Shown: positions 1 to 64,000 of the stretch, one piece after another | How the letters are laid out: every line of letters begins with the position of its first letter | Numbering within the stretch: position 1 is the stretch's first letter | NCBI GenBank assembly: GCA_031256435.1 | Contig: JAIRQO010000061.1 | Coordinates: 59,301-123,300, forward strand | Direction: 5' to 3' | Source of the DNA: Cellulomonadaceae bacterium | Lineage (GTDB): Bacteria; Actinomycetota; Actinomycetes; Actinomycetales; Cellulomonadaceae | Length of the DNA: 64,000 nucleotides | Program-made: the position numbers and the translations under genes | Notes under the pieces: generated by a model | Told to the model about the DNA's origin: nothing | Databases searched by the model: none | The model's input: only the letters and a program-made list of their open reading frames with translations

Positions 1-1593
1 AGTTCCACGGGTTGGCTTGCGAGGCGAGTTCGGGCTCGTTGTAGCCGTCCTTACCATTCCACGTTTGGACGTACTTGGTCACCTCCACGGACGGGGTGCA
101 TTCCAGGAAGATCTGGTGCTTGATGGCATCGGCGGCTTCCTTGAAGCCACTCGTGATGACGGCGTCATTACTGGCTACGGCCTCAAGGTTGGGTTGCGCC
201 TTGCCCACAGGGCCTACGCCCAGAACCGAGATGCGCGTTCCCTTGCTCTTCAGCAGGTTGGCCGACGCAATGGCCCGCTCGGTGTAGTAGAAGAACGGGT
301 TCTGGTTGTATGTGAAGTTTGCGTCACTCACGGTGGGCATGCCATCGGTCACAAACACGGCCAGGTCATACTTCTGACTTCCCGTCAACTCGCTTGCTAC
401 GGTGTTGAACGCACGATCCCAGTTGGTGCCACCAGCGCTGGTGCCGGTGGATTTCTGGACGTCTCCTTTGGTGTCAACATTGCCACTGTGACTGAAGGCG
501 ATGGCATCAATCTTCTTCTTCAGGGTTTCCGTCCCGCCCGAGGTTCCCGGGGTCAGTTCCGTCAGACCCGTTTTCTCCTTCACGGTGACAGTGTGGAAGC
601 TGAAGAGGTCCATCTTCATGGAGGAATCATTGAAGGAGGTCACAAAACTCTTGGCCGCGTTCTTGACGTCATCCACGGCTTTGGCGTTGGTGATGGAGTT
701 GGAGGTGTCCAGAATCATGGCCACCTTGAGGCCCTTACACGTTTCCGGCATGGCCGGGTTGTTGCGCGAGATGGCCCACACACCCAGGGAACGCGTATCC
801 CCGGAATCAGACTTCATGAAGTCGGCACCAGATTGGTAGGTTTTTCCCGCTGCGAGTGCAGGGGCCTGGTAGGCGTAATCACTTTGGGTGGGGCTGGAAT
901 CTGATCCGGCGGCGAGTGCCGGGTTGAGGAAGTACCCCTTGGGTGCGGCAATGGCCTTGACAAAGTACTGCTTGCCGTTATTGGCTCCGGCGGCCACCGT
1001 CCCGGATTTCGCTTGAGTGTTAGGTACGGCAAACACGGCCTTGCCATCAGCACCAGATATTGCCACGGCCCAGTTATCAGCAGGGCAATCCTTCTCGGTA
1101 CCGCTGACGAGTTTGTAGCTGTAGGGAGCCTTGTCAGTGCGCGTAAAAAGACCGAAGGTCACGCCTGCGAGGGGGGTGCTGGTGGCCGTGCCGTTGCGCT
1201 CGTCTCCGGCGGTTACAATGATCCGGGCCGTGGTGGCATCAACGGCTGGCGGGTTGAACGCTCCACAGGAAGGCGCGGTGACTTCGGCCATCAACCCGCC
1301 AACGTTGGCCGTCAGCGAGGATACGGACACGGGAAGCGCGGACAGCACCTTGGACGCCACCTCGCTGGAGAGGCCCGCACTGGCGGCAATCTCTCCGGGA
1401 AGCTTTCCTGCCACGGTGTTCTGGTTGGCGTGCATGCCTGTGGTGGCAAGGTGGGGTGTTCCGGGACCGGAAAGCAACGGTGAAGCAAGCAGCGCGCCTG
1501 CGGTGACCAACGCAATGGCGGTCACGCCTACGGCCGGAATCCGGCGCTTGGCCAGGAAGTGTGTCACGGCCCGCACCCGCGAGCCTTTGACAT
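1..1593 (-). CDS. vWA-domain pilus tip adhesin / surface protein, 5' part only (runs off window start)
   Basis: Manual minus-strand translation from ATG at 1593 (GGAG 5-6 nt upstream) is open to position 1. Hydrophobic signal region (IPAVGVTAIALVTAGALLA), pilin-like segment (PLAGVTFGLF..YFVKAIAAPKGY), vWA MIDAS motifs MILDTSNS, GGTNWDRA, VFVTDG. Not in the ORF track because it has no stop in the window. Confidence 0.8.
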
Positions 1594-1843
1594 CAGTTCT
1601 CCGTTGACTGTTCATCGTTTCACCCCTTTGGCAGCCGCTTTGCTACCACTATGGACATTGACACACGCCGCGTTACGTGAATCACATTTCAGAGTACCCG
1701 CAAGTGACGGGAATCACAAGGGGCTCACAGAGATTCAAGGACACAATATGGATACGGTCAAGGAACCGTTGGGGCACCGTCAAACCCGAGGTGACATGTG
1801 GTCAAAGATGTGCCGAGAAAACCAAGTTTCCGCACCGAGTTGG

Positions 1844-1886
1844 CCCCCGCCTGCTCTGCCGAAAAGACCCCCGTCTGCTCTGCCGA
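1844..1886. repeat. Two 19-nt tandem copies CCCCCGYCTGCTCTGCCGA (period 24)
   Basis: Copies at 1844-1862 and 1868-1886, one mismatch. Confidence 0.8.
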
Positions 1887-1903
1887 GCAAACCTCCGCCC
1901 CCA

Positions 1904-1963
1904 GCCGAACCCCGGATTACTCTGGCTAACGGGACTCTTTTCCAGAGCAATCCAGGGTTCGGC
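1904..1963. repeat. 22-bp imperfect inverted repeat (hairpin) upstream of the adhesin gene
   Basis: GCCGAACCCCGGATTACTCTGG (1904-1925) pairs with CCAGAGCAATCCAGGGTTCGGC (1942-1963); 2 mismatches, 16-nt loop. Confidence 0.8.
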
Positions 1964-2055
1964 GGTGATGGCGGGGCGGGCTTGAGGGTTCGGTAGTGGG
2001 GCCAGCCAGCCAGGCCGAGGCTCCGGCCTTCCATGGTATCCAGGCAGGCACGGCA

Positions 2056-2081
2056 AAGGCCCCGCATTGCTGCGGGGCCTT
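2056..2081 (-). terminator. Probable intrinsic terminator of the DUF937 gene
   Basis: 11-bp stem AAGGCCCCGCA-ttgc-TGCGGGGCCTT about 22 nt past the stop; short T-run on the minus strand. Confidence 0.7.
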
Positions 2082-2103
2082 CGTCGAACGGAAAGGTGCT
2101 AGA

Positions 2104-2733
2104 TCAGCGGGTTCCACCACCGAGCAGGCCACCCAGGCTGCCGAGGATGTTGCTGATGTCCATGCCGCCTGCGGAACTCTGCTTGGAGCCGCCGCCAAAG
2201 ATGCTGGAAATGATGGAGCCGAGGCCGCCACCGGCGGACTGCTGGGCGCCGCCGCCACCAAGGATGGATCCGAGGATGGAGGAGATGTCAATGCCGCCTG
2301 CCGGAGCGCTGGCGTCAATGCCGGCCGCCTTGCCGCCGCCGGACATCATTTTGGCAATCCAACTCATGGCCACGGGTGCCAAGGTGGGGAGCAACTTGCT
2401 GATGAGGCCGGAGCCAGCACCGGTGACCTCGCCCAGTTTGGCAACAACTTGATCCTGGTTTTCACCGAAGATGTGGGAGGCAATCTTGGCGCCGTCTTCC
2501 GTGTTGACGTCATCCAACTTCACGCCGCCGTCTACCAGATCGGCCGAGTGGCTTTCCAGAGCCTTGGTCAGCGAGGAGGCTGCAGCCGGGTCCTTGGCGT
2601 TGGCTTCCAAGCCACCAAGAATGGCGGGAATCAGGCCGGACACGGCCTTCTCAGCAGTGGCGCCGTCCACACCGAACTTCGCTGCAATATCATCAATGGG
2701 TAGTGCCTTCAGAAGGTCTTCCAAGCCAGCCAT
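2104..2733 (-). CDS. DUF937 (YidB-like) family protein
   Basis: LLKALPIDDIAAKFGVDGATAEKAVSGLIPAILGGL..N, 'DGAKIASHIFG' and Gly-rich 'LGSILGG' tail typical of DUF937. Confidence 0.8.
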   Translation of the reverse strand: MAGLEDLLKALPIDDIAAKFGVDGATAEKAVSGLIPAILGGLEANAKDPAAASSLTKALESHSADLVDGGVKLDDVNTEDGAKIASHIFGENQDQVVAKLGEVTGAGSGLISKLLPTLAPVAMSWIAKMMSGGGKAAGIDASAPAGGIDISSILGSILGGGGAQQSAGGGLGSIISSIFGGGSKQSSAGGMDISNILGSLGGLLGGGTR

Positions 2734-3096
2734 AGTGTCACTCCGTGAGTTGAGGGCGCTCCCTATGAGCGCGCTGCCCCCACTCTAGTGCGGGGGTGGG
2801 AGATGAAACGCTCAGACACCCCCACGGCGCCAGTGAGATATCTGACATGGGCGCAGGGTGGAGGCGCGCGCCTTGCCCCAGGTTGTTGCGGGCGTCTCCC
2901 CGCCAACAACGCGCCACCGTGTCACGCCGGGAACCTCGTCCATATCACCCCTGTGGTCTAGAGTGTGCGCGTGACTGATTCTGCTGTTCCCTCGTCTTCT
3001 CCTGCTGTACTCGTGCCCGACGATGCTGCGGCCACCGTTGGCCTTGGCGTTGTTGCCTCCCCCGCTGCCGGATCGCAGGAAGAATTGCCCATCAAG

Positions 3097-3390
3097 ATGC
3101 TCTTTGACCGCTTGTTGGTGGACCCGGAAAAGGACTCCTCGGAGCGCCATTCCGCTGAGGGCTTGGTCATCCCCGTGACAGCGCAGGGTCCCAAGCGTCT
3201 TGCCTGGGCGGTGGTCCGAGCCAAAGGTGAAAACGTGCGGCAAGTGGATGTAGGTGACCGCGTGTTGTTTGATCCCGAGGATCGTGCCGAGGTGGAGTTT
3301 GGTGGAACGGACTACGTGCTGCTGCGCGAGCGGGATCTCCACGGCGTACGCAAGAAGCCCGATGCCGGGTCCACGGGGTTGTACCTCTAG
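3097..3390 (+). CDS. groES: GroES/Cpn10 family co-chaperonin (stand-alone paralogue)
   Basis: MLFDRLLV..GLVIP..V.VGDRVLF..EVEFGGTDYVLLRERDL matches Cpn10. The start may be further upstream (ORF from 2965). Confidence 0.8.
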   Translation: MLFDRLLVDPEKDSSERHSAEGLVIPVTAQGPKRLAWAVVRAKGENVRQVDVGDRVLFDPEDRAEVEFGGTDYVLLRERDLHGVRKKPDAGSTGLYL

Positions 3391-3429
3391 GGTGCCGGCT
3401 GCGGGTTGGGCGGTGCCCGGGGTTGGGGT

Positions 3430-3514
3430 GCCGCTGGGGTTGGTGTGCCGCCAGAGGCCGAGCACTGGCAGTGATCAGTTGCCGCTGGGGTTGGTGTGCC
3501 GCTGGGGTTGGTGT
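3430..3514. repeat. 17-bp repeat GCCGCTGGGGTTGGTGT x3 between convergent genes
   Basis: Exact copies at 3430-3446, 3481-3497 and 3498-3514, with degenerate copies nearby. Confidence 0.8.
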
Positions 3515-3558
3515 GCCGGGGGGGGTTGGTGCGTCGGCGGCTTGGGTGCCGCCAGTGG

Positions 3559-4194
3559 CTACTGTGCTATCCCAGGCGCGGCACCACTGCGGTCCCGGTT
3601 GACCGCCCACGCTGCAAAAATCCCTGCGGCGGCACCGCACAGGTGGCCCTGCCAGGACACTCCGGGCCGCAGAGGCAGTACTCCCCACAGCACGGACCCG
3701 TAGGTCACCAGTACCACCACGCCGAGCGCGAGTTCGCCAAAGTGCTTGCTGTACCAGCCACGAACAATCGCGTACGTCACCAGGCCGAACACCACCCCTG
3801 ACGCACCAATCGTCACGGTTCGAGGAGGCGCAATGAGCCACGTACCTAACCCGCCCACCAGCCAGATGATGATGGTGGCCTCGATCCCTCGTCGAAAATC
3901 CGTCACGAGAACCACAAACCCCACCACCATCAATGGCACGGTGTTGGCAATGAGGTGAATCCAGCCGAGGTGCAACAGCGGTGAAAACACCACGCCCCGC
4001 AGCCCCACCAGGCTCCGCGCCACAATGCCGAACTGATCCAGGTTGACCCCAGGGAACGTGTCAATCAACTCCAGCACCCACATGGCGCCCACCAGGATTC
4101 CCACGGCGATTCCCGCGCGCTGCCACACAGGCCGCGGTGTGGTGGCGTTCTGTTTACCCGTGTACTTCCCTACTGGCATTGCTCTGCCAGCCAA
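3559..4194 (-). CDS. Rhomboid family intramembrane serine protease
   Basis: HLGWIHLIAN, GASG catalytic Ser motif, SWQGHLCG catalytic His motif, multiple TM helices. Confidence 0.9.
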   Translation of the reverse strand: MAGRAMPVGKYTGKQNATTPRPVWQRAGIAVGILVGAMWVLELIDTFPGVNLDQFGIVARSLVGLRGVVFSPLLHLGWIHLIANTVPLMVVGFVVLVTDFRRGIEATIIIWLVGGLGTWLIAPPRTVTIGASGVVFGLVTYAIVRGWYSKHFGELALGVVVLVTYGSVLWGVLPLRPGVSWQGHLCGAAAGIFAAWAVNRDRSGAAPGIAQ

Positions 4195-4655
4195 TCTGCC
4201 AAGGCGTTGCGGGCGTCCTCATCCCCAGTGCCGTTGATGATGGACTCGGCGGCGTTCTTCATGGTCTCATTGGTGATGTTGTTGTAGATGGCGCTGGCGA
4301 GCGCCCGTGCCGCCGCTCCTCCCCCGCGAATCCCCTCCACGCCCACGGCGCCGAGTGAACACAACGCCTCCGAGGCAAACTGGCCGGTGGGCATCGTCGA
4401 GGTGGGAGAGGGTGACGTGGTGGGGGTTTCCGAGGTGGGAGACTCTGCAGTGGGGCTTCCCGCGCCGGTGTTTCCCTCAGCGGCCCCCTCACCTGGCGAT
4501 TGCGTGACATACACGGTCACCGTGGGCGCCGGTTCACTAACCCCGCTCAGGCCACCCGCACACCCTGCCAACGCTGCGCCGCACGCGGCAACTGCCACGG
4601 TGGCGGCAGCAACGGCCGCTCGCTGACGGCGATTCTCCTGGGGAGTGTGTTCCAT
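4170..4655 (-). CDS. Hypothetical lipoprotein with Pro/Thr/Ser-rich linker
   Basis: Basic N-terminus, hydrophobic stretch, lipobox LAGC, TVTVYVT and S/T/P-rich linker. Confidence 0.65.
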   Translation of the reverse strand: MEHTPQENRRQRAAVAAATVAVAACGAALAGCAGGLSGVSEPAPTVTVYVTQSPGEGAAEGNTGAGSPTAESPTSETPTTSPSPTSTMPTGQFASEALCSLGAVGVEGIRGGGAAARALASAIYNNITNETMKNAAESIINGTGDEDARNALADWLAEQCQ

Positions 4656-4817
4656 GCCTCCATCCTAGGCGGTGCCTACCACCGTGGTGGCGCGGGGTGG
4701 GGAATCTGTTGGAGCACGCATCACGGCGGCAGTGATGCTCGGTAACAATTCGGCGATGTAAAACGTTTTCGGCGCGGCGATGTGCGGCTGCGCGCGTGGC
4801 GGTGCTGTGATGAATCC

Positions 4818-6194
4818 ATGCCGAGCACTGACTCCATGCCGAGCACTGACGCTGCCGCCCCCTCCCTGTGGCGATTCCTGCTGAACCTGCACGGAAACCC
4901 GCGGGCGTGCGTGTGGACGGAACCCATGTGGGGCCTGTCCATGGCGCTGGTATTGCCGTACGCCTCGGTGTTCATGCTGGCCATGGGCCTGCGCGACGAA
5001 CAAGTGGGCTTCCTCGCTACTGCGGGCGTTGCCTCGCAGATGATCTGGGGGTTTGCCTCGGGTGTTCTCACGGACGTTCTGGGACGGCGCCGCACGCTGT
5101 TCATCTTTGACATCATCACGTGGGTGGTGCCGTCCATCATCTGGGCGCTGGCGCAGAACTTTTGGTTCTTCCTTGCTGCCGCGCTCATCAACGGCGTGGT
5201 CCAAGTTCCCGCCAACGCATGGGATTGCCTCATGGTGGAGGATGCCGAGCGCGAGGACATCCCCAAGATCTACTCGCTGGTGGGAGTGGCGTCCAACTGC
5301 GCGGCGTTCCTCCTGCCCATCAGCGCATTGCTGGTGTCCCAGTGGGGCCTGGTCCACGCCGTGCGGATTCTGTACGTGAACGCCGCCGTGGTGATGATGG
5401 CCAAGATTCTGATCTTGTACCGCTTCTCTACGGAGACGCGTCAGGGGAAAATCCGGATGCAGGAGACCAAGGGCGTTCCACTCAGGGTGCTCTTTGGCGG
5501 CTACCGGCATGTGGTGCGCAGGTTGATTCTTGCCAAGCGGGGGGCGTTGTTTGCGCTGGTCATCATGGCGCTAGTGGCTGCCGTCACGCTGGTCACGGGC
5601 GCCTTTTGGCCCGTGGTGGTCACACAACACCTGGGCGTCCCGGATGCCATGTTGCCGTTCTTCCCCATGGCCCGGTCACTCTTGGCCATCGTGTTCTACT
5701 TCACGGTTATCCCTCGTCTGCTGAAGGCGGTGGACTTGAAACACCCGACGATGTGGGGGTTTGCCGCATGGCTCCTGGGACAAGCCATTGTGGTGGCCAT
5801 CCCCGCGCACTCCACCGCCAGCGCGGCTGTGTACGTGGCCCTAGCCGGGACCGTCATTCTGGACTCCTTTGGTGCTGGCATCCTATTCATGCTGTCCGAA
5901 TCCCTGGTAGCCCTGCACGTGGATGAAGCCGAACGGTCCCGAGTCATGGCGGTGCAACGCACTGCGGTGATGCTGGCGTCAGCGCCCTTTGGCTGGATTG
6001 CCGGGTGGCTGTCCGGAATGGACCGCGTGTACCCGTTTGTGTTGACCTCGGCCTTGTTGCTGGCAGGCTTGTTGTTGGCTGCGTTGCGGTGGGTTCCCAC
6101 GGGCGGTGGGGTTGCGGAGGGTGGTGCTGCCGAGAGTGCGGGTTCTCCAGCGGACGGGGTCACGGCGCCATCGCCCGAGGAACAATCCGTATAA
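4818..6194 (+). CDS. MFS transporter
   Basis: About 12 TM segments and motif A (GVLTDVLGRRRTL). Start taken at the MPSTD ATG. Confidence 0.9.
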   Translation: MPSTDSMPSTDAAAPSLWRFLLNLHGNPRACVWTEPMWGLSMALVLPYASVFMLAMGLRDEQVGFLATAGVASQMIWGFASGVLTDVLGRRRTLFIFDIITWVVPSIIWALAQNFWFFLAAALINGVVQVPANAWDCLMVEDAEREDIPKIYSLVGVASNCAAFLLPISALLVSQWGLVHAVRILYVNAAVVMMAKILILYRFSTETRQGKIRMQETKGVPLRVLFGGYRHVVRRLILAKRGALFALVIMALVAAVTLVTGAFWPVVVTQHLGVPDAMLPFFPMARSLLAIVFYFTVIPRLLKAVDLKHPTMWGFAAWLLGQAIVVAIPAHSTASAAVYVALAGTVILDSFGAGILFMLSESLVALHVDEAERSRVMAVQRTAVMLASAPFGWIAGWLSGMDRVYPFVLTSALLLAGLLLAALRWVPTGGGVAEGGAAESAGSPADGVTAPSPEEQSV

Positions 6195-6285
6195 CAAAGG
6201 CCGGTCCACCTCGGAATCGAGGTGAACCGGCCAGTAAGGGTGTGCCCAAAGGCGGGCGCAGACCTGATGAGACGAGGCGTGAAGC

Positions 6286-6615
6286 CTAGTTGATCGTCGT
6301 CGGGCCTTGGAAGGCAGGGCCCTGATAGGCGGGGTATTCCACGCGGACGGCCTGCACCACGGGCGCGGTGCGCTCGGACGGGATGAGGAACCACAGGGCA
6401 ATGTAGGCGATGACCTGCGGGCCGGGCAGAAATACGGACAGGACGGTGAGGAACCGGACCAGCAGGCGGCTGACGCCGAGGTAATCGGCCACGCCGGCGC
6501 ACACGCCGCCAAAGATGCGGCCATCGGCCGGGCGGATCATGCGCTTGGAAGTGCCGTCCTCGTTCTTGCCAATGCGGCTGAACCAGGCGGTGATTGAGTT
6601 CTTGGTGTCTTCCAT
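6286..6615 (-). CDS. PspC domain-containing membrane protein
   Basis: RPADGRIFGGVCAGVADYLG..VRFL..YIALWFLIP is the PspC signature. Confidence 0.9.
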   Translation of the reverse strand: MEDTKNSITAWFSRIGKNEDGTSKRMIRPADGRIFGGVCAGVADYLGVSRLLVRFLTVLSVFLPGPQVIAYIALWFLIPSERTAPVVQAVRVEYPAYQGPAFQGPTTIN

Positions 6616-6770
6616 GATGTTCTCCTTGGTGAGAGTGATTTCGTTGTTAGTGCGAACGGTGCGGGTGACGGTCACGCTGCCCCGTTCGATGCCTCAAGTT
6701 TTCCAGGTCTGCCGGGTGCCCTGCGATTGGGTATCGCCCTGGTTCAACCCTGAGCCGACCCTGACGTGCC

Positions 6771-6810
6771 GGGTGGGTGGCCCTGGGTGGGTGGCCCGGG
6801 TGGGTGGCCC
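6771..6810. repeat. 13-bp repeat GGGTGGGTGGCCC x3
   Basis: Copies at 6771-6783, 6785-6797 and 6798-6810. Confidence 0.8.
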
Positions 6811-6975
6811 TGGGTGCAGGCCCCTGCGGTGTACCCGGGTGACCACCTTGGCCCATCCGCCCTCCCCCGCTCCACCCAACTGACCACGGGAGCCAATCCG
6901 CCCTCCCTTCCGCCGTGGGGGTGCGCTCGTACGCGTCTGACCCTCCGTACGCGTACCACCACACCCCCACGGGAT

Positions 6976-7016
6976 AGTGGGGTCGGGAAAGTGGGGTCGG
7001 GAAAGTGGGGTCAGGA
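6976..7016. repeat. 14-bp tandem repeat AGTGGGGTCGGGAA x~3 upstream of the SDR gene
   Basis: Copies at 6976-6989 and 6990-7003, degenerate copy at 7004-7016. Confidence 0.8.
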
Positions 7017-7069
7017 CGCCTCCGGGGTGGCTACTCGGGTTGGGGGCGAGTGTCCGTCAGAGTAGTGCC

Positions 7070-7855
7070 ATGACGTTCGACGATCTTCAGGGCAAAGTGG
7101 CACTCATCACCGGAGCGGCAGGTGGGATAGGCGCGGCTACCGCTGCGGCGTTCTTGGCTCAAGGCGCCAAGGTGGCGTTGGTAGATGTGAATCCTGCGGT
7201 ACTAGACGCGGTGGTTGCGAAACTCAGCGCAACGTATGACGCAGCTGACATCCACGCCATCACGGCAGACGTATCCCAGGAGGCGGACGTTAAGGCATAC
7301 GTGGAGGAGACGGTGCGAGTGTTCGGCACCATCGATGTGTTCTTCAACAACGCCGGAATTGAAGGCGTAGTGGCACCTCTGGTGGACCAGACCATGGAGG
7401 ACTTTGACCGCGTGATGGCTATCAACGTGCGCGGTTCCTTCATGGGATTGAAGTACGTGTTGCCGGTGATGTATGCCAAGAAGTCTGGCTCGGTCATCAA
7501 CATGAGTTCCATCGGTGGCTTGGTGGCGGGCCCGGCTCCCGTCACGCCGTACGTCACGTCAAAGTTTGCGATCACCGGGCTGACTCGGTTGGCAGCGAAC
7601 GAATCCGCTGCTCACGGTGTTCGCGTCAACTCGGTGCACCCCTCCCCTGTGGACACCGAGATGATGCGACGCATCGAGGAAGGCGCTGCACCGGGTGCGG
7701 CCAGCGCAGCCAAAGAAGGCATCGCCGCCGGAATCCCATGGGGCCGATACGCCAAACCCGAGGAAATCGCCAACGCCGTGGTGTGGCTCGGCTCCGACGC
7801 CTCCAGTTTCGTCGTCGGAGACCAACTCCGCATCGACGGCAGCCAACTGAGCTGA
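7070..7855 (+). CDS. SDR family NAD(P)-dependent oxidoreductase
   Basis: TGAAGGIG, NNAG, YVTSK catalytic motif, VRVNSVHP. Confidence 0.92.
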   Translation: MTFDDLQGKVALITGAAGGIGAATAAAFLAQGAKVALVDVNPAVLDAVVAKLSATYDAADIHAITADVSQEADVKAYVEETVRVFGTIDVFFNNAGIEGVVAPLVDQTMEDFDRVMAINVRGSFMGLKYVLPVMYAKKSGSVINMSSIGGLVAGPAPVTPYVTSKFAITGLTRLAANESAAHGVRVNSVHPSPVDTEMMRRIEEGAAPGAASAAKEGIAAGIPWGRYAKPEEIANAVVWLGSDASSFVVGDQLRIDGSQLS

Positions 7856-7903
7856 ACTGAGTTGATGGGCGAACAGCCTGATAAGTCGGACGGTTGAGCG
7901 CCG

Positions 7904-7943
7904 GGCGGTTGAGCCAAGCGCTTCAGCGCTGCCGGTCGAAACC
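7904..7943 (+). repeat. REP-like element, GGTTGAGCCA-hairpin-CCGGTCGAAACC family
   Basis: GGCGGTTGAGCCAAGCGCTTCAGCGCTGCCGGTCGAAACC; same ends as the copies at 16059 and 63112; internal AGCGCT palindromes. Confidence 0.75.
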
Positions 7944-7980
7944 CCCGGCAGTCAAGACAACTCCAGACAAACTCCCGCGT

Positions 7981-8202
7981 TCACGCAGCCACAGGGTGCG
8001 GCTCCAGCGCGTCGTCCTCCACAAGAATCGGTACTGCGGTGTAGAGGTCAACGTTGGCCATGGCTTGGGTGCTTTCGCGAATAGGCAGACCATGATGCTG
8101 AGAAATCTTCACGCTCGCCTTGGCATTGAGAATCGCAAATCGAGTAGCGAAATACGCCCTCTCACCAATGTGAATCTCATAGACCTTCTTCATGTTCATC
8201 AT
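7981..8202 (-). CDS. Small hypothetical protein
   Basis: 73-aa ORF with ATG start and plausible composition; no family recognised. Confidence 0.4.
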   Translation of the reverse strand: MMNMKKVYEIHIGERAYFATRFAILNAKASVKISQHHGLPIRESTQAMANVDLYTAVPILVEDDALEPHPVAA

Positions 8203-8564
8203 TCTACCTACTTGAGGTCATACCCAGTATTGCCTTGTGCGGCTGTCAGGGGAGCGTCCAGAATGGCGCTGGTGATCCCCGCTTCGGTATTTCCCGCGAG
8301 GGGGCTTCTCAAAGACACTTCATTACTCACCATGGAGGCACTGTGCCCCACCCTCACAGCGGTCCGCAAGTGCCTTTCAGAAATCTGTGGATAACTGGAT
8401 ATCGCCCAAGGCCTGGTGACATCCGATAGGTTGCCTGTTCACCGGCGTGCGTGGCCCAATCTTGACGCCCTAACGAGACTGAAGAAATATCCGCCTCAAC
8501 CCATCCGCGACGAGCCCTCCTGCGGATACAGAGGTGCGCCGCTGAATATCGCAAGGGCTCCGGG

Positions 8565-9539
8565 TTATTCGCCGGGAGAGTGAATGACGCCGTGGTAGTC
8601 CACGTAGCGGCACGGAGGGAGCATGGGTTGCTCCTCAAGGCTGCTGAGTGCTTCGAGCGTCCGGGCGCGGAGATTCTCGTCTGCGTCGTACAACCACGGG
8701 CTGGTGACTGTTCGCCTCACATTGTCAATGAGATCCTGCCAATCAGCCTTTAGCGTCACATGAGGAGGGAGCCATGGCGTCAGCCACTCGAAATCGTCGC
8801 CCATGGCCTCAGCTGACCACCCTGGCCAGTGCCGAGAAAAGTAGGGCTGCATGCGGTCGTATGCGTCAATTGACCACCACTGGACTGTACGGGTGGATGG
8901 ATCGACGAGAGCCCCCCAACCTTCGCCACGGTCACAGCCCACGGTCATCTCCACGGGATCATCGCTCGCTTCCTGTGCCACCGAGAGAATGTTCTCCACC
9001 GGAATCTCGGGGAAGTCGGCGAATATCGAATCGACGAAGACGCAGACACTCTGGTGGGAACTCAACCGGACCACCACTGGGCCATGATGGCCACTGGTGC
9101 GCGCCAAGGTTTCCACGTATCCAGGGATGGAACTAGGTCCCATGGTGTGACACGCACCCATCAATTCCACCGGCACACCAAGGTACGCCGCAATTCCCTC
9201 CGGCCCCACGGGAGACCATACTGCGGTCCACCCCGACCACGTCACCTCATAGAGGTAGTTGGAGATTCGAGGCAGAGGATTGGTGTCCGGCTCCGCGCAC
9301 CACATGACAACACGGTTGACTTCATCGATGAGCAGTCCACCTCCGTCCAACCACTGAAATGCGTGCGCGCCGTCCACCAGGGCGAGATCGAGGGGTTCAT
9401 ACTCGGCATACTTGGCACGCATGCCCTGGTGTCCCGCAACCACGGGGTTAATAGCCATGTGCTGCGCCGCCGTGCGGTCAAAGTAGGCGTTGAGGCTCCC
9501 ATCCCGGCTCTTGATGAAGATTGCTGCTCGCGAACCCAT
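8565..9539 (-). CDS. Hypothetical protein (MGSRAAIFIK..WLDGGGLLIDEVNRVVMW)
   Basis: ATG at 9539 lies 2 nt after the stop of the upstream NimA-like gene; coding-like sequence; family not named. Confidence 0.75.
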   Translation of the reverse strand: MGSRAAIFIKSRDGSLNAYFDRTAAQHMAINPVVAGHQGMRAKYAEYEPLDLALVDGAHAFQWLDGGGLLIDEVNRVVMWCAEPDTNPLPRISNYLYEVTWSGWTAVWSPVGPEGIAAYLGVPVELMGACHTMGPSSIPGYVETLARTSGHHGPVVVRLSSHQSVCVFVDSIFADFPEIPVENILSVAQEASDDPVEMTVGCDRGEGWGALVDPSTRTVQWWSIDAYDRMQPYFSRHWPGWSAEAMGDDFEWLTPWLPPHVTLKADWQDLIDNVRRTVTSPWLYDADENLRARTLEALSSLEEQPMLPPCRYVDYHGVIHSPGE

Positions 9540-9541
9540 GG

Positions 9542-10018
9542 CTAACTCCGGTGCGCTTTTCCGGTGACGGTGTGAAGATCGATGGCGATGACGGCTACGC
9601 GGGGTGGGAGCACGGGTGGTAATGCGGAGGCCTGTTCTGATGATACGCGTGCGACGATGGCAGCCAGGGCCTCGCGAGCCTCGTGGGGATTGGTGATCAG
9701 GTGAGCGTTGCCGAAGCCGATCACGGATTCGTAATCGGCGGTGAGGCTGCACGGGCCGTCCTCTCCCCCGCCATGGCTGATCAAACGATCCACCTCAATG
9801 CAACAGCGCGGATCAGCGGCGATGGCCGCGAGTTTCCGCCCCTCGGCGGCGCCATGCGTGAGGATGGTGATTTTCCCGTCCCGCACCACATACGCAAAGT
9901 GAACAGGGACAACGTACGGTCCTTCGGAATCCACCAGCCCCAACCGCACCACCTCGGTGCGGTCCAGCACACCGGTGATCTGTTCCAGCCCGTGCAGTTG
10001 GCGGTCCGTTCTCCTCAT
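9542..10018 (-). CDS. Pyridoxamine 5'-phosphate oxidase-like / NimA-type flavin-binding protein
   Basis: MRRTDRQ..VVRLGL..PYVVPVHF..HGAAEGRKL..DPRCCIEVD..YESVIGFG. The ORF extends to 10063. Confidence 0.88.
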   Translation of the reverse strand: MRRTDRQLHGLEQITGVLDRTEVVRLGLVDSEGPYVVPVHFAYVVRDGKITILTHGAAEGRKLAAIAADPRCCIEVDRLISHGGGEDGPCSLTADYESVIGFGNAHLITNPHEAREALAAIVARVSSEQASALPPVLPPRVAVIAIDLHTVTGKAHRS

Positions 10019-10103
10019 GTCCATGCGTCTGATCTCCATGCGTTTGATCCTAGGCGTTGGCATCTCCTACAAGCGCATCGGCAGCGCCTTCGTCGTCGCC
10101 GGA

Positions 10104-11630
10104 TCACTCACTACCAGATCCCTCACCAACAGGCCCCTCGTCACCACCGTGCTCGTCGGTAGTGCGTGCGTCCGTTAACGTGAGCGCCCCCACCACGCCG
10201 ATTACCGCCACCAACACAGCCAACACCAGGTACGTGATCCGTTCACCACGGAAGAACGAGGCCACCAAGTCCGCAGGCCAGGTGCCATCCGGCAACACCC
10301 GGGTGACCAGCAGCGCTATCAGCGTGCCCACCACGGCGGTGCCCGTGGATTGGCCGATCTCCTGAGCGGTGTCATTGAGCGCCGCGCCCAGCGAGGTGCG
10401 ATTCTCCGGCATGGCCCCAATGAGCGCCACGGCGCACACGGTCATGATGGTGCGCAGGCCGATGGTGAAGGTCACCATGAAAATGGCGATGGCCAGGTAG
10501 CCGTGGGAGGTGGCCCATGCCAGCCCCACCAGCGATCCGGCCAGGCACCCCACCCCGACGAGGCACGCAATGCGGTGCCCCCAGAGTTTGACAAAGAGTT
10601 CGGACAGGGGCTGACCGATGATCATGGTTCCAATCAGCGGCAGGTTGGCCAACCCGGCACGCATGGGGCTCCATCCCAGCGCGTATTGGAAGTGCATGAG
10701 CAAGCCGAACATGACTCCGGCCATGGCCAGAGCCGCGGCAACCTGCGCGATGGCCCCGCCGGACACCGTGCCCACCTTCAGCACGTTGATATCCAGCATG
10801 GGCGAGGCAGCCGTCCGCTCCCGCCAGATGAACCCCAGCACGGCCGCCACGGCGCCGAGCGCGCACGCAATGGTGATGGCCGAACCCCAACCGTGGTCCA
10901 CCCCGGCGGTCAGGGTGTAGCAGAACAGTCCGATGGCCGCGATGGACAGGGCGGCGCCCGGGAGGTCCAACTTCTCACGTGTGAGATCGGCATTGTCATC
11001 GGCAGGAACGCCCCAACGCACGCCGAGGCAGGCCAGCAGGGCAATGGGCGCGTTGACTGCCAGGAGGAACTCCCAGCGCACGTGCGCCAGGACGGTGCCG
11101 CCGATCAACGGTCCCAGCACAAATCCACTCATGCCCACCACAATCATGACGGTGATGGCGCGCATGCGGACCTTATCGTCGTCGAAAAAACGGAAAACGA
11201 GCGAGTTGGTGATGGGGGCCATGGCTGCCGCGGCGAGGCCGAGGGCGGCGCGCACAGCGATGAGATGCCCCGTGGAATTGACGGTCAGGACGAGCAGGCT
11301 GATGGAGCCGAAGGCGGCCAGGCCGCAGAGCAGCACGCGGCGGCGGCCGAACCGGTCAGCAATGGAGCCGGCCGTCAGGAGCAGGCCGCCGAAGGTCAGC
11401 GAGTACGCGCCGGACACCCATTGCAGGGCCGTGGTGCCGGAGCCGAGGTCACGCCCGATGGTGGGCAGCGCGATGGTGAGCAGCGTGTTGTCCACCATTT
11501 CCACAAAGAACGCCAGGCAGAGCGCGGCGAGCGGAATCCACGCGGCGCCCAGGCTGTCATACGTGCGGTGCGACGATGGTGCGGCAGCAACCGCGCTGGG
11601 GGGCGGCGTTTCCGCTGGTTGAGTGGACAT
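10104..11630 (-). CDS. MFS drug:H+ antiporter (DHA2/EmrB-QacA-like, 14 TM)
   Basis: VDNTLLTIALPTIGRDL, LQWV, GSIADRFGRRR, GPLIGG. Confidence 0.9.
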   Translation of the reverse strand: MSTQPAETPPPSAVAAAPSSHRTYDSLGAAWIPLAALCLAFFVEMVDNTLLTIALPTIGRDLGSGTTALQWVSGAYSLTFGGLLLTAGSIADRFGRRRVLLCGLAAFGSISLLVLTVNSTGHLIAVRAALGLAAAAMAPITNSLVFRFFDDDKVRMRAITVMIVVGMSGFVLGPLIGGTVLAHVRWEFLLAVNAPIALLACLGVRWGVPADDNADLTREKLDLPGAALSIAAIGLFCYTLTAGVDHGWGSAITIACALGAVAAVLGFIWRERTAASPMLDINVLKVGTVSGGAIAQVAAALAMAGVMFGLLMHFQYALGWSPMRAGLANLPLIGTMIIGQPLSELFVKLWGHRIACLVGVGCLAGSLVGLAWATSHGYLAIAIFMVTFTIGLRTIMTVCAVALIGAMPENRTSLGAALNDTAQEIGQSTGTAVVGTLIALLVTRVLPDGTWPADLVASFFRGERITYLVLAVLVAVIGVVGALTLTDARTTDEHGGDEGPVGEGSGSE

Positions 11631-11790
11631 CCCTGGCTCCTGACACTGACAATGGTTCAAGAAAACCATAAACCGCTGGCGTGGTGCGGGGTGCGGTGGC
11701 AGGTATCAGAGCGACGAGTGCGGTGGGTGGGGTGCGTGGTGGGGATGGTGTGGTGGGGTGTGGCGGGGGGACTGGGTGATGCCGGGGGTA

Positions 11791-12531
11791 CTACCCCGCG
11801 AGGCCGGCGATGAGGTTGATGAGCAGCGCGACGATCACGGTGCCGTAGAGGTAGGCCAGCAGAGCATGGGCTTGGGCGAGGCGTCGCATCTGGGAGGATG
11901 CCAGGTCCGTGTCAGAGATGGCGTAACTCATCCCCACGGTGAAGGCCACATAGGTGAAGTCCGTGTATTGCGGAAGCTCGGGCTCTCCGGCTGGTTGCTT
12001 GTCCGCGTGGAAATCGATGCCACCCACGGGTGACGTGTAGTACTGCCGCGCATAGTGCAAGGCGAACACCGTTTGGATGCAGGCCCAGGAGGCCACCACG
12101 GCGCTGAGCACGGCAACATCCGTCAGGGCGTTGACTCGGAGACCGCCTTGAGCCAGCACCACCACGAGTCCCGCCAGGCTCACCAACGCTGCCACCAGCA
12201 CAAGGATGCGCGTTGCCGCCCGGCCCGGCTCCTCCCGGGTGGCGTGCTCGGCAGTGGCTTGGGGTCCCATGGGCATGACTACTGCGAGGGTCCATAGGAC
12301 GTACACCATCCCGGCCACGGCCCAGCCGCCCAAGAATGATGCCGCCACGGAACCAAAGGAAATCAGGATCCCGGCAGCGATCCCCAGGAACGCCGCCACC
12401 ACCAAGCGCACCCCCGGCTTGGTGTCCAGACGTTGCTCTACGGTGTGCTGGGTTTCCATGGGTTCCGAGGTTTCCGCATTGCGTGAGGTGTCCACAGTGT
12501 GAGAGGTTTCCACAGTGCATGAGGTGTCCAT
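11791..12531 (-). CDS. DUF1345 family membrane protein
   Basis: HATREEPGR, FALHYARQYY, GGIDF, YTDFTYVAFTVGMSYAISDT. Degenerate 6-aa repeats at the N-terminus make the start uncertain. Confidence 0.88.
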   Translation of the reverse strand: MDTSCTVETSHTVDTSRNAETSEPMETQHTVEQRLDTKPGVRLVVAAFLGIAAGILISFGSVAASFLGGWAVAGMVYVLWTLAVVMPMGPQATAEHATREEPGRAATRILVLVAALVSLAGLVVVLAQGGLRVNALTDVAVLSAVVASWACIQTVFALHYARQYYTSPVGGIDFHADKQPAGEPELPQYTDFTYVAFTVGMSYAISDTDLASSQMRRLAQAHALLAYLYGTVIVALLINLIAGLAG

Positions 12532-12713
12532 GATGCGAGAGTGTGCCACGCCCACGAGTCTAGAAGTGGCATCGGCTCACGGTGTTCGGGCCAGGCACAA
12601 ATACGTGGGTCTACAGGTCTTCTTCAGCGGTGACTCGGTAGGGCTGCGCGCTGGTGACGGCGTGGATGGGAAGTGGGCCGTAAAGGTGCGGGAAGAGTAG
12701 GTGGTAGATCATC

Positions 12714-13355
12714 TCAGCCCCACACAATGGCGAGGCCTTCATTGAGCAAGAGTTGGTTGAGGTTGCGCCCGTCTGGAAGCCAGACCGTGCGCCGCAGGCG
12801 ACCAAACCTGTCACGGTCACGGACGCCGTCCGCTTCCAAGTACACCGTCCCGCCAGACGCCGCCACTGCGGCACGAACAAAGGCCGTGGACTCCGCGAAT
12901 CCTGGCTCGCCACGCTCCGGGGCGTCGATGCCGATCAAGCGCACCCGTTCCTCTACTCCGCCCAGCAGTACTACGAGGGTGTCGCCGTCAATCACCCGCA
13001 CCACGGAGGCGGGGGATCCCGGCGGGGAAGCCTGGGTGCTGGCGGCGGGTGGTTTGGGGGTGGCGGCTGGCTCGGGGATTTCGGGTGGTTCTGCAGCAGC
13101 GGGCGGCACAGTGACTTCAGGTGTCTCTGGGGCATCGGTAATACCCGGACCATCCGCGCAGGGAGGCTCGGTTTCTCCCTCTGGGGTGGTGCCAAGCGAA
13201 CCTGTCTCGTCGTCCTGGCTGGAGACACCCGGGGCCGCTGGCGTGTGGATGGGCGGAGCAGCATCGTCGAGCATGCCGCAGCCCGACACCACGACGACCA
13301 AAACGAGTACCACCGCACCAATACCCGCCCCCGCGCGTTTACCAAACGTCATCAC
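12714..13355 (-). CDS. Thermonuclease (SNase) family lipoprotein
   Basis: Lipobox VSGC, Pro-rich linker, VVRVIDGDTL..VRLIGIDAPE..DRFGRL..LNQLLL.EGLA. Confidence 0.88.
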   Translation of the reverse strand: MMTFGKRAGAGIGAVVLVLVVVVSGCGMLDDAAPPIHTPAAPGVSSQDDETGSLGTTPEGETEPPCADGPGITDAPETPEVTVPPAAAEPPEIPEPAATPKPPAASTQASPPGSPASVVRVIDGDTLVVLLGGVEERVRLIGIDAPERGEPGFAESTAFVRAAVAASGGTVYLEADGVRDRDRFGRLRRTVWLPDGRNLNQLLLNEGLAIVWG

Positions 13356-13436
13356 AGCACGTCACCCTACCAGCGAGGCCAACGCGCGAAGCTGCACGGA
13401 ACGCCTTGGTGAGCATCGTGGAGCGGCACGATGAGA

Positions 13437-13856
13437 TTAGGGCAGCAGTGTGAACGCTGTGCAATGTGATGGGCGTACGGCTGCGAAATGACGACGATCA
13501 AGCGTGGCAATCTCCGTTACGTTGAGGCGCTCAGCGATGGCAATCACGGAGGCGTCCGTGGTTCCGAGGGGCATGTCAGCATACTGATCCACTAAACGAG
13601 CCATACGTGCAAAATCCGGCGGGGTGAGGGGCACCACCTCAAACACTTGATCCGCAAGTGCCTGGAGAAATGCCGATTCGGCGCGGGGGCCCAAGAGTCT
13701 ATCAATCATGTACCCGGTTTCCGCCACCACAGTTGCTGGCAGAATCATGCGTTGATTGGACCTCGTCACCTCTTGGAAGAAGGCGTGACTCTCATGGTGA
13801 TACCGATCGTCGAGGGAAGCGGCAGCAATGAGCGGTCCAGAATCGCATACAATCAT
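13437..13856 (-). CDS. vapC: VapC PIN-domain toxin
   Basis: MIVCDSGPL, VVAET, GTTDAS, ATLDRRHF PIN motifs. Confidence 0.92.
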   Translation of the reverse strand: MIVCDSGPLIAAASLDDRYHHESHAFFQEVTRSNQRMILPATVVAETGYMIDRLLGPRAESAFLQALADQVFEVVPLTPPDFARMARLVDQYADMPLGTTDASVIAIAERLNVTEIATLDRRHFAAVRPSHCTAFTLLP

Positions 13857-13858
13857 GG

Positions 13859-14119
13859 CTATCTCCCAAACCCTTCAGCCAGATATTCGTCAACGCGAGT
13901 GGAGCCATCAGGATCGCCTGATACCCCAATGCCGAAGAATGCTGGTGGCCAGTTGGCCGGAAGTTGCGGTTCCAAATCCTTCTGGAGCGCTTCCGTCACG
14001 ATTTTTGTGGTGGACGCACCACGGCTTACCTTCGCCTGTTCCAACTGGTCCACGAGTTCCGCTGGGAGCCGAACAGAAATCATCTTGGTGTGACGTGAAG
14101 GCCGAAGTGGCGATGTCAT
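13859..14119 (-). CDS. vapB: VapB-type ribbon-helix-helix antitoxin
   Basis: KMISVRLPAELVDQL..IVTEAL RHH fold, FFGIG..G..DGS.RVDEYLAEGFG tail; ends 2 nt before vapC. Confidence 0.85.
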   Translation of the reverse strand: MTSPLRPSRHTKMISVRLPAELVDQLEQAKVSRGASTTKIVTEALQKDLEPQLPANWPPAFFGIGVSGDPDGSTRVDEYLAEGFGR

Positions 14120-14164
14120 ACGAAGAATCTACCATGTATGACATTACGAGAGCAACGCGCATTA

Positions 14165-14348
14165 GTGATGAGCACATCGGCCACGTGGAGTAGATCGTTC
14201 ACGTTGTACTGCCCGGAGAGATCAACGATGCGGTCCGCGAGCGCCGGCGGGACGGGGCTGTGATACGTGCCCTCGGCGTCCGTGAGGTTCTTGGTCACGT
14301 ACGGATGAAGCGATACGACGATGCTGGCATTGGCCGTGGTGCACCACG
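14165..14348 (-). pseudogene. 184-bp duplicated internal fragment of the tagF-like gene at 15498-16460
   Basis: Near-identical to 15775-15958 (about 5 substitutions); encodes HPYVTKNLTDAEG..DLLHVADVLIT. Confidence 0.9.
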
Positions 14349-14355
14349 GAGTGTA

Positions 14356-14570
14356 CTACGGGACAAGTTCTATCCAACTGGTGTGAACACGCTTCTTGAG
14401 TCCCGAGCCTGGCTTGGGCCATGCAACCACCTTCAACTCAATGGAATTGCTGAGATCCTCATTACTCAGCACCGTTGCTGGGGGTGTAAAAGCCTTTGCA
14501 GTGGAGAGTACTCTGTTCTGACTCTTCATCTCATCCCGCACAATCCACTGATAGGTATACCTCTGTGCGC
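14356..14570 (-). pseudogene. Fragment of an Ig-like surface-protein repeat
   Basis: RYTYQW..LSTAKAFTPP..IELKVVA resembles the YQW-type repeats at 28783, 49351 and 17068; no credible start or signal peptide. Confidence 0.5.
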
Positions 14571-14609
14571 CCGCACGCCGGGGGCGGGAGCCCTGACAGT
14601 CAGTTCCTG

Positions 14610-14730
14610 AGACGTGGACCACACCAGCGGCGAAGGGATGTTGCTTCGGCTCCTTACTCGCGCTACCATAGCGATACTCCCCCGGATGCTTCGGCTACCG
14701 GTTAGAGGGCCTCGCTCCGGCGGGGCCCTT
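14610..14730 (-). ncRNA. Candidate structured RNA at the 3' end of the NYN gene
   Basis: Hairpin AGGGCC..GGCCCT (14706-14729) over the last codons, then two AGCCGAAGCA copies on the minus strand (14687-14696, 14642-14651). Expression not shown. Confidence 0.35.
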
Positions 14731-15409
14731 GGAATTTCCAGGCGGATGGACGGACAATCAGCCCCACCTCGTCAGTCAGCACCGCCGGAAGTTGGCAAGC
14801 TGCGAGGTCCGTTGGACCGATTGAACGATGCCACAAGGGGCGGGTTCGCTTAAGTTCGTTGGACGCACGCCGCAGTTGCGTGGGAGAAATCAAACACACC
14901 CTTCCCCCAAATTCTTCCCTCACGAGATTCAGAGGCATGACCAGATCAGAATCATTAGTGCACACTGCGTAGACGTCTGCAACACCATGCGCAGCATCAA
15001 CGAGAATGCGACTCGCTAAGTTGACATCGCTGCCTTTCTCCTCCGCCTTTTTCACCCATGACATCATTGGCGTGCCATCAGCAGAAAACTCGGTGGGATG
15101 CCGATGCATCAAACGACGATCCACTCGGAATTTTCCCAGGAATACCCGAATCCTTGGATCTGTTGACAAGGCTCGTAAATACGCCTGTTGACGTTGCGGC
15201 GACTGAGGATCGGAGCCAGGTAATGCCTTGATGATGGCTGTGAAGTAGTTAATGCTGAGGACATCACACTCGGGAAGAAGCCGTTCAGCGAGTGCTGCCA
15301 CATCAAGCCACTTGATCTCAGGGTGCCCCTTGAGTAACCGGCCATACAAGTTCAACCCATCAACGTACACATTCGCTCGTAATCGAGAGGTAGCATTGCC
15401 TCGCTCCAT
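14702..15409 (-). CDS. NYN domain (PIN-like) nuclease
   Basis: VYVDGLNLY, YFTA, EEKGSDVNLA, TNDSDL are NYN/LabA-type acidic motifs. Confidence 0.9.
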   Translation of the reverse strand: MERGNATSRLRANVYVDGLNLYGRLLKGHPEIKWLDVAALAERLLPECDVLSINYFTAIIKALPGSDPQSPQRQQAYLRALSTDPRIRVFLGKFRVDRRLMHRHPTEFSADGTPMMSWVKKAEEKGSDVNLASRILVDAAHGVADVYAVCTNDSDLVMPLNLVREEFGGRVCLISPTQLRRASNELKRTRPLWHRSIGPTDLAACQLPAVLTDEVGLIVRPSAWKFQGPRRSEAL

Positions 15410-15497
15410 CGCATGGCCCCCTGGTCCTCATTGGCTACTAGCAGTGTACAGGCTGTACAGCAACTCCTTGGAATCCCTTTGCGCGATGCGATCACCG

Positions 15498-16460
15498 TCA
15501 CACGCCGAGGACGGCGGCTAGGACGCGGTCGGCGTTGTGGGTGTCGGCGGGGCCGCAGAACTGGGCGCGGTAAGCGTCCGCGCGGTGAGGCTCAAAATCG
15601 CCCGACGAAAGTGCGGCCAGCAACTCCTCAGAACTGGTCACCACCTTTCCTGGCGCGAGATCCCGATAATTTCCCAGGAATCCACGGGAATCTGCGTACT
15701 CAGATTCGTCGGGCGCAAAGAAGAGCATGGGCTTGCCGAGGTAACAAAACTCATAACACACGGACGAATAATCCGTGATGAGCACATCGGCCACGTGGAG
15801 TAGATCGTTCACGTTGTACTGCCCGGAAAGATCGACGATGCGGTCCGCGAGCGCCGGCGGGACGGGGCTGTGATACGCGCCCTCGGCGTCCGTGAGGTTC
15901 TTGGTCACATACGGATGAAGCGATACGACGATGCTGGCGTTGGCCGTGGTGCACCACGCGTGGAGGGCTGGGAGGTTGAGCAGGTCTATGGGGTAGAAGG
16001 CCGTATCAGACGTTTCTCCGCGGAACGTGGGGGCAAACAGGATGATGCGTTTAACTTCGGTGGTTGAGCCAGTGGCGTCAGCACCGCCGGTCGAAACCTC
16101 GACGCCGGGTGGTTGAGCCAGAGCCGCAGGCTCGTCGGAAGCGGGTGGTTGAGCCAGAGCCGCAGGCTCGTTGGAAGCGGGTGGTTGAGCCAGAGCCGCA
16201 GGTTCGTCGGAAGCGGGTGGTTGAGCCAGAGCCGCAGGCTTGTCGGTCGAAACAACCCCGCCGCCGTCGGACACCAATTCCGGATGATCATTAGCGAACG
16301 TTGCTTGCACCGTGGCAATGTGCTTTGGATTGAGCAGGTCATCAATTCTGGGCATGCCCGTGGGGAGGCACGCCTCTTCCTCGATGCCAAAGCACTCGGC
16401 ATATACGGGTTGGAGGCCCGGCGATCCCACCGTGGCGTAGGTGTAGTACCGATGCGGGAT
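15498..16460 (-). pseudogene. 5'-truncated CDP-glycerol/polyol glycerophosphotransferase (TagF/TarL family) with in-frame repeat insertion
   Basis: PHRYYTY..PTGMPRIDDL..ILFAPTFRG..SLHP..DVLITDYSS..KPMLF. Lacks the N-terminal part including QxWHG that is present in the paralogues at 19078 and 23860. Confidence 0.85.
16059..16253 (+). repeat. REP-derived cluster: one full REP (16059-16098) and four 36-bp tandem units (16106-16253) inside the tagF-like ORF
   Basis: Unit CGGGTGGTTGAGCCAGAGCCGCAGGCTCGTCGGAAG at 16106, 16142, 16178 and 16214, the last ending GGTCGAAAC; reads PAALAQPPASDE on the minus strand. Confidence 0.9.
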
Positions 16461-16462
16461 GT

Positions 16463-17068
16463 CCAGCGGTAACTGTACGTCAGGGCGTTCACATGAGGAC
16501 TAGTCCTAAAACCGATGCGAGTTGCCTTCACCGTCTTTCCCGCCTTGACTTTTCCAGTGATGCCCACCCCTTGGCACTTAATGGTTCCTTTCCTGTTGAT
16601 TTGCTTTGATCGAGAAGTCCGCACTACCTTTTTCAGGATGACTCCAGGCGCGTATCGGTACTCTTGTGCTGGTACCTGTGCCGTGACTCGTAGCGATATT
16701 GCCTTCCCGTAGTCTGCCTTCTGGACCCGATACTTCTGGCAGTTCCTACTCACCACCACGGTGCCGTCTCGTAACCACTCGCACTTCAGGTCAGACACCG
16801 CAACAGATTCAGACCCACGCTGTTGAGCACCCTTCGCATCGATGTAGGGGAAACTCCACACGGCTGGGGACGGATATCCGTGGATGGTCTCTCCCACCTT
16901 GTTCACATAGTTGGAGTGGCTCGCGATTCTTGGCTCATCCATTGAGCCCGCAATAGTTGTGCCCACCGCTGTGGTGTCAGCGGCTGCTGGTCCGGCAAGG
17001 ACCATGGCCGACAGTGCGCCCACACAGACCGCTCCAAGACCAGACCTCACCAGTTGCCCAGGCATCAT
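16463..17068 (-). pseudogene. Secreted Ig-like-repeat protein, 3'-truncated and joined out of frame to the tagF-like remnant
   Basis: GGAGG RBS, signal peptide (AMVLAGPAAA), CEWLRDG..KYRVQKADYGKAISLRVTA repeat; second repeat breaks at YSYRW. Confidence 0.7.
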
Positions 17069-17186
17069 GGCCTCCCCCTCAGTCACTTCCACAATGGGCC
17101 TCCCAATGACCCCATTGCACAATTCAGTATTCCCTCATTTTGCTCCGGATGACCCCCGCACCCACACTCGCGTCAGGTACTGGCAC

Positions 17187-17220
17187 GGCGATCCCGGCAA
17201 CCCGGTGTGGCGGGATCGCC
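17187..17220. promoter_or_regulatory. 10-bp hairpin in the divergent region upstream of tagG
   Basis: GGCGATCCCG..CGGGATCGCC; function unknown. Confidence 0.35.
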
Positions 17221-17305
17221 GCCGATGAACACTATTCAGGTCACCCGTGGCTAGTGTGGTACACGGAAGCGATTACGCACGCAAAAACCATGTGAGGAGT
17301 GACCA

Positions 17306-18238
17306 TTGAGTGACATACCGCAGGGGGCACTGAGCCCGCGGTTGACCTCAGCAGAATCGGCGAAAGTAGCCAAGGCTGCGGGGTTGCGGCAGATGGGCGT
17401 ACGCCCCAACTTGCTCCACTACATCCATTTGGTGTGGAACCGGAGATCGTTCATCTGGAACCTCTCGGCTTCCAAGGCATACACCAAGAATCAGGGTTCC
17501 TACCTTGGGCAAGCATGGAACATCCTCCGCCCCACACTGGACGCGCTAGTATTCATCATCCTGTTTGGGTTCGGTTTCCGTGCCGGGCGTGACGGCGTTG
17601 CGAATATCGCGGCCTTCATTGTGATTGGAACGTTCACTTTCTCCTTCATGCAGGGACTCATCACGAGTGGTGTCAGTTCCATACGGTCCAACCTTTCCTT
17701 GGTGCGTTCCCACCAGTTCCCCCGCGCGGTGGTACCGCTCTCCGTGTGTATGACGGACGTGGTGCTCTTCGCCCAAAAGCTCATCGCCATGTTGGTGATC
17801 GTGTTTCTGTGTGGATTCCTGCCTGGGATGGGTCACGTTCCCCTGACATGGACGTGGCTCCTCACTCCGGTGGTGGCTGCTCTCTCCGGAATCTTTGCCA
17901 TGGGCGTGGGAATGTTCTTTGCTCGCCTCGGAGCCCGCACTCCGGACCTAGCAAACATCGTTCCGTTCTTCCTGAATCTTCTGCGCTTCGCCTCCGGCGT
18001 GATGTTCAGCATCTCGGCGCGCATCTCTCCAGCCAATCACGACACGTGGTGGGCACGGATCATTGAGTACCAACCTTTTGCCGTGTACCTGAACTTGATG
18101 CGAGCCTGTTTTGGAAACGATCCCAACTTCCAGATGAGCACGCTCATGTGGGTTCTTGCCGTGGTGTACGCAGTGGGATTCTTCGTATTAGGATTCATTT
18201 TCTTCTGGGGAGCTGAGGAGACATACGGCCGTGAGTGA
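17306..18238 (+). CDS. tagG: Teichoic acid/polysaccharide ABC exporter permease (TagG/Wzm)
   Basis: YQGSYLGQAWNIL-type motif, multiple TM helices, RFASGVMFS; overlaps the ATPase gene. Confidence 0.88.
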   Translation: MSDIPQGALSPRLTSAESAKVAKAAGLRQMGVRPNLLHYIHLVWNRRSFIWNLSASKAYTKNQGSYLGQAWNILRPTLDALVFIILFGFGFRAGRDGVANIAAFIVIGTFTFSFMQGLITSGVSSIRSNLSLVRSHQFPRAVVPLSVCMTDVVLFAQKLIAMLVIVFLCGFLPGMGHVPLTWTWLLTPVVAALSGIFAMGVGMFFARLGARTPDLANIVPFFLNLLRFASGVMFSISARISPANHDTWWARIIEYQPFAVYLNLMRACFGNDPNFQMSTLMWVLAVVYAVGFFVLGFIFFWGAEETYGRE

Positions 18239-19094
18239 CGAACTAGACTATGACGATGAACTCCACCCCGGAGAAGACCTCAAAGAAGTAAAGAAAAAGG
18301 AACTTGGCGATCTATCCGTAGTGGTGGATGACGTCCACATCACCTACCGTGTATTCGGCGGTAAACGAGGTGGAACTGCAGGGATCAAGCCGTCGCTGGT
18401 GAGCCGCATGTTGGAAGCCGGGCGCCCCAAGCCACCGGTCACCCACGTGAAAGCCGTCCGTGGTGTCAGTTTCACTGCCCGGCGCGGTGAGGCCGTAGCT
18501 ATTGTGGGACACAACGGTTCCGGTAAATCCACCCTGCTTCGTGCCGTGGCGGGACTCCTCCCTCCCACGTCAGGAACCATCTACACCGCCAGCGAACCCG
18601 CTCTGCTGGGCGTCAACGCAGCCCTCATGCCCAAACTCACAGGCGAACGCAACATTGTGGTGGGAGGACTGGCGCTGGGACTCAACTACAAAGAGGTCCA
18701 GGAAAACGTCCAGAACGTGGCTGACTTTGCAGAATTGGGGGACTTCCTCTACCTGCCGATGAATGCGTATTCGTCGGGCATGAGTTCGCGCTTACGCTTT
18801 GCCATTTCCACCATCACCACACCGGATATCCTCATGATTGACGAGGCCCTCGGCACAGGTGACGCAGCTTTCCGCGCTAAGAGCACCGAACGTGTTGAGA
18901 TGGTGCGCGAGAACGCTGGAACCATCTTCTTTGTGAGTCACTCTCTTGCTCAGGTTCGCAAGATCTGCACCCGCGCATTATGGCTTGACCAAGGAAAACT
19001 CGTCATGGATGATGACGTGGAAGTGGTGGCTGACGCGTATGAGGTATTCATGCGGAACCGCAAGAAGGCGCGCTCAGGTGGCAAGGTGGTGTGA
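18231..19094 (+). CDS. tagH: Teichoic acid ABC exporter ATPase (TagH/Wzt)
   Basis: GHNGSGKST, YSSGM signature, LMIDEALGTGD. Confidence 0.92.
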   Translation: MSDELDYDDELHPGEDLKEVKKKELGDLSVVVDDVHITYRVFGGKRGGTAGIKPSLVSRMLEAGRPKPPVTHVKAVRGVSFTARRGEAVAIVGHNGSGKSTLLRAVAGLLPPTSGTIYTASEPALLGVNAALMPKLTGERNIVVGGLALGLNYKEVQENVQNVADFAELGDFLYLPMNAYSSGMSSRLRFAISTITTPDILMIDEALGTGDAAFRAKSTERVEMVRENAGTIFFVSHSLAQVRKICTRALWLDQGKLVMDDDVEVVADAYEVFMRNRKKARSGGKVV

Positions 19095-20757
19095 GGTTCG
19101 CGGGCTTCGTTGGGAGCGCGTGAACCTGCTCATTGATGTGGCCTTCGCCTGCGACGACGATGGCTTGACACCCTGTTCTGATGGCAACGTTTCCAGTGAG
19201 TGGACGTGGTGGATCGTGACTGGAAAGCCGGGACATCGGATCCGCAGGCCACTTCATGTCGTGAACGGATCTCAGAGTGAGGACTCCTTGACTCTTCAGG
19301 TCAACATCACGAATGCGGGCTCTCGGCGCGAGATCCCCGATGGCGAGTGGAGCATCGTTGCCTTCTGCCACGGTTCGCCAGTAGCATCCGTCACCGCAGC
19401 GAAGATGAGCCCACTCGATCTCCACAACGCGAGCCGTACCTTTCCCTACAACGGCAGCCGGAACTCTTATGCTGTGACGTTCAGCGCAGCACAGGATGCC
19501 ACCCACTCACTGCACATGACGGTAGCAAACCACAACACTCCCCCGTCATTCTCATCACTGCAAGGTGGCCTTGTACGCAGGCTTGCGCGTTGGGCGTTTG
19601 ACCGTGGACTGGTCCAAGCATGTTTCCAATCGGCTTACACGGCAATGCGCCTCGTCCTACCCCACCGTGGCAAGAAGAGAATTCTCCTTGCTCCCCAACT
19701 GCGCACCGATCTACGAGACAACATGCTTGCGCTGCATCGTCGGCTGGTAGAGCGCGGACTTGACACCGAGTTTTCGGTGAAGGTATTCCCGGACGTTCCT
19801 CGAACATCCACCATCGCTACAGCCAGGCATTGGCTCACCGCCGTGAAGCAGTTTGCCTGGGCAGACTTCATCTTCCTGGATGACTGGTGTGATCTGTTGA
19901 TGTACATCACGCCGTCACCCAGGACGGTGATCACCCAACTCTGGCACGGCGGATTCGGGTTCAAAACGGTGGGATTCTCCCAGTTTGGACTCCCCGGAGG
20001 GCCGGACCTCAACCCTCCACATCGCAAATACACGTACTCGGTGGTGGGCGCTGAAGGTGCACGGGACCAATTTGCGGAGAGTTTTGGCATCGAACGCGAG
20101 GCAGTGCTTCCCACCGGAGTGCCCAGGGTAGATGACCTCCTGGACCCGGTACGCCGCACAGAGGTTACCGAGAGGTTTCACGACGAGTTCCCGGAGTTCA
20201 CGGGTAGACGCATCATTCTCTTTGCCCCCACGTTCCGGGGTCAAGGTTCCGATTCCGCTTACTACCCCAGTGACCTCATCGACTGGGAAGCTCTCCACCA
20301 GTGGTGTGGCGACGACACTGCGGTGATCGTGGCGATGCATCCCTATGTCACCGCTCGCATGGTGGATGACCAGGAACGCCGTGTACACCTCGTCCCCAAT
20401 AACCTGCGTGATCGAATTCGTGAGGATGTGACAGGGTGGCCTGTCAACGACCTCCTCCTCATGGCAGACACCCTGGTGACTGACTATTCGTCGATCTGCT
20501 ATGAGTACACCTATCTCCAGCGACCCATCGTGTTCTACGCCCCAGATGAGGCAGAATACTCCGCAACCCGCGGATTCTACGCCCGCCTGGAGGACGTTGC
20601 GCCAGGTCCTGTGGTCACCACCTTCCCGGACCTGCTGAGCGCGCTTGACAGCAATGAGGCCGCAAACGAGCGAACCCTGAGGTACCGACAACGATTCTGC
20701 GGCCCCGCTGACACCCACAACGCAGATCGCCTCATTGACCGTGTACTGTTTCATTAG
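19078..20757 (+). CDS. CDP-glycerol/ribitol:poly(polyol-phosphate) phosphotransferase (TagF/TarL family)
   Basis: QLWHG, PTGVPRVD, FAPTFRG, MHP, LVTDYSS. GTG start at 19078 inferred from similarity to the N-terminus of the 23860 paralogue. Confidence 0.9.
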   Translation: MARWCEVRGLRWERVNLLIDVAFACDDDGLTPCSDGNVSSEWTWWIVTGKPGHRIRRPLHVVNGSQSEDSLTLQVNITNAGSRREIPDGEWSIVAFCHGSPVASVTAAKMSPLDLHNASRTFPYNGSRNSYAVTFSAAQDATHSLHMTVANHNTPPSFSSLQGGLVRRLARWAFDRGLVQACFQSAYTAMRLVLPHRGKKRILLAPQLRTDLRDNMLALHRRLVERGLDTEFSVKVFPDVPRTSTIATARHWLTAVKQFAWADFIFLDDWCDLLMYITPSPRTVITQLWHGGFGFKTVGFSQFGLPGGPDLNPPHRKYTYSVVGAEGARDQFAESFGIEREAVLPTGVPRVDDLLDPVRRTEVTERFHDEFPEFTGRRIILFAPTFRGQGSDSAYYPSDLIDWEALHQWCGDDTAVIVAMHPYVTARMVDDQERRVHLVPNNLRDRIREDVTGWPVNDLLLMADTLVTDYSSICYEYTYLQRPIVFYAPDEAEYSATRGFYARLEDVAPGPVVTTFPDLLSALDSNEAANERTLRYRQRFCGPADTHNADRLIDRVLFH

Positions 20758-20789
20758 TAGTAGAAATTTCTGAGAGGACTCCTGGGACC

Positions 20790-22136
20790 ATGACTCGCGT
20801 AATCACTTACGGTACGTATGACCTTTTCCACGAGGGGCACAAGCGTCTCTTGGAGCGTGCTAAGGAATTGGGCGATTACCTCATCGTCGGAGTAACAAGC
20901 ACCGCGTTCGATGAGTCACGCGGGAAGCTCGATGTATCCCAAAGCCTCGTGGAACGCATCGAGAACGTCAGGAAATCCGGCGTTGCTGACGAGATCATTG
21001 TGGAAGAGTTCCAAGGGCAGAAGATTCGAGACATCATTGAACACAAGGTGGATATTTTCACCGTCGGTTCTGACTGGATGGGCAAGTTTGATTACCTCAA
21101 CGAGTACTGCAAAGTGGTGTACCTGGACCGCACTAAGGGAGTGTCCTCCACCAAATTGCGCTCCGAGGAAGGCGTGGGTATTCAACGCCTTGGGATTGTA
21201 GGAGCAGGCCGGGTAGCCCATCGTTTCATCGCCGAAGTGCGGTACGTGTCAGGCCTGGAAGTGGACTCAGTCTATGATCCTGACCACGCCGCAGCCATGG
21301 AATTTGTTCAGAAGTATGACCTTCGGCATGCAGCCCCGGACTATGACGAGATGCTCAATGACGTGGGTGCTGTATACATTGCCAGCCCGCACGCGAGCCA
21401 CGTGGAGTACGCCCGAAAAGCCATTGACGCTGGTGTCCACGTATTGTGTGAAAAGCCGCTGTCGCTCACGGCTGCGGACGCTGAGGACCTGTACGCGCGG
21501 GCCGAGGCCAATAGCGTTGTTCTGCTCGAGGCAATCAAAACGGCGTTCTGCCCTGGCTTTAGACGGATGGTTGTTCTGGCTCGTAGCGGATCCATTGGGC
21601 AAATCCGGTCCATCGATGCCACATTCACCAAACTCATGGAGCCTGGTAGAGAGTTTGAGGGTCCTGACGGCGGTGCCATTTCCGAGTTGGCCACGTTCCC
21701 CCTCCTCGCCGCCGTGAAACTGCTGGGTACAGAGTTTGAAGATGTCCGCACCACCAAACTGGTTCCCGAAGGCAGTGATGTGGACACGTTTGCTCGGATT
21801 GACCTCCGGACTGAGAAGGCAACCGCTACGTGCCGCGCTGGCATTGGAGTGAAAGCCGAAGGCTCGCTGGTGGTGGCAGGAACCGAAGGCTATGTTTACG
21901 TTCCTGCACCCTGGTGGCTCACCAACTATTACGAGGAGCGCTTTGAGGAGCCTGGTGTATCCCGCCGGTATTACTACGCCTTTGATGGCGATGGGATGCG
22001 TTACGAGATCTCAGAGTTCCACCGGATGATTCGTGAAGGACGCACAAGTTCCTTCATGCTGACCCCACAGGAATCCATTGCCATAGCACGCCTGATTGAG
22101 ACTGCCAGGGCAGACAACACGGCCGTGCTGCGGTAA
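20790..22136 (+). CDS. Bifunctional TagD-like polyol-phosphate cytidylyltransferase + Gfo/Idh/MocA oxidoreductase
   Basis: N-terminal TYGTYDLFHEGH and RTKGVSST; C-terminal GIVGAGRVA and HVLCEKP. Confidence 0.9.
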   Translation: MTRVITYGTYDLFHEGHKRLLERAKELGDYLIVGVTSTAFDESRGKLDVSQSLVERIENVRKSGVADEIIVEEFQGQKIRDIIEHKVDIFTVGSDWMGKFDYLNEYCKVVYLDRTKGVSSTKLRSEEGVGIQRLGIVGAGRVAHRFIAEVRYVSGLEVDSVYDPDHAAAMEFVQKYDLRHAAPDYDEMLNDVGAVYIASPHASHVEYARKAIDAGVHVLCEKPLSLTAADAEDLYARAEANSVVLLEAIKTAFCPGFRRMVVLARSGSIGQIRSIDATFTKLMEPGREFEGPDGGAISELATFPLLAAVKLLGTEFEDVRTTKLVPEGSDVDTFARIDLRTEKATATCRAGIGVKAEGSLVVAGTEGYVYVPAPWWLTNYYEERFEEPGVSRRYYYAFDGDGMRYEISEFHRMIREGRTSSFMLTPQESIAIARLIETARADNTAVLR

Positions 22137-22192
22137 GGCGAGAATCTTCCAACTTCCAGTGATGGGTGGCCCGTGTCCGCCGGGCTCACCTC

Positions 22193-23860
22193 TCACCGAG
22201 CCTGCGGAAGCACCAACGGTTTCCGATAGATCACCGTGTCAATAGCCCTGTCTGCATTGTGGGTGTCAGCAGGTCCACAGAACTGTTCACGGTACTTGTC
22301 CCTACGCCAGGTTTCGTAGTCCTCACTCTCCAACGCGGCGAGTAACTCGTCCGATGTGGCAACGATCTTCCCCGGCACGTATTCCCGGTACCCGTAGAAT
22401 CCCCGCGATACGGAATAGCCCTCTTCATCCGGGGCAAAGAACAACATGGGCTTATCCAAGTAACTAAACTCATAACAGATCGACGAGTAGTCCGTGATAA
22501 GGATGTCCACTACATGAAGAAGGTCATTTGTCACCAAGTAGTCTGACATATCAACGAGGCGGTCCGAGAATTCCTTGGGGATGAAACTGTGGTAGGTGCC
22601 CGTCTTGTAATCCGTGAGGCGGTTGGTGACATAAGGGTGGACTTTGAACAGGATGCGCGTGTCATCGCCGCACCAGTCATAGAACTTCTGGAAGTCAAGC
22701 CACTCGAAGGGGTAATGGGCCGCGCCAGCTGTGGCACCACGGAAGGTGGGAGCAAAGAGGATCAGTCGTTTCCCCGTCAGGTTGGGGTACTTGGCAGCGA
22801 ACTCTTCTTTCACATGGGCAATCTTCCCGGGATCCAGCAACTCATCAATGCGAATCACCCCAGTGGGCAGCACATTCGCCTTCTCCATACCGAACATCTC
22901 GGCGTATTGGTCCCGTAGCCCTTCACTTCCCACGAGCGCGTAAGAATACTTGCGATGCGGATTATCGGGACGGGGCGAACCGTGCATTCCGAAACGAGAG
23001 AGCCCCACCGCTTTGAAGCCGAAACCAGCATGCCAAACCTGGATCACCTTTTGCTGCTCGTCTGTACGGGTGTAGCCCAGGAAGTTGCTCCAGTCATCAA
23101 CAAAAATGAAGTCCGCTTGAGCAAATTCCCACGTGTTGTGGAGCCAGTTCTTGATGGAATTGGGCAATGACTGAAACTCCCACGCCGTGAGTTCACGGAT
23201 GTCAAACTCCTTGTCCATCCCACGTTCGTACATCTTGTTTCGTAACATCAGGAGATTGTCGCGAATCACCATACGATGTTGCGCGGCCAGCAGAATCCGC
23301 TTCTGCGGGTGCCGCGTAAATTTCTGCGCAATGCGAAACACCCTGTAGATCGCCTGGAAAGCGAAGGGGATCACCCCGTGGTTGACTCCCCAGCGCTTGA
23401 ACTTCTTAAGGAACTTACCCTTGGTCTCTCCCCAACTCGGCTCGTTAGCAAAGTCCTTGGCGCGAATGAGGAAGGTAGGGTTATCCACGTCCTCGGTGAG
23501 ATCAAAACGTACAATGAAGGAACTGCGCCCTCCGGCATAGGGGAATATCTTGGTCCAATCATTCAATTTAGCCGCGTTGGCAGGATCAAAGACTGCTGGA
23601 TCCTGTGCCTCCCCACCAAAGTACGGCACAACGAGCCAGCGGCCATCGGGGATGACGTGTCTGCCACCCGCAACGGTCACATTGAGGCGGAGCGTGTACT
23701 CCGTGTTGGATTGGCCCGGGGCGCTGAGGAGTTGAATGGTTTCCTCTTGACTTACCAGGCGAAAATCACACGGACCTGCAACTTGCTCATCAAACTCCAC
23801 GTCCATAACAAGATGGACGCGCTCCCATTGGATGTTTGTCACTACACAGCGGTTAGCCAT
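22193..23860 (-). CDS. CDP-glycerol/ribitol phosphotransferase (TagF/TarL family)
   Basis: QVWHAG, PTGVIRID, FAPTFRG, KVHP, LITDYSS. Confidence 0.9.
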   Translation of the reverse strand: MANRCVVTNIQWERVHLVMDVEFDEQVAGPCDFRLVSQEETIQLLSAPGQSNTEYTLRLNVTVAGGRHVIPDGRWLVVPYFGGEAQDPAVFDPANAAKLNDWTKIFPYAGGRSSFIVRFDLTEDVDNPTFLIRAKDFANEPSWGETKGKFLKKFKRWGVNHGVIPFAFQAIYRVFRIAQKFTRHPQKRILLAAQHRMVIRDNLLMLRNKMYERGMDKEFDIRELTAWEFQSLPNSIKNWLHNTWEFAQADFIFVDDWSNFLGYTRTDEQQKVIQVWHAGFGFKAVGLSRFGMHGSPRPDNPHRKYSYALVGSEGLRDQYAEMFGMEKANVLPTGVIRIDELLDPGKIAHVKEEFAAKYPNLTGKRLILFAPTFRGATAGAAHYPFEWLDFQKFYDWCGDDTRILFKVHPYVTNRLTDYKTGTYHSFIPKEFSDRLVDMSDYLVTNDLLHVVDILITDYSSICYEFSYLDKPMLFFAPDEEGYSVSRGFYGYREYVPGKIVATSDELLAALESEDYETWRRDKYREQFCGPADTHNADRAIDTVIYRKPLVLPQAR

Positions 23861-23892
23861 GGGCTTTCCTTCCCCCTTATGCGAGGCACCTA

Positions 23893-24615
23893 TTACTTGT
23901 ACGAGTAAGCACCATCAATGGTCACCACCGTGCCGTTGATGAATCCGTTTTCTACCAGGTGATACGCCAAATCAGCGATTTCCTGAGGCTTGGCAAAACG
24001 GTGCAAGGCCACCTTATTGTTGATATTGTCCCGTATCTCCTGCGGCTTCTCCAATTGCCATGGCGTCTCCACAAATCCAGGGGCGATGGCATTGATGGTG
24101 ATGTCCTTGCCGTCAAAGAACTTGGGCAGGTTGCGAGCCAGCGCGAGGACAGCAGACTTGGTGACGCCGTACGCAAGGGACATGCTGTGCGGTTGGATTC
24201 CCATGAGTGAACCCATGAAAATGATCCTGCCTGGCTCATTCATGGTGAGGCCGAGTTTCTGAACCAGGAACACCGGGATGGTGACGTTGACGTTCATCAC
24301 GAGGTTCCACTGTTCGAAGGTGAGGTCCTCCAGGGAGCCACGGGACGTCATCCCAGCATTGATCACCAATACATCGAGTTTGTCCGTCACGGCTGTCACT
24401 TGAGCCACGCACTCGTCGAGCCCAGACATGGTGCCGAGGTTCGCTGGAACAAAACCAAATTGCTCAGGGAATGCCGCACTCCACTCGGCATCAACAGCGG
24501 AGGTGTCTTCCCCGGGAAGGCATCCTGCCAACACGTGGTAGCCGTTGCCGAGAAGCTTCTCCGCAATGGCGCGGCCAATTCCGCTGGCTCCGCCAGTGAC
24601 AAGTGCGTACTTCAT
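23893..24615 (-). CDS. SDR family oxidoreductase
   Basis: VTGGASGIG, NAG, YGVTK, INAIAPG. Confidence 0.9.
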   Translation of the reverse strand: MKYALVTGGASGIGRAIAEKLLGNGYHVLAGCLPGEDTSAVDAEWSAAFPEQFGFVPANLGTMSGLDECVAQVTAVTDKLDVLVINAGMTSRGSLEDLTFEQWNLVMNVNVTIPVFLVQKLGLTMNEPGRIIFMGSLMGIQPHSMSLAYGVTKSAVLALARNLPKFFDGKDITINAIAPGFVETPWQLEKPQEIRDNINNKVALHRFAKPQEIADLAYHLVENGFINGTVVTIDGAYSYK

Positions 24616-26072
24616 GGTGTTCCTCCGTTGTGAATTTCCTGGGGTTGATGTAGATGGTCTGCTAGGGAAAAAGCCTTCTCCCAGTCTGCCGTAACTGCCT
24701 TGGCGGTGTTATGCTGCTCAATCCGGTGGCGTGCTTCCGTGCCCATCTGCGCCGCACCGGTTGGATTTCCCAGCATATCCGCAATGGCATTGGCCAGGGC
24801 TTGCCGGTCCCCTTGCGGAACAATCCGGCCCGTCACTCCGTCTTCGATCAATCCCGACGGGCCGTAGCGGCAATCGTAGGCCGCAACAGGGGTGGCCATG
24901 GCATTGGATTCCAGGATGTTCAGGGGTTGCCCTTCATAGAGACTTGAACTCACCGTGCAGACGCTGCGAGCCATCACGTCCCGTGGATTGGTTGTGAACC
25001 CCTTGAAGGTGATTTGACGTTCAAGATCGCGTTGTTTCACAAGCTTCTTGAGGTCAGATTCGCAGGAACCCCTTCCGTATATCTCAAACCGGGCCTGCGG
25101 AAACCTCGGCGCAATGAGGGCGAATGCCTCGATGCTCTCATGCACCGCTTTTTGCTCCACAAGTCGGCCTACAAGGCTGACCAAGTTAACGTCCTTATCC
25201 ACCGAAGGCAGGGGTGGCAGCGCGGTGATGTTGTTTACCGTGGTGATTCCACCATCGCGGCCCAGGAGAGTCTTGATGTCATCTTCTTGCTGATCGGTCA
25301 GGGTCACAATGACATCGATCTTCTTGTGTGCCTTCAGCGCCCAGCGGTAGTTACTACGTATCTCAGAACCAGGACAATAGGGCGGATCCCACACATTGTT
25401 ATGGATGACCCAGAGTTTTCTTGCTGGTCCCACATTTGCCCGCGCTAAGAGCGGCACCTCCGTGGGGTAGTTGACAACAATGGCGTCATTGCCCGTGGCG
25501 TTGGAAAAAACAGACTCCAACCACTCAATCCGCCAGTTGGTAACCGAAGGATATTCCGATACCTGCCCATCCGGATGGAATACCTGCACAGGTGCTTCCG
25601 TACCGCTGTCACCATAGGGGCGCCTGACCAAATACGTATTCCCTCCCTCGGTGAGGACAGTGGTTTCCTCACCCCCGTGTGGGAGTTTCTGTTTGACTAC
25701 GTGAGTGGCGTTGCTGGAACCGGATGCACTCTCGCCTGGTGCTTTGGACTTCTGTGTATTCCAGAGTTTCTTGAGTCCCAGGAGCAACGAAAGCTTTGGG
25801 GTAGGTGACCCTAACCCGGCGTTGCGTTTTTCCGCTTCAGCCCATGCGGCCACCATGTCCACGTTTGGATTGAGCACCTCGACACTTCGAGGTAGGTCGC
25901 CACTGGAGTACACGTTCTCGATGGTCTCGCGGGTGTCATAGTGACTGAAGGTGATCATGGACACCTTGTGCCCTGCAGCGAGGAACATCTCTGCCTGATT
26001 GCGCATGGCGCGTCCAACCCCACCGGTGACCTCACTCATGGCTATTCCCATGATGTAAATGTGACGGGACAT
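24612..26072 (-). CDS. GT4 glycosyltransferase (TagE-like poly(glycerol-phosphate) alpha-glucosyltransferase)
   Basis: GGVGRA, VGRLVEQK, SLYEGQPLNILES, YGPSGLIEDG. ATGA overlap with the SDR gene. Confidence 0.88.
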   Translation of the reverse strand: MSRHIYIMGIAMSEVTGGVGRAMRNQAEMFLAAGHKVSMITFSHYDTRETIENVYSSGDLPRSVEVLNPNVDMVAAWAEAEKRNAGLGSPTPKLSLLLGLKKLWNTQKSKAPGESASGSSNATHVVKQKLPHGGEETTVLTEGGNTYLVRRPYGDSGTEAPVQVFHPDGQVSEYPSVTNWRIEWLESVFSNATGNDAIVVNYPTEVPLLARANVGPARKLWVIHNNVWDPPYCPGSEIRSNYRWALKAHKKIDVIVTLTDQQEDDIKTLLGRDGGITTVNNITALPPLPSVDKDVNLVSLVGRLVEQKAVHESIEAFALIAPRFPQARFEIYGRGSCESDLKKLVKQRDLERQITFKGFTTNPRDVMARSVCTVSSSLYEGQPLNILESNAMATPVAAYDCRYGPSGLIEDGVTGRIVPQGDRQALANAIADMLGNPTGAAQMGTEARHRIEQHNTAKAVTADWEKAFSLADHLHQPQEIHNGGTP

Positions 26073-26115
26073 CAGTTCCCTACCTTATGCGCAGCCAATC
26101 AGAATGCCTCAAGAA

Positions 26116-27240
26116 CTACTTTGCAGACACACGCCGCCGCAAACCTCGGACAAGGCGCCGCGCCTGGATTTCGGCTTTACCAACAAAACTACTGTCAACC
26201 CGTTGTTGTAACGCCTCTTGTTGTGACAGTGATTCCTTGAGTTGCTTCTCGGTGGCTACGTGCTCCTTGCGGAGTTTGTTGGACGGCTCCGTGAACTTCA
26301 TGATGGAGGACATCAGAGCTTCGTTCCCAATGAGTTCTGGAATATTGGTCCGGGAGAATCCGATTCCATGGTCCACCGCGTCATATCCCGTAAACGTGGA
26401 GAAAGTGTCAACCAGGGACTGGCGCTTTTCGAGGAAGTCCGTGGGATTCTCACCTGGATCATCCACATTGAAGAACTCGTAATTGTTGAGGTACTCATCC
26501 TGAGTGGCGCTTCGGACAAAACTCTCCAACCCGGCAAATCGCCGTGCCACGTAGTTTCCTGGCGTCTTAATGAGCGCCACCGGTGTACCAAATGCCGTGG
26601 AAGGGAGCATGCAGTGCAGGCGACAGGTGACCGTGGAGTGCGCTGCCTGGTACATCGAAAGCATCCACTCGGCAGTGGCGAACCTTTCTTCCAACGTGAG
26701 GTTCGCGTTGAAATAGGGAGAAATCCGGTACACAGGACGGTCAGTCTTTGACTTCACAAACTCAAAGACCTCGTCAGATACGTCACAGGCCAACACAAAA
26801 TCTTGCTTCTTGATCCGCTCGTCCCGCTGGAGCGTGAGAGTGGCGCACCCTGACCAGTACGCATCCAGTCCTTTGCTTCGCATGAGTTTGGCCGTTTCCG
26901 GATCACGAGCGCCAACGGGAATACCCGGGCCACGCATCGCTGCAAGTCCGTCAGGACCAAACATTGCTTGCTGAACCTTGTCATTGCCGCGGTTCACGTA
27001 CATGGAAACCCACAGCGGATTGATATTGGGGTCCGTGGGAGCAAACTGGTACGGAGAGTGCATATACCACCCGTTGGCAATCAACTTAATTTCATCAGTG
27101 TTGTCTGGGTCACTGAAAGTCCCGAGTTCATCCCTGTTGATGTAATAGTCAACCTGAGGTAGGAATCGTCGAGCAGCGATGGACTGCACCTCATCACCAA
27201 GGTTGGGCGTACTGTACGTGTACAACGCAAATTTTGTCAC
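26116..27240 (-). CDS. Polysaccharide pyruvyltransferase family protein
   Basis: NLGDEVQSIA, GARD, TCRLHCMLP, C-terminal coiled coil. GTG start at 27240 inferred. Confidence 0.85.
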   Translation of the reverse strand: MTKFALYTYSTPNLGDEVQSIAARRFLPQVDYYINRDELGTFSDPDNTDEIKLIANGWYMHSPYQFAPTDPNINPLWVSMYVNRGNDKVQQAMFGPDGLAAMRGPGIPVGARDPETAKLMRSKGLDAYWSGCATLTLQRDERIKKQDFVLACDVSDEVFEFVKSKTDRPVYRISPYFNANLTLEERFATAEWMLSMYQAAHSTVTCRLHCMLPSTAFGTPVALIKTPGNYVARRFAGLESFVRSATQDEYLNNYEFFNVDDPGENPTDFLEKRQSLVDTFSTFTGYDAVDHGIGFSRTNIPELIGNEALMSSIMKFTEPSNKLRKEHVATEKQLKESLSQQEALQQRVDSSFVGKAEIQARRLVRGLRRRVSAK

Positions 27241-27336
27241 CCTGGCATCGTATCCGGTTCCGTTGCGCGCTGCACCGTCGCCGCCACGCAGGTACGAGTA
27301 CAGTTGAGGTAACCGGACATAGATGGAGGACGGAAC

Positions 27337-28566
27337 ATGAGGGCTTGGGTGCGCCGCAAGGTGGCTGCCGTACATCGACGACTCACGCGATGGCACCACC
27401 GCATGGCGCGAATGTGCGGACAAAGGCCCGATGTCTACCTCGTGGTCACAGATCTTGCTGGCGGCGGTGTGGGGCATGCCACGCGGTCACAGGCAACGAT
27501 CCTGCACAACACGGGGCACAAAGTCACCATCCTGACAACACACGAGAATGTGACCGCTGACAAAGTGGACAATGAGTACGCGCTTGGTAAAGTGCCTCGC
27601 GAAGTGCCGATCCGTAATCTCCAACAGGAACTTGGGACACGCCCACCAGAGTTTGCCAACGATTACCGATGGGCTGAAGGCTGGGTGGAGGCAATCCTCG
27701 GTTCGGCTCGCAAAGGTAGCGTGATTGTTGCCAACTATCCCGCAATCGCCCAAATGATTGGCCGAGCAAACCTCCCTGGGATTCGCAAACTGTGGGTATT
27801 GCACAACAACGTGTTTGATGCTCCGGACTTCACACCCACATCCGCGGTGCGGGCCAACTATGCCCGCGGGCTTGAGTCCGCTAGGGACTTGGATGGGCTA
27901 CTGATTCTCACTCAGCAAGAGTTCGACGATATGACTACTCATGTGCGTCCTATGGCGCCCATGTACGTTGTTCCTAACTCCACTGCCGTGCTCCCGGAGC
28001 CTCATACGCAGCGTGACCCCAATCTGGTGGTGGCCTTTGGCCGCTTTGAACCACAAAAGGCCTTCCCCGAGGCAATCCGTACTTTCAAACTTGTTGTGGC
28101 CCAACGCCCCGAGGCGCGGCTCGAGATCTATGGGCGGGGCAAATTGCGCCATGACCTCAAGGCACTCATCGAATCCGAGGGTCTCAGCAACTCCGTCATC
28201 ATGAAGTCCTACACCAAGAATCCGCATGGCGTGATGGCTCGTGCCATGTGCATGATGATGACCAGTGATTACGAGGGCCAACCCTTGGTGATCCTTGAAT
28301 CTCACATGATGAAAACTCCCTTGGCCACGTACGCGTATCGATACGGACCTGAGACCATGATTGAAGATGGTGTCAATGGCCGTGTGGTGCCGTGGAGAGA
28401 TCGTCAGGCTCTGGCCAACGCTGTGATTGACCTGCTTGACCGCCCAGAGACAGTTGAGGCCATGGGTACGGTGGCCCGGCAGCGCGCCATTGCTGAATAT
28501 TCCCCTGAAGTCATTGCGAAAGCCTGGATTCGAGTATTCCGCAAGGTGAAGTTGCGCTCCTCCTAG
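27337..28566 (+). CDS. GT4 glycosyltransferase (TagE-like)
   Basis: GGGVGHA, FGRFEPQK, SDYEGQPLVILES, YGPETMIEDG; paralogue of 24612-26072. Confidence 0.88.
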   Translation: MRAWVRRKVAAVHRRLTRWHHRMARMCGQRPDVYLVVTDLAGGGVGHATRSQATILHNTGHKVTILTTHENVTADKVDNEYALGKVPREVPIRNLQQELGTRPPEFANDYRWAEGWVEAILGSARKGSVIVANYPAIAQMIGRANLPGIRKLWVLHNNVFDAPDFTPTSAVRANYARGLESARDLDGLLILTQQEFDDMTTHVRPMAPMYVVPNSTAVLPEPHTQRDPNLVVAFGRFEPQKAFPEAIRTFKLVVAQRPEARLEIYGRGKLRHDLKALIESEGLSNSVIMKSYTKNPHGVMARAMCMMMTSDYEGQPLVILESHMMKTPLATYAYRYGPETMIEDGVNGRVVPWRDRQALANAVIDLLDRPETVEAMGTVARQRAIAEYSPEVIAKAWIRVFRKVKLRSS

Positions 28567-28782
28567 GGACCCATATCCCGGTAACTGCGCGACCCCGTCC
28601 ACCCAATCAGAACAAGCCACATCTTCAATCTTGCGCGGCCACTCAATACGGATGCGTTTCACGTTGTCCTGAAGCGATCGGTAACCTTGTGAAAATCCAC
28701 GCCGCGTGCCCAAGTAGGCACGGGCTGTGCATTGCAGTTCTACTCCGTGGCACAATCGCTACAACGACTCACCGAGGTTTCC

Positions 28783-30774
28783 ATGTCCGTGTTCCGCCCC
28801 ACCGTTAGGCGCTCGCTTCTTGCTGTTGTGATCAGCGTTGCGCTTATGACCACCGGTTTGGTGGCTACTGCTGCGCCTGCTCAGGCGGCGGCCAAGATCA
28901 CTGCCGGAAAGGTCCAGGTCACTGGAACCGTGGTGGTGGGCAAGAATATTACCGCCAAACCGGAAGGATTCACCGCCAAGCCGGCACACAAACTGAGCTA
29001 TAGCTATCAGTGGCTACGGAACGGCAAGACCATCAAGAACGCCACAAGCAAGTCCTACACCATCAAGAGTGCAGATAAGGGCAAGAAGTTGGCAGTCAAG
29101 ATCCGCGCCAAGGCAGCGGGTTACTCCACCACTGCGTGGAAGAAATCTACCACGGTGACGGCTAACTCTATTTGGCAAGGGAAGGCTAAGGTCACTGGCA
29201 CTGCCCAGGCTGGCAAGACCTTGAAGGTCACCACGTCCACTTTCACGGGCAAGCCCACCACAATTGCCTATCAGTGGCTGCGCAACGGTAAGTCCATCAA
29301 GGGAGCCACCAAGGCTAGGTACACGCTCACCACCTCGGATGCTGGCAAGAAAATCACGGTGAAGGTCACGGCAAAACGCACGGGTTACAAGAGCCGAACC
29401 GTCACGTCGAACACAGTGAAGCCTACCAAGCCACCAATCACCAACGGTAAGGCATCTGTTTCCGGCTCCGTCCAAATAGGGCAGAGACTCACGGTGAAGC
29501 CGACGGGCTTCAAACCCTCATCGCATCTCACCTACCATTATCAGTGGTACCGCAACGGGAAGAAAATCTCGTCGGCAACGAAGGCCACCTACACCACTGC
29601 CAAAGCCGACGCGGGGACATCAATCACTGCCAAGGTAACCGCCAAGCGTTCCAATTACACGCAGCGTACGGTCACGTCCAACGCAGTGAAGGTGCAGAAG
29701 CCAGTAACCCCTGCAATTTCTGGTGGGCGCGTTGACGTGGTGGGCACTCCCCAACTCGGGAGTACGCTGACCGCCAATCCGTCAGCCTTCACCCCTACCT
29801 CAGGCGCAACATACAAGTACCAATGGAGCCGTGACGGCAAAGCGATCACAAGTGCTACCGGAAAGTCATACACACCCACCCTCGCCGATAGCGGGAAGAA
29901 GATCACCTGTGCAGTGACAGCCTCTAAAGGCGGCTACACGGCACGCACCGTGTCATCCACGGCATCGGTGATCAAAGACCGTCCAGCACGCACCACGCGG
30001 ATCAATGCTCACCGAGGGAACTCGTCGGTGGCACCGGAAAACACTATGGCATCGGTCAAAGCGGCTTACAGTGCTGGAGCAGACATGATTGAGATTGACA
30101 TTGACCGCCTAGCAACGGGCGAGTTCATTCTCATGCATGACGATACTGTGGACAGAACCACCAACGGAACCGGCTCGGTTGGGGACTTGAGCAATGACTA
30201 TGTGCTGGGTTATTGGGAAGAGGATGACATTGTTCTGGAGGACGAAGAAGCTGAACAGCCTGGACTGACGTGGGTTCCGGGCCTCGATGCCGGCTACGCA
30301 ACTCAGTTTGGGCCGGAGTTCGCTGGCGAACCAGTACCCACCCTCACTGACGTCCTGGAATATATGGCGGAGCACCCAGGTCCTGACCTGCAGGTTGAAA
30401 CGAAGGGTCCCCAAACCGAATCCGACCTCAACCAGATCGCTGCTGAGATCCGCAATACTGGGATGGGTGACCGTGTGGTGCTGATGAGTTTCGCAGGCAC
30501 AACGGTCAAGGATTGGAAGCGGGTGGCACCTGACATCCGGGAAGGACTCGTCACGGGTTCCCCGTCTGGATTCCAGACCTGTCTCGATATGGCTGTGGAC
30601 CAATGTGTGGTGTCGGATGCCTTAGCACTCAGTAACCCAGCCATGTTTTGGAAGGTCCAGGACAATGGTATTGGCATGGTTGTCTGGACTGTGAACACCA
30701 CAACCCAGTATGCGGCCGTCATGCCTCTCAAGCCGGACTACATCACCACAAACTTCCCGGCAGACATGAGATAG
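28783..30774 (+). CDS. Secreted protein: four Ig-like (YQW) repeats + glycerophosphodiester phosphodiesterase domain
   Basis: Signal peptide (APAQAAA), YQWLRNGK..GAT..Y....D.GK.I.VKVTA x4, then AHRG..PENT..EID..HD..RTT GDPD motifs. Confidence 0.9.
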   Translation: MSVFRPTVRRSLLAVVISVALMTTGLVATAAPAQAAAKITAGKVQVTGTVVVGKNITAKPEGFTAKPAHKLSYSYQWLRNGKTIKNATSKSYTIKSADKGKKLAVKIRAKAAGYSTTAWKKSTTVTANSIWQGKAKVTGTAQAGKTLKVTTSTFTGKPTTIAYQWLRNGKSIKGATKARYTLTTSDAGKKITVKVTAKRTGYKSRTVTSNTVKPTKPPITNGKASVSGSVQIGQRLTVKPTGFKPSSHLTYHYQWYRNGKKISSATKATYTTAKADAGTSITAKVTAKRSNYTQRTVTSNAVKVQKPVTPAISGGRVDVVGTPQLGSTLTANPSAFTPTSGATYKYQWSRDGKAITSATGKSYTPTLADSGKKITCAVTASKGGYTARTVSSTASVIKDRPARTTRINAHRGNSSVAPENTMASVKAAYSAGADMIEIDIDRLATGEFILMHDDTVDRTTNGTGSVGDLSNDYVLGYWEEDDIVLEDEEAEQPGLTWVPGLDAGYATQFGPEFAGEPVPTLTDVLEYMAEHPGPDLQVETKGPQTESDLNQIAAEIRNTGMGDRVVLMSFAGTTVKDWKRVAPDIREGLVTGSPSGFQTCLDMAVDQCVVSDALALSNPAMFWKVQDNGIGMVVWTVNTTTQYAAVMPLKPDYITTNFPADMR

Positions 30775-30834
30775 GCCGGTATTCTAAAGGCGCTTGGCAG
30801 GTGTGATGGTGTCAAATCTGGTAGCGTCAAACCT

Positions 30835-33384
30835 ATGAATCGCCGTTCCGGGGGCCTCGTCAAATCTGCGAGCCGAGCAGTCAGCAAGAGAGCTAGCCAA
30901 GCCAAAGTTGGCACCAAGCCCTTGACCGCTCGCAAGCAATACTGGGGTGCAGTGGACGTTGCGGCACACCTGGTGAAACCGACCGCCCGTGACCGCCGTG
31001 ATTACCTCAGGTGGCTCGATGCCCCCATCAGCCGGAACGCGATTCTCTACGAAGAGGCATACGGAAAGCACGCCACTGGCTCGCCTTTCGCTATCTTTGC
31101 GCACTTACTCAAGGATGATCGTTTCTCTGATTATCGTCATGTCTGGTCCGTGGCAGCGGACCTAGCGGTCCCCCAGGCGCTCAAGAAGGTTGCTGATAAC
31201 CCCAACGTCACCATTGTCCGACATGGATCCCGTGAGTACCTCAAAGCACTGTCGACATCTGAGATTCTGATTAACGATTCAAAGTTCCGCCCGTACTTTA
31301 TCAAGCGTGACAATCAGTGTTACATCAACACCTTGAGAGGTGTTCAGTTTGATGCCATTGGCAAGGTTGAAGAGAACATCCGGTTCGGCCCGTATGCCAA
31401 CAGCCAACGGAACCTCCTGATTGCCGATTACGTGGTGAGCACAGGCAGCGCCTTCACTGAACGAATCGCGAATTCGTTTGATCTTCTGGGTGTTGCCAAC
31501 ACGCGCTTCCTTGAGGTTGGAAATCCGGCACAAGCACTGCTCCCCAAGGTCAACCGAACCAAGGTGCGCAAGGCGCTGGGACTATTGAACACTGACACAA
31601 TGGTGCTCTACAGTCCAGCACGGGAGGCCAAGAGCAAAGTGCAAGGGTCAGCGATTGCCGATGACCAACTCCTCCATGTTCGCGAACTCCATGCGGTCAT
31701 GCCCGAGGGATACCGTCTCATCGCGAGACTACCGGGTAATCCGGACATCGATGACAATGACGAGGTCAGTAGTTGCGTCTACACCGGCACACTGACGGCA
31801 AATCAGTTGATGGCAGCATCGGACATGATGGTCACGGACTACTCGTACATTGCCGCTCGCTACGTGCCAACAGGGCGCCCCGTGGTTTTCTACCGGCCCG
31901 ATCAAATCATCGAAAACCAGAATCGTCGAGGATACATTCCACAAGATCAACTACCCGGCCCCATCTGCATCACGCCCGCCGACGTTCGCGAGCACCTTGA
32001 TCCCAACGCTGCAACACTGGCAACCATTGAGGCTCGCCGCAACTGCTACAACTCGCAATGGGATAGCCTCCAAGGGGAAAACGCGGCTTCCCTCATCGCG
32101 GATACCATCCTCAACCGGGCCGACACGTTGCAAGGACGCTCGATTGCTAACGATTGCCCTAACGTTCTGGTCTACCCAGGCAGGCTCATCCACAATGACA
32201 TCACGGCCACGTTCCTGAATCTTGAGAAGGCAATAGACCCCGAGCACGTGAACCTGGCAGTTGTATTACAGACAAATGTAGATCCGAAGAATATTGCACG
32301 GTTGTCACCTAACACCCGCGTGTTCTTCCACCAAAATGTCAAACACTTCAGGACTTCGCGGGAGCGGATGGACTATTTCTCGTTCATTACCTCGCCCGAG
32401 TCCGCAACCACGTTCGGCCGCCAATTGGAATCCTTCTTCACGCGCGCGTCGACACGGAGTTTTGGAAATACCGGGTTCAGCACTGTTATAGACTTTAGCG
32501 GGTATAGCAGGGTAATCTCAGCGATGCTCTCCTGCACGAAGGCCACTACTCACGCCATCTGGCTCCACAAGAACATGGCTGACGAGTACCAAGAACGGTT
32601 CCCGTATCTCCGAGGCATCTTTGCGCTCTATCCCCGATGTAGCCACCGTGTGTGTACCAACCAACAGACTCTCGACGAAAACTCGGCCGATCTGCCGCGT
32701 GTGGCTCCTCCTGCTTTGCCTCCTACCGAAGTCATCAAGCCCTTCTTCGATTCGACGGGTATCGCGCCCGACGGGACAATTGAGGCAACAGGAGCTTTTG
32801 ACACTGACGGGAAATTCCGTGAGGAAAGCCCCTTTGAAGGCGCTGTAAGGTTTGTGAAAGAAATGCCGTTCAACCCGGCCATGACCAATTTCATCAATAT
32901 TGCAGCCTACACAGATGAGAAAAACCAATCGGCACTGATAGAGGCATTCGCTAATGTACATCGCGATTACGATGACACGAGGCTCTACTTGGTGGGAGAA
33001 GGTAAACTTCACGGCACTCTTCAGCAACAGGTGATATCGTTAGGTCTACAGGATGCTGTATTCATCACGGGGCCATTGAACAACCATCTCCCCCTGCTCC
33101 AGAAGTCCAAAGCGTTGATTTTGACATCGCTATCAGAAGAGGTACCGTCGGCGATCCTTGAGGCACTCGCGATGAAGGTGCCGGTGATTTCAACCGATGT
33201 CTCAGGTGCGAGGAATCTCCTCGAGGAATTTGGGGGAGGATCTCTGATCGAGGAGAAATCCAGCAATGAAATTGCCGAAGCCATGCGCAGATTCCTCGTG
33301 AGCGGCATTCCTACCTCGAGTACGTTTGTTACCGACGAATACAATACTCAGCACTCAGTGAGATTGACAAGCTCATGGATGTGA
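30835..33384 (+). CDS. TagF-like domain + GT4 fusion; TagF domain lacks its catalytic His residues
   Basis: TagF fold motifs (MVTDYS, YSP) but NTLRG in place of TWHG and ARLPG in place of KLH; GT4 domain SEEVPSAILEA. Confidence 0.85.
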   Translation: MNRRSGGLVKSASRAVSKRASQAKVGTKPLTARKQYWGAVDVAAHLVKPTARDRRDYLRWLDAPISRNAILYEEAYGKHATGSPFAIFAHLLKDDRFSDYRHVWSVAADLAVPQALKKVADNPNVTIVRHGSREYLKALSTSEILINDSKFRPYFIKRDNQCYINTLRGVQFDAIGKVEENIRFGPYANSQRNLLIADYVVSTGSAFTERIANSFDLLGVANTRFLEVGNPAQALLPKVNRTKVRKALGLLNTDTMVLYSPAREAKSKVQGSAIADDQLLHVRELHAVMPEGYRLIARLPGNPDIDDNDEVSSCVYTGTLTANQLMAASDMMVTDYSYIAARYVPTGRPVVFYRPDQIIENQNRRGYIPQDQLPGPICITPADVREHLDPNAATLATIEARRNCYNSQWDSLQGENAASLIADTILNRADTLQGRSIANDCPNVLVYPGRLIHNDITATFLNLEKAIDPEHVNLAVVLQTNVDPKNIARLSPNTRVFFHQNVKHFRTSRERMDYFSFITSPESATTFGRQLESFFTRASTRSFGNTGFSTVIDFSGYSRVISAMLSCTKATTHAIWLHKNMADEYQERFPYLRGIFALYPRCSHRVCTNQQTLDENSADLPRVAPPALPPTEVIKPFFDSTGIAPDGTIEATGAFDTDGKFREESPFEGAVRFVKEMPFNPAMTNFINIAAYTDEKNQSALIEAFANVHRDYDDTRLYLVGEGKLHGTLQQQVISLGLQDAVFITGPLNNHLPLLQKSKALILTSLSEEVPSAILEALAMKVPVISTDVSGARNLLEEFGGGSLIEEKSSNEIAEAMRRFLVSGIPTSSTFVTDEYNTQHSVRLTSSWM

Positions 33385-33484
33385 AACACGGGTAGGGAGA
33401 ATGTGCCGGAGGGATCATCACCACTCTCCGACGTGACCCAGGCTCTCGCGCCGTTCTCCGCTGAATCCTGTTATTGTAAGGTAC

Positions 33485-36085
33485 ATGGCTCTACCCACCA
33501 CAGGCAGGTTGCATCGATTGCAACATGCTGTACGCAAGGTGACCCATCACGTGAAAGAACCCAGCCTGATTCGCAATTCTGGGAGTACGCAACGCACTAA
33601 TTCCCTGGTTAATCCTGATCCTGCCCTCACCAGGCGAGATTATCTCAACTGGAGACTCGATTCTCTTGATCCTTCCGCGATACTCTTTGAGGAGAGTTAT
33701 GGAAACCGCGCATCAGGGGGCCCGCTGGCAATCTTTCTTCAGTTGGTTGATGATACTCGGTTTAATACCTATCACTTCTACTGGTCCGTGGCAGAGGATA
33801 TCCCTATTCACCACGCACTCAGTGCTCATGTATCAAACCCACAAGTGACGATCATTCGCCACGGCTCTCCTGAGTATTTCCACACGCTTGCTACCGCAAG
33901 AGTATTAATCAACGACTCAACTTTCTTGCCGTACTTCGTTAAACGGGAGGATCAACTTTACATCAATACCTGGCATGGAGTTCCTTACAAAACGATGGGT
34001 AAGGACAATGTTGGGGATCGTCCGGTATCTCGCGCCAATACTCAACGAAACCTGATGTTGGCGGACTACCTTGTCAGTTCGTGTTCACGGTTCACGGACC
34101 TCATGGTTGGCGCGTATGACCTCAAAGGGTTCGCTGCTACTCGAATCCTCGAAATCGGAGATCCGGCCAATGAACTCGTTCGCCGCGCGGACCGGAAGCA
34201 GATTCGCAAGAACCTCGGACTTTCCGACGATGAGAAACTCGTTCTGTACTGCCCCACATGGAGAGGACTCAACAACAAGGCAGACCAACGTGCCGTAGAT
34301 GACCAATTACGCAAAGTGGAGGAACTCCAGGAAGCAATGCCACTCGGGTATCGCCTCATCGCCAAACTCCACTCATTTGCCACGAGTGGCGCCACCATTG
34401 ATAGTGATGCCATCTACACTGGTGATCTCAATGAGGGTGAACTCATGGCAGCGGCGGATTCCCTCATTACCGATTACTCCAGCATCTTCTTCAAGTATCT
34501 TTCCACTCAGAGGCCGATTGTCTTTTATCAGTATGACCAGAACGAATACAGTTCAAGTCGCGGATTCTACTTTGACCCGGCGGACCTCCCCGGACCCATT
34601 TGCTCCACTGTTGACGAGGTCATAGCCTCCCTAACCAAGGGCCTGGAGGCACTGAGGGTACCTGGGAGCGAGTTTATTGAATTCTGCGACACGTGGATTC
34701 CTCACGATTCTGGCAGTCCAAGTGCACTCATTGCTGACCTCATTGCAGACCCCACCGACGAACCCCACGGGCGTGTGTTAACTGACTATCGCCCACGTTT
34801 GCTCATCAACCCTGGCGGACTTCTTCTCAACGGTATTACCAGCACCTTCATGAGTCTGCTTCACCACCTTGATTACTCGCAGCTGAATGTAGGGGTATTT
34901 GTCGGACGCGGCGCAAAGGCCGAGATACTTGATCAGTTCCCACCGGAAACAAAGGTATTTTTCCACCAAACTACGAACCTTTTCATTTCCGACGAGGAGG
35001 CGACTGCGTACGATGAGTTCGTTGTTGAAAAACAATCCTCGTGGGACTTCACCAACACTCTCGAGACGCTCTTTACCAGGGAAACAAAACGAGTGTTTGG
35101 AAGCATGACGGTTGATGCGGTAGCCGATTTCAGTGGATACAACTTGGCAACAGCTGCGATCCTGACGTGCCTTCCGTCAGATACCCGCACCATTTGGCTA
35201 CACAATAATATGGCCTCTGAATACGAGAAACGCTTCCCTGGTCTTAAGGGCATCTTTGCACTCTACGACCGATTCGATCATAGAGTTTGTGTGAGTCAGG
35301 ATAGTTTTGAGGAGAACTCGAATGATCTCCCGCAACTCACTCCCCCAGTTCTGCCACCCACCGGTGTAGTCAGCAATACCTTTGACCTCGAGTCTCTTCT
35401 GGTAAGGCGCGACCTTGCCGAAGTAGTGGATTTCGATGGCATCCAGTTGATCCGAGACACGTCACCTGGTGCCTCGGCGGTAAGAACTACAAAGGAAGTC
35501 CTGTTTGACCCAGACAGTATTAACCTCATTAACATTGCGAGATACTCTGTTGAGAAGAACCAGGCCAACTTGATCAAGGCATTCGTCGATGTTGTGAAGA
35601 CATACCCTCAAGCGAAGCTTTACATCGTGGGACACGGACCTTTAGAACAAGATCTCAAGACCTTAGTAAACTCCCTTAACCTCAATGACTCAGTTTTCAT
35701 CACCGGGCGCATTTCCAACCCAATCCCATTATTGTCACGGTGTGACGGTTTCATCCTCCCCTCCCTCTCCGAAGGCCAACCCGTAGTGATCCTTGAGGCG
35801 TTCTCATGTGGGGTACCCGTCATCGCAGCAGACATTGCGGGTCCACGTGCCCTTCTCGACACGTACGGGGGTGGCCTTCTGATTCCCGGATCAGACCCAA
35901 GGGACATTTCACGAATTATTTCTGAATTCCTAAGTAATCCTTGCGCCTCCCAGAACTCGTTTGACGCTGTCGATTTCAACAAAAATGCAATCAGTGCGTT
36001 TTACAAGGCTGTTGAACTCGGGGACGTTAGATATTCCGATTTCTCGGCATCAATGCAGGTTCACCAACCCGCAGTTCATTCTTAG
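33485..36085 (+). CDS. Bifunctional CDP-glycerol glycerophosphotransferase + GT4 glycosyltransferase
   Basis: NTWHG, YCPTWRG, KLH, LITDYSS; GT4 ARYSVEK and SEGQPVVILEA. Confidence 0.9.
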   Translation: MALPTTGRLHRLQHAVRKVTHHVKEPSLIRNSGSTQRTNSLVNPDPALTRRDYLNWRLDSLDPSAILFEESYGNRASGGPLAIFLQLVDDTRFNTYHFYWSVAEDIPIHHALSAHVSNPQVTIIRHGSPEYFHTLATARVLINDSTFLPYFVKREDQLYINTWHGVPYKTMGKDNVGDRPVSRANTQRNLMLADYLVSSCSRFTDLMVGAYDLKGFAATRILEIGDPANELVRRADRKQIRKNLGLSDDEKLVLYCPTWRGLNNKADQRAVDDQLRKVEELQEAMPLGYRLIAKLHSFATSGATIDSDAIYTGDLNEGELMAAADSLITDYSSIFFKYLSTQRPIVFYQYDQNEYSSSRGFYFDPADLPGPICSTVDEVIASLTKGLEALRVPGSEFIEFCDTWIPHDSGSPSALIADLIADPTDEPHGRVLTDYRPRLLINPGGLLLNGITSTFMSLLHHLDYSQLNVGVFVGRGAKAEILDQFPPETKVFFHQTTNLFISDEEATAYDEFVVEKQSSWDFTNTLETLFTRETKRVFGSMTVDAVADFSGYNLATAAILTCLPSDTRTIWLHNNMASEYEKRFPGLKGIFALYDRFDHRVCVSQDSFEENSNDLPQLTPPVLPPTGVVSNTFDLESLLVRRDLAEVVDFDGIQLIRDTSPGASAVRTTKEVLFDPDSINLINIARYSVEKNQANLIKAFVDVVKTYPQAKLYIVGHGPLEQDLKTLVNSLNLNDSVFITGRISNPIPLLSRCDGFILPSLSEGQPVVILEAFSCGVPVIAADIAGPRALLDTYGGGLLIPGSDPRDISRIISEFLSNPCASQNSFDAVDFNKNAISAFYKAVELGDVRYSDFSASMQVHQPAVHS

Positions 36086-36099
36086 GCTGGCTTCTTCCC

Positions 36100-39054
36100 A
36101 TGACAGATACCTGTACTTATTACACGGACAATAAGCGCTATTACCAAAATTTCTCTACACAGCATTATCCGCTGGAACGCGACCTCAAAACTGATGAATA
36201 CGCTGATGCAATAGTCCTTCCAATTATTGAGGCTCCAACGACTCTATCCCGTAGCCATGTGGGAGGCGTCCTGGATTCGGAAGGAAATTGGGTCGCTGGA
36301 CAACTGGTGAGAGGCGATGGAGATGTGTTTTCGTCAATTGACCAAGGTTACTCAGTGTCCAACCCAAAGGGAATACCCTATATAGGCGAAACAGTGATCT
36401 ATGCCGGAGGCTCTGATAAGGAACAGTTCGGCCACTACGTCACAGAGAGGCTTTCACGCCTATGGTGTTTCCTAAGTGATGAATCGCCAAAGAAAAGGAT
36501 CGTGTTCTCCGGAAACCCTGGTAGGACAATAAGCCCGACGCTTCTGGAACTGCTAAACTTGGTTGGCATTGGTCCTGATGATGTGTACTACATCACTGAG
36601 CCAACTCGTTTTTCGAGTATTATTGTGCCTGAACAGGCATTCTACACCTACGGCGGACCTTTCCACAGGGAATCAGCACTTTTGGTTTTCAACGAAATCG
36701 CGGAACGAGCCGAACCAACTGAAATTGAGAAAGTATATTTCTCTCGATCTGGAATCGTCAAACCATTCCAGGCAACCATTAACGAGTCGAAACTAGAGAA
36801 GTTCTTCAAAGAACAAGGTTATCATATTTTCCGTCCGGAACTGTTAACAATGCACCAGCAGATTTCGCTAATTGCTGGTGCACGTGAGTTCGCTTCAACA
36901 TTTGGAAGCATTTCACATCTGATTCCCGTTGCGCAGGCAGGAACCAAGGTTTCCTTGTTCTTGCGCGATGATGAACTCTATCCTTCCAATGCGGTTCAAT
37001 GGCTTTTTTGCGGGTTGCGAGAACTTCCGTGGTCGTTAGTAAATACGACGATGAAGTTGATTCCGGCAACAATGGAGGCCGGAGCCGTGATGTTCACCAA
37101 CACCAAGCAATGGCAACGCTTCACCGCTGAAGAATTTGGTGTCGATGAGGGGAGTGAAGCACCCGATTCTGACATTGCTGAATATATGCGGCAGTGGGCG
37201 AAATCAATCCCAGACACCCTTTATGCCGGCCTCGACAGTGAAACTGACGGCTACTGGCAGGAGACGGGAACGCTCACTGATCGTGCGACCAAGGTAAAAA
37301 TAGCCGACGGACGGTTGCGGGGAAGTCCCCGCATAGGATTTAACTCACTAGCCAAGCACGTCAGTCGGTCACTGCTCGGTGTCAATTTGTCTCAAGCAAC
37401 ACTCGATGCTCTGCGAGTGAGGGATGAACTGTCCTTACGGGGAGCCACGATTCATCTTCAATTCACTGCGACAACCTCAGAGAATAGTGAAGGCGGGCTG
37501 ACAATTCGCGGAGACACGATAGTTCCACCCGCTGTTTCCACCGAATTTACCCTGTCCAATGTGTCGTGTAGAATCAGCAATTCTTCCTCTCGTCCAATAA
37601 TCACGCTTCCAGTGACGATTGTAGATGAATTGCGTCGATGGCAACTTGTTATCCCAATGTCCCTACTCGAATCCATCCCGGACTCGGAAACTCTTAATCT
37701 AAATTTTGACTACGAGACGATTATTCATCAGATTAAGCGAACCCGCAGGGTGGGTTCAACTATCAAGACCTCTCCATTTGAGGGTAAGTCCCATTCGATA
37801 TCACCGTACACTAATGTCAATGGAAATCTGAGCGTTCGCGTTGATGGCCCGATAGTTCGATCTTCCGTCGTTGCAGACTCTGTGGTTTTCGATAAGGATG
37901 ATCTTGTTATCCGGGGTACTGGGGTACCTCCAGACTCGACATCGTCTGATGGGAACATCGCGCTTCGCCTGCATGGTCAAAATGGCGAAGGAGATCATTC
38001 AATCCCTGCGAAGATCGACAGCTCAACAGGGGCCTGGGAATGCCGAGTTTCGCTGGACATAGTCATTGGCGCAAAAGCCCGGACACTCGCGCTTTACTTG
38101 GACCTGGCGTACTCCGGTCAGACGTACAGCAAGCGCGTCATCTCTGGAATTAATGAACGGGTAACAGTCGAAAACGAATCCCGGATTGAGGCCTACGAAA
38201 ATCTCAATGGCAACCTCAGCCTCAACGTGGATGGACCGGGCTGGCACGTTCGACGTGCCTCGATCATCGCAACCACTGCCAAGCCTACCGACGCCTTACT
38301 CAGCATTAAAGGCATTGGCATACCTCAGGTATCACAGGCTGACGACTTGGCCATTACTGCACGATTTTGCGCTGATAATAATCTTGATCCCGTAACAGTG
38401 GCAGTCCACTCTGATTCATCCACTGGTACCTGGATGTGCGAATTGCCACTTAGTCTCCTGGACCTTAACCCAAGGCCTGTGAAGTTTGCGATGTACATTG
38501 ACCTAGACAGTGGAGGTTACAAGGCGGCACACAAGGTAAAGGCACCTTCAATCGCTCGAAGAATATCCGAATCCAAGACTCGCACCGAGGTTTACACCGA
38601 TATTGACGGAGCCTTAATCACTGAGATCGCTGGTCCCGGGTGGCAAATTCCCAAATCGGCCGTTTACGCTGAGAACATTGTGATTAATAGTGGCGCACTC
38701 ATGATTAGCGGGTCCATTGTTTCCAGTGATGCCGTTTCAATGTTAGACCAAGCAGTATTCTGCTTAGAACTGAACAACGTTACACAAGACATAATTAGCC
38801 CGATGACCTTGCTCTCTGGTGATGGAAAGTGGCTTACAGAGGTATCACTCGGGGCGTTTAGTGAGATTGCGAACTCCAGTTCTGTTAGAGCATGGCTGGT
38901 GACAACAGCAGCGGGTGACGAAATCAAGTTACCCGTGTTGTCAGGACTTGCGAGGCCGATTGATCTCGATGACAGATATCGGTTAGTCCGCAGACGAAGA
39001 ATCAGGGCGTTTCCGGACCCTGATGGAATCCTGTGCATGACAATCGAGCAATAG
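36100..39054 (+). CDS. GT61 (DUF563) glycosyltransferase with tandem C-terminal beta-sandwich repeats
   Basis: FGHYVTERLSRLW, KVYFSR, PELLTMHQQI, GSISH; three or four C-terminal modules ending in (Y)xNxNGNLS-like motifs. Confidence 0.8.
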   Translation: MTDTCTYYTDNKRYYQNFSTQHYPLERDLKTDEYADAIVLPIIEAPTTLSRSHVGGVLDSEGNWVAGQLVRGDGDVFSSIDQGYSVSNPKGIPYIGETVIYAGGSDKEQFGHYVTERLSRLWCFLSDESPKKRIVFSGNPGRTISPTLLELLNLVGIGPDDVYYITEPTRFSSIIVPEQAFYTYGGPFHRESALLVFNEIAERAEPTEIEKVYFSRSGIVKPFQATINESKLEKFFKEQGYHIFRPELLTMHQQISLIAGAREFASTFGSISHLIPVAQAGTKVSLFLRDDELYPSNAVQWLFCGLRELPWSLVNTTMKLIPATMEAGAVMFTNTKQWQRFTAEEFGVDEGSEAPDSDIAEYMRQWAKSIPDTLYAGLDSETDGYWQETGTLTDRATKVKIADGRLRGSPRIGFNSLAKHVSRSLLGVNLSQATLDALRVRDELSLRGATIHLQFTATTSENSEGGLTIRGDTIVPPAVSTEFTLSNVSCRISNSSSRPIITLPVTIVDELRRWQLVIPMSLLESIPDSETLNLNFDYETIIHQIKRTRRVGSTIKTSPFEGKSHSISPYTNVNGNLSVRVDGPIVRSSVVADSVVFDKDDLVIRGTGVPPDSTSSDGNIALRLHGQNGEGDHSIPAKIDSSTGAWECRVSLDIVIGAKARTLALYLDLAYSGQTYSKRVISGINERVTVENESRIEAYENLNGNLSLNVDGPGWHVRRASIIATTAKPTDALLSIKGIGIPQVSQADDLAITARFCADNNLDPVTVAVHSDSSTGTWMCELPLSLLDLNPRPVKFAMYIDLDSGGYKAAHKVKAPSIARRISESKTRTEVYTDIDGALITEIAGPGWQIPKSAVYAENIVINSGALMISGSIVSSDAVSMLDQAVFCLELNNVTQDIISPMTLLSGDGKWLTEVSLGAFSEIANSSSVRAWLVTTAAGDEIKLPVLSGLARPIDLDDRYRLVRRRRIRAFPDPDGILCMTIEQ

Positions 39055-39127
39055 TTACCAGTAATTTACTCTCCGAATACCTATCAACCGGCGAACACAT
39101 CACAATCCGTAACAACAGGGATCCAAA

Positions 39128-40609
39128 ATGAATTCTTACGACGTATCAATAATCATTCCAACATACAACGTATTACGCAAGACAATCGATGGCGAATTGG
39201 CCATTGCCATCGGACTCAATACGGTACTGAATCAAGTCTCGGATCGATTTACATTCGAGATCATTTTTGTCGATGATGTTTCAACGGATGACACAGTATC
39301 CTGGTTATCTTCATGGGCAGAATCAAATCAAAACGTTGCAGTCACAATCATTGAGAGGTCCACCAACTCCGGTTCTCCATCAATTCCAAGAAATGACGGG
39401 ATTGATGCAGCTCGCGGGAAGTGGATCGCATTTATGGACAATGATGATCAAATGGGTGGCCCTGGATCGCTCTGCGAACTTTATTCTTTCGCCGAAAATT
39501 GGGATTCGGATGTAATCATAGGAGAAGTCAGGAAGAAGGGCAAGGGAAATATTGCCCGTTCGCTCTTTGAAAAGGGAAACTTTGAACGAGTTGACTTCAA
39601 TATCATTAACCCTTTAGCAAACATCGGAGTCTGGTCACGGCTTTTCCGAAGGGAATTCATTGATCGAATTCATGCAAGATTCCCTGATGAAAACGTTACG
39701 CACGAGGATTGGTATTTCAACGCACAGATTTTTGCCAATACTGACAAGATTTCATTGATCACAAATCAGGTTTACTACTATTGGGTCGACACGGACGTTG
39801 CACACCTTTCATCAGATTTGAGTTGGGCATACCAACTACAATGTGAACAGAACATCAATTCCATAGATTTCTTCCGGACCTCGGAACACCCATCGAAATA
39901 TAGAAACGGCGCCGCGTTCATCTCACGTGTGATGGCTTCTGGAGTATTCAAACACACATACTCGGTTGACAACGATCGGTCGGCGTTCATGGTGCATGCG
40001 CAGATGCACGCGAAGTTTGTACGGCAGATGGAATCGATGAATTACATTGAGTATCTACCATATATGGCGAGAGACGATCAACGCCTCTTGAAGATCGTTC
40101 TTGACACTGATTTCACCAGGGCACGAGAGTTATTCCAGGCTCACCGGGCAACAAATAGGCCAGACCTATTTCTGCGACTTTCACCGCCCTGCATTACCAA
40201 GGATTCGTCTACTAACTTGCTTCGAACCAATGACTTGATCGATACCCTCCTGACTGGCCACGCGTTCGGAGAGATTATCGTTGATTTAAGCACGGAAGTA
40301 CTATCCGTAACGGTGGACTCGTTGAACTCCAAGGATGAGGTCTTGATCATCTCTCCGAGAAACTTGAACCGCTTCGCTGTATACCCATTTACTCCTGCAG
40401 GAGAGATCAAAATACCAACCAGTTCTATCTTAGATGTTTCAAAGGGTGGTGGAACACTTGATTTCTACATAGGACGCCAAAGCAGTTTTGGAATCGCCGC
40501 CAAAATGGTTCACGGTAGATATTCCGGAAATACGCAAGGATTCAAGGAAATGCCAAACTCGAAGTTTTATCCAAACTGGAAGGGTGGGCTTTCACTCAAT
40601 ATCAAATAG
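39128..40609 (+). CDS. GT2 glycosyltransferase (TarS-like)
   Basis: VSIIIPTYN, FVDDVSTD, NSGSPSIPRN, FMDNDD, HEDWYF. Confidence 0.88.
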   Translation: MNSYDVSIIIPTYNVLRKTIDGELAIAIGLNTVLNQVSDRFTFEIIFVDDVSTDDTVSWLSSWAESNQNVAVTIIERSTNSGSPSIPRNDGIDAARGKWIAFMDNDDQMGGPGSLCELYSFAENWDSDVIIGEVRKKGKGNIARSLFEKGNFERVDFNIINPLANIGVWSRLFRREFIDRIHARFPDENVTHEDWYFNAQIFANTDKISLITNQVYYYWVDTDVAHLSSDLSWAYQLQCEQNINSIDFFRTSEHPSKYRNGAAFISRVMASGVFKHTYSVDNDRSAFMVHAQMHAKFVRQMESMNYIEYLPYMARDDQRLLKIVLDTDFTRARELFQAHRATNRPDLFLRLSPPCITKDSSTNLLRTNDLIDTLLTGHAFGEIIVDLSTEVLSVTVDSLNSKDEVLIISPRNLNRFAVYPFTPAGEIKIPTSSILDVSKGGGTLDFYIGRQSSFGIAAKMVHGRYSGNTQGFKEMPNSKFYPNWKGGLSLNIK

Positions 40610-40631
40610 CCCACTGATAGACAGTTGCTTC

Positions 40632-41816
40632 CTATTCCATTAACTCGTGCTTGATGGTACCAAAATATGAAAGCGCATGCTCTATGCATACATCCATATT
40701 GTAATACCGGAACTCGGCCAAACGCCCACAGAGGTAGAGGTTTCGGTAGTTATCGGCAATCTTACGATACTGTGTGTACAATTCCTTCGAGTCCGAAGTC
40801 AGAACCGGATAGTAAGGGATTCGAGACTCTGCGTCAGGACTTTCAGGATCGTGAGCAACTGGCCACTCGGTCACTGTTGTTGTCCCTGTCACTGAGGCGT
40901 GCTCTTTCATTAACTCTCGATAATCCGTTGTACGGATATATCCGTCCGCTTGGGGATAAGAGATGATTTCGCACGGTAACGGATTCGGATTGTCGAAATG
41001 GCGATAAGTAAAACGGAGTGACCGATATGGCAGTAACCCCAGACGGTACCCGAATAACTCGTCGATGCATCCGGTGTAGATGAGACACTCTGTATTTTTC
41101 TTGTCCCATAGTACCTGATCATCATTGAACGAAATACGATCGGTTGCGTCAGTCTCCAATTCTATGGATATTCGCGGATGATCCAACATAGAATGGAATA
41201 GAGAAGTGAACCCATCCTTGGGTAGGTATTGGAAATCCTTGTTAAGATATCGCGTGTCATATCCCATCGCCATTGGGACTCGATCTAGCACTGAACGATC
41301 AATCAACTCTGGTGGAATACCCCACATCTTCGAAGTGTACGTGCGGTATGCCTTCTCAAATAGCAGATTGCCGTAATCGCGTATGTCCGATTCCTCGTTA
41401 TCAAGTAACTCAAGTATCGGTACGCGATCTCGTCCACGAAACTGTTCTCGAAATTTTCGATATAACTGTGCCGCTCGCTTTGGTCCAACAAATTGTCGAA
41501 CTGTAGTAAAGTTGAATGGCAGTTGCATATACTTACCGTCAATATAACTCAATAAATGACAATCAAATGGGAATAATTCCGAATACTGACCAAGAAATTC
41601 AATGACCCGATAGGCGTTAGTGTTAAGAATATGTGGTCCATACCGCTGCACTAGCACGCCGTTGTTGTCACGTGAATCAAACATATTGCCGCCAATATGC
41701 GGACGACGCTCCACAACAAGAACGTCACGCTGGCACTCCTCAGCGATTTTCCTCGCGAGAATAGATCCACTGAAACCGGATCCGACCACGATCACACGTT
41801 CAGACACAATATCCAC
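40632..41816 (-). CDS. glf: UDP-galactopyranose mutase
   Basis: VVGSGFSG, HIGGNMFD, YGPHI, YTG.ID, YRSLRF, GRLAEFRYYNMD. Confidence 0.93.
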   Translation of the reverse strand: MDIVSERVIVVGSGFSGSILARKIAEECQRDVLVVERRPHIGGNMFDSRDNNGVLVQRYGPHILNTNAYRVIEFLGQYSELFPFDCHLLSYIDGKYMQLPFNFTTVRQFVGPKRAAQLYRKFREQFRGRDRVPILELLDNEESDIRDYGNLLFEKAYRTYTSKMWGIPPELIDRSVLDRVPMAMGYDTRYLNKDFQYLPKDGFTSLFHSMLDHPRISIELETDATDRISFNDDQVLWDKKNTECLIYTGCIDELFGYRLGLLPYRSLRFTYRHFDNPNPLPCEIISYPQADGYIRTTDYRELMKEHASVTGTTTVTEWPVAHDPESPDAESRIPYYPVLTSDSKELYTQYRKIADNYRNLYLCGRLAEFRYYNMDVCIEHALSYFGTIKHELME

Positions 41817-42119
41817 CCTTCAACCGGTGCTTTGTGGTTACTTTGAACCACTTGATTTTCCTCCAAGTACTAGGCTCTTATGGTACTAGTCCGCCCTGCG
41901 AGACGTGCCTGCAAACCCGATCGACGACCGATGTGCGACTCAGAATCTATCAATCAATTCTAGCGGGGGGATATCTTCCGTCATGACGTTGTTTTCCCTA
42001 CAACTCTGGGAATCGCGTCTCAGAACGCAATATGGAGATTAGACAGTCGGTCGTCGGTTCGTTCGGCGGGCTTTACGCAATCCCGGGACACTGTCCAACA
42101 CATCTGCCAGACTTGGCTC

Positions 42120-42977
42120 ATGAGCAAAGAAGAGGATAAGGCACTTGTACTCGTCACGGGAGCCCAAGGATTTCTTGGCCAAGCCCTCGTCCCACGCCTA
42201 CTAGACGCAGGTGCAAACGTCATCGCTTGTGATTTCAGTGTGGACAAAGTTGATACGCGAGCCACCGCTCTTGCCGGAAACATTTTTGATCCCGATTCGA
42301 TCTCTCCAGATTCGGCAGGGAACCCCACGCACCTGGTACACCTCGCGTGGCAGGATGGCTTTGTCCTCAACTCAGACGCTCACATGCGGAATGTATCGGC
42401 GCACTATGGTTTCCTCATGCGGTTCATTAGTGGTGGCTGCACCAACGTATCTGTCATGGGAACCATGCATGAGGCAGGCTACATTGAAGGTGCTATCGAC
42501 GAAAACACCGTATGCGTTCCACTGAATGAGTACGGTGTTGCAAAGAACGCACTTAGGCAGTCGATGCTCCTAAGGACAACGTCCCTCGATGTTTGTTTCA
42601 AGTGGCTCCGCGCCTATTACATTGTGAGCAATACCGGAATTGGAGAGAACATCTTTGCCAAAATTATCCGTGCTGCCCGAGACGGCAAGACCACCTTCCC
42701 CTTCACCACCGGTAAGACGAAGTATGACTTCATCTCTATTGAGGACCTAGCCGACCAAATCACCGCGGCGGTTCTCCAGACGGAAGAGGCTGGCATCATC
42801 AACGTGTGTTCTGGCAACCCGGTGTCATTGGCTGATCGAATTGAGCAATTTATCACCGAGAACAACCTTGATATTTCTCTGGACTACGGAGCGTTCCCAG
42901 ATCGCCCCTTCGATTCACCCATTACCTATGGTGATGCCACCCGTATCCAGAAGATCATGGGAACCAACGCGACGTGA
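42120..42977 (+). CDS. NAD-dependent epimerase/dehydratase family; candidate dTDP-4-keto-sugar reductase
   Basis: VTGAQGFLG, HLAWQDGF, GTMHE, YGVAK, YDFISI. Confidence 0.85.
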   Translation: MSKEEDKALVLVTGAQGFLGQALVPRLLDAGANVIACDFSVDKVDTRATALAGNIFDPDSISPDSAGNPTHLVHLAWQDGFVLNSDAHMRNVSAHYGFLMRFISGGCTNVSVMGTMHEAGYIEGAIDENTVCVPLNEYGVAKNALRQSMLLRTTSLDVCFKWLRAYYIVSNTGIGENIFAKIIRAARDGKTTFPFTTGKTKYDFISIEDLADQITAAVLQTEEAGIINVCSGNPVSLADRIEQFITENNLDISLDYGAFPDRPFDSPITYGDATRIQKIMGTNAT

Positions 42978-43158
42978 TCGATGACAGCACCCAGATCAGC
43001 CCCACCACTTACACACAATTCCTGACAGACCCGGATGCCTGCTACCCCCTTCAGAAACCCACTACCAACCTATTTGACGACCGCTACCCACTCGGCCTGA
43101 TCGGCAGTTGTCGTCTTCATAGGAACCCATTGCAAGCCGATGGCATAGGTTGCGTCTT

Positions 43159-44724
43159 ATGGTCTTGATCCACCTCCCGGTCACCGGTATCACGTCAGAT
43201 GTGCTGGTAGACGCTCTTCTCCGTAAACAGTACTTCCCCAACATCAAGAAGACCTCTGGCGAGGAACTTCCTCCGTACTTCTCGTCTGAGAGCCTGACCG
43301 ATGCGGCTGCTGCCGATCTGCTAAATCTGGAAAGTCGCGACCGTGGTGTCGTGCGATTCGGCACCAGGAAATTCGACGGTCTTGTTCGACCGATGGGCTT
43401 GCCGCATCCAGTGGCACATGTTCGGCTGGTCAACCACTTAGGGAAGTACTGGACACATCTCGATGCTCGGCTTGGAAGTGAACAGAGCAAGATTGCTCCT
43501 CGACACCACGATGACGGTCGCGTACTGACGATGGACTACGACGACCAACTCACTGAGAGTAACGCCCAGACCCAGGCTGCCACCGGTCGACGTTTCGTTG
43601 TGAAGGCGGACATCAGTAACTGCTTCGGCTCTATCTACACCCACGCTGTCGATTGGGCTCTACGAGGTCGGGACGCCGCACGCCGAGGACGTCGGGACAA
43701 CTCCTGGGAGCACAAACTCGATCTTCAACTCCAGCGTTGCAACGGAGGGGAGACGAAGGGCATCAACATCGGTCCGGCAGTCTCGAACATCGTCGCCGAG
43801 TTCATCCTCCAGGAGGTTGACCTAAAGTTGGCTGGTATTCTCGCGACAGCCTTTCCCCGTAGCGGACTCCAATTCACTCGCAACATCGACGACTACACGT
43901 TGTCCTGCGATACGAACGATCAAGCCGAACTCTTCCTTACGGCGCTCGGGCAAGAACTTGCTCACTTCCGCTTGTCCCTCAATGGTCGGAAGACTTCAGT
44001 TCAGCCCACAGTTGGCGGGATCGGCGAACGATGGATCGCAGATATCCACCTCCGACTGCCGGACCCAACGGAGGCCGAGAAAGCAGTGCGGTTCGTACAG
44101 TGGCTCGGGTATCATGCCGATGACGTCCCGGGCAAGTCGGTGGCCCGTTACGGCGCCAAGACGTTAGTTAAGGAACGCCTCAAGACTGGTCAAGCCGATG
44201 AATCGGACCTAATACTCGCAGACGAGTTACTGCGCCTGGCGTTCCACAGACCAGAAACGCTCTGTTTTGCCGTCCAACACCTCGAATGGTCAGGGTCCAA
44301 GTTTGACGGCAATAACAGGGTGCGCCTAGGGCATTCGCTTCACCAACTACTCGAACAGGCAGCCCAGCGTCGAGAGACCGACACTGCACTTTGGGCGATG
44401 CGCGGTCTTGAATCACTTAGCCGCACTGAAGAACTCAACTCGAAGTCTACGAGGGATGCCCTCATCGCACTGGAAGACGACCTCGTCTGGCTGGTCCTGG
44501 CACACCTCCACCGGGACGGCATGAACGAGGTTGCCACTGCCGCCGAATTGCTGAACGCAGGAAACAACGGAGACGTACCCGAAGACATCGTCGAGGAGCA
44601 CTGGCTCGCCCGTTACGAACTGCATCGAACTGAGCGGCTTCAGGAAGTCAACCTCTCGAAGTTCGAGAAGCAGTGGTTCAAGAAGGCCATCAACCACTCC
44701 GTGTCATTCAGCATCCTCACCTAG
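43159..44724 (+). CDS. Antiviral reverse transcriptase, DRT4 (UG15)-like
   Basis: LLRKQYFP..ELPPYFSS N-terminus, RPMGLPHP, KADISNCFGSIYTHAVDWA, GINIGPAVSNIVAE, RNIDDY catalytic motif, helical C-terminal domain ending HWLARYEL..VSF. The ORF track starts at TTG 43150. Confidence 0.85.
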   Translation: MVLIHLPVTGITSDVLVDALLRKQYFPNIKKTSGEELPPYFSSESLTDAAAADLLNLESRDRGVVRFGTRKFDGLVRPMGLPHPVAHVRLVNHLGKYWTHLDARLGSEQSKIAPRHHDDGRVLTMDYDDQLTESNAQTQAATGRRFVVKADISNCFGSIYTHAVDWALRGRDAARRGRRDNSWEHKLDLQLQRCNGGETKGINIGPAVSNIVAEFILQEVDLKLAGILATAFPRSGLQFTRNIDDYTLSCDTNDQAELFLTALGQELAHFRLSLNGRKTSVQPTVGGIGERWIADIHLRLPDPTEAEKAVRFVQWLGYHADDVPGKSVARYGAKTLVKERLKTGQADESDLILADELLRLAFHRPETLCFAVQHLEWSGSKFDGNNRVRLGHSLHQLLEQAAQRRETDTALWAMRGLESLSRTEELNSKSTRDALIALEDDLVWLVLAHLHRDGMNEVATAAELLNAGNNGDVPEDIVEEHWLARYELHRTERLQEVNLSKFEKQWFKKAINHSVSFSILT

Positions 44725-45204
44725 CCGCATTCCGTCCCACCGAGTACCCAATGAATGTCGACGCACTCAAGCCCCGTGATATGTTCTGTTCCAATACCCG
44801 GCGCGAACGGCAATACCTTTGTTCCAGCGTACGTGTGGAACAAGGAGTTGCAGTGGCAGTCGCTGCGTAGGTACATCACCTGCCTGGTCGCCAGCATCCA
44901 TTGCAACGCCCGGAACGCCACCCACTTCCTGAGAGCCATCAATATCCAGCAAACGAAGGGCTCCCTATGCACTCTCTCGGCACGTAGCATCCTTCGACGG
45001 GCAAAACAGCGCCTTATGACGCTACAACGGCTTCTAGACTCCCTCATCCGTTATTGGAGACCCCTGGTATGGACTCCCTCACTCAGCGAGTGCTGCCGTC
45101 AGTGGAGAACAAGCACAAAGATAGGCAGTAGCGCTGCACGGAATCCTCCCAGAAATGGTAATTTTCCATGCTGACCGCAGAACTCACTACAATAGTTACC
45201 ACAG

Positions 45205-45780
45205 TTACCACGTGGGCTGGTTGTCCTCGATTGTGAAGTTCACATCTGAATCCTTGAGAAGCGGCGCATCCATGTCCTTCTTTGAGATGATCGGATCGTC
45301 GATACCCCAATCAAAGCCAATGTCTGGGTCATTGAATGCGATCGCTCGGTCATCAGGACCGTTATACGGCTCATCAACCTTGTAAAGAACCTCGCAGTGA
45401 TCCGTGAGAGTCATAAACCCGTGAGAGAAACCAGACGGAATCCAAATTTGCTTGTGGTTATCTTCAGTCAACTCCACGGCAACCCACTTGGTGTAGGTTG
45501 GTGATCCTTTGCGTAGATCCACAGCAACGTCCAGAATTGCACCGCGCACGCAGCGTACTAACTTGATTTGGGGGGTGGGGTTGTTCTGGAAGTGGTGGGC
45601 CCGGATTGTGCCCTTCTTAATGGAGTAACTATGGTTATCCTGGACAAATACTGTGTTGATGCCCAGTTTGGCCTGAGTACGGGCCGAATAGGTCTCCGAG
45701 TAATATCCGCGATAATCCTCAAAGTAGTCCGGTTCAAGGATCTTGACGTCAGGAATCTCTAAATCTGTCATCTTCAACAT
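45205..45780 (-). CDS. rmlC: dTDP-4-dehydrorhamnose 3,5-epimerase
   Basis: [50 protein letters not shown]. Confidence 0.93.
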
Positions 45781-45944
45781 GGTTCCATTGTGCGGCAGCA
45801 CGCCCCAATTCATGGGTTCGCGCACCGCCCGCGCCATGCGTGCAATGCACTCTACCGAATCGCCCATTCCGCTGGCTTGAACAGCAGCGCGCCAGTGACG
45901 TGTTGCCCTGGCTCCCTCCGAGTTGTGATGCCACAATGGTAGCC

Positions 45945-46844
45945 ATGCGTGGCATTATTCTGGCCGGTGGCTCTGGTACCCGGCTTCACCCCATCACCAT
46001 GGGCGTGAGCAAGCAACTCGTTCCGGTGTATGACAAACCCATGATCTATTACCCGCTCAGCACATTGATGCTGGCAGGCATCCAGGACATCTTGATCATC
46101 ACCACCCCCCACGATGCTCCGCAATTTGAGCGGCTACTCGGTGACGGTAGCCAGTTCGGCATCAACCTGACCTTCACCGTCCAGGCAGAGCCAAACGGAC
46201 TCGCCCAAGCCTTCGTTCTGGGCGCTGATCACATCGGCAATGACAATGTTTCCCTGGTACTGGGTGACAACATTTTCTGGGGTCCCGGTATGGGCAACCG
46301 TCTCACCCGCTGGCGAGATGTTGACGGTGGAGCCGTGTTTGCCTACCAAGTGGCGGATCCGCGCGAATACGGCGTGGTGGACTTTGATGATCAAGGCATC
46401 GCCTTATCTATCGAGGAAAAGCCCCAGCAACCGAAGTCCAACTACGCCGTCCCCGGACTCTATTTCTATGAGAACTCCGTGGTGGACTTTGTGAAAACCA
46501 TGAAGCCCTCAGCCCGTGGTGAATATGAGATCACAGATGTGAACCGTCACTACCTTGAGGAGGGACGCCTCCACGTTGAGGTTTTCCCACGCGGTGTTGC
46601 CTGGTTAGACACTGGATCCTTTGAATCCCTCCACGAGGCCAGTTCCTTTGTCCGCACCATCGAAAACCGACAAGGAATGAAGGTGGGTGTTCCGGAAGAA
46701 GTAGCCTGGCGCAAGGGATTCATTTCCGATGAGGATCTCCTGGCCCGTGGTGAGTTACTCCGCAAATCTGGCTATGGAGAGTACCTCATCAGGTTGCTAG
46801 ATCTTCCCCATGATCTCCCCGCCTACCGGCCCCCACAGGCATGA
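45945..46844 (+). CDS. rmlA: Glucose-1-phosphate thymidylyltransferase
   Basis: [33 protein letters not shown]. Confidence 0.96.
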
Positions 46845-46883
46845 CATCTGAACGCGCCACTGCCACCTGAGAAAGTCGAATCC

Positions 46884-48320
46884 ATGCCTCAACCATCCCT
46901 GGCCATCCAGATAGCCCGCTCGTGGTGCACTATTGACGGTGCCGAACACGCCCTCACGGATCTCCACTCATGGGTAAGTGAACGCAATGCGAACACCCAC
47001 GTAGATATCAAGCCCGGGGTTTTCTCCGATGACGGCAACTGGTTTGTGGACCCTGCCACCGGAACCATTCGCAACCGGCAAGGTTCGTTCTTCACGGTGG
47101 CTGGGCTTCGCCAAACGGCACCCGATGGTTCGGTCCACGAGCAGCCGGTGATCCTCCAGCCGGAAATTGGCTTCCTGGGATTCCTGGCTATGGAACGCCG
47201 TGGGGTACTCCACTTCCTTGTTCAGGCCAAGATTGAACCGGGGAACATCAACAAGGTTCAGCTGAGCCCCACCATTCAGGCCACCAAGTCCAACTTCACC
47301 CAGGCCCATGGCGGCAAACGCCCCATGTTCCTGGAGTATTTCCTTGACGTAGACCCTGATGCCATCATGGTAGATCAAATCCAATCCGAGCAATCATCCC
47401 GGTTCTTCAAGAAGCGCAATCGCAATATCATCGTCGTACTCGATGAAGAACCAGAGGTTACCGACCAGTTCCGCTGGATGACGTTGGGCCAAATCAAGGC
47501 GCTCATGCACTATGACAACCTAGTCAACATGGACACACGCACGGTCCTGAGCTGTATCCCCACCTCCATGATGGCATGCAGTGATGATGAGTTTGCGGAG
47601 ATCATTTCCCTGTTCAATGATGAGCCGCTGGCCCGCTCCGTTTTCCACGCGCCGGACGTGAATGCTGCACCTCCCATGTTCCACCAGATGAACAACTTCA
47701 AAATGTTTGATGCACCGGTTTCGGAGATCATCAGGCTCGACGAACTGGAGCGCTGGGACTGGGTGAACAATGAGTTAGTGTGCCTTGACGGTGGAGATTT
47801 CACGGTGGGCGCGTTTGACATTGCCATTGAAGGCCGTGAAGTGGTGGAGTGGACTCAGCCGCTGTTCAAAGCCAAGGGCATTGCCACGTTTGGGCTCATC
47901 ACCACCGAAGATACTGATGGTGTTCGGCGATTCCTTGTTCGCATTGCGCCGGAGCCCGGCTGCTTTGATGACGTGGAGTTTGGGCCGTCCGTGCAACTAG
48001 AGCCCACGGCACCCCCCGAGGGCGACGACGATGTATCGCGTTTCATGTTCGAGCAACTCGCGGCACATCCAGACCGTGTGAGCCATGACGTTCTTCTCTC
48101 CGAAGAAGGCGGACGCTTCTATCACGAGCAAAACCGCAACATTGTGGTTGACGTAGACCGTAGCGCACTGACGGAGTTCCTTGGCGCTGATCCACGTTTG
48201 ATGCTGGTGGATTATTGGACGCTGAACACCCTTAACCAAGTGAATAACGTACTCAACATCCAACTCCGCAATGTGCTTTCATTGCTGCCCGCCGTGACTC
48301 CTGAGGATGATGCTCAATGA
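46884..48320 (+). CDS. NDP-hexose 2,3-dehydratase (EryBVI/TylX3-like)
   Basis: QPEIGFLG, QAKIEPGN, QLSPTIQATKSN, QSEQSSRFFKKRNRN, SEEGGRFYHEQNRN. Confidence 0.92.
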   Translation: MPQPSLAIQIARSWCTIDGAEHALTDLHSWVSERNANTHVDIKPGVFSDDGNWFVDPATGTIRNRQGSFFTVAGLRQTAPDGSVHEQPVILQPEIGFLGFLAMERRGVLHFLVQAKIEPGNINKVQLSPTIQATKSNFTQAHGGKRPMFLEYFLDVDPDAIMVDQIQSEQSSRFFKKRNRNIIVVLDEEPEVTDQFRWMTLGQIKALMHYDNLVNMDTRTVLSCIPTSMMACSDDEFAEIISLFNDEPLARSVFHAPDVNAAPPMFHQMNNFKMFDAPVSEIIRLDELERWDWVNNELVCLDGGDFTVGAFDIAIEGREVVEWTQPLFKAKGIATFGLITTEDTDGVRRFLVRIAPEPGCFDDVEFGPSVQLEPTAPPEGDDDVSRFMFEQLAAHPDRVSHDVLLSEEGGRFYHEQNRNIVVDVDRSALTEFLGADPRLMLVDYWTLNTLNQVNNVLNIQLRNVLSLLPAVTPEDDAQ

Positions 48321-49336
48321 CCACTCGGATTGCCGTTCTGTGCCCCTCTGAGATTGCGATTCGGCGGTTCATGCCGGCCATCACGCTCTCGGAAGACTTT
48401 GAGTACGTGGGCGTGGGCATGGCCTCACGCGACGAATGGACTGGAGACCCTGCCGCCTACGATGCTGTTCACGAAGGTGAGATAGCCAAGACGGCTGCTT
48501 TTGTAGAAGATTACGGAGGCCGGGTGTTTGAGGGCTACGAGACCCTGATCAACGCTGACGATGTTGACGCTGTGTACCTGCCGTTGCCTCCGGCTCTGCA
48601 TCACGGATGGGCTACCAAGGTGCTCAACGCCGGTAAGCACGCCCTGGTGGAAAAGCCGTTCACCACTTCCGTGGAGGATACCGAGGATCTCCTCGCACTG
48701 GCCAAGGACAAGGGCCTTGCTGTGCATGAGAACTATATGTTTGCCTTCCACTCGCAAATCCAGTTTGTGAAGGACACTATGGAATCTGGATGCTTGGGAG
48801 AGATGCGGCTCATCCGGTTGTCCTTTGGTTTCCCATTCCGTGGCGCCAACGATTTCCGGTACAACAAGGCCCTAGGCGGCGGAGCGTTGCTGGACTGCGG
48901 CGGCTATCCCGTCAAGTTGGCTACCTTGCTGCTGGGTCCCACGGCGCGTGTCACGGATGCCAACCTCCAGTTGGGCCGAGACCTTGATGTTGACCTCTAC
49001 GGTTCGGGCACCCTGGTGAATGATGACGGCCTCACTGTTCAGTTAGCCTTTGGAATGGACAACGCGTACCGCTGTGACATTGACCTCTGGGGCTCCACCG
49101 GATCGATGAGTTCTGGCCGCATCCTCACCGCACCCGTGGGCTACGATCCAGTGTTCACCTTCACCACTCCTGAAGGCGTTGTCGACGAGACGCTCCCGGA
49201 GGACGATTCGTTCCTGGGATCGATCAACGCCTTTGCCAAGTCCATCAAGGATCCGTCAGCGGCGGCGAAAGCGATGGATGCCATAGCGCACCAAGCAACG
49301 TTGGTGTCAGTGTTCCAAGCAGTGGCGCCGCGCTAG
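48317..49336 (+). CDS. Gfo/Idh/MocA oxidoreductase; probable NDP-hexose 3-ketoreductase
   Basis: AIRRFMPA, YLPLPPALH, HALVEKP, ENYMF, GGGALLDCGGYP; ATGA-coupled to the 2,3-dehydratase. Confidence 0.88.
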   Translation: MTTRIAVLCPSEIAIRRFMPAITLSEDFEYVGVGMASRDEWTGDPAAYDAVHEGEIAKTAAFVEDYGGRVFEGYETLINADDVDAVYLPLPPALHHGWATKVLNAGKHALVEKPFTTSVEDTEDLLALAKDKGLAVHENYMFAFHSQIQFVKDTMESGCLGEMRLIRLSFGFPFRGANDFRYNKALGGGALLDCGGYPVKLATLLLGPTARVTDANLQLGRDLDVDLYGSGTLVNDDGLTVQLAFGMDNAYRCDIDLWGSTGSMSSGRILTAPVGYDPVFTFTTPEGVVDETLPEDDSFLGSINAFAKSIKDPSAAAKAMDAIAHQATLVSVFQAVAPR

Positions 49337-49350
49337 GCATTTCGGTATTC

Positions 49351-50937
49351 ATGGAATCTGCTGCGGCGCGTGATTGGCGTTCCCGGTGGCGCTCTCGTTG
49401 GAGCTCAAACTGGGGGGTTGCTGCCATGCTGGCGGGGGTGCTTGCCGTGAGTGGCCTGGTGGCGGCACCGCCTGCTGGCGCAAGCCCTACCGCGCTGGTT
49501 GGTGGTGTAGCCGTCCGTGCCGCAAAGAACAGTTTTGAGGGCGGCAGTGTCACCATCTCCGGACCTGCCAAAGTAGGCCAGAAACTCAAAGCCAGGGTCA
49601 CGGGCGTCTTTCCGAAGCCGAGCGCGGTGACGTATCAGTGGTACCGCAGCGGGAAACGCATCAAGGGTGCCACCTCGACGAGCTACCGCCTCAGTGCGGC
49701 TGATGCTGGCCGTGTCATCCGGGTGAAAGCCACCTTGACGAAGGATGGGTATCGCGAGCGCACCTTGGAGGAAACGGCCCGCGTGGCCGAAGGACGTTTC
49801 ACTGTGGGAAAGCTTTCCTATTCCGGGCGCCGCCAAGTGGGGTCAACACTCACGGTACACCGCCCCTCCGTGTCACCGCGTCCCACGCGGATCCAGTATC
49901 AATGGGTGCGAGACGGCAACAACATCCGCGGGGCTACGAGTAAGCGGTACACCCTCACGGCTCAGGACATGAACACCAAGGTGTGGGTGAGGGCAACGGT
50001 GTCACGCTCTGGATATCAGGATAAGGCTCGCCAATCCTGGAAGGGTGGTGTGATCGATCCACTGGAGTTCCGCGGAGGATCCGCCACCGTAGTGAACAAC
50101 CCCATGGTGGGACTGTACGTGAAGGCGCAGCCAGCACAGTTTGATCCTGCCCCTAGCAAGTACTCGTACCAATGGCTTCGTGGAGGACGAGCCATTGATG
50201 GCGCAACGAACAAGACGTACAGGCTCGCAGCCGATGATAAAGGGAGACGAATAACCGTCAGAGTGCGTGCCGAGCGCGCTGGGTATCGCGCTTCCTCGGT
50301 GACATCAGCGCCGGTGACTGTGCAGTCCACCTACTCGCTAGACGTCCTGGCTTCCATTCCCATTAAACCCAGGGACACCGGTGGTACCTATAGCAGGTCC
50401 TCGTTCGGCGATTCCATGTGGTGGGACCTTGACGGAACGGGATGTACCACCCGGCAGAAAATCCTGCACCGTGACCTACAGAACGTTGTCCTCCGCTCCA
50501 ACGGGTGTTCTGTGGAATCAGGGGTACTGTTTGATCCCTATTCCGGTGTGACCATTCACCACACCGCTGGCGCCAAGACGGCTTCTGGCGCCAACGTGGT
50601 GCAGATTGACCACGTGGTCCCCGTTTACCAGGCGTGGATGACGGGGGCACGAACGTGGACCCAGCAGAAACGCGAACGGTTCAATCAAGATCCGGCAAAC
50701 CTTCGCGCAACGTCTGCTGCCATGAACGAAGCCAAGGGAGGCCAGCGTGCCGACCAGTGGATGCCGCCCCGAAAAAGTGCTCACTGTGAGTATGTGGGCA
50801 TTCAGACTGCGGTGAAGGAGGAGTACGGGTTGTGGATGCCTCAGGCCGAACACGAGTTCATCGCCCGCATTCTGGCTGGCTGCCCAGCCGATACTGTCAA
50901 GATGATTCAGAAGCCGCTGCCGGGTGCGCCGTATTAA
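49351..50937 (+). CDS. Secreted protein: three Ig-like (YQW) repeats + HNH nuclease (DUF1524-like)
   Basis: Signal region (APPAGA), YQWYRSGKRIKGAT-type repeats, QIDHVVP..AW..GA..NL..N..K HNH motifs. Confidence 0.88.
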   Translation: MESAAARDWRSRWRSRWSSNWGVAAMLAGVLAVSGLVAAPPAGASPTALVGGVAVRAAKNSFEGGSVTISGPAKVGQKLKARVTGVFPKPSAVTYQWYRSGKRIKGATSTSYRLSAADAGRVIRVKATLTKDGYRERTLEETARVAEGRFTVGKLSYSGRRQVGSTLTVHRPSVSPRPTRIQYQWVRDGNNIRGATSKRYTLTAQDMNTKVWVRATVSRSGYQDKARQSWKGGVIDPLEFRGGSATVVNNPMVGLYVKAQPAQFDPAPSKYSYQWLRGGRAIDGATNKTYRLAADDKGRRITVRVRAERAGYRASSVTSAPVTVQSTYSLDVLASIPIKPRDTGGTYSRSSFGDSMWWDLDGTGCTTRQKILHRDLQNVVLRSNGCSVESGVLFDPYSGVTIHHTAGAKTASGANVVQIDHVVPVYQAWMTGARTWTQQKRERFNQDPANLRATSAAMNEAKGGQRADQWMPPRKSAHCEYVGIQTAVKEEYGLWMPQAEHEFIARILAGCPADTVKMIQKPLPGAPY

Positions 50938-50943
50938 TGGACG

Positions 50944-51109
50944 TGACAGCATCATCGTTGAAGTTAATCACCGTCCGGCATTAGGTGCTGTGAGATGGGA
51001 GGTCCCCGGGGATGTGGTGGTCCAGAAGACTTCTGTGATGTCACAGAGGCTGAAGGGGCACTGAACGCGGCACGGCGCGAGTTCCCGGAGGAGACGGGAT
51101 GGGTGCTGG
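50944..51109 (+). pseudogene. Frameshifted internal fragment of the NUDIX gene at 54586
   Basis: Aligns with 54828-54994 (GIIVE..RPA..WE.PRGCG.PEDFCDVTEAEGAL..RRE..EETGWVL) with a 1-nt deletion. Confidence 0.85.
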
Positions 51110-51122
51110 GGAGTACAAAACT

Positions 51123-51218
51123 TCGTCGACAATGGGGTTCGACCGACGGTCACTTCGAGTTTGGCTCAAGCGCCCGCCGAGTTTGACGAGGCGTAAGGAT
51201 GTCACGCTTCGTCAAACA
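51123..51218 (+). repeat. ~96-bp direct repeat, copy 1
   Basis: Contains TGGCTCAAGCGCCCGCCGAGTTTGACGAGGCGTAAGGATGTCACGCTTC, identical in copy 2 at 53130-53226. Confidence 0.9.
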
Positions 51219-51247
51219 TGAGGCAAACTCAGAGATAGCTTCGAAAC

Positions 51248-52939
51248 CTATTGCTTGGGGAACTTGAGGCCAGCATGATACTTGACACCGGGGCCTCGCG
51301 ATCTTTCAAACTCCTTCTTGATGATCTCACGTTTCTGTAGATCGGCCAAGATATTGCGAGCTGCATTCATCTCCACATCAAACATCCGACGCACTGTTTG
51401 GTTTGTGATGAACTGGTACTCCCGAATATGTTGAATGACCTTGTTATCAATGCTGTCATTTGTTCGGCGATGGTACCGAACCGCAACTCCTAGACCAGTG
51501 AGCGCCAGCCCCGATAGACCATAGTTGGGAAAGGCTGCGTGCGATGTTCTGCGCGAGGACTCTATCAATCCTTCTGAAGCCATTCTGTTGAGGGTCCGCT
51601 GTGCGTTTGCAGGTGGGCGTTGAATCACGGGGGCAACATCGCCTGCATTAACCTGCCGGACTTCACACAACCTATCCAGAATAAGCAACACCTCAATATC
51701 CGATGCAAACTCGTCGGCAAGGTCAGATTGGACATACCGAACGTAAGCGTCACTCCCTTCCCCGCCAACAATGTCAACCGTGACCATCGATTCGCTATCG
51801 ATGAACGTTGGCGGCTCCTTACCATTGAGCAGCAGGACACGATATGCCCGGTCCACCCCTTGACCAGATCGCTCAGCCAAGCCTAGGCCTGTGATCACTT
51901 CCAGCAACCTCGTATTCCGCGGCGTTGAGGGATAACTGAGAATATTGGCAGCGGTCACACCGAACACCAGACTTCCCGGACTTGTGATCCGAAGATTCGC
52001 AGGTGATTGCTCAATGTCGACTGATCCGTGGCGCTCGTAATCCCTATGGACGAAGGCATTCACAACAAGTTCACGGACTGCTCCTGATGGGTAATCTTCA
52101 AGAACTAATTGCTGCCCGCCTGACACATTCAAAGGTCGCGATGTTTTTCTGGCATCCAACAGCCCGAGGAGGTGCTCAACTGCATCCAAGAGGGGTCGCT
52201 GCTCACGCACCCGTAATGACGATTCGGACCCTTGTCTGGGCCGGTACTGGTAGGAGTATCCATGATTTGGAACAACTCGATTGATGTCATCAACATCTCC
52301 CACAAGGAGGAGTCCTGCTTTAGTCAACTTACCGGTGTCCGTAGATAACCGTAGGTCCCGCAGTACTGCCTCGTCGTCCTGTGCAGCCAACTCCCCCCGG
52401 CCTGCGCCTCGCAACAACCGGCGAAGCCGGGATAGATCCTCTCCGGAATACCGTGTGACCTCGGTAACCTCTGCAGACCAATCGTAGAGTCCGCGAGCAG
52501 CCAACGCTTGCTTCTGTGCTTCCGGTGGAAACGGCTCGCACGAGCTCCCAACACGCACTGTTGCGGTACCTGCGGCATTGGAGTAGATCACCGCACCCTT
52601 GGGAACAGTCACCTCAAGTAGCCGTTTCCCATTCACGAAATGCGTTGCCACAGGCACGGATAACGATGGCCGTGTCCGATCAAAAATCCCCTTGATCGCA
52701 ACTTCCTCCGTCAACCGGTCGCTCACTCCGAGAATCGCTTCCTCGCCCTTGAGTCTGTCGTGGACACCAACAATGAGCATGCCACCGGTAGCGTTTGCAA
52801 GGCAAACAACAACATCTGCCATAGACTCCAAGGTGCGTTTCAGGGACTCGCCTTCCTGTTTGCACTCCAATGATGTCGATTCAATCTCGTCAGCACACGC
52901 TCCTCCTTGGATTGCCTCCAGCGCCCCCATGAACTCCAT
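51248..52939 (-). CDS. Schlafen/AlbA_2 domain + HATPase_c_4 + winged-HTH protein
   Basis: ESTSLECK..VVCLANATGG.L.VGV.D, RELVVNAFVHRDY, ITSPG, PRNTRL..GL.ERSGQG, C-terminal wHTH. Confidence 0.88.
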   Translation of the reverse strand: MEFMGALEAIQGGACADEIESTSLECKQEGESLKRTLESMADVVVCLANATGGMLIVGVHDRLKGEEAILGVSDRLTEEVAIKGIFDRTRPSLSVPVATHFVNGKRLLEVTVPKGAVIYSNAAGTATVRVGSSCEPFPPEAQKQALAARGLYDWSAEVTEVTRYSGEDLSRLRRLLRGAGRGELAAQDDEAVLRDLRLSTDTGKLTKAGLLLVGDVDDINRVVPNHGYSYQYRPRQGSESSLRVREQRPLLDAVEHLLGLLDARKTSRPLNVSGGQQLVLEDYPSGAVRELVVNAFVHRDYERHGSVDIEQSPANLRITSPGSLVFGVTAANILSYPSTPRNTRLLEVITGLGLAERSGQGVDRAYRVLLLNGKEPPTFIDSESMVTVDIVGGEGSDAYVRYVQSDLADEFASDIEVLLILDRLCEVRQVNAGDVAPVIQRPPANAQRTLNRMASEGLIESSRRTSHAAFPNYGLSGLALTGLGVAVRYHRRTNDSIDNKVIQHIREYQFITNQTVRRMFDVEMNAARNILADLQKREIIKKEFERSRGPGVKYHAGLKFPKQ

Positions 52940-53129
52940 GGATCCACCTTAGTTTGATAGAGCGTGAAATTGCAACACTTCATCAAACTCAACTCAAATT
53001 GCGGCCATGTCGGCAACCAACAGAGGTACTCAGCCACAATCTGTTAACCGCTGTAGGCGTTGCACCTATTGCGATTGGGTCAAACCCTTTGCCACCGCAC
53101 CATTCGAGGTGGTGATGTTGCAAGGAGTA

Positions 53130-53226
53130 TCGTCGAGGATGGGGATTCGACAGACGTTCACTTCGAGCCTGGCTCAAGCGCCCGCCGAGTTTGACGAGGC
53201 GTAAGGATGTCACGCTTCATCAAACA
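53130..53226 (+). repeat. ~96-bp direct repeat, copy 2
   Basis: See 51123-51218. Confidence 0.9.
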
Positions 53227-53366
53227 CAAGTTAAACTATCAATACTCTCCCGACCGATCGCTTGGGAAACGTGGGCCAGTAGATACTGACATTTTTCCAT
53301 GCCAGTCTATGGCAGTTCAGCGCGTCAAGTATTGAGACGTGAGCCTCGTCCAGGAATGATCAGGTA

Positions 53367-54605
53367 ATGACAAGTCTCGTGAATAAGTTCCGGAAAACAC
53401 GGAGTAGGAGGAGACGCGGGACGCCTGCATCGACAGAGAACCGGATCATGGTTGCTGATTTTGACTCCGTTCGTCAGGCGGAACTGTGGAGCACCTTGGG
53501 GCCCTACTCTACGATCTCGGAACTCAAATCATGCCTTCGTGTTGCGGACTTGATTGTCGGTGACACCGTGCTCACTGCCCGCCAAGTGCTTGATGGAGTG
53601 TTCTTCCTGTTCCTTGGCGTAGGCGGTGTTCGTGACATCCTGGGCTGTGATGCCGGGGCTGAACTACCGGTCCTGGTGTCGCGCCTGGAGAGTGAGGGCA
53701 CGGTTGGCGCCGTACTGGAGAACCTCAACAACAAACATGATTTCTTGTGGTCTTCCACGCCTCTGCTGCGGGAGCTCGGGTGGTCTGCTGAACGCATTGC
53801 TGCGGCGCGGGCCGAGTGGGTGCGCGCCTGTGACCACGGCTTGGTGAGGCACATTACTGTAGACGGTCACAGCCTAGGTCAACTCTGGGAACCCTTAGCC
53901 GCAACCATGAAGAGTCCGTTCCCACGTGGCTCCGCAGAGGATGATGACATCAGAAACCTCAAACGCTCTGCGGCATTCTCGACGATAGCTACGCTGGAGT
54001 CCACTCGCGGACCTGAGTATTGTGCCGCGATGCGGCAAGCATATTCGTCGCGGTACAACTTGGCGATTGCCCGCCAACACCAAGCGGATCTCCTGGAATT
54101 GGGCACCACATCTGCTGCGGAGATGGGTGTTGAAGCCACCTCCCAAAGGCCACACTTGGAGAAGAACCTTGACAGAAACGTTGCCGACACTCCCTTATCA
54201 ATATCGGGCTCCATCGTCGAGACAGTTCGGAATATGCCTTCGGCGCGGTACGCGACGGTAAGCAGACAAACCCGTACGGCGAAAGACCAGTGGACTCACG
54301 GGAAGCACGTCAACGCCATACGAAATGTGGCCTTCGCTGTTCACCGCAACGCCGATGGGTACAATGAAACCCGAGGGCATGCCATCTGGTCAGGATTATG
54401 GCGCATATGCGTTGCCGCTGGTGGTGGAGTCCTGGGATTCCTGTCCGATTTTGGCACCGGGCGAAGCGCGGCAATCATTCTGGCCGTCACGGTCCTCGTG
54501 ATGACGCTTCCATGGGGTGACATCGCCGATTTGTGGCGGATCCGGAGCACATCCATGGACGCGGTTATTCGATTAGGAGGCATGAGTGAACACGCAAAGA
54601 GTTGA
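53367..54605 (+). CDS. Uncharacterised protein with two C-terminal hydrophobic helices
   Basis: 412-aa ORF; hydrophobic segments IWSGLWRICVAAGGGVLGFL and AAIILAVTVLVMTLPW; overlaps the NUDIX start by 20 nt. Confidence 0.8.
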   Translation: MTSLVNKFRKTRSRRRRGTPASTENRIMVADFDSVRQAELWSTLGPYSTISELKSCLRVADLIVGDTVLTARQVLDGVFFLFLGVGGVRDILGCDAGAELPVLVSRLESEGTVGAVLENLNNKHDFLWSSTPLLRELGWSAERIAAARAEWVRACDHGLVRHITVDGHSLGQLWEPLAATMKSPFPRGSAEDDDIRNLKRSAAFSTIATLESTRGPEYCAAMRQAYSSRYNLAIARQHQADLLELGTTSAAEMGVEATSQRPHLEKNLDRNVADTPLSISGSIVETVRNMPSARYATVSRQTRTAKDQWTHGKHVNAIRNVAFAVHRNADGYNETRGHAIWSGLWRICVAAGGGVLGFLSDFGTGRSAAIILAVTVLVMTLPWGDIADLWRIRSTSMDAVIRLGGMSEHAKS

Positions 54606-55221
54606 TGGTTACAAGGCACCCGTTGGTGTCTCGATCGACGATGATGTGGATAGTGATGCGTTGAAGGTGGCGAAAGCCGCCAGTCCCACCGGCGTCTACA
54701 CGTGGGATGGACCGCCGACGATCGAACTGGTCTCCCAGACCATTACGTGGCGTGGAGCCACGTGGTTACACCACATTCTTACCATGCAGGGCGGGTTGCC
54801 GGGGGTTGTGGTGATTGCCCGGCATCCTGACGGCATCATCGTCGAACGGCATTACCGTCCGGCAATAGATGCGTTGGGGTGGGAATTCCCCAGGGGATGT
54901 GGTGATCCAGAAGATTTCTGTGATGTCACCGAAGCTGAAGGGGCACTGGTCGCGGCGCGGCGCGAGTTACAGGAGGAAACGGGATGGGTGCTGGAGAACG
55001 CGGAGGTAGTTGGGACGTTCCACCCCGACTCCGGCATTGAAAATCTCACGATGTATGTGGTTGCGGGCGACGTTGCGGGCCGAGACGAGTCAATACTCGA
55101 CGAGATGGAGAAAACCGACCTGTTCACCTTTTCGACTGATGAGATTGGCTCGATGATCACCCGGGGCGAGATGCGGGACGGCATGACCCTAGCCGCCTGG
55201 GCGCTCTACCAGGGGCGGTAG
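54586..55221 (+). CDS. NUDIX hydrolase (ADP-ribose pyrophosphatase-like)
   Basis: HYRPA..WEFPRG, RRELQEETG Nudix box, RDGMTLAAW tail. Confidence 0.88.
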   Translation: MNTQRVDGYKAPVGVSIDDDVDSDALKVAKAASPTGVYTWDGPPTIELVSQTITWRGATWLHHILTMQGGLPGVVVIARHPDGIIVERHYRPAIDALGWEFPRGCGDPEDFCDVTEAEGALVAARRELQEETGWVLENAEVVGTFHPDSGIENLTMYVVAGDVAGRDESILDEMEKTDLFTFSTDEIGSMITRGEMRDGMTLAAWALYQGR

Positions 55222-55621
55222 CCCAGGGTGGGTGAGTGTGGTGGGCTCGCTGTTGCGTTTTCGCTCTTCTTCCCTGACACATTCGCACCGGAATAGAAAA
55301 GTGAGAACTACCGCCTCGATACCTACGTACAACGAGACATTGGACACAATTCGGTGCCGCGTGTGCCATATCATACACTTGTCCCAATTGAGGAAATTTG
55401 GAGAATGGAAGATTGTTACCATGCCACCGCTGATCGGGATGATCACCGAGAGATGCGATCATGGAGGCAACACCCGATTCACATTTGATGATGTTCCTCA
55501 AAGGCTTTCACCATGGCGTTAACGCGCCTGTCAAGGACCCAATCTGCGGTAACAGGTGCGGTGCAGCACTAGCGCGGCGCGCAGTGATCAGTACCATTTG
55601 GTTAGTTAGGAGGCTCTCACA

Positions 55622-56569
55622 ATGAGTGAGTTCGAGAAGCACGGCAACACACAAGTCGAGCAAGTTGTCATTGACGATGACGTCGTCCAGTTGCGTTTCG
55701 TTGATGAGGATGGTCAAGACCAGACCATCGAGGGCCATCTATTCGCACAGTCCGTTCAAGGTCTAGTTGAGTTCGTGTCCGAGATGGGCAAGGCGCGCGT
55801 GTTTGGCGAAGGCCCGGCCCCTGAGGTTCGTATCCGCCCTGTCAAAGAGGGATCGATCTGCATCGAAGCGGTACTGGAGTTCTACCAGGCCAATCAAGAG
55901 CTCATCCTCACCAGTAGCGGTGCGGCAGTCACTGAACTGTTGAGGGCTGGCATTCGACGATGGCGCGGTGCCGTTGTTGACTTCGAGTACTTGGACAACG
56001 ATAACGTCAAAGTCACCTGGAAGGACGGGACCGCTTCCGAGCTCCCAGCAAAAGCCTGGCACGAAGTCAACAGGCGGAACTCCAAGGCCCGCAAGGCTCT
56101 CGCCAAGGTTCAGGCACCGCTGTCGGGCGACGCCGATGTGATGGAAGTTCGCTATGCATCCAGGGCCGCCACGTCACAGCAAATCCTCGCGGAGCAACCC
56201 GAGTTGGCTGCCTCGATTGACGACTATCGGGCGACGGCCGCGGTCGACGATGTCCCTGAAGAGTTAGTGAACTACCACATAGATGTCGAAGCCCGACTCC
56301 GCTCCATCGACTTCGACAACGCCAACAAGTGGCGAATTGCAGCGCTTGGGCAGAGGCGAAACGCTACGATCGAAGATACGAAGTTCCTCAAGAAGGTGTC
56401 GAAGGGTTTAGCGCTTCATGACGATGATGTCTTCCGTGTGGACATCCGCGAGGACATCAAGGTGCCTGAAGCGGGAAATCGTACCACTAAGTGGACTGTC
56501 ACAAGAGTCACGAGGGTCAATAGCCGAGGAGAAAGTACCCGTGTCAGTGAGCCGACTAGCGAGGACTAA
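55622..56569 (+). CDS. Uncharacterised 315-aa protein
   Basis: GGAGG upstream, ATG start; IEGHLFAQSVQGL..VKEGSICI and ARLRSIDFDN..KWRI..ATIED..FL segments; no function recognised. Confidence 0.8.
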   Translation: MSEFEKHGNTQVEQVVIDDDVVQLRFVDEDGQDQTIEGHLFAQSVQGLVEFVSEMGKARVFGEGPAPEVRIRPVKEGSICIEAVLEFYQANQELILTSSGAAVTELLRAGIRRWRGAVVDFEYLDNDNVKVTWKDGTASELPAKAWHEVNRRNSKARKALAKVQAPLSGDADVMEVRYASRAATSQQILAEQPELAASIDDYRATAAVDDVPEELVNYHIDVEARLRSIDFDNANKWRIAALGQRRNATIEDTKFLKKVSKGLALHDDDVFRVDIREDIKVPEAGNRTTKWTVTRVTRVNSRGESTRVSEPTSED

Positions 56570-56765
56570 CGTGGTACTGCTCGCCATCGATGCTCTTGGC
56601 ATGATCGGTGGAACCGTCGGCGTGGGCTTCTCGCTCCACTCCGTCCTAAACGGTGGCAAGACATCCGCTGTGGTTGCCCTCGCCATTTCGGTGTTAATCG
56701 TAGTGGCAGCGGCCAGGGATTGGCGTCGCGAATGGCGACTTCGCTCTATGCTGCGAGAGCCTTAG
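56547..56765 (+). CDS. Small two-TM membrane protein
   Basis: Hydrophobic helices VVLLAIDALGMIGGTVGVGFSL and AVVALAISVLIVVAAA, basic tail; overlaps the upstream stop. Start could be 56571. Confidence 0.55.
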   Translation: MSRLARTNVVLLAIDALGMIGGTVGVGFSLHSVLNGGKTSAVVALAISVLIVVAAARDWRREWRLRSMLREP

Positions 56766-57138
56766 GACCAGACAACTCGAAGAAATGGCAGCAGGTACAC
56801 GACACGGAAGAATTTGATTGTATCCACTAGCACGGCCTGGCCAACGCGTGCGGCGGCTCCGCGGCCTAACTACTCGGTGCTGGGCCATGACGCGTTAGTG
56901 GCCGCAGGAGTGGACCCCATTGGCGATTGGGCCGAGCGCTTTGCCGTAGCAGCGCCCGAGGTGCTGGGGTTGTAGGCGCTCTCGTTGCGCGCGGGTTTAG
57001 GCCGGTGGCGTTCCCCGGAGGTGGCAGTGTTCTGTGTGGACATGAGAAATAAGAAAAACTAAGAATGAACAAGAAAGGCCGGGTTGCACTGCCTCAACCC
57101 GCTCAAATCGTCGGCTCGGGAATACCCGCGGTCACAAG

Positions 57139-59520
57139 TTACAACCTGGCACCGCCTGGCTTGGTGAAGCCTAGTGCGCGGTAGCCGGGGAGACGTTTGG
57201 GGAAGCGGGCGGCCAGGATGGGGCTGTGGGCGTCCACGTAATCATGGGCAATGGCGGTTTTCCCTGGATCGGCTGGACGTAGAATCCGCCCGGCCACCTG
57301 GAGCAGCGTGTTCTGCCAGGAAATGGGGGCAGCCAGGAACAGTGTGTCCAGCGCTGGAGCGTCGAATCCCTCGCCAACAAACTGGGTGGTGGCCACTAGG
57401 AGAATCCCTGACCCTCGTTTCGCCTCGTTGAGCCGCGTAACTACTTCCCGGACCTCCCGTGACTTCATGGAACCACGGAGCACCAACGCCTCGTGACCAC
57501 GCTCTGCAAGCAGGGCCACCAGAATGTCCACGTGCGCCCGCCGCGTGGTGGCCACCACACAGTTGCGTCCATTCAAGAGCGCGGCATCAACATCAGCCAC
57601 AATCTGGGCATTTCGTTCGTCGCAACGAACCATGGCGTCCGCGAGCGCCGCCATACCTGCGGGGTTGAGGGGGTCCACCTCTCCGCTAACAAACGAAGTC
57701 TCGTGGATTGTCAACTCCCGCACCCCTACGGTGGGTGATGCGCCTGTGATGTCAGCCAGAGTTCCGCGTACAGATTCCCCCAGGGTGTGCCTCACCGGTC
57801 CGAGTTGCCACCACACCACCTCGTCGAGTTTGTCCCTCCTGCGAGGCGTAGCCGTCAGCCCCAACCAATAGTGGGCGCTCACGGCCTTCATCGCATAGTC
57901 ATACGCTGGGGCAGCCACATTGTGGCACTCGTCCACAATCACCTGGCCATACCCAGCCAGCAATCCAGCAACGTCCTTGGCACGTGCCAGGGAAGGAAGC
58001 ATCGCAATGTCCACCACTCCCGTGAGTTTCCTACGGCCGCCGCCGTATTGTCCGGCTTTGATACCCAGGAATTCCGTGATACGCGCGCGCCACTGATCCG
58101 CCAGCGCCTTCCGGTTCACCAACACCACCGTGGACACAGCCCGCTCGGCTATTATCGCGCAGGCCATCACGGTTTTTCCTGTTCCGGGAGGCGCTACGAG
58201 CACACCATCGTCGTGCGCGAGCATGGCCCCTACAGCCTCGGCTTGCTCGTCACGAAGAGTGGTGTGGAGGATCACCTCGATCTCAGTGCCTCCCTCGCGC
58301 TCGTCGATCACTTCGAGACGTGAGCCTGAGGCCGTGACGATATCCGAAATCATCGCTCGTAACCCGCGGGGTACGACGAGAGTGTTCTGCAGGGTTTCAT
58401 TGTAACCCTGGATGAACCGTGGGGTCCCGTAGGTGGACTTGCGTAGCCGCATGAGTTCGTAGAACTTGGGATTGACCAGTGACGATGCGTGCTTGAGAGT
58501 TGACAGTGATTCGGGTGCGAGGTCCGCCATGTCCACCTCCAAGCCAGACTTGAGGTTCGCGTGAACCACCGGTGCCATGCGCGGATGGACCTTGGTGGCA
58601 CGAGACCGCTCCACCTGTGTGACTCCGGTGCCCACTGTGGCGTATCGCTCTAAACGGGCGAGATTGGTCACTTCAGCCGGAGACATCTTGCCGAGCGTGG
58701 ACAGAAACGACCACTGGTCCTCATAGGGTTCCAGGGTGGCCGGGTCAAGAAACACGGTGAGGCCATCCTCAACACGCCTCTTGTAGAGCGGTGCGGCAAT
58801 CAGGTTGCCCACCCCTCCCTGAGGAAGGACATCCTGACTGGGGAAGAACCGGTCATAGGATGTGAGGTTCATTGCTCCGCGCTGTTTGATGGCGTCATGC
58901 ATCAACACCGCACCCATTGCCCTGGCTTTCGCTGCCAGAATTGCCTCGGTGAAGAAGATCCATACGTGCGCGCCACGCCCTGACTGTGAGATCTCCAAAG
59001 CCGCTGGAACCCTCGCTGATCGTGCGGTTTTCAGATACGCCAAGGCGTCGAGCATGGCAGCAGTTCCGTCAAAATCTGCAGCGAGCCAGTGGCATGTGTT
59101 GTTGTCAAGTAGCGGATAGAGCCCGACGAACCGGTTGTTCACTCCGCGTAGGTGCGCTTCTATTACTTGCGGCGTGAGCGGTACTTTCGGGGTGAGGCGC
59201 TTGTTGAACCCTTGTTGGAAGCGCCCGCCCGCATACTCTGGAGACCAACCGCTAGTGCCTCTCCATGCTGATTCCCACCGTGTGGCAAAGATGTCCATCC
59301 GGCACCGGAATAGATCCATGTACAACGCGATCTTGGCCTCAGGCGAGGACGCCATTGTCACGAGACCGTGGGAGCTCTGAGGGATGGCTGGTTGCTCGGG
59401 GCCGGGCGCTGATGGCTGCGGTTGGAGTGCAAGTAGCCGCGATAGTTGGGTGTTTTCGGCATGCAGCCTGGCGATCTCCTGACGTGCAAGCGCCAGCTCC
59501 CGAGCGGCATCGTCATCCAT
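57139..59520 (-). CDS. AEP primase-polymerase (TOTE-associated type) fused to an SF2 helicase
   Basis: AEP motifs AADFD, SQSGRGAH, YDRFFP..GNLIAAPL; helicase APPGTGKT, DECH, TATP, QVAGRILR. Confidence 0.9.
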   Translation of the reverse strand: MDDDAARELALARQEIARLHAENTQLSRLLALQPQPSAPGPEQPAIPQSSHGLVTMASSPEAKIALYMDLFRCRMDIFATRWESAWRGTSGWSPEYAGGRFQQGFNKRLTPKVPLTPQVIEAHLRGVNNRFVGLYPLLDNNTCHWLAADFDGTAAMLDALAYLKTARSARVPAALEISQSGRGAHVWIFFTEAILAAKARAMGAVLMHDAIKQRGAMNLTSYDRFFPSQDVLPQGGVGNLIAAPLYKRRVEDGLTVFLDPATLEPYEDQWSFLSTLGKMSPAEVTNLARLERYATVGTGVTQVERSRATKVHPRMAPVVHANLKSGLEVDMADLAPESLSTLKHASSLVNPKFYELMRLRKSTYGTPRFIQGYNETLQNTLVVPRGLRAMISDIVTASGSRLEVIDEREGGTEIEVILHTTLRDEQAEAVGAMLAHDDGVLVAPPGTGKTVMACAIIAERAVSTVVLVNRKALADQWRARITEFLGIKAGQYGGGRRKLTGVVDIAMLPSLARAKDVAGLLAGYGQVIVDECHNVAAPAYDYAMKAVSAHYWLGLTATPRRRDKLDEVVWWQLGPVRHTLGESVRGTLADITGASPTVGVRELTIHETSFVSGEVDPLNPAGMAALADAMVRCDERNAQIVADVDAALLNGRNCVVATTRRAHVDILVALLAERGHEALVLRGSMKSREVREVVTRLNEAKRGSGILLVATTQFVGEGFDAPALDTLFLAAPISWQNTLLQVAGRILRPADPGKTAIAHDYVDAHSPILAARFPKRLPGYRALGFTKPGGARL
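57142..57180. repeat. Imperfect direct repeat, copy 1 (3' end of the helicase gene)
   Basis: Core GGCTTGGTGAAGCC at 57158-57171, identical at 61907-61920. Confidence 0.7.
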
Positions 59521-59931
59521 GGGTGGATGGTAACCGGAGTCTGTATAACGTGGGGATGGGTCCGTGAATCACGTGTTTCTGTGCATGTCACTGCGGCGTG
59601 GGACTACTGGCCGGCTTGTGCTCCTGCAGATAGCCGACTCCTGCGGGTGCGCTGACCTCCGCAGGATGACAATGGGTTTCTGGATGCCCGGTCAGCACTG
59701 GACTGGAGCGCGCATTCCCCTGGCATCGAACCGATTTCCCTTGTAGCAAGCATGACCCATTGAGTCGCGCTGTCAGGCATGACACGACTCTCGCTGGTCT
59801 AGGGGTTCCCCTGCCCAGATACCTTGAAAAGACACGCATTGCAACCCCAACGTGATGAAATTTGACACATATTGGTGCCTCATGGCACAATTGCGCTGGA
59901 TAATGGCATCATTTATGTTACAGTTTCGGTC

Positions 59932-60708
59932 ATGGAACGTATTTCACAATTGACACGTGATGAGTCTCTAGCACAGACTGTGGCTGGCAATGTCAGGGCT
60001 GAGATGGCACGGGCCGAATTCGGCGTGGCGACCGTTGCGGACGCCATAGGGATTAGCGCGGTTCAACTGCGCACTAAGCTTCGCGGTTCCCGAGACTTCT
60101 CTCTGGACGAGGTTGCAGCCGTTGCGGAAACACTCGACCTTCCCCTGGAACGCCTCCTTGGATACCCCTGTTATCGTCATGCACCTTCACCTCGTGTGGA
60201 AGGTTGCATGAACGCGCACACGTCCGACGAGACACGGTTTGTTGCACCGGTGAAGCATCAAGGCGGTCGCGAAAGCACGGTTGTAGACGCGACAGAAATG
60301 AATACAGAACCAACGCACGGTTCAGAACCTCCGAAGCTAGAAAACAAAGCGCATTGTGAACAGCAGATTGATGGTGATCATACAAGATCGCGGTACGCCG
60401 AAATCGTGGATTCCCTCACCCACTTGGTCCGGGACCAGATGAACAATAGAGAGTTCACCGCAAAGCGATCCGTAGTTCTTCCAACCGATTTGGCAGAGCG
60501 GGTGAAACTCGCTCAACTCTCCACGGCGACCCAGGAGTACAACAGTTTCCAGGGTTTCGTTCACGGAGCACTTGTCCGCGAACTGGCGCGCTTATCGGTT
60601 GAATATAACAACGGCGTCATATTTGATCGGTTGGACAGCAGCGGCATTTCCTATCGGATTGGTCGCCCATCCACACGGTCCACCCTGAAGTCATCAACCC
60701 AGAAGTGA
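59932..60708 (+). CDS. XRE-family HTH protein with a C-terminal ParB_C/RHH-like domain
   Basis: VAGNVRAEMAR..VADAIGIS..LRTKLRG..FSLDEVAAVAETL; C-terminus SVVLPTDL..FV.GAL.REL.RL..EYNNG..F..GRP resembles actinobacterial plasmid partition proteins. Confidence 0.75.
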   Translation: MERISQLTRDESLAQTVAGNVRAEMARAEFGVATVADAIGISAVQLRTKLRGSRDFSLDEVAAVAETLDLPLERLLGYPCYRHAPSPRVEGCMNAHTSDETRFVAPVKHQGGRESTVVDATEMNTEPTHGSEPPKLENKAHCEQQIDGDHTRSRYAEIVDSLTHLVRDQMNNREFTAKRSVVLPTDLAERVKLAQLSTATQEYNSFQGFVHGALVRELARLSVEYNNGVIFDRLDSSGISYRIGRPSTRSTLKSSTQK

Positions 60709-60711
60709 AGA

Positions 60712-60795
60712 ACCCCCGGGCATAGCCCGGGGGTGACTCCATGTATAAAACGAGGGACCTTGTCCTCGTATTGACCTATATGCTACCCCAAGGGG
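60712..60795 (+). ncRNA. Candidate structured leader or RNA upstream of the Abi gene
   Basis: Perfect 10-bp hairpin (60712-60734), bulged hairpin (60750-60769) and CCCC-AA-GGGG (60786-60795). The first hairpin could simply be a terminator. Confidence 0.4.
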
Positions 60796-60802
60796 GAACT
60801 AA

Positions 60803-61534
60803 ATGCAACCAACGACGTCCAGCGCCCTAGAGTTGGCAATATCGACCCCTCGTTTCCAAACGTACCTTGAAGCGGCATCCGACGATAGACCCAGTGCTTT
60901 ACAGCTGTACCTGTGGAACACGAGGCTAGCGGCAGCTTTTCTCGAATGCATCAGTATTTTCGAGGTGTTTCTACGGAACGCCATTGATGTCCAACTACGC
61001 AGATGGAATGTTCAGCAGGTTCGCCCGGATGGAACCCCGTTGACAGAAGAATGGTTACTTGAAGCGGGCAAGCCCCTTAACTCCCACACGGCTTCGGCGC
61101 GCAGAGTTGCGACTGAACATGCCACAAAAGCCCGTTCTGCTCGGGAGCCATTCCATCCACGAAAAACTGCTCCGATCACCCACGATGATGTACTGGCACA
61201 ACTCTCGCTTGGAACGATCACCCGATTGCTTCCCACTGCGAACGTTGACGATCCTTCATACAAGAAACGTTGCGTGCTGTGGGCACAGGCGGTTAGTCAT
61301 GCATTTCCGCACGATGCAGGCGATTCAGATGGGTCCGTCTTGGCTGCCAGGATTCACAGAGTTCATCGTCTTCGGAATCGCGTTGCGCATGCTGAACCGC
61401 TTCTGGGGGTGAATGTGCAGGCCCGCCATCGAGACATGATCCGAGTGATTGGGACGATCAATCCGGAACTACAGGGATGGTTTGCCTCCCTGTCAGATCT
61501 ACGCGACATCGCGGCCAATCGGCCAGTCGGCTGA
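60803..61534 (+). CDS. Abi_2/AbiF-like HEPN abortive-infection protein
   Basis: ISTPRFQTY..ALQLYLWN..FEVFLRNAID, LSLGTI, HEPN motif RLRNRVAHAEP. Confidence 0.88.
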   Translation: MQPTTSSALELAISTPRFQTYLEAASDDRPSALQLYLWNTRLAAAFLECISIFEVFLRNAIDVQLRRWNVQQVRPDGTPLTEEWLLEAGKPLNSHTASARRVATEHATKARSAREPFHPRKTAPITHDDVLAQLSLGTITRLLPTANVDDPSYKKRCVLWAQAVSHAFPHDAGDSDGSVLAARIHRVHRLRNRVAHAEPLLGVNVQARHRDMIRVIGTINPELQGWFASLSDLRDIAANRPVG

Positions 61535-61593
61535 CTGCGATGTGGAGAACACCAGATCTCCCGGACGGATCAGAGATGACCCTACGAGGGTGA

Positions 61594-63003
<1,410 letters not shown>

Positions 63004-63021
63004 AAGCAGGGACGCGTTCGT

Positions 63022-63153
63022 GGTTTCGAGACGATTGCTTAGCAATCCCTCAACCAACGACGGTTCCTATCCGACGGTTATGGCTCCGGGGTTTCGAGAC
63101 GCCCTGCGGGGGGTTTCGACCGGCGCGCCTTACGGCGCTGGCTCAACCACCCC
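63022..63153 (-). repeat. REP-like element cluster between rmlB and tdk
   Basis: 63112-63153 (minus strand CGGGTGGTTGAGCCAGCGCCGTAAGGCGCGCCGGTCGAAACC), a variant at 63022-63055 (GGTTGAGGGATTGCTAAGCAATCGTCTCGAAACC) and a partial copy near 63090. Confidence 0.8.
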
Positions 63154-63188
63154 GCATTGAAATCCATTGCGGCTGAGGAGTAACAAGT

Positions 63189-63857
63189 ATGTCCGAGTTG
63201 GTGTTCTACACCGGAACCATGGATTCCGGCAAATCCACCTTGGCTCTCCAAACGCATCACAATCATGTGGTGCGTGGACGATCCGGGTTGGTGTTCACCC
63301 ACTTAGACCGTAGCGGCCCGGCCCACATATCCACCCGGCTGGGCCTCAGCATCGACGCGATGGAAGTCAGCGATGATCTGAACTTCATCACCGTTACTCA
63401 AGCGCACCTGCTTGCCGGTAATGCCGTGGAGTTTCTCATTTGTGATGAAGCCCAGTTCTATACGCCAGAGCAGATTGAACAACTCGCCATTGTGGTGGAT
63501 GAGTTGAGGATTGACGTGTTTGCCTTTGGCATCACCACGGACTTCCGTACGCATCTGTTCCCGGGCTCCCAACGCCTGATGGAAGTGGCAGACCGAGTAG
63601 AACACCTCCAAGTCACCACGCTGTGTTGGTGTGGCCGCACGGCCACGCATAATGCGCGGATTGTTGATGGCGTGATGGTGACCCGTGGCGAAACGGTGTC
63701 CGTGGGAGACATGGTGATGCACGGCACCGCTGACGCGACTGGCACCGGCGGCGCCGCTGACGAACCAAACCCAGCCTCCCCCGGCCCCGTCACCACATAC
63801 ACCGTCCTCTGCCGCTTCCATCACCGTGCCAAGGACATTGGACCGGCAGTCAGGTAG
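63189..63857 (+). CDS. tdk: Thymidine kinase
   Basis: TGTMDSGKST, ICDEAQF, FGITTDFR..FPGSQRL, LCWCG, Y.VLCR.H. Confidence 0.95.
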   Translation: MSELVFYTGTMDSGKSTLALQTHHNHVVRGRSGLVFTHLDRSGPAHISTRLGLSIDAMEVSDDLNFITVTQAHLLAGNAVEFLICDEAQFYTPEQIEQLAIVVDELRIDVFAFGITTDFRTHLFPGSQRLMEVADRVEHLQVTTLCWCGRTATHNARIVDGVMVTRGETVSVGDMVMHGTADATGTGGAADEPNPASPGPVTTYTVLCRFHHRAKDIGPAVR

Positions 63858-64000
63858 CAGTACGTTAGCGCTCGTGTGCACTCCCCCAGTGGTGCCAGAA
63901 CGGTTGGCACCAACCCCAACTTACCGTGGCACCACCTCGGCAACGGGACCGGTCATCCTCGGGGACGTGGTGCGTTCGCGGGCGGCTTTACCCACCACGG

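Follow-up and report, generated by a model that had tools for sequence, protein, structure and literature searches.

A candidate dTDP-2,6-dideoxy-L-hexose pathway near a teichoic-acid-type gene cluster in a termite-gut actinobacterium

Six genes of an uncultured termite-gut actinobacterium rather probably form a complete route to a dTDP-2,6-dideoxy-L-hexose for a cell-envelope glycopolymer, and the cassette genes among them appear to have been acquired horizontally. The product would tentatively be 2-deoxy-L-fucose, a stereochemical assignment that we infer from the enzyme types. The source assembly is 2.50 Mb long and 93% complete, with a GC content of 0.614, and the genome-wide absences given below refer to this assembly, with about 7% of the genome unassembled. 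A preliminary description of the window (the whole 64,000-nucleotide stretch that was analyzed) had named rmlA, an NDP-hexose 2,3-dehydratase, a GFO-family reductase, rmlC, a candidate 4-ketoreductase and rmlB, and all six genes were found there intact (Table 1).

Table 1. Pathway genes and neighboring features in the window
Feature	Coordinates	Strand	Evidence
Teichoic-acid-type wall-polymer cluster	17306..36085	.	Pfam matches
GT61-like candidate glycosyltransferase	36100..39054	+	Profile matches
GT2 candidate glycosyltransferase	39128..40609	+	Profile matches
UDP-galactopyranose mutase (Glf)	40632..41816	-	Profile matches
Extended-SDR nucleotide-sugar 4-ketoreductase candidate, Tll-like	42120..42977	+	PF01370 (Epimerase) 5e-21
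Drt4-like reverse transcriptase, outside the pathway	43150..44724	+	NF041749 321 bits (below cut-off of 450); PF00078
RmlC-type dTDP-4-keto-6-deoxyhexose 3,5-epimerase	45205..45837	-	PF00908 3e-65; 3ryk 4e-52
RmlA, glucose-1-phosphate thymidylyltransferase	45936..46844 (start from gene call)	+	TIGR01207 470 bits, above cut-off
NDP-hexose 2,3-dehydratase (EvaA/OleV/KijB1 type)	46884..48320	+	Two PF03559 domains; EvaA 4j7g 8e-87
GFO-family dTDP-3,4-diketo-2,6-dideoxyhexose 3-ketoreductase (KijD10/OleW/SpnN type)	48317..49336	+	PF01408 and PF22725; KijD10 3rbv 1e-60
RmlB, dTDP-glucose 4,6-dehydratase	62008..63003	+	1kep 5e-151; 76% identity to same-genus gene

The locus and its enzymes

The wall-polymer cluster into which the pathway was said to be wired is real. 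It comprises TagG/TagH-like ABC transporter genes (PF01061 and PF00005), four genes for TagF-type glycerophosphotransferases (PF04464 in each, two fused to GT4), a cytidylyltransferase-GFO fusion (PF01467), GT4 genes, a pyruvyl transferase and an Ig-GDPD protein, and GT2 and Glf genes accompany it; the TagF-type enzymes, the TagG/TagH-type exporter and the cytidylyltransferase are features of the wall teichoic acid type. The block at 36100-41816 is low in GC (0.45-0.49 versus 0.614 for the genome), and the pathway genes range from 0.49 to 0.58. The span from 42120 to 49336 that had been singled out does hold pathway genes, but it also contains an unrelated Drt4-like reverse transcriptase, located between the 4-ketoreductase candidate and rmlC, and a stretch of about 480 bp whose 139-codon ORF matched no family. 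Between rmlA and rmlB lies a defense-gene island with Schlafen-like, NUDIX, AEP-TOTE helicase and Abi_2 genes. Because the reverse transcriptase and this island break up the locus, co-regulation of the sugar genes with the TagF genes is not evident.

The dehydratase carries two tandem Nudix-fold Hexose_dehydrat domains (PF03559, E 5e-115, 382 bits in total; 235 and 151 bits in the genome search) and is the sole PF03559 copy in the genome. Alignment with 4j7g showed that the equivalents of EvaA E139 and E190 are kept (AKIEPGN versus AKMEPGN; IQSEQSS versus LQAEQGS), and Glu139 and Glu190 in pocket A are the catalytic residues named for EvaA (PMC8987622). For the GFO-family reductase, KijD10 was the best structural match (3rbv, 1e-60, versus 2e-24 for the next GFO structure). 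Both K102 of the KijD10 EKP motif and Y186 are conserved (VEKPF/AEKPL and GGYPV/GVYPI aligned), the position of Y186 being fixed by the KijD10 Y186F mutant chain 3rc7. The dehydratase gene starts after a 40-nt gap 3′ of rmlA, the reductase ATG overlaps the dehydratase stop as ATGA (48317-48320), and the two genes are translationally coupled. Overall, the enzyme assignments and the dTDP-2,6-dideoxyhexose chemistry predicted in the preliminary description gain support from the families of the proteins, their intact catalytic residues, the coupling of the genes and the comparison with related loci. The dehydratase is predicted to convert dTDP-4-keto-6-deoxyglucose into a 3,4-diketo-2,6-dideoxy product.

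The rmlC gene is transcribed divergently from rmlA. Aligned with 3ryk, its product shows RAHHFQ...K, LYKVDE and SKKD in the PF00908 cupin fold, which we take to be the His/Lys/Tyr/Asp catalytic set of RmlC. The SDR at 42120 carries GxxGxxG (TGAQGFLG) and YxxxK (YGVAK) motifs and has no NCBIfam equivalog match. It is 53-59% identical to proteins of Bifidobacterium and Clostridia (53-55% for Bifidobacterium), some of which are named dTDP-6-deoxy-L-talose 4-dehydrogenase, a label that is a JGI annotation only. Its Bifidobacterium merycicum homologue adjoins rmlB-rmlCD-rmlA, RgpF and an ABC transporter, a setting consistent with a talose-forming reductase, and the family typically lies beside rmlABC(D) without a 2,3-dehydratase. 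Given the family label, dTDP-6-deoxy-L-talose is a possible co-product or alternative product. An RmlD-family search of the assembly matched only rmlB and one further SDR, and no RmlD was found. The absence of rmlD, PKS, NRPS and GT1 genes, previously stated for the window, extends to the whole 2.50-Mb assembly as far as the searches reach, with no PF00668, PF00109 or PF06722 match above cut-off.

Relation to cassettes of gut Bacillota

A dehydratase, a 3-ketoreductase, an RmlC and an SDR constitute a conserved cassette in the surface-polysaccharide loci of many gut Bacillota. Among 80 related loci, a GFO homologue adjoins the dehydratase in 76, and rmlC, Glf, rmlA and rmlB are present in many of them as well. 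In Oscillibacter ruminantium, for example, the order is ABC, SDR, GT9, GT2, dehydratase, GFO, GT2, RmlC, SDR, Glf, GtrA, RmlA, RmlB. Genes for GT2, GT4, Wzx, Wzy and ABC transporters occur alongside homologous cassettes in polysaccharide loci. When Pfam families were tallied for 127 neighboring genes from 10 loci, the counts included GT2 (10), GT4 (8), Wzx (5 + 3), Wzy (3) and Glf (3), and neither the ketosynthase nor the condensation domain was among the 25 commonest families. The dehydratase/3-ketoreductase module is common in gut Firmicutes surface-glycan loci but unstudied. The surface chemistry had been called unusual; it is less so than claimed, because the pair is common in these Bacillota loci and digitoxose is known from the S-layer O-glycan of Tannerella forsythia. 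The neighborhood survey that had been suggested for 2,3-dehydratases led to polysaccharide loci, but TagF was only rarely a neighbor of the Bacillota cassette.

Compared with such cassettes of gut Bacillota, among them those of O. ruminantium GH1, Pseudoflavonifractor sp. 524-17 and Longicatena caecimuris DSM 29481, the window proteins showed 46-56% identity for the dehydratase, 41-55% for the GFO reductase, up to 77% for RmlC and 57-62% for Glf. The dehydratase-GFO adjacency, the polysaccharide-locus setting and the cassette-clade RmlC are shared. However, the host here is an actinobacterium with 61% GC, the genes are arranged differently (rmlC lies upstream of rmlA and points the other way, and rmlB is 13 kb distant), the neighbors are TagF-type rather than Wzx/Wzy or GtrA systems, and the Tll-like SDR takes the place of the cassette SDR (about 305 aa). 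The GT2 and GT61-like genes of the window have no counterparts in the Bacillota cassettes; therefore, the sugar could not be linked with any glycosyltransferase.

We consider rmlA and rmlB, on sequence comparison, to be native to the genus; rmlA is 75-78% identical to rmlA in 11 same-genus genomes. The dehydratase, reductase and rmlC are foreign to the genus and closest to the Bacillota cassette. The dehydratase was not found in 12 same-genus genomes, and its top relatives anywhere reached 56% identity; in the tree it is nested in a Bacillota clade, well removed from the same-family copies in actinobacteria, and its terminal branch is long (1.21 versus a median of 0.19). The window rmlC is only 32-34% identical to rmlC of same-genus genomes, and its nearest homologues (77, 70 and 69% identical), on gut metagenome contigs, all lie directly 3′ of dehydratase-GFO pairs; the RmlC subtype found beside Tll homologues is 38-40% identical to it. 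The cassette SDR, a putative 4-ketoreductase after RmlC, is absent from the genome: the cassette SDRs of three loci (L056, L120 and L121), with 50-55% mutual identity, matched only rmlB there, at 22-24%. Since the window lacks the cassette's own SDR, the pathway would be a hybrid, and we propose that the Tll-like SDR had an origin separate from that of the cassette genes. From this locus, the module appears to move between phyla and to tolerate a swap of its last enzyme.

Proposed route and competing explanations

We provide a putative route for the synthesis of the sugar. RmlA and RmlB would convert glucose-1-phosphate into dTDP-4-keto-6-deoxy-D-glucose, from which the EvaA-type dehydratase would take off the 2-hydroxyl to give a 3,4-diketo intermediate. 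The coupled KijD10-type reductase would then reduce C-3; an equatorial hydroxyl is the outcome with such enzymes (PMC11167396). The RmlC-type enzyme, predicted to use the 2-deoxy substrate, would epimerize C-5 and probably C-3, and the Tll-like SDR, a putative acceptor of 2-deoxy substrates, would reduce C-4 last. Double epimerization and Tll-type stereochemistry would yield dTDP-2,6-dideoxy-L-lyxo-hexose (2-deoxy-L-fucose). Skipping the dehydratase and 3-ketoreductase would give dTDP-6-deoxy-L-talose, and therefore both sugars may be made. The sugar would enter a cell-envelope glycopolymer, most simply the polymer of the adjacent TagF/TagGH/GT cluster, and not a secondary metabolite. Envelope use is favored because the assembly lacks PKS, NRPS and GT1 and homologous cassettes lie in polysaccharide loci. 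The dehydratase, 3-ketoreductase and rmlC would have come by horizontal transfer from the Bacillota surface-glycan cassette pool and been joined with native rmlA and rmlB and the separately derived reductase. Attachment of the dideoxysugar to the TagF-made, teichoic-acid-like polymer and a masking of phage receptors, both put forward in the preliminary description, are conjecture.

The six-step logic is that of the dTDP-L-digitoxose pathway of kijanimicin (KijD5, KijD4, KijB1, KijD10, KijD11, KijC2) and the dTDP-L-olivose pathway of oleandomycin (OleS, E, V, W, L, U), with a thymidylyltransferase, a 4,6-dehydratase, a Nudix-fold 2,3-dehydratase, a GFO 3-ketoreductase, an RmlC-fold epimerase and an SDR 4-ketoreductase. 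In contrast to those systems, this genome has no aglycone pathway or GT1, and its sugar genes sit within a wall-polymer locus. As epimerase it has a canonical Firmicutes-type RmlC (3ryk 4e-52 versus only 4e-27 for NovW), and its 4-ketoreductase is Tll-like, unlike OleU, EryBIV and KijC2. The dTDP-6-deoxy-L-talose pathway (RmlA, RmlB, RmlC, Tll) serves surface polysaccharides of Bifidobacterium and Aggregatibacter. The window resembles it in RmlA/B/C and in its SDR, whose Bifidobacterium relatives lie near rmlB-rmlCD-rmlA and RgpF, but differs in that its rmlA operon holds a 2,3-dehydratase and a 3-ketoreductase and in the lack of RmlD. In the S-layer protein O-glycan of T. forsythia, chemistry has established digitoxose as a 2,6-dideoxyhexose of a bacterial cell surface; the text of the paper makes no mention of a dehydratase (PMC6120980). 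T. forsythia, however, is a Gram-negative member of the Bacteroidota, and there the sugar is attached to a protein glycan rather than a wall polymer.

The acceptor might be something other than a TagF-type polymer: a glycolipid, a separate wall polysaccharide that contains Galf, or a protein O-glycan like the one that bears digitoxose in T. forsythia. In Bacillota, the systems found with the cassette are Wzx/Wzy, ABC or GtrA/GT2/UbiA polyprenyl-phosphate systems and seldom TagF. The sugar genes of the window adjoin the low-GC GT61-like/GT2/Glf block, which resembles a separate module. However, no second export or polymerization system (Wzx, Wzy or GT-C) lies near the sugar genes in the window, the cluster holds no transporter besides TagGH, and in one further small genome from an actinobacterium, 8 kb separate the cassette from a TagF-like gene. 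We regard another acceptor as unlikely. It is less likely still that the locus supplies only dTDP-6-deoxy-L-talose to the wall polymer and that the dehydratase-reductase pair is a transferred remnant, either silent or inactive through loss of its cognate 4-ketoreductase. Since the 42120 reductase is Tll-like, RmlA/B/C and this SDR could make dTDP-6-deoxy-L-talose without the 2-deoxy branch, and with that pathway complete the dehydratase branch may be dispensable. The family's annotation and usual setting, the missing cassette-type SDR and the long dehydratase branch are in keeping with such a remnant. However, both ORFs are full length with intact catalytic residues, the coupled pair lies directly 3′ of the sole rmlA, and rmlC belongs to the subtype found after dehydratase-GFO pairs, not the one beside Tll homologues.

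The classical role of the enzyme pair, provision of a sugar for a glycosylated secondary metabolite encoded elsewhere, seems very improbable here. All biochemically characterized 2,3-dehydratases are from antibiotic pathways (PMC8987622), and 7% of the genome is missing. However, the assembly yielded neither an NRPS condensation domain nor a ketosynthase nor an EryCIII-type GT1, the dehydratase clusters with enzymes of Bacillota polysaccharide loci, and 7-9 Mb genomes of one same-class genus in our sample of the phylum, most likely from antibiotic producers, share only 37-52% identity with it, mostly over partial length. Still harder to credit is a service of the pair to the surrounding defense island, for example through a modified nucleotide sugar with an anti-phage function instead of envelope synthesis. 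Drt4-like reverse transcriptase, Schlafen-like, NUDIX, TOTE and Abi_2 genes flank the pair, and a secreted Ig-GmrSD_C nuclease-like gene shares its apparent operon. However, homologous pairs in 80 other genomes lie in polysaccharide loci, and the partners rmlA, rmlC, rmlB and Glf belong to the usual envelope repertoire.

Deoxysugars in surface polymers

The enzymes themselves are unremarkable for their families; what is uncommon here is the host and the setting. Strong acid hydrolysis, as used in routine sugar composition analysis, destroys 2-deoxyglycosides; therefore, they may have gone unnoticed in wall polymers. To our knowledge, 2-deoxy-L-fucose is known only from anthracycline-type antibiotics. 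We put forward a broader scenario that we hold to be rather unlikely: acid-labile 2,6-dideoxy-L-hexoses would be widespread but overlooked in Gram-positive wall glycopolymers, and here a Bacillota module would have been captured and re-wired with a Tll-type reductase, placing 2-deoxy-L-fucose on a teichoic-acid-type polymer. Phage pressure might drive such swaps, as suggested by the interleaving of defense genes with the sugar genes.

A 2022 review lists 2,3-dehydratases from antibiotic pathways only (PMC8987622), and the same enzyme pair occurs in many gut-bacterial surface-polysaccharide loci and, in the present case, in an actinobacterial locus of the teichoic-acid type. If present in wall polymers, these sugars would give gut commensals a new type of surface epitope and possible phage receptor, and the loci would be a source of deoxysugar enzymes from outside antibiotic producers.

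Gene content and enzyme assignments

The gene order of the window was established from an ORF listing together with Pfam/NCBIfam scans, and the genes listed in the preliminary description proved correct. The span that it gave to the deoxysugar pathway, 42120-49336, also includes an unrelated reverse transcriptase. A promoter and terminator scan was uninformative, returning fewer sites than shuffled sequence.

Features of the window and their positions
Feature	Position	Remarks
Teichoic-acid-type cluster	17306-36085	TagG/TagH-like ABC exporter; four TagF-type glycerophosphotransferases (two fused to GT4); cytidylyltransferase-GFO fusion; GT4s; pyruvyl transferase; Ig-GDPD protein
Low-GC block	36100-41816	GT61-like gene, GT2 gene, Glf
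Extended SDR	42120-42977	
Drt4-like reverse transcriptase	43150-44724	
Stretch without a convincing gene	~480 bp, to 45204	between reverse transcriptase and rmlC
rmlC	45205-45837	minus strand
rmlA	45936-46844	
NDP-hexose 2,3-dehydratase	46884-48320	two-domain
GFO-family oxidoreductase	48317-49336	
Ig/GmrSD_C protein	49351-50937	528 aa
Defence-type island	51248-61534	between Ig/GmrSD_C gene and rmlB: Schlafen/AlbA_2-HATPase, unknown 412-aa protein overlapping NUDIX gene, DUF7946, AEP-TOTE primase-helicase, BetR HTH protein, Abi_2
rmlB	62008-63003	thymidine kinase gene next

Sequence matches to solved structures, which we regarded as unambiguous, identified the dehydratase as EvaA-like (4j7g, 8e-87), the GFO protein as a relative of the sugar 3-ketoreductase KijD10 (1e-60, compared with 2e-24 for the next GFO structure), and the products of rmlB (1kep, 5e-151) and rmlC (3ryk, 4e-52) as canonical. 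EvaA loses its activity on mutation of its two glutamates E139 and E190 (PMC8987622), and the equivalents of both residues are kept in the window dehydratase. The GFO protein retains the lysine of the EKP motif as well as the tyrosine that the Y186F mutant chain lacks, and the start codon of its gene overlaps the stop codon of the dehydratase gene (ATGA).

The SDR at 42120, previously proposed as a candidate 4-ketoreductase, carries GxxGxxG and YxxxK motifs. Its family is large, and relatives in Bifidobacterium and Clostridia are 53-59% identical to it. Some of these relatives are labelled dTDP-6-deoxy-L-talose 4-dehydrogenase by JGI, and in Bifidobacterium merycicum the homologue adjoins rmlB-rmlCD-rmlA, RgpF and an ABC exporter. 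On the strength of these labels and this context, we kept the earlier proposal and refined it, reading the protein as a putative Tll-like (dTDP-6-deoxy-L-talose 4-dehydrogenase-like) 4-ketoreductase for L-lyxo-4-hexuloses.

A probably transferred cassette with a different terminal reductase

The dehydratase was absent from all 12 same-genus genomes; among 200 further genomes of the family, just 4 had one, in copies 29-34% identical to that of the window. Same-genus homologues of rmlA are 75-78% identical to that of the window, and one same-genus rmlB is 76% identical, whereas the homologues of rmlC reach only 32-34%. The best relatives of the dehydratase anywhere share at most 56% identity and, among species-representative genomes, come nearly all from gut or rumen Bacillota, with a minority in Bacteroidales, Synergistaceae, Pelosinus, Desulfosporosinus and Ureibacillus. 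A quick maximum-likelihood tree with SH-aLRT support nested the window dehydratase, on a long branch, within a Bacillota clade, well away from the copies carried by actinobacteria of the family. In a sample of 400 genomes of the phylum, 7-9 Mb genomes of one genus of the window's class, most likely antibiotic producers, gave matches of 37-52% identity that mostly covered part of the protein; a cassette-type dehydratase (48-51% identical) was found only in two small genomes of another class, in the order dehydratase, GFO, rmlA, rmlB.

A KijD10-like GFO gene adjoins the dehydratase in 76 of 80 related loci, many of which also carry rmlC, rmlA, rmlB and a Glf gene whose product is 57-62% identical to that of the window. 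The locus of Oscillibacter ruminantium GH1, for example, reads ABC ATPase, SDR, GT9-like, GT2, dehydratase, GFO, GT2, RmlC, SDR, Glf, GtrA, RmlA, RmlB. Other cultured bacteria with the cassette are Longicatena caecimuris DSM 29481, Desulfosporosinus lacus DSM 15449, Ureibacillus chungkukjangi KACC 16626 and Pseudoflavonifractor sp. 524-17. The three closest homologues of the window RmlC (77, 70 and 69% identity) are all encoded directly downstream of a dehydratase-GFO pair, as contig look-up revealed, and so is the 70% identical protein of Pseudoflavonifractor. RmlCs adjoining Tll-like SDR homologues are only 38-40% identical to that of the window. The window rmlC is thus, by homology, of the cassette-linked type, which argues that the epimerase would act on a 2-deoxy intermediate and that the product would be an L-sugar.

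The Bacillota cassettes encode a conserved SDR of ~305 aa after rmlC, with 50-55% identity among three examples. The SDR at 42120 was rejected as its orthologue (20-26% identity, with the best match spanning no more than 76 residues), and no orthologue was found in the window's own genome. The predicted pathway is thus a hybrid ending in a Tll-like enzyme. Transfer between phyla and replacement of the terminal reductase are the two specific twists of this locus.

KijD10-type reductases generate an equatorial C-3 hydroxyl (PMC11167396). With a canonical RmlC, both C-3 and C-5 would be epimerised, and a talose-forming reductase would then yield 2,6-dideoxy-L-lyxo-hexose (2-deoxy-L-fucose). Epimerisation of C-5 only, or the opposite facial selectivity of the reductase, would give L-boivinose, L-olivose or L-digitoxose. 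A route that bypasses the dehydratase and 3-ketoreductase would lead to dTDP-6-deoxy-L-talose, so a product mixture is possible.

Three arrangements in relatives deserve mention. In the locus L120 (992-4823), a minimal cassette of four genes (dehydratase, GFO, RmlC, SDR) stands by itself beside genes of purine biosynthesis, showing that the module is mobile as a unit. In the locus L121 (4116-13101), the genes for dehydratase, GFO, RmlC, SDR, HAD, RmlA and RmlB are directly preceded by those for a UbiA prenyltransferase, GtrA and GT2, suggesting a polyprenyl-phosphate-linked route with the sugar added outside the cytoplasm. The human gut metagenome contigs L118 and L119 carry a variant (dehydratase, GFO, RmlC, RmlA, RmlB). 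Before it come genes for a DegT aminotransferase and a FabH-like KAS III, two small ORFs of carrier-protein size, and genes for a ketoreductase and an AMP ligase; after it come GtrA and a sulfatase-family protein resembling LtaS. This gene set suggests an N-acylated amino-deoxysugar; the L118 dehydratase is in two pieces (71 aa and 388 aa).

Destination of the sugar

Actinomycetes use the same enzyme logic to make dTDP-L-digitoxose and dTDP-L-olivose for antibiotics, and a 2022 review describes 2,3-dehydratases only from antibiotic pathways (PMC8987622). The assembly containing the window (2.50 Mb, 88 contigs, 93% complete, 61.4% GC) derives from the metagenome of a termite gut. It yielded no 16S gene and holds a single 2,3-dehydratase. 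The absence of rmlD, PKS, NRPS and GT1 genes, first described for the window, extended to this assembly within the reach of our searches: an RmlD-family search matched only rmlB and one further SDR on another contig, no EryCIII-type GT1 scored above the cut-off, and neither an NRPS condensation domain nor a PF00109 ketosynthase was found. The zero for PF00109 includes the fatty-acid synthase ketosynthase domain, which leaves two explanations: the fatty-acid synthase is encoded in the missing part, or our loose first-pass filter overlooked it. On the results of these searches, a natural-product destination is unlikely, within the limit of the 7% of sequence that is missing.

The neighbourhoods of related dehydratases were surveyed at ten diverse loci. 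Among the 127 genes counted there by Pfam family, GT2, GT4, Wzx-type flippases, Wzy, Glf, acyltransferases and nucleotide-sugar enzymes predominate, and the 25 commonest families included neither a PKS ketosynthase nor an NRPS condensation domain. The sugar genes border on the GT61-like/GT2/Glf block and the TagF/TagGH cluster, and the window showed no further export system. Most simply, the sugar would decorate the TagF/TagGH polymer or a polymer with Galf that leaves the cell through the same ABC system. None of the glycosyltransferases could be tied to the sugar, because the Bacillota cassettes have no counterparts of the window's GT2 and GT61-like genes.

Our literature search found no 2,3-dehydratase linked to a wall polymer, nor did it find teichoic acids, wall polysaccharides or O-antigens with a 2,6-dideoxyhexose connected to such an enzyme. 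The chemistry had been called unusual for a surface, but 2,6-dideoxyhexoses on bacterial surfaces are not chemically unprecedented, since the S-layer O-glycan of Tannerella forsythia, the only surface precedent found, contains digitoxose (PMC6120980). We regard the window as a soundly annotated case in which known enzyme families occur in a host and a setting that are uncommon for them, and not as a new kind of system.

Neighbouring genes

As to the hypothesis that the sugar could mask phage receptors, the locus shows only a mosaic in which foreign, lower-GC sugar genes are interleaved with defence genes. The GC content at 36000-42000 (GT61-like, GT2, Glf) is 0.45-0.49 against 0.614 for the genome, which suggests that this block was acquired separately. 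Within the TagF cluster, a PF01467 cytidylyltransferase is fused to a GFO/IDH/MocA oxidoreductase (20790-22136), an uncommon architecture for the CDP-alditol supply step.

The Drt4-like reverse transcriptase (NF041749, 321 bits, under the cut-off of 450) stands alone between the 4-ketoreductase and rmlC. An ORF in the stretch that follows it (44755-45174, 139 aa) had no Pfam/NCBIfam match and an odd, Cys/Arg/Trp-rich composition and was treated as probably non-coding; the stretch could be non-coding or house an RNA partner. The defence-type island separates the GFO operon from rmlB; in one same-genus genome, L108, rmlB lies only ~6 kb from rmlA. The Ig/GmrSD_C gene begins 15 nt past the 3-ketoreductase stop and appears to be part of the rmlA operon. 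Its product combines Ig-like repeats with a GmrSD_C (HNH-type nuclease) domain, has a weak ZirU-family match and may be a wall-associated nuclease.

What the first reader, a model, noticed from the sequence alone, without database searches (positions are those of the whole stretch)
43159..44724. DRT4-like antiviral reverse transcriptase inserted alone among sugar-nucleotide genes, with an NIDD catalytic motif
Seen: a ~520-aa RT with the SIYTH.V.WA motif, RNIDDY in place of YxDD and a helical C-terminal domain, sitting between the epimerase gene and rmlC with no integrase or IS. Known: DRT type 4 (UG15) is a single-gene anti-phage RT related to Abi-type template-independent polymerases. Inferred: an actinobacterial DRT4 placed in the locus that builds the probable phage receptor. 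The subtype call is from remembered motifs. The 180-nt upstream gap has only weak structure.
Basis: partly seen in the sequence, partly recalled or inferred. Interest (0 to 1): 0.7.

Follow-up and report, generated by a model that had tools for sequence, protein, structure and literature searches.

The report
Divergent DRT4 antiphage reverse transcriptase
This is an intact single-gene antiphage reverse transcriptase of the already well-studied DRT4 family, from a rare deep-branching lineage, sitting with a broken restriction-enzyme gene inside a horizontally acquired cell-wall sugar locus of a termite-gut actinobacterium; the 'odd' NIDD motif is a common natural variant.

Summary
An intact 521-aa ORF (43159-44724, +; alternative TTG start at 43150) carries SIYTHAVDWA, RNIDDY and a helical C-terminal half.

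It is DRT4-like on every test:
- PADLOC's best match is Drt4 (348 bits, E 2e-104; Drt6 259).
- NCBIfam's best match is Drt4 (320.7 bits, below the 450 equivalog cut-off).
- The AlphaFold model (pLDDT 93) superposes best on solved UG15/DRT4 structures (TM 0.82-0.88).
- The priming Tyr, the catalytic Asp residues and the RNase His/Asp pair are all kept.

- NIDD is not special. Asn is the majority residue in one large canonical DRT4 subclade.
- The gene is not alone. A frameshifted, truncated DUF262/GmrSD relic starts 27 nt after its stop codon, and more defence-like genes lie 5-17 kb downstream.
- It belongs to a rare lineage (about 24 clusters; nearest relative 44% identical) that is sister to all canonical DRT4. 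It lacks the C-terminal sensor tail of the E. coli enzyme and differs at the purine-selecting residues.

Most likely mechanism, by homology: protein-primed, untemplated ssDNA synthesis that licenses an RNase on phage infection, giving abortive infection. It is a new member of a known kind, of modest interest.

The parts
43159..44724 (+). DRT4-family (UG15-like) class 1 UG/Abi reverse transcriptase gene, 521 aa (524 aa from the alternative TTG at 43150)
43537..43539 (+). Tyr130, equivalent to the priming Tyr125 of E. coli DRT4
   Evidence: Alignment to the PDB UG15 chain. Tyr in 24 of 24 clade members. Coordinates checked. Role taken from PMC12783706.
43642..43644 (+). His165 inside SIYTH, equivalent to the RNase His160 of E. 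coli DRT4. Its partner Asp191 (equivalent to Asp192) is at 43720-43722.
   Evidence: Role taken from preprint 10.64898/2026.10.21.760695.
43882..43893 (+). NIDD (Asn245-Ile-Asp247-Asp248), the polymerase catalytic motif. It is the YIDD 238-241 equivalent with Tyr replaced by Asn.
44029..44721 (+). Alpha-helical (alpha-Rep-like) C-terminal domain replacing the RT thumb. It ends 4 residues after the conserved VSF motif, so there is no C-terminal sensor tail.
   Evidence: AlphaFold secondary structure, Foldseek, tail-length comparison
42978..43158 (+). Upstream intergenic gap with no detectable structured RNA
44751..45060 (+). Relic of a DUF262/GmrSD_N (type IV restriction) gene. It holds only the first ~100 codons, carries at least two frameshifts (near 44786 and 44830), and is cut off before rmlC.
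   Evidence: PADLOC mREase_IV E 1.5e-5 on the longest frame. Pfam GmrSD_N E 0.0037 on the stitched frames. tblastn against plasmids hits annotated DUF262 proteins, E 3e-9 to 5e-9, 36-38% identity over residues 4-103. Frames.

Best explanation
The gene encodes a functional single-protein antiphage system of the DRT4 (UG15) family. It belongs to a rare lineage that branches beside all canonical DRT4.

By homology to the E. coli enzyme, the protein would assemble as a hexamer (not tested here). It would use Tyr130 as a covalent primer and Asp154/Asp247/Asp248 to make short, untemplated single-stranded DNA. During infection, phage ssDNA-binding proteins and/or raised dNTP levels would act on that DNA-bound state and switch on an RNase site built from His165 and Asp191. 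RNA cleavage would then abort the infection.

What is shown here: family placement, fold, retention of every catalytic residue, lack of any partner gene or RNA, and defence-island context of the relatives. What is inferred: polymerase activity, RNase activity, oligomeric state, the trigger, and phage protection.

Because the 34-residue C-terminal tail that E. coli DRT4 needs for SSB recognition is absent, and the purine-selecting residues differ (Q23 to Ile32, N124 to Asp129, N285/D286 to Gly292/Glu293), both trigger recognition and product composition may differ from the E. coli model.

The gene, together with a now-decayed DUF262 restriction gene, lies in a low-GC, strain-specific wall-polysaccharide/defence block and was probably acquired horizontally.
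For: - Profiles: PADLOC Drt4 348 bits, E 2e-104, over residues 14-521, against Drt6 259. NCBIfam's best match is Drt4, 320.7 bits.
- Solved structures by sequence: UG15/DRT4 chains at E 6e-50.
- Fold: AlphaFold pLDDT 93.4, pTM 0.92. Foldseek's top matches are UG15/DRT4 (9l9s, 9vdo) at TM 0.82-0.88, then DRT6 at 0.81, then Abi-P2/AbiK at 0.6-0.7.
- Residues: R80, Y130, D154, H165, D191, D247, D248, N278 and K281 are conserved in all 24 clade members. Their roles come from PMC12783706 and two preprints.
- Tree: rooted on an Abi-P2, the topology is (DRT6, (this clade, canonical DRT4)), with clade support 98.
- Context of relatives: they sit beside methylase/helicase/ApeA or SNF2/DUF1156/HEPN-DUF499 genes, i.e. 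in defence islands.
- Single-gene architecture: no neighbour is conserved across six homologue loci. No Rfam match and no upstream structure.
- Acquisition: absent from 40 of 40 related genomes. The block is at 48-58% GC against a genome average of 61.4%.
Against: - The NCBIfam equivalog cut-off (450 bits) is not met.
- The node joining this clade to canonical DRT4 has only moderate support (SH-aLRT 78), with a single long outgroup branch.
- The C-terminal sensor tail is absent.
- The E. coli trimer-interface residue F140 is Thr here.
- Tyr238, which stacks on the primer's 3' base in E. coli DRT4, is Asn here. I found no experiment on an Asn-type DRT4.
- The adjacent defence gene has decayed, so selection on this islet may be relaxed. 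No close relative exists for a dN/dS test.
- There are no expression data.
Confidence: 0.8

Rival explanations
1. The 24-member clade is a separate UG/Abi class 1 lineage, neither DRT4 nor DRT6 in the strict sense. It would have its own trigger and perhaps its own DNA product, so the DRT4 mechanism transfers only in outline.
For: - It is sister to all canonical DRT4 rather than nested within them. Canonical DRT4 excluding it has support 96, and the joining node only 78.
- Profile scores are 350-420 bits, against 530-590 for canonical members.
- It falls below the NCBIfam cut-off.
- It has no C-terminal tail.
- The base-selecting residues differ.
Against: - All catalytic, priming and RNase residues are shared.
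- The fold matches DRT4 best.
- The 02178-type canonical DRT4 also lack the tail, so the tail does not define the family.
Confidence: 0.15
2. The gene is an inactive or decaying remnant of a defunct defence islet. The frame is still open, but the protein no longer polymerises or protects.
For: - The gene immediately downstream is a frameshifted, truncated relic.
- Asn replaces the primer-stacking Tyr.
- An actinobacterial DRT4 hit in another genome carries an internal stop (L089).
Against: - The 521-codon frame is uninterrupted and keeps every invariant family residue.
- Asn at that position is the majority state in a large canonical subclade.
- The fold prediction is confident along the whole length.
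Confidence: 0.07
3. The RT worked as a two-gene system with the downstream DUF262/GmrSD nuclease and is now orphaned.
For: The relic's start codon lies only 27 nt after the RT stop, on the same strand.
Against: Six homologue loci carry six different downstream genes (ApeA, unknown proteins, ParB_N, none), and none of them is a DUF262 gene. DRT4 is sufficient alone in E. coli (PMC12783706).
Confidence: 0.04
4. It is a mobile retroelement RT (group II intron, retron or DGR).
For: Weak RT-core matches to group II intron and retron models, 33-37 bits.
Against: Those scores are far below their cut-offs. There is no intron, msr/msd or template-repeat RNA. It has no maturase or endonuclease domain. 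The helical domain is of the Abi type.
Confidence: 0.01

Closest known systems
E. coli DRT4 (UG15; PDB 9vdo, 9l9s, 21ou; PMC12783706; preprints 10.64898/2026.10.21.760695 and 10.64898/2026.10.27.754916)
   Same: - Single-gene architecture.
- RT fingers/palm plus an alpha-helical domain in place of the thumb (TM 0.82-0.88).
- Priming Tyr, the three catalytic Asp residues, Arg75/Asn271/Lys274 equivalents, and the RNase His/Asp pair.
- No ncRNA.
   Different: - Only 25-26% identity.
- NIDD instead of YIDD.
- No 34-residue C-terminal sensor tail.
- F140 is Thr145.
- The purine-contact residues are changed: Q23, N124 and N285/D286 become Ile32, Asp129 and Gly292/Glu293.
- It is in a sister clade, not the E. 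coli/Pseudomonas subclade.
Firmicutes/Campylobacter-type DRT4 (PADLOC PDLC02178 subclade, e.g. P0038, P0041, P0068)
   Same: Asn at the first position of the catalytic motif (31 of 51 representatives), no long C-terminal tail, and the same conserved core residues.
   Different: About 24-26% identity. It is a separate, well-supported clade (support 100). This gene scores only 245 bits on that sub-model, against about 700 for members.
DRT6 (UG12; PDB 9wy8)
   Same: Same overall fold (TM 0.81-0.85), the same class 1 UG/Abi architecture, and a shared SIYTH/xIDD core.
   Different: Lower profile score (259 vs 348 bits). DRT6 forms a separate clade (support 93) outside this clade plus DRT4. The residue aligned to the priming Tyr is not Tyr in the DRT6 representatives checked.
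AbiK / Abi-P2 (PDB 7r06-7r08)
   Same: Protein-primed, template-independent polymerases with a helical domain and hexameric assembly.
   Different: Much weaker similarity (TM 0.6-0.7; 100-110 bits). The priming site and the domain details differ.

Membership tests
DRT4 (UG15) | Best profile match is the Drt4 model and it covers the whole length | tested here: met
   PADLOC PDLC03752 scores 348 bits over residues 14-521 (profile positions 4-463 of 467). The next family, Drt6, scores 259.
DRT4 (UG15) | Reaches NCBIfam's curated equivalog cut-off for Drt4 (NF041749, 450 bits) | tested here: not met
   320.7 bits
DRT4 (UG15) | RT fingers/palm with the thumb replaced by an alpha-Rep helical domain, superposable on solved DRT4 | tested here: met
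   The model has pLDDT 93.4. Foldseek ranks 1-4 are UG15/DRT4 chains, TM 0.82-0.88, E 1e-28 to 1e-29.
DRT4 (UG15) | Priming tyrosine (Tyr125 in E. coli DRT4) | tested here: met
   Tyr130 aligns to it. It is Tyr in 24 of 24 clade members.
DRT4 (UG15) | Catalytic aspartates (D149, D240, D241) and dNTP-positioning R75/N271/K274 | tested here: met
   D154, D247, D248, R80, N278 and K281 are invariant columns.
DRT4 (UG15) | Tyr at the first position of YxDD (stacks on the primer's 3' base in E. coli DRT4) | tested here: not met
   It is Asn245 here. The position varies within bona fide DRT4 (Y, F, H, N, A) and is Asn in 31 of 51 of one subclade, so it is not family-defining.
DRT4 (UG15) | RNase His/Asp pair (H160, D192) | tested here: met
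   H165 and D191 are invariant in the alignment. RNase activity itself was not tested.
DRT4 (UG15) | Flexible C-terminal sensor tail (residues 507-540 of E. coli DRT4) | tested here: not met
   Only 4 residues follow the conserved VSF motif. The clade median is 5, against 33.5 in the E. coli/Pseudomonas subclade. The 02178 subclade also lacks the tail.
DRT4 (UG15) | Single-gene system with no ncRNA and no conserved partner | tested here: met
   No Rfam match. Upstream fold z +0.73. No neighbour is shared among six homologue loci.
DRT4 (UG15) | Phylogenetic placement within UG15 | tested here: inconclusive
   Rooted on one Abi-P2 sequence, the clade is sister to all canonical DRT4 (joining node SH-aLRT 78) and separate from DRT6. 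No UG14, UG30 or AbiK sequences were in the tree.
DRT4 (UG15) | Hexamer (dimer of trimers), protein-primed untemplated ssDNA synthesis, and phage protection | not testable with these tools
   This needs biochemistry and plaque assays. The E. coli interface residue F140 is Thr145 here.
DRT6 (UG12) | Best profile match is Drt6, and the protein clusters with DRT6 in the tree | tested here: not met
   Drt6 scores 259 bits here, against 413-560 for true DRT6 proteins. DRT6 is a separate clade with support 93.

The most novel reading that the evidence does not exclude
The 24-cluster clade is a third deep lineage beside DRT4 and DRT6. It has replaced the purine-selecting residues (Ile32, Asp129, Gly292/Glu293) and has no C-terminal sensor tail. 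It might therefore make an ssDNA of different composition and be licensed by a different phage cue than the SSB 'two-factor' recognition described for E. coli DRT4.
Probability: 0.15. Interest if true: 0.5.

Novelty: new member of a known kind. Interest (0 to 1): 0.3.

Why it matters
DRT4 has recently been dissected in detail, but only for one E. coli protein. This gene is an intact example from a sparsely populated sister lineage in Actinomycetota, where DRT4-like genes are rare (4 of 401 genomes sampled had a Drt4-model match at E <= 1e-30, and on follow-up one of those is a DRT6 and one an Abi-P2). It keeps the polymerase, priming and RNase residues but lacks the sensor tail and the purine-contact residues.

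That makes it a useful natural comparator for asking which parts of the E. coli mechanism are general. Its position, with other defence genes, inside a horizontally acquired wall-polysaccharide locus is a tidy example of defence genes and variable surface-polysaccharide genes sharing one block. It does not open a new kind of biology.

Tried and rejected
- Structured RNA in either flank: Rfam at E <= 1 over 41800-46000 found nothing. The upstream gap folds no better than shuffles. The promoter and terminator scans were at or below chance.
- Insertion scars: there are no convincing flanking direct or inverted repeats and no tRNA in the window.
- Empty-site comparison: neither the RT nor the neighbouring epimerase occurs in 40 related genomes, so no syntenic empty site exists to compare.
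- Conserved partner gene: tblastx of both flanks against eight loci from five homologues gave nothing meaningful, and a sixth homologue's locus shares no neighbour either.
- NIDD as a novelty: rejected after finding it to be common in canonical DRT4. A literature search for NIDD/NxDD in UG15 found nothing relevant.
- The 139-aa ORF at 44755-45174 as a real gene: rejected. It is one frame of a broken DUF262 fragment.

Full report
**Observation**

The window holds an uninterrupted + strand ORF from 43150 (TTG) or 43159 (ATG) to 44724, giving 524 or 521 aa. The public gene call for the identical protein is the 521-aa ATG version (P0003). Pfam RVT_1 matches above its cut-off (39.5 against 29.6 bits).

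The flanks are as described. An NAD-dependent epimerase/dehydratase gene lies at 42120-42977 (+), and rmlC lies at 45205-45936 (-). Beyond them are glf and large glycosyl/glycerophosphotransferase genes to the left, and rmlA, an NDP-hexose 2,3-dehydratase and an oxidoreductase to the right. No integrase, transposase or tRNA lies nearby.

**Family assignment**

- Against PADLOC, the best match is Drt4 (PDLC03752, 348 bits, E 2e-104) covering residues 14-521. Drt6 scores 259, RT_UG30 150 and AbiK about 110.
- NCBIfam's best match is the Drt4 equivalog (320.7 bits), but this is below its 450-bit cut-off.
- The best solved structures by sequence are the E. coli UG15/DRT4 chains (E 6e-50).
- An AlphaFold2 model built on 57 homologues is confident (pLDDT 93.4, pTM 0.92). 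Foldseek ranks UG15/DRT4 chains first (9l9s, 9vdo, 9vdv; TM 0.82-0.88, E about 1e-29), then DRT6 (9wy8; TM 0.81-0.85, E 1e-22), then Abi-P2/AbiK (TM 0.6-0.7).

So the whole protein, including the helical domain that replaces the RT thumb, has the DRT4/DRT6 fold.

**Functional residues**

I mapped the residues that recent work assigns functions in E. coli DRT4 (PMC12783706; preprints 10.64898/2026.10.21.760695 and 10.64898/2026.10.27.754916) through the HMMER alignment.

Kept:

| E. coli DRT4 | Role | This protein |
|---|---|---|
| Tyr125 | priming site | Tyr130 |
| D149, D240, D241 | metal ligands | D154, D247, D248 |
| R75, N271, K274 | dNTP positioning | R80, N278, K281 |
| H160, D192 | RNase pair | H165, D191 |

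All of these are invariant in my 57-sequence alignment and in 24 of 24 members of this gene's clade.

Different:

| E. coli DRT4 | Role | This protein |
|---|---|---|
| Tyr238 | stacks on the primer's 3' base | Asn245 |
| F140 | trimer interface | Thr145 |
| Q23, N124, N285/D286 | purine contacts | Ile32, Asp129, Gly292/Glu293 |

**The NIDD motif**

NIDD is not unusual. Among 200 family members the first motif position is Y, F, H, N or A. Asn occurs in 31 of 51 representatives of one subclade and in 3 of 24 of this gene's own clade. Asn-type proteins such as P0032, P0038, P0041 and P0068 score 680-740 bits on a PADLOC Drt4 sub-model (PDLC02178). They are bona fide DRT4 by profile. I found no experiment on an Asn-type enzyme.

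**Position in the family**

The nearest relative among 5.8 billion proteins is 44% identical. An exhaustive search of 1.84 billion representatives gives about 16 clusters above 270 bits, after which scores drop. The best match among 185,579 species genomes is about 31% identical over most of the protein (one short fragment reaches 40%).

A FastTree of 200 members puts the gene in a 24-member clade (support 99), apart from 166 canonical DRT4 and 10 proteins that PADLOC identifies as DRT6. An IQ-TREE run of 83 sequences, rooted on an Abi-P2 found in another actinobacterial genome, gives this topology:

(DRT6, (this clade, (02178-type DRT4, 02180-type DRT4)))

| Node | SH-aLRT |
|---|---|
| this clade | 98 |
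| canonical DRT4 | 96 |
| this clade + canonical DRT4 | 78 |
| DRT6 | 93 |

The gene therefore sits on the DRT4 side of the DRT4/DRT6 split, as a deep sister lineage. The support is moderate, there is a single long outgroup branch, and no UG14 or UG30 references were included.

**C-terminal tail**

In E. coli DRT4, residues 507-540 form a flexible tail that the Pausch-lab preprint reports as necessary for SSB (gp44) recognition and RNase activation. Here the protein ends 4 residues after the conserved VSF motif. The median tail length is 5 in this clade, 7 in the 02178-type, and 33.5 in the E. coli/Pseudomonas subclade. The tail-dependent step of the 'two-factor' model therefore cannot apply literally.

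**Single-gene status**

Rfam finds nothing in 41800-46000. The 181-nt upstream gap folds no better than shuffles (z +0.73). Loci of six homologues share no neighbouring gene with this locus or with each other. Where the contigs are long, the relatives sit among defence genes:

- P0010: an N6 methylase, ResIII/YagJ and SNF2 helicases, and ApeA.
- P0007: SNF2, DUF1156 and HEPN_Swt1/DUF499.

The 480 nt between the RT stop and rmlC are not empty. The longest frame there (44755-45174) hits PADLOC's type IV restriction model at E 1.5e-5. Reading across two frameshifts restores the DUF262 signature IPLFQRxYVW. The stitched 145 residues match Pfam GmrSD_N weakly (E 0.0037). By tblastn they match annotated DUF262 proteins on plasmids (E 3e-9 to 5e-9, 36-38% identity over residues 4-103).

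This is the first ~100 codons of a GmrSD-type gene. It begins 27 nt after the RT stop, is frameshifted, and is truncated. The RT thus came with, or sat beside, another defence gene that has since decayed.

**Wider context**

The genome is a 2.5-Mb, 88-contig assembly at 61.4% GC. The window's 16-61 kb region is at 48-58% GC and the RT at 57%. Neither the RT nor the adjacent epimerase occurs in 40 related genomes. Thymidine-kinase best hits are Actinomycetota (Micrococcales-like genera and Nocardioides), at about 60% identity. The only run that holds the sequence is a termite-gut metagenome.

Downstream, between rmlA/C and rmlB, lie these defence-like genes:

- a GmrSD_C plus Ig-like protein
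- a Schlafen/AlbA_2 protein
- a DUF7946/PDC-S42-like protein
- an AEP (TOTE)-helicase
- an Abi_2/PD-T4-5-like protein

Another note (e1-5258756) argues that the 2TM/Nudix pair in it serves wall-glycan synthesis, not defence. 'Defence genes interleaved with a variable wall-polysaccharide locus' is a fair description. That the polymer is a phage receptor is untested.

DRT4-model matches are rare in the phylum. Four of 401 genomes match at E <= 1e-30. One of these is the window's own genome, one carries an internal stop, one is a DRT6 and one an Abi-P2.

**Mechanism**

The most likely mechanism, by homology, runs as follows. The protein constitutively makes a short untemplated ssDNA covalently primed on Tyr130. 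Phage SSB-like proteins and/or a rise in dNTPs act on this state. This activates the His165/Asp191 RNase, and RNA cleavage aborts the infection. Every one of these steps is inferred here.

Shown here: family placement, fold, residue retention and the absence of partners. The missing tail and the changed base-contact residues mean that trigger recognition and product composition may differ from the E. coli enzyme.

**Verdict**

This is a real, intact DRT4-family gene from a rare sister lineage. It is a new member of a known kind, of modest interest.

Noticed in passing
window 44751-45060 (+): Frameshifted, truncated N-terminal fragment of a DUF262/GmrSD-type type IV restriction gene. It starts 27 nt after the RT stop and keeps the IPLFQRxYVW signature across a frameshift.
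   Followed up: yes
window 49351-50937 (+): 528-aa protein with weak Ig-like domain hits (below Pfam cut-offs) and a C-terminal GmrSD_C (DUF1524, HNH-like) domain, directly after the deoxysugar genes. It has no PADLOC match.
   Followed up: partly
window 51248-61534: A run of defence-like genes lies between rmlA/C and rmlB: Schlafen/AlbA_2 + HATPase_c_4 (51248-52939, -), DUF7946/PDC-S42-like (55622-56569), AEP-TOTE primase-helicase (57139-59520, -), and Abi_2/PD-T4-5-like (60803-61534).
   Followed up: partly
window ~16000-61000 (contig C25 75-120 kb): The whole wall-polysaccharide/defence block is at 48-58% GC against a genome average of 61.4%. The lowest values (45-49% per gene) are at the GT61/GT2/glf genes. 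This is consistent with horizontal acquisition in pieces.
   Followed up: partly
proteins P0045, P0049, P0052, P0058, P0064-P0067, P0069, P0070, P0073, P0074, P0080 (PDLC02178-type DRT4-like hits): In my alignment, 12 of 51 representatives of this subclade have His (FEMNHKNF) where E. coli DRT4 has the priming Tyr125. The literature reports that Tyr as absolutely conserved in 174 systems. This is either a one-residue alignment slip or a different priming residue.
   Followed up: no
PADLOC models PDLC02177 and PDLC02179 (named Drt4): These two 'Drt4' sub-models score 310-550 bits on proteins whose best match is Drt6 (P0078, P0345, P0077, L091). They score only 180-200 bits on this gene, so they appear to model the DRT6/UG12 lineage. 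This is a naming trap for automated calls.
   Followed up: partly
L089 (G420:C22:66501-67985): The best DRT4-model match in another actinobacterial genome (461.7 bits) carries an internal TAA stop, so it is probably a pseudogene.
   Followed up: no
L092 270-2952: In another Actinomycetota genome, an Abi-P2-type RT (626 bits) starts 2 nt after a type I restriction specificity-subunit gene.
   Followed up: no
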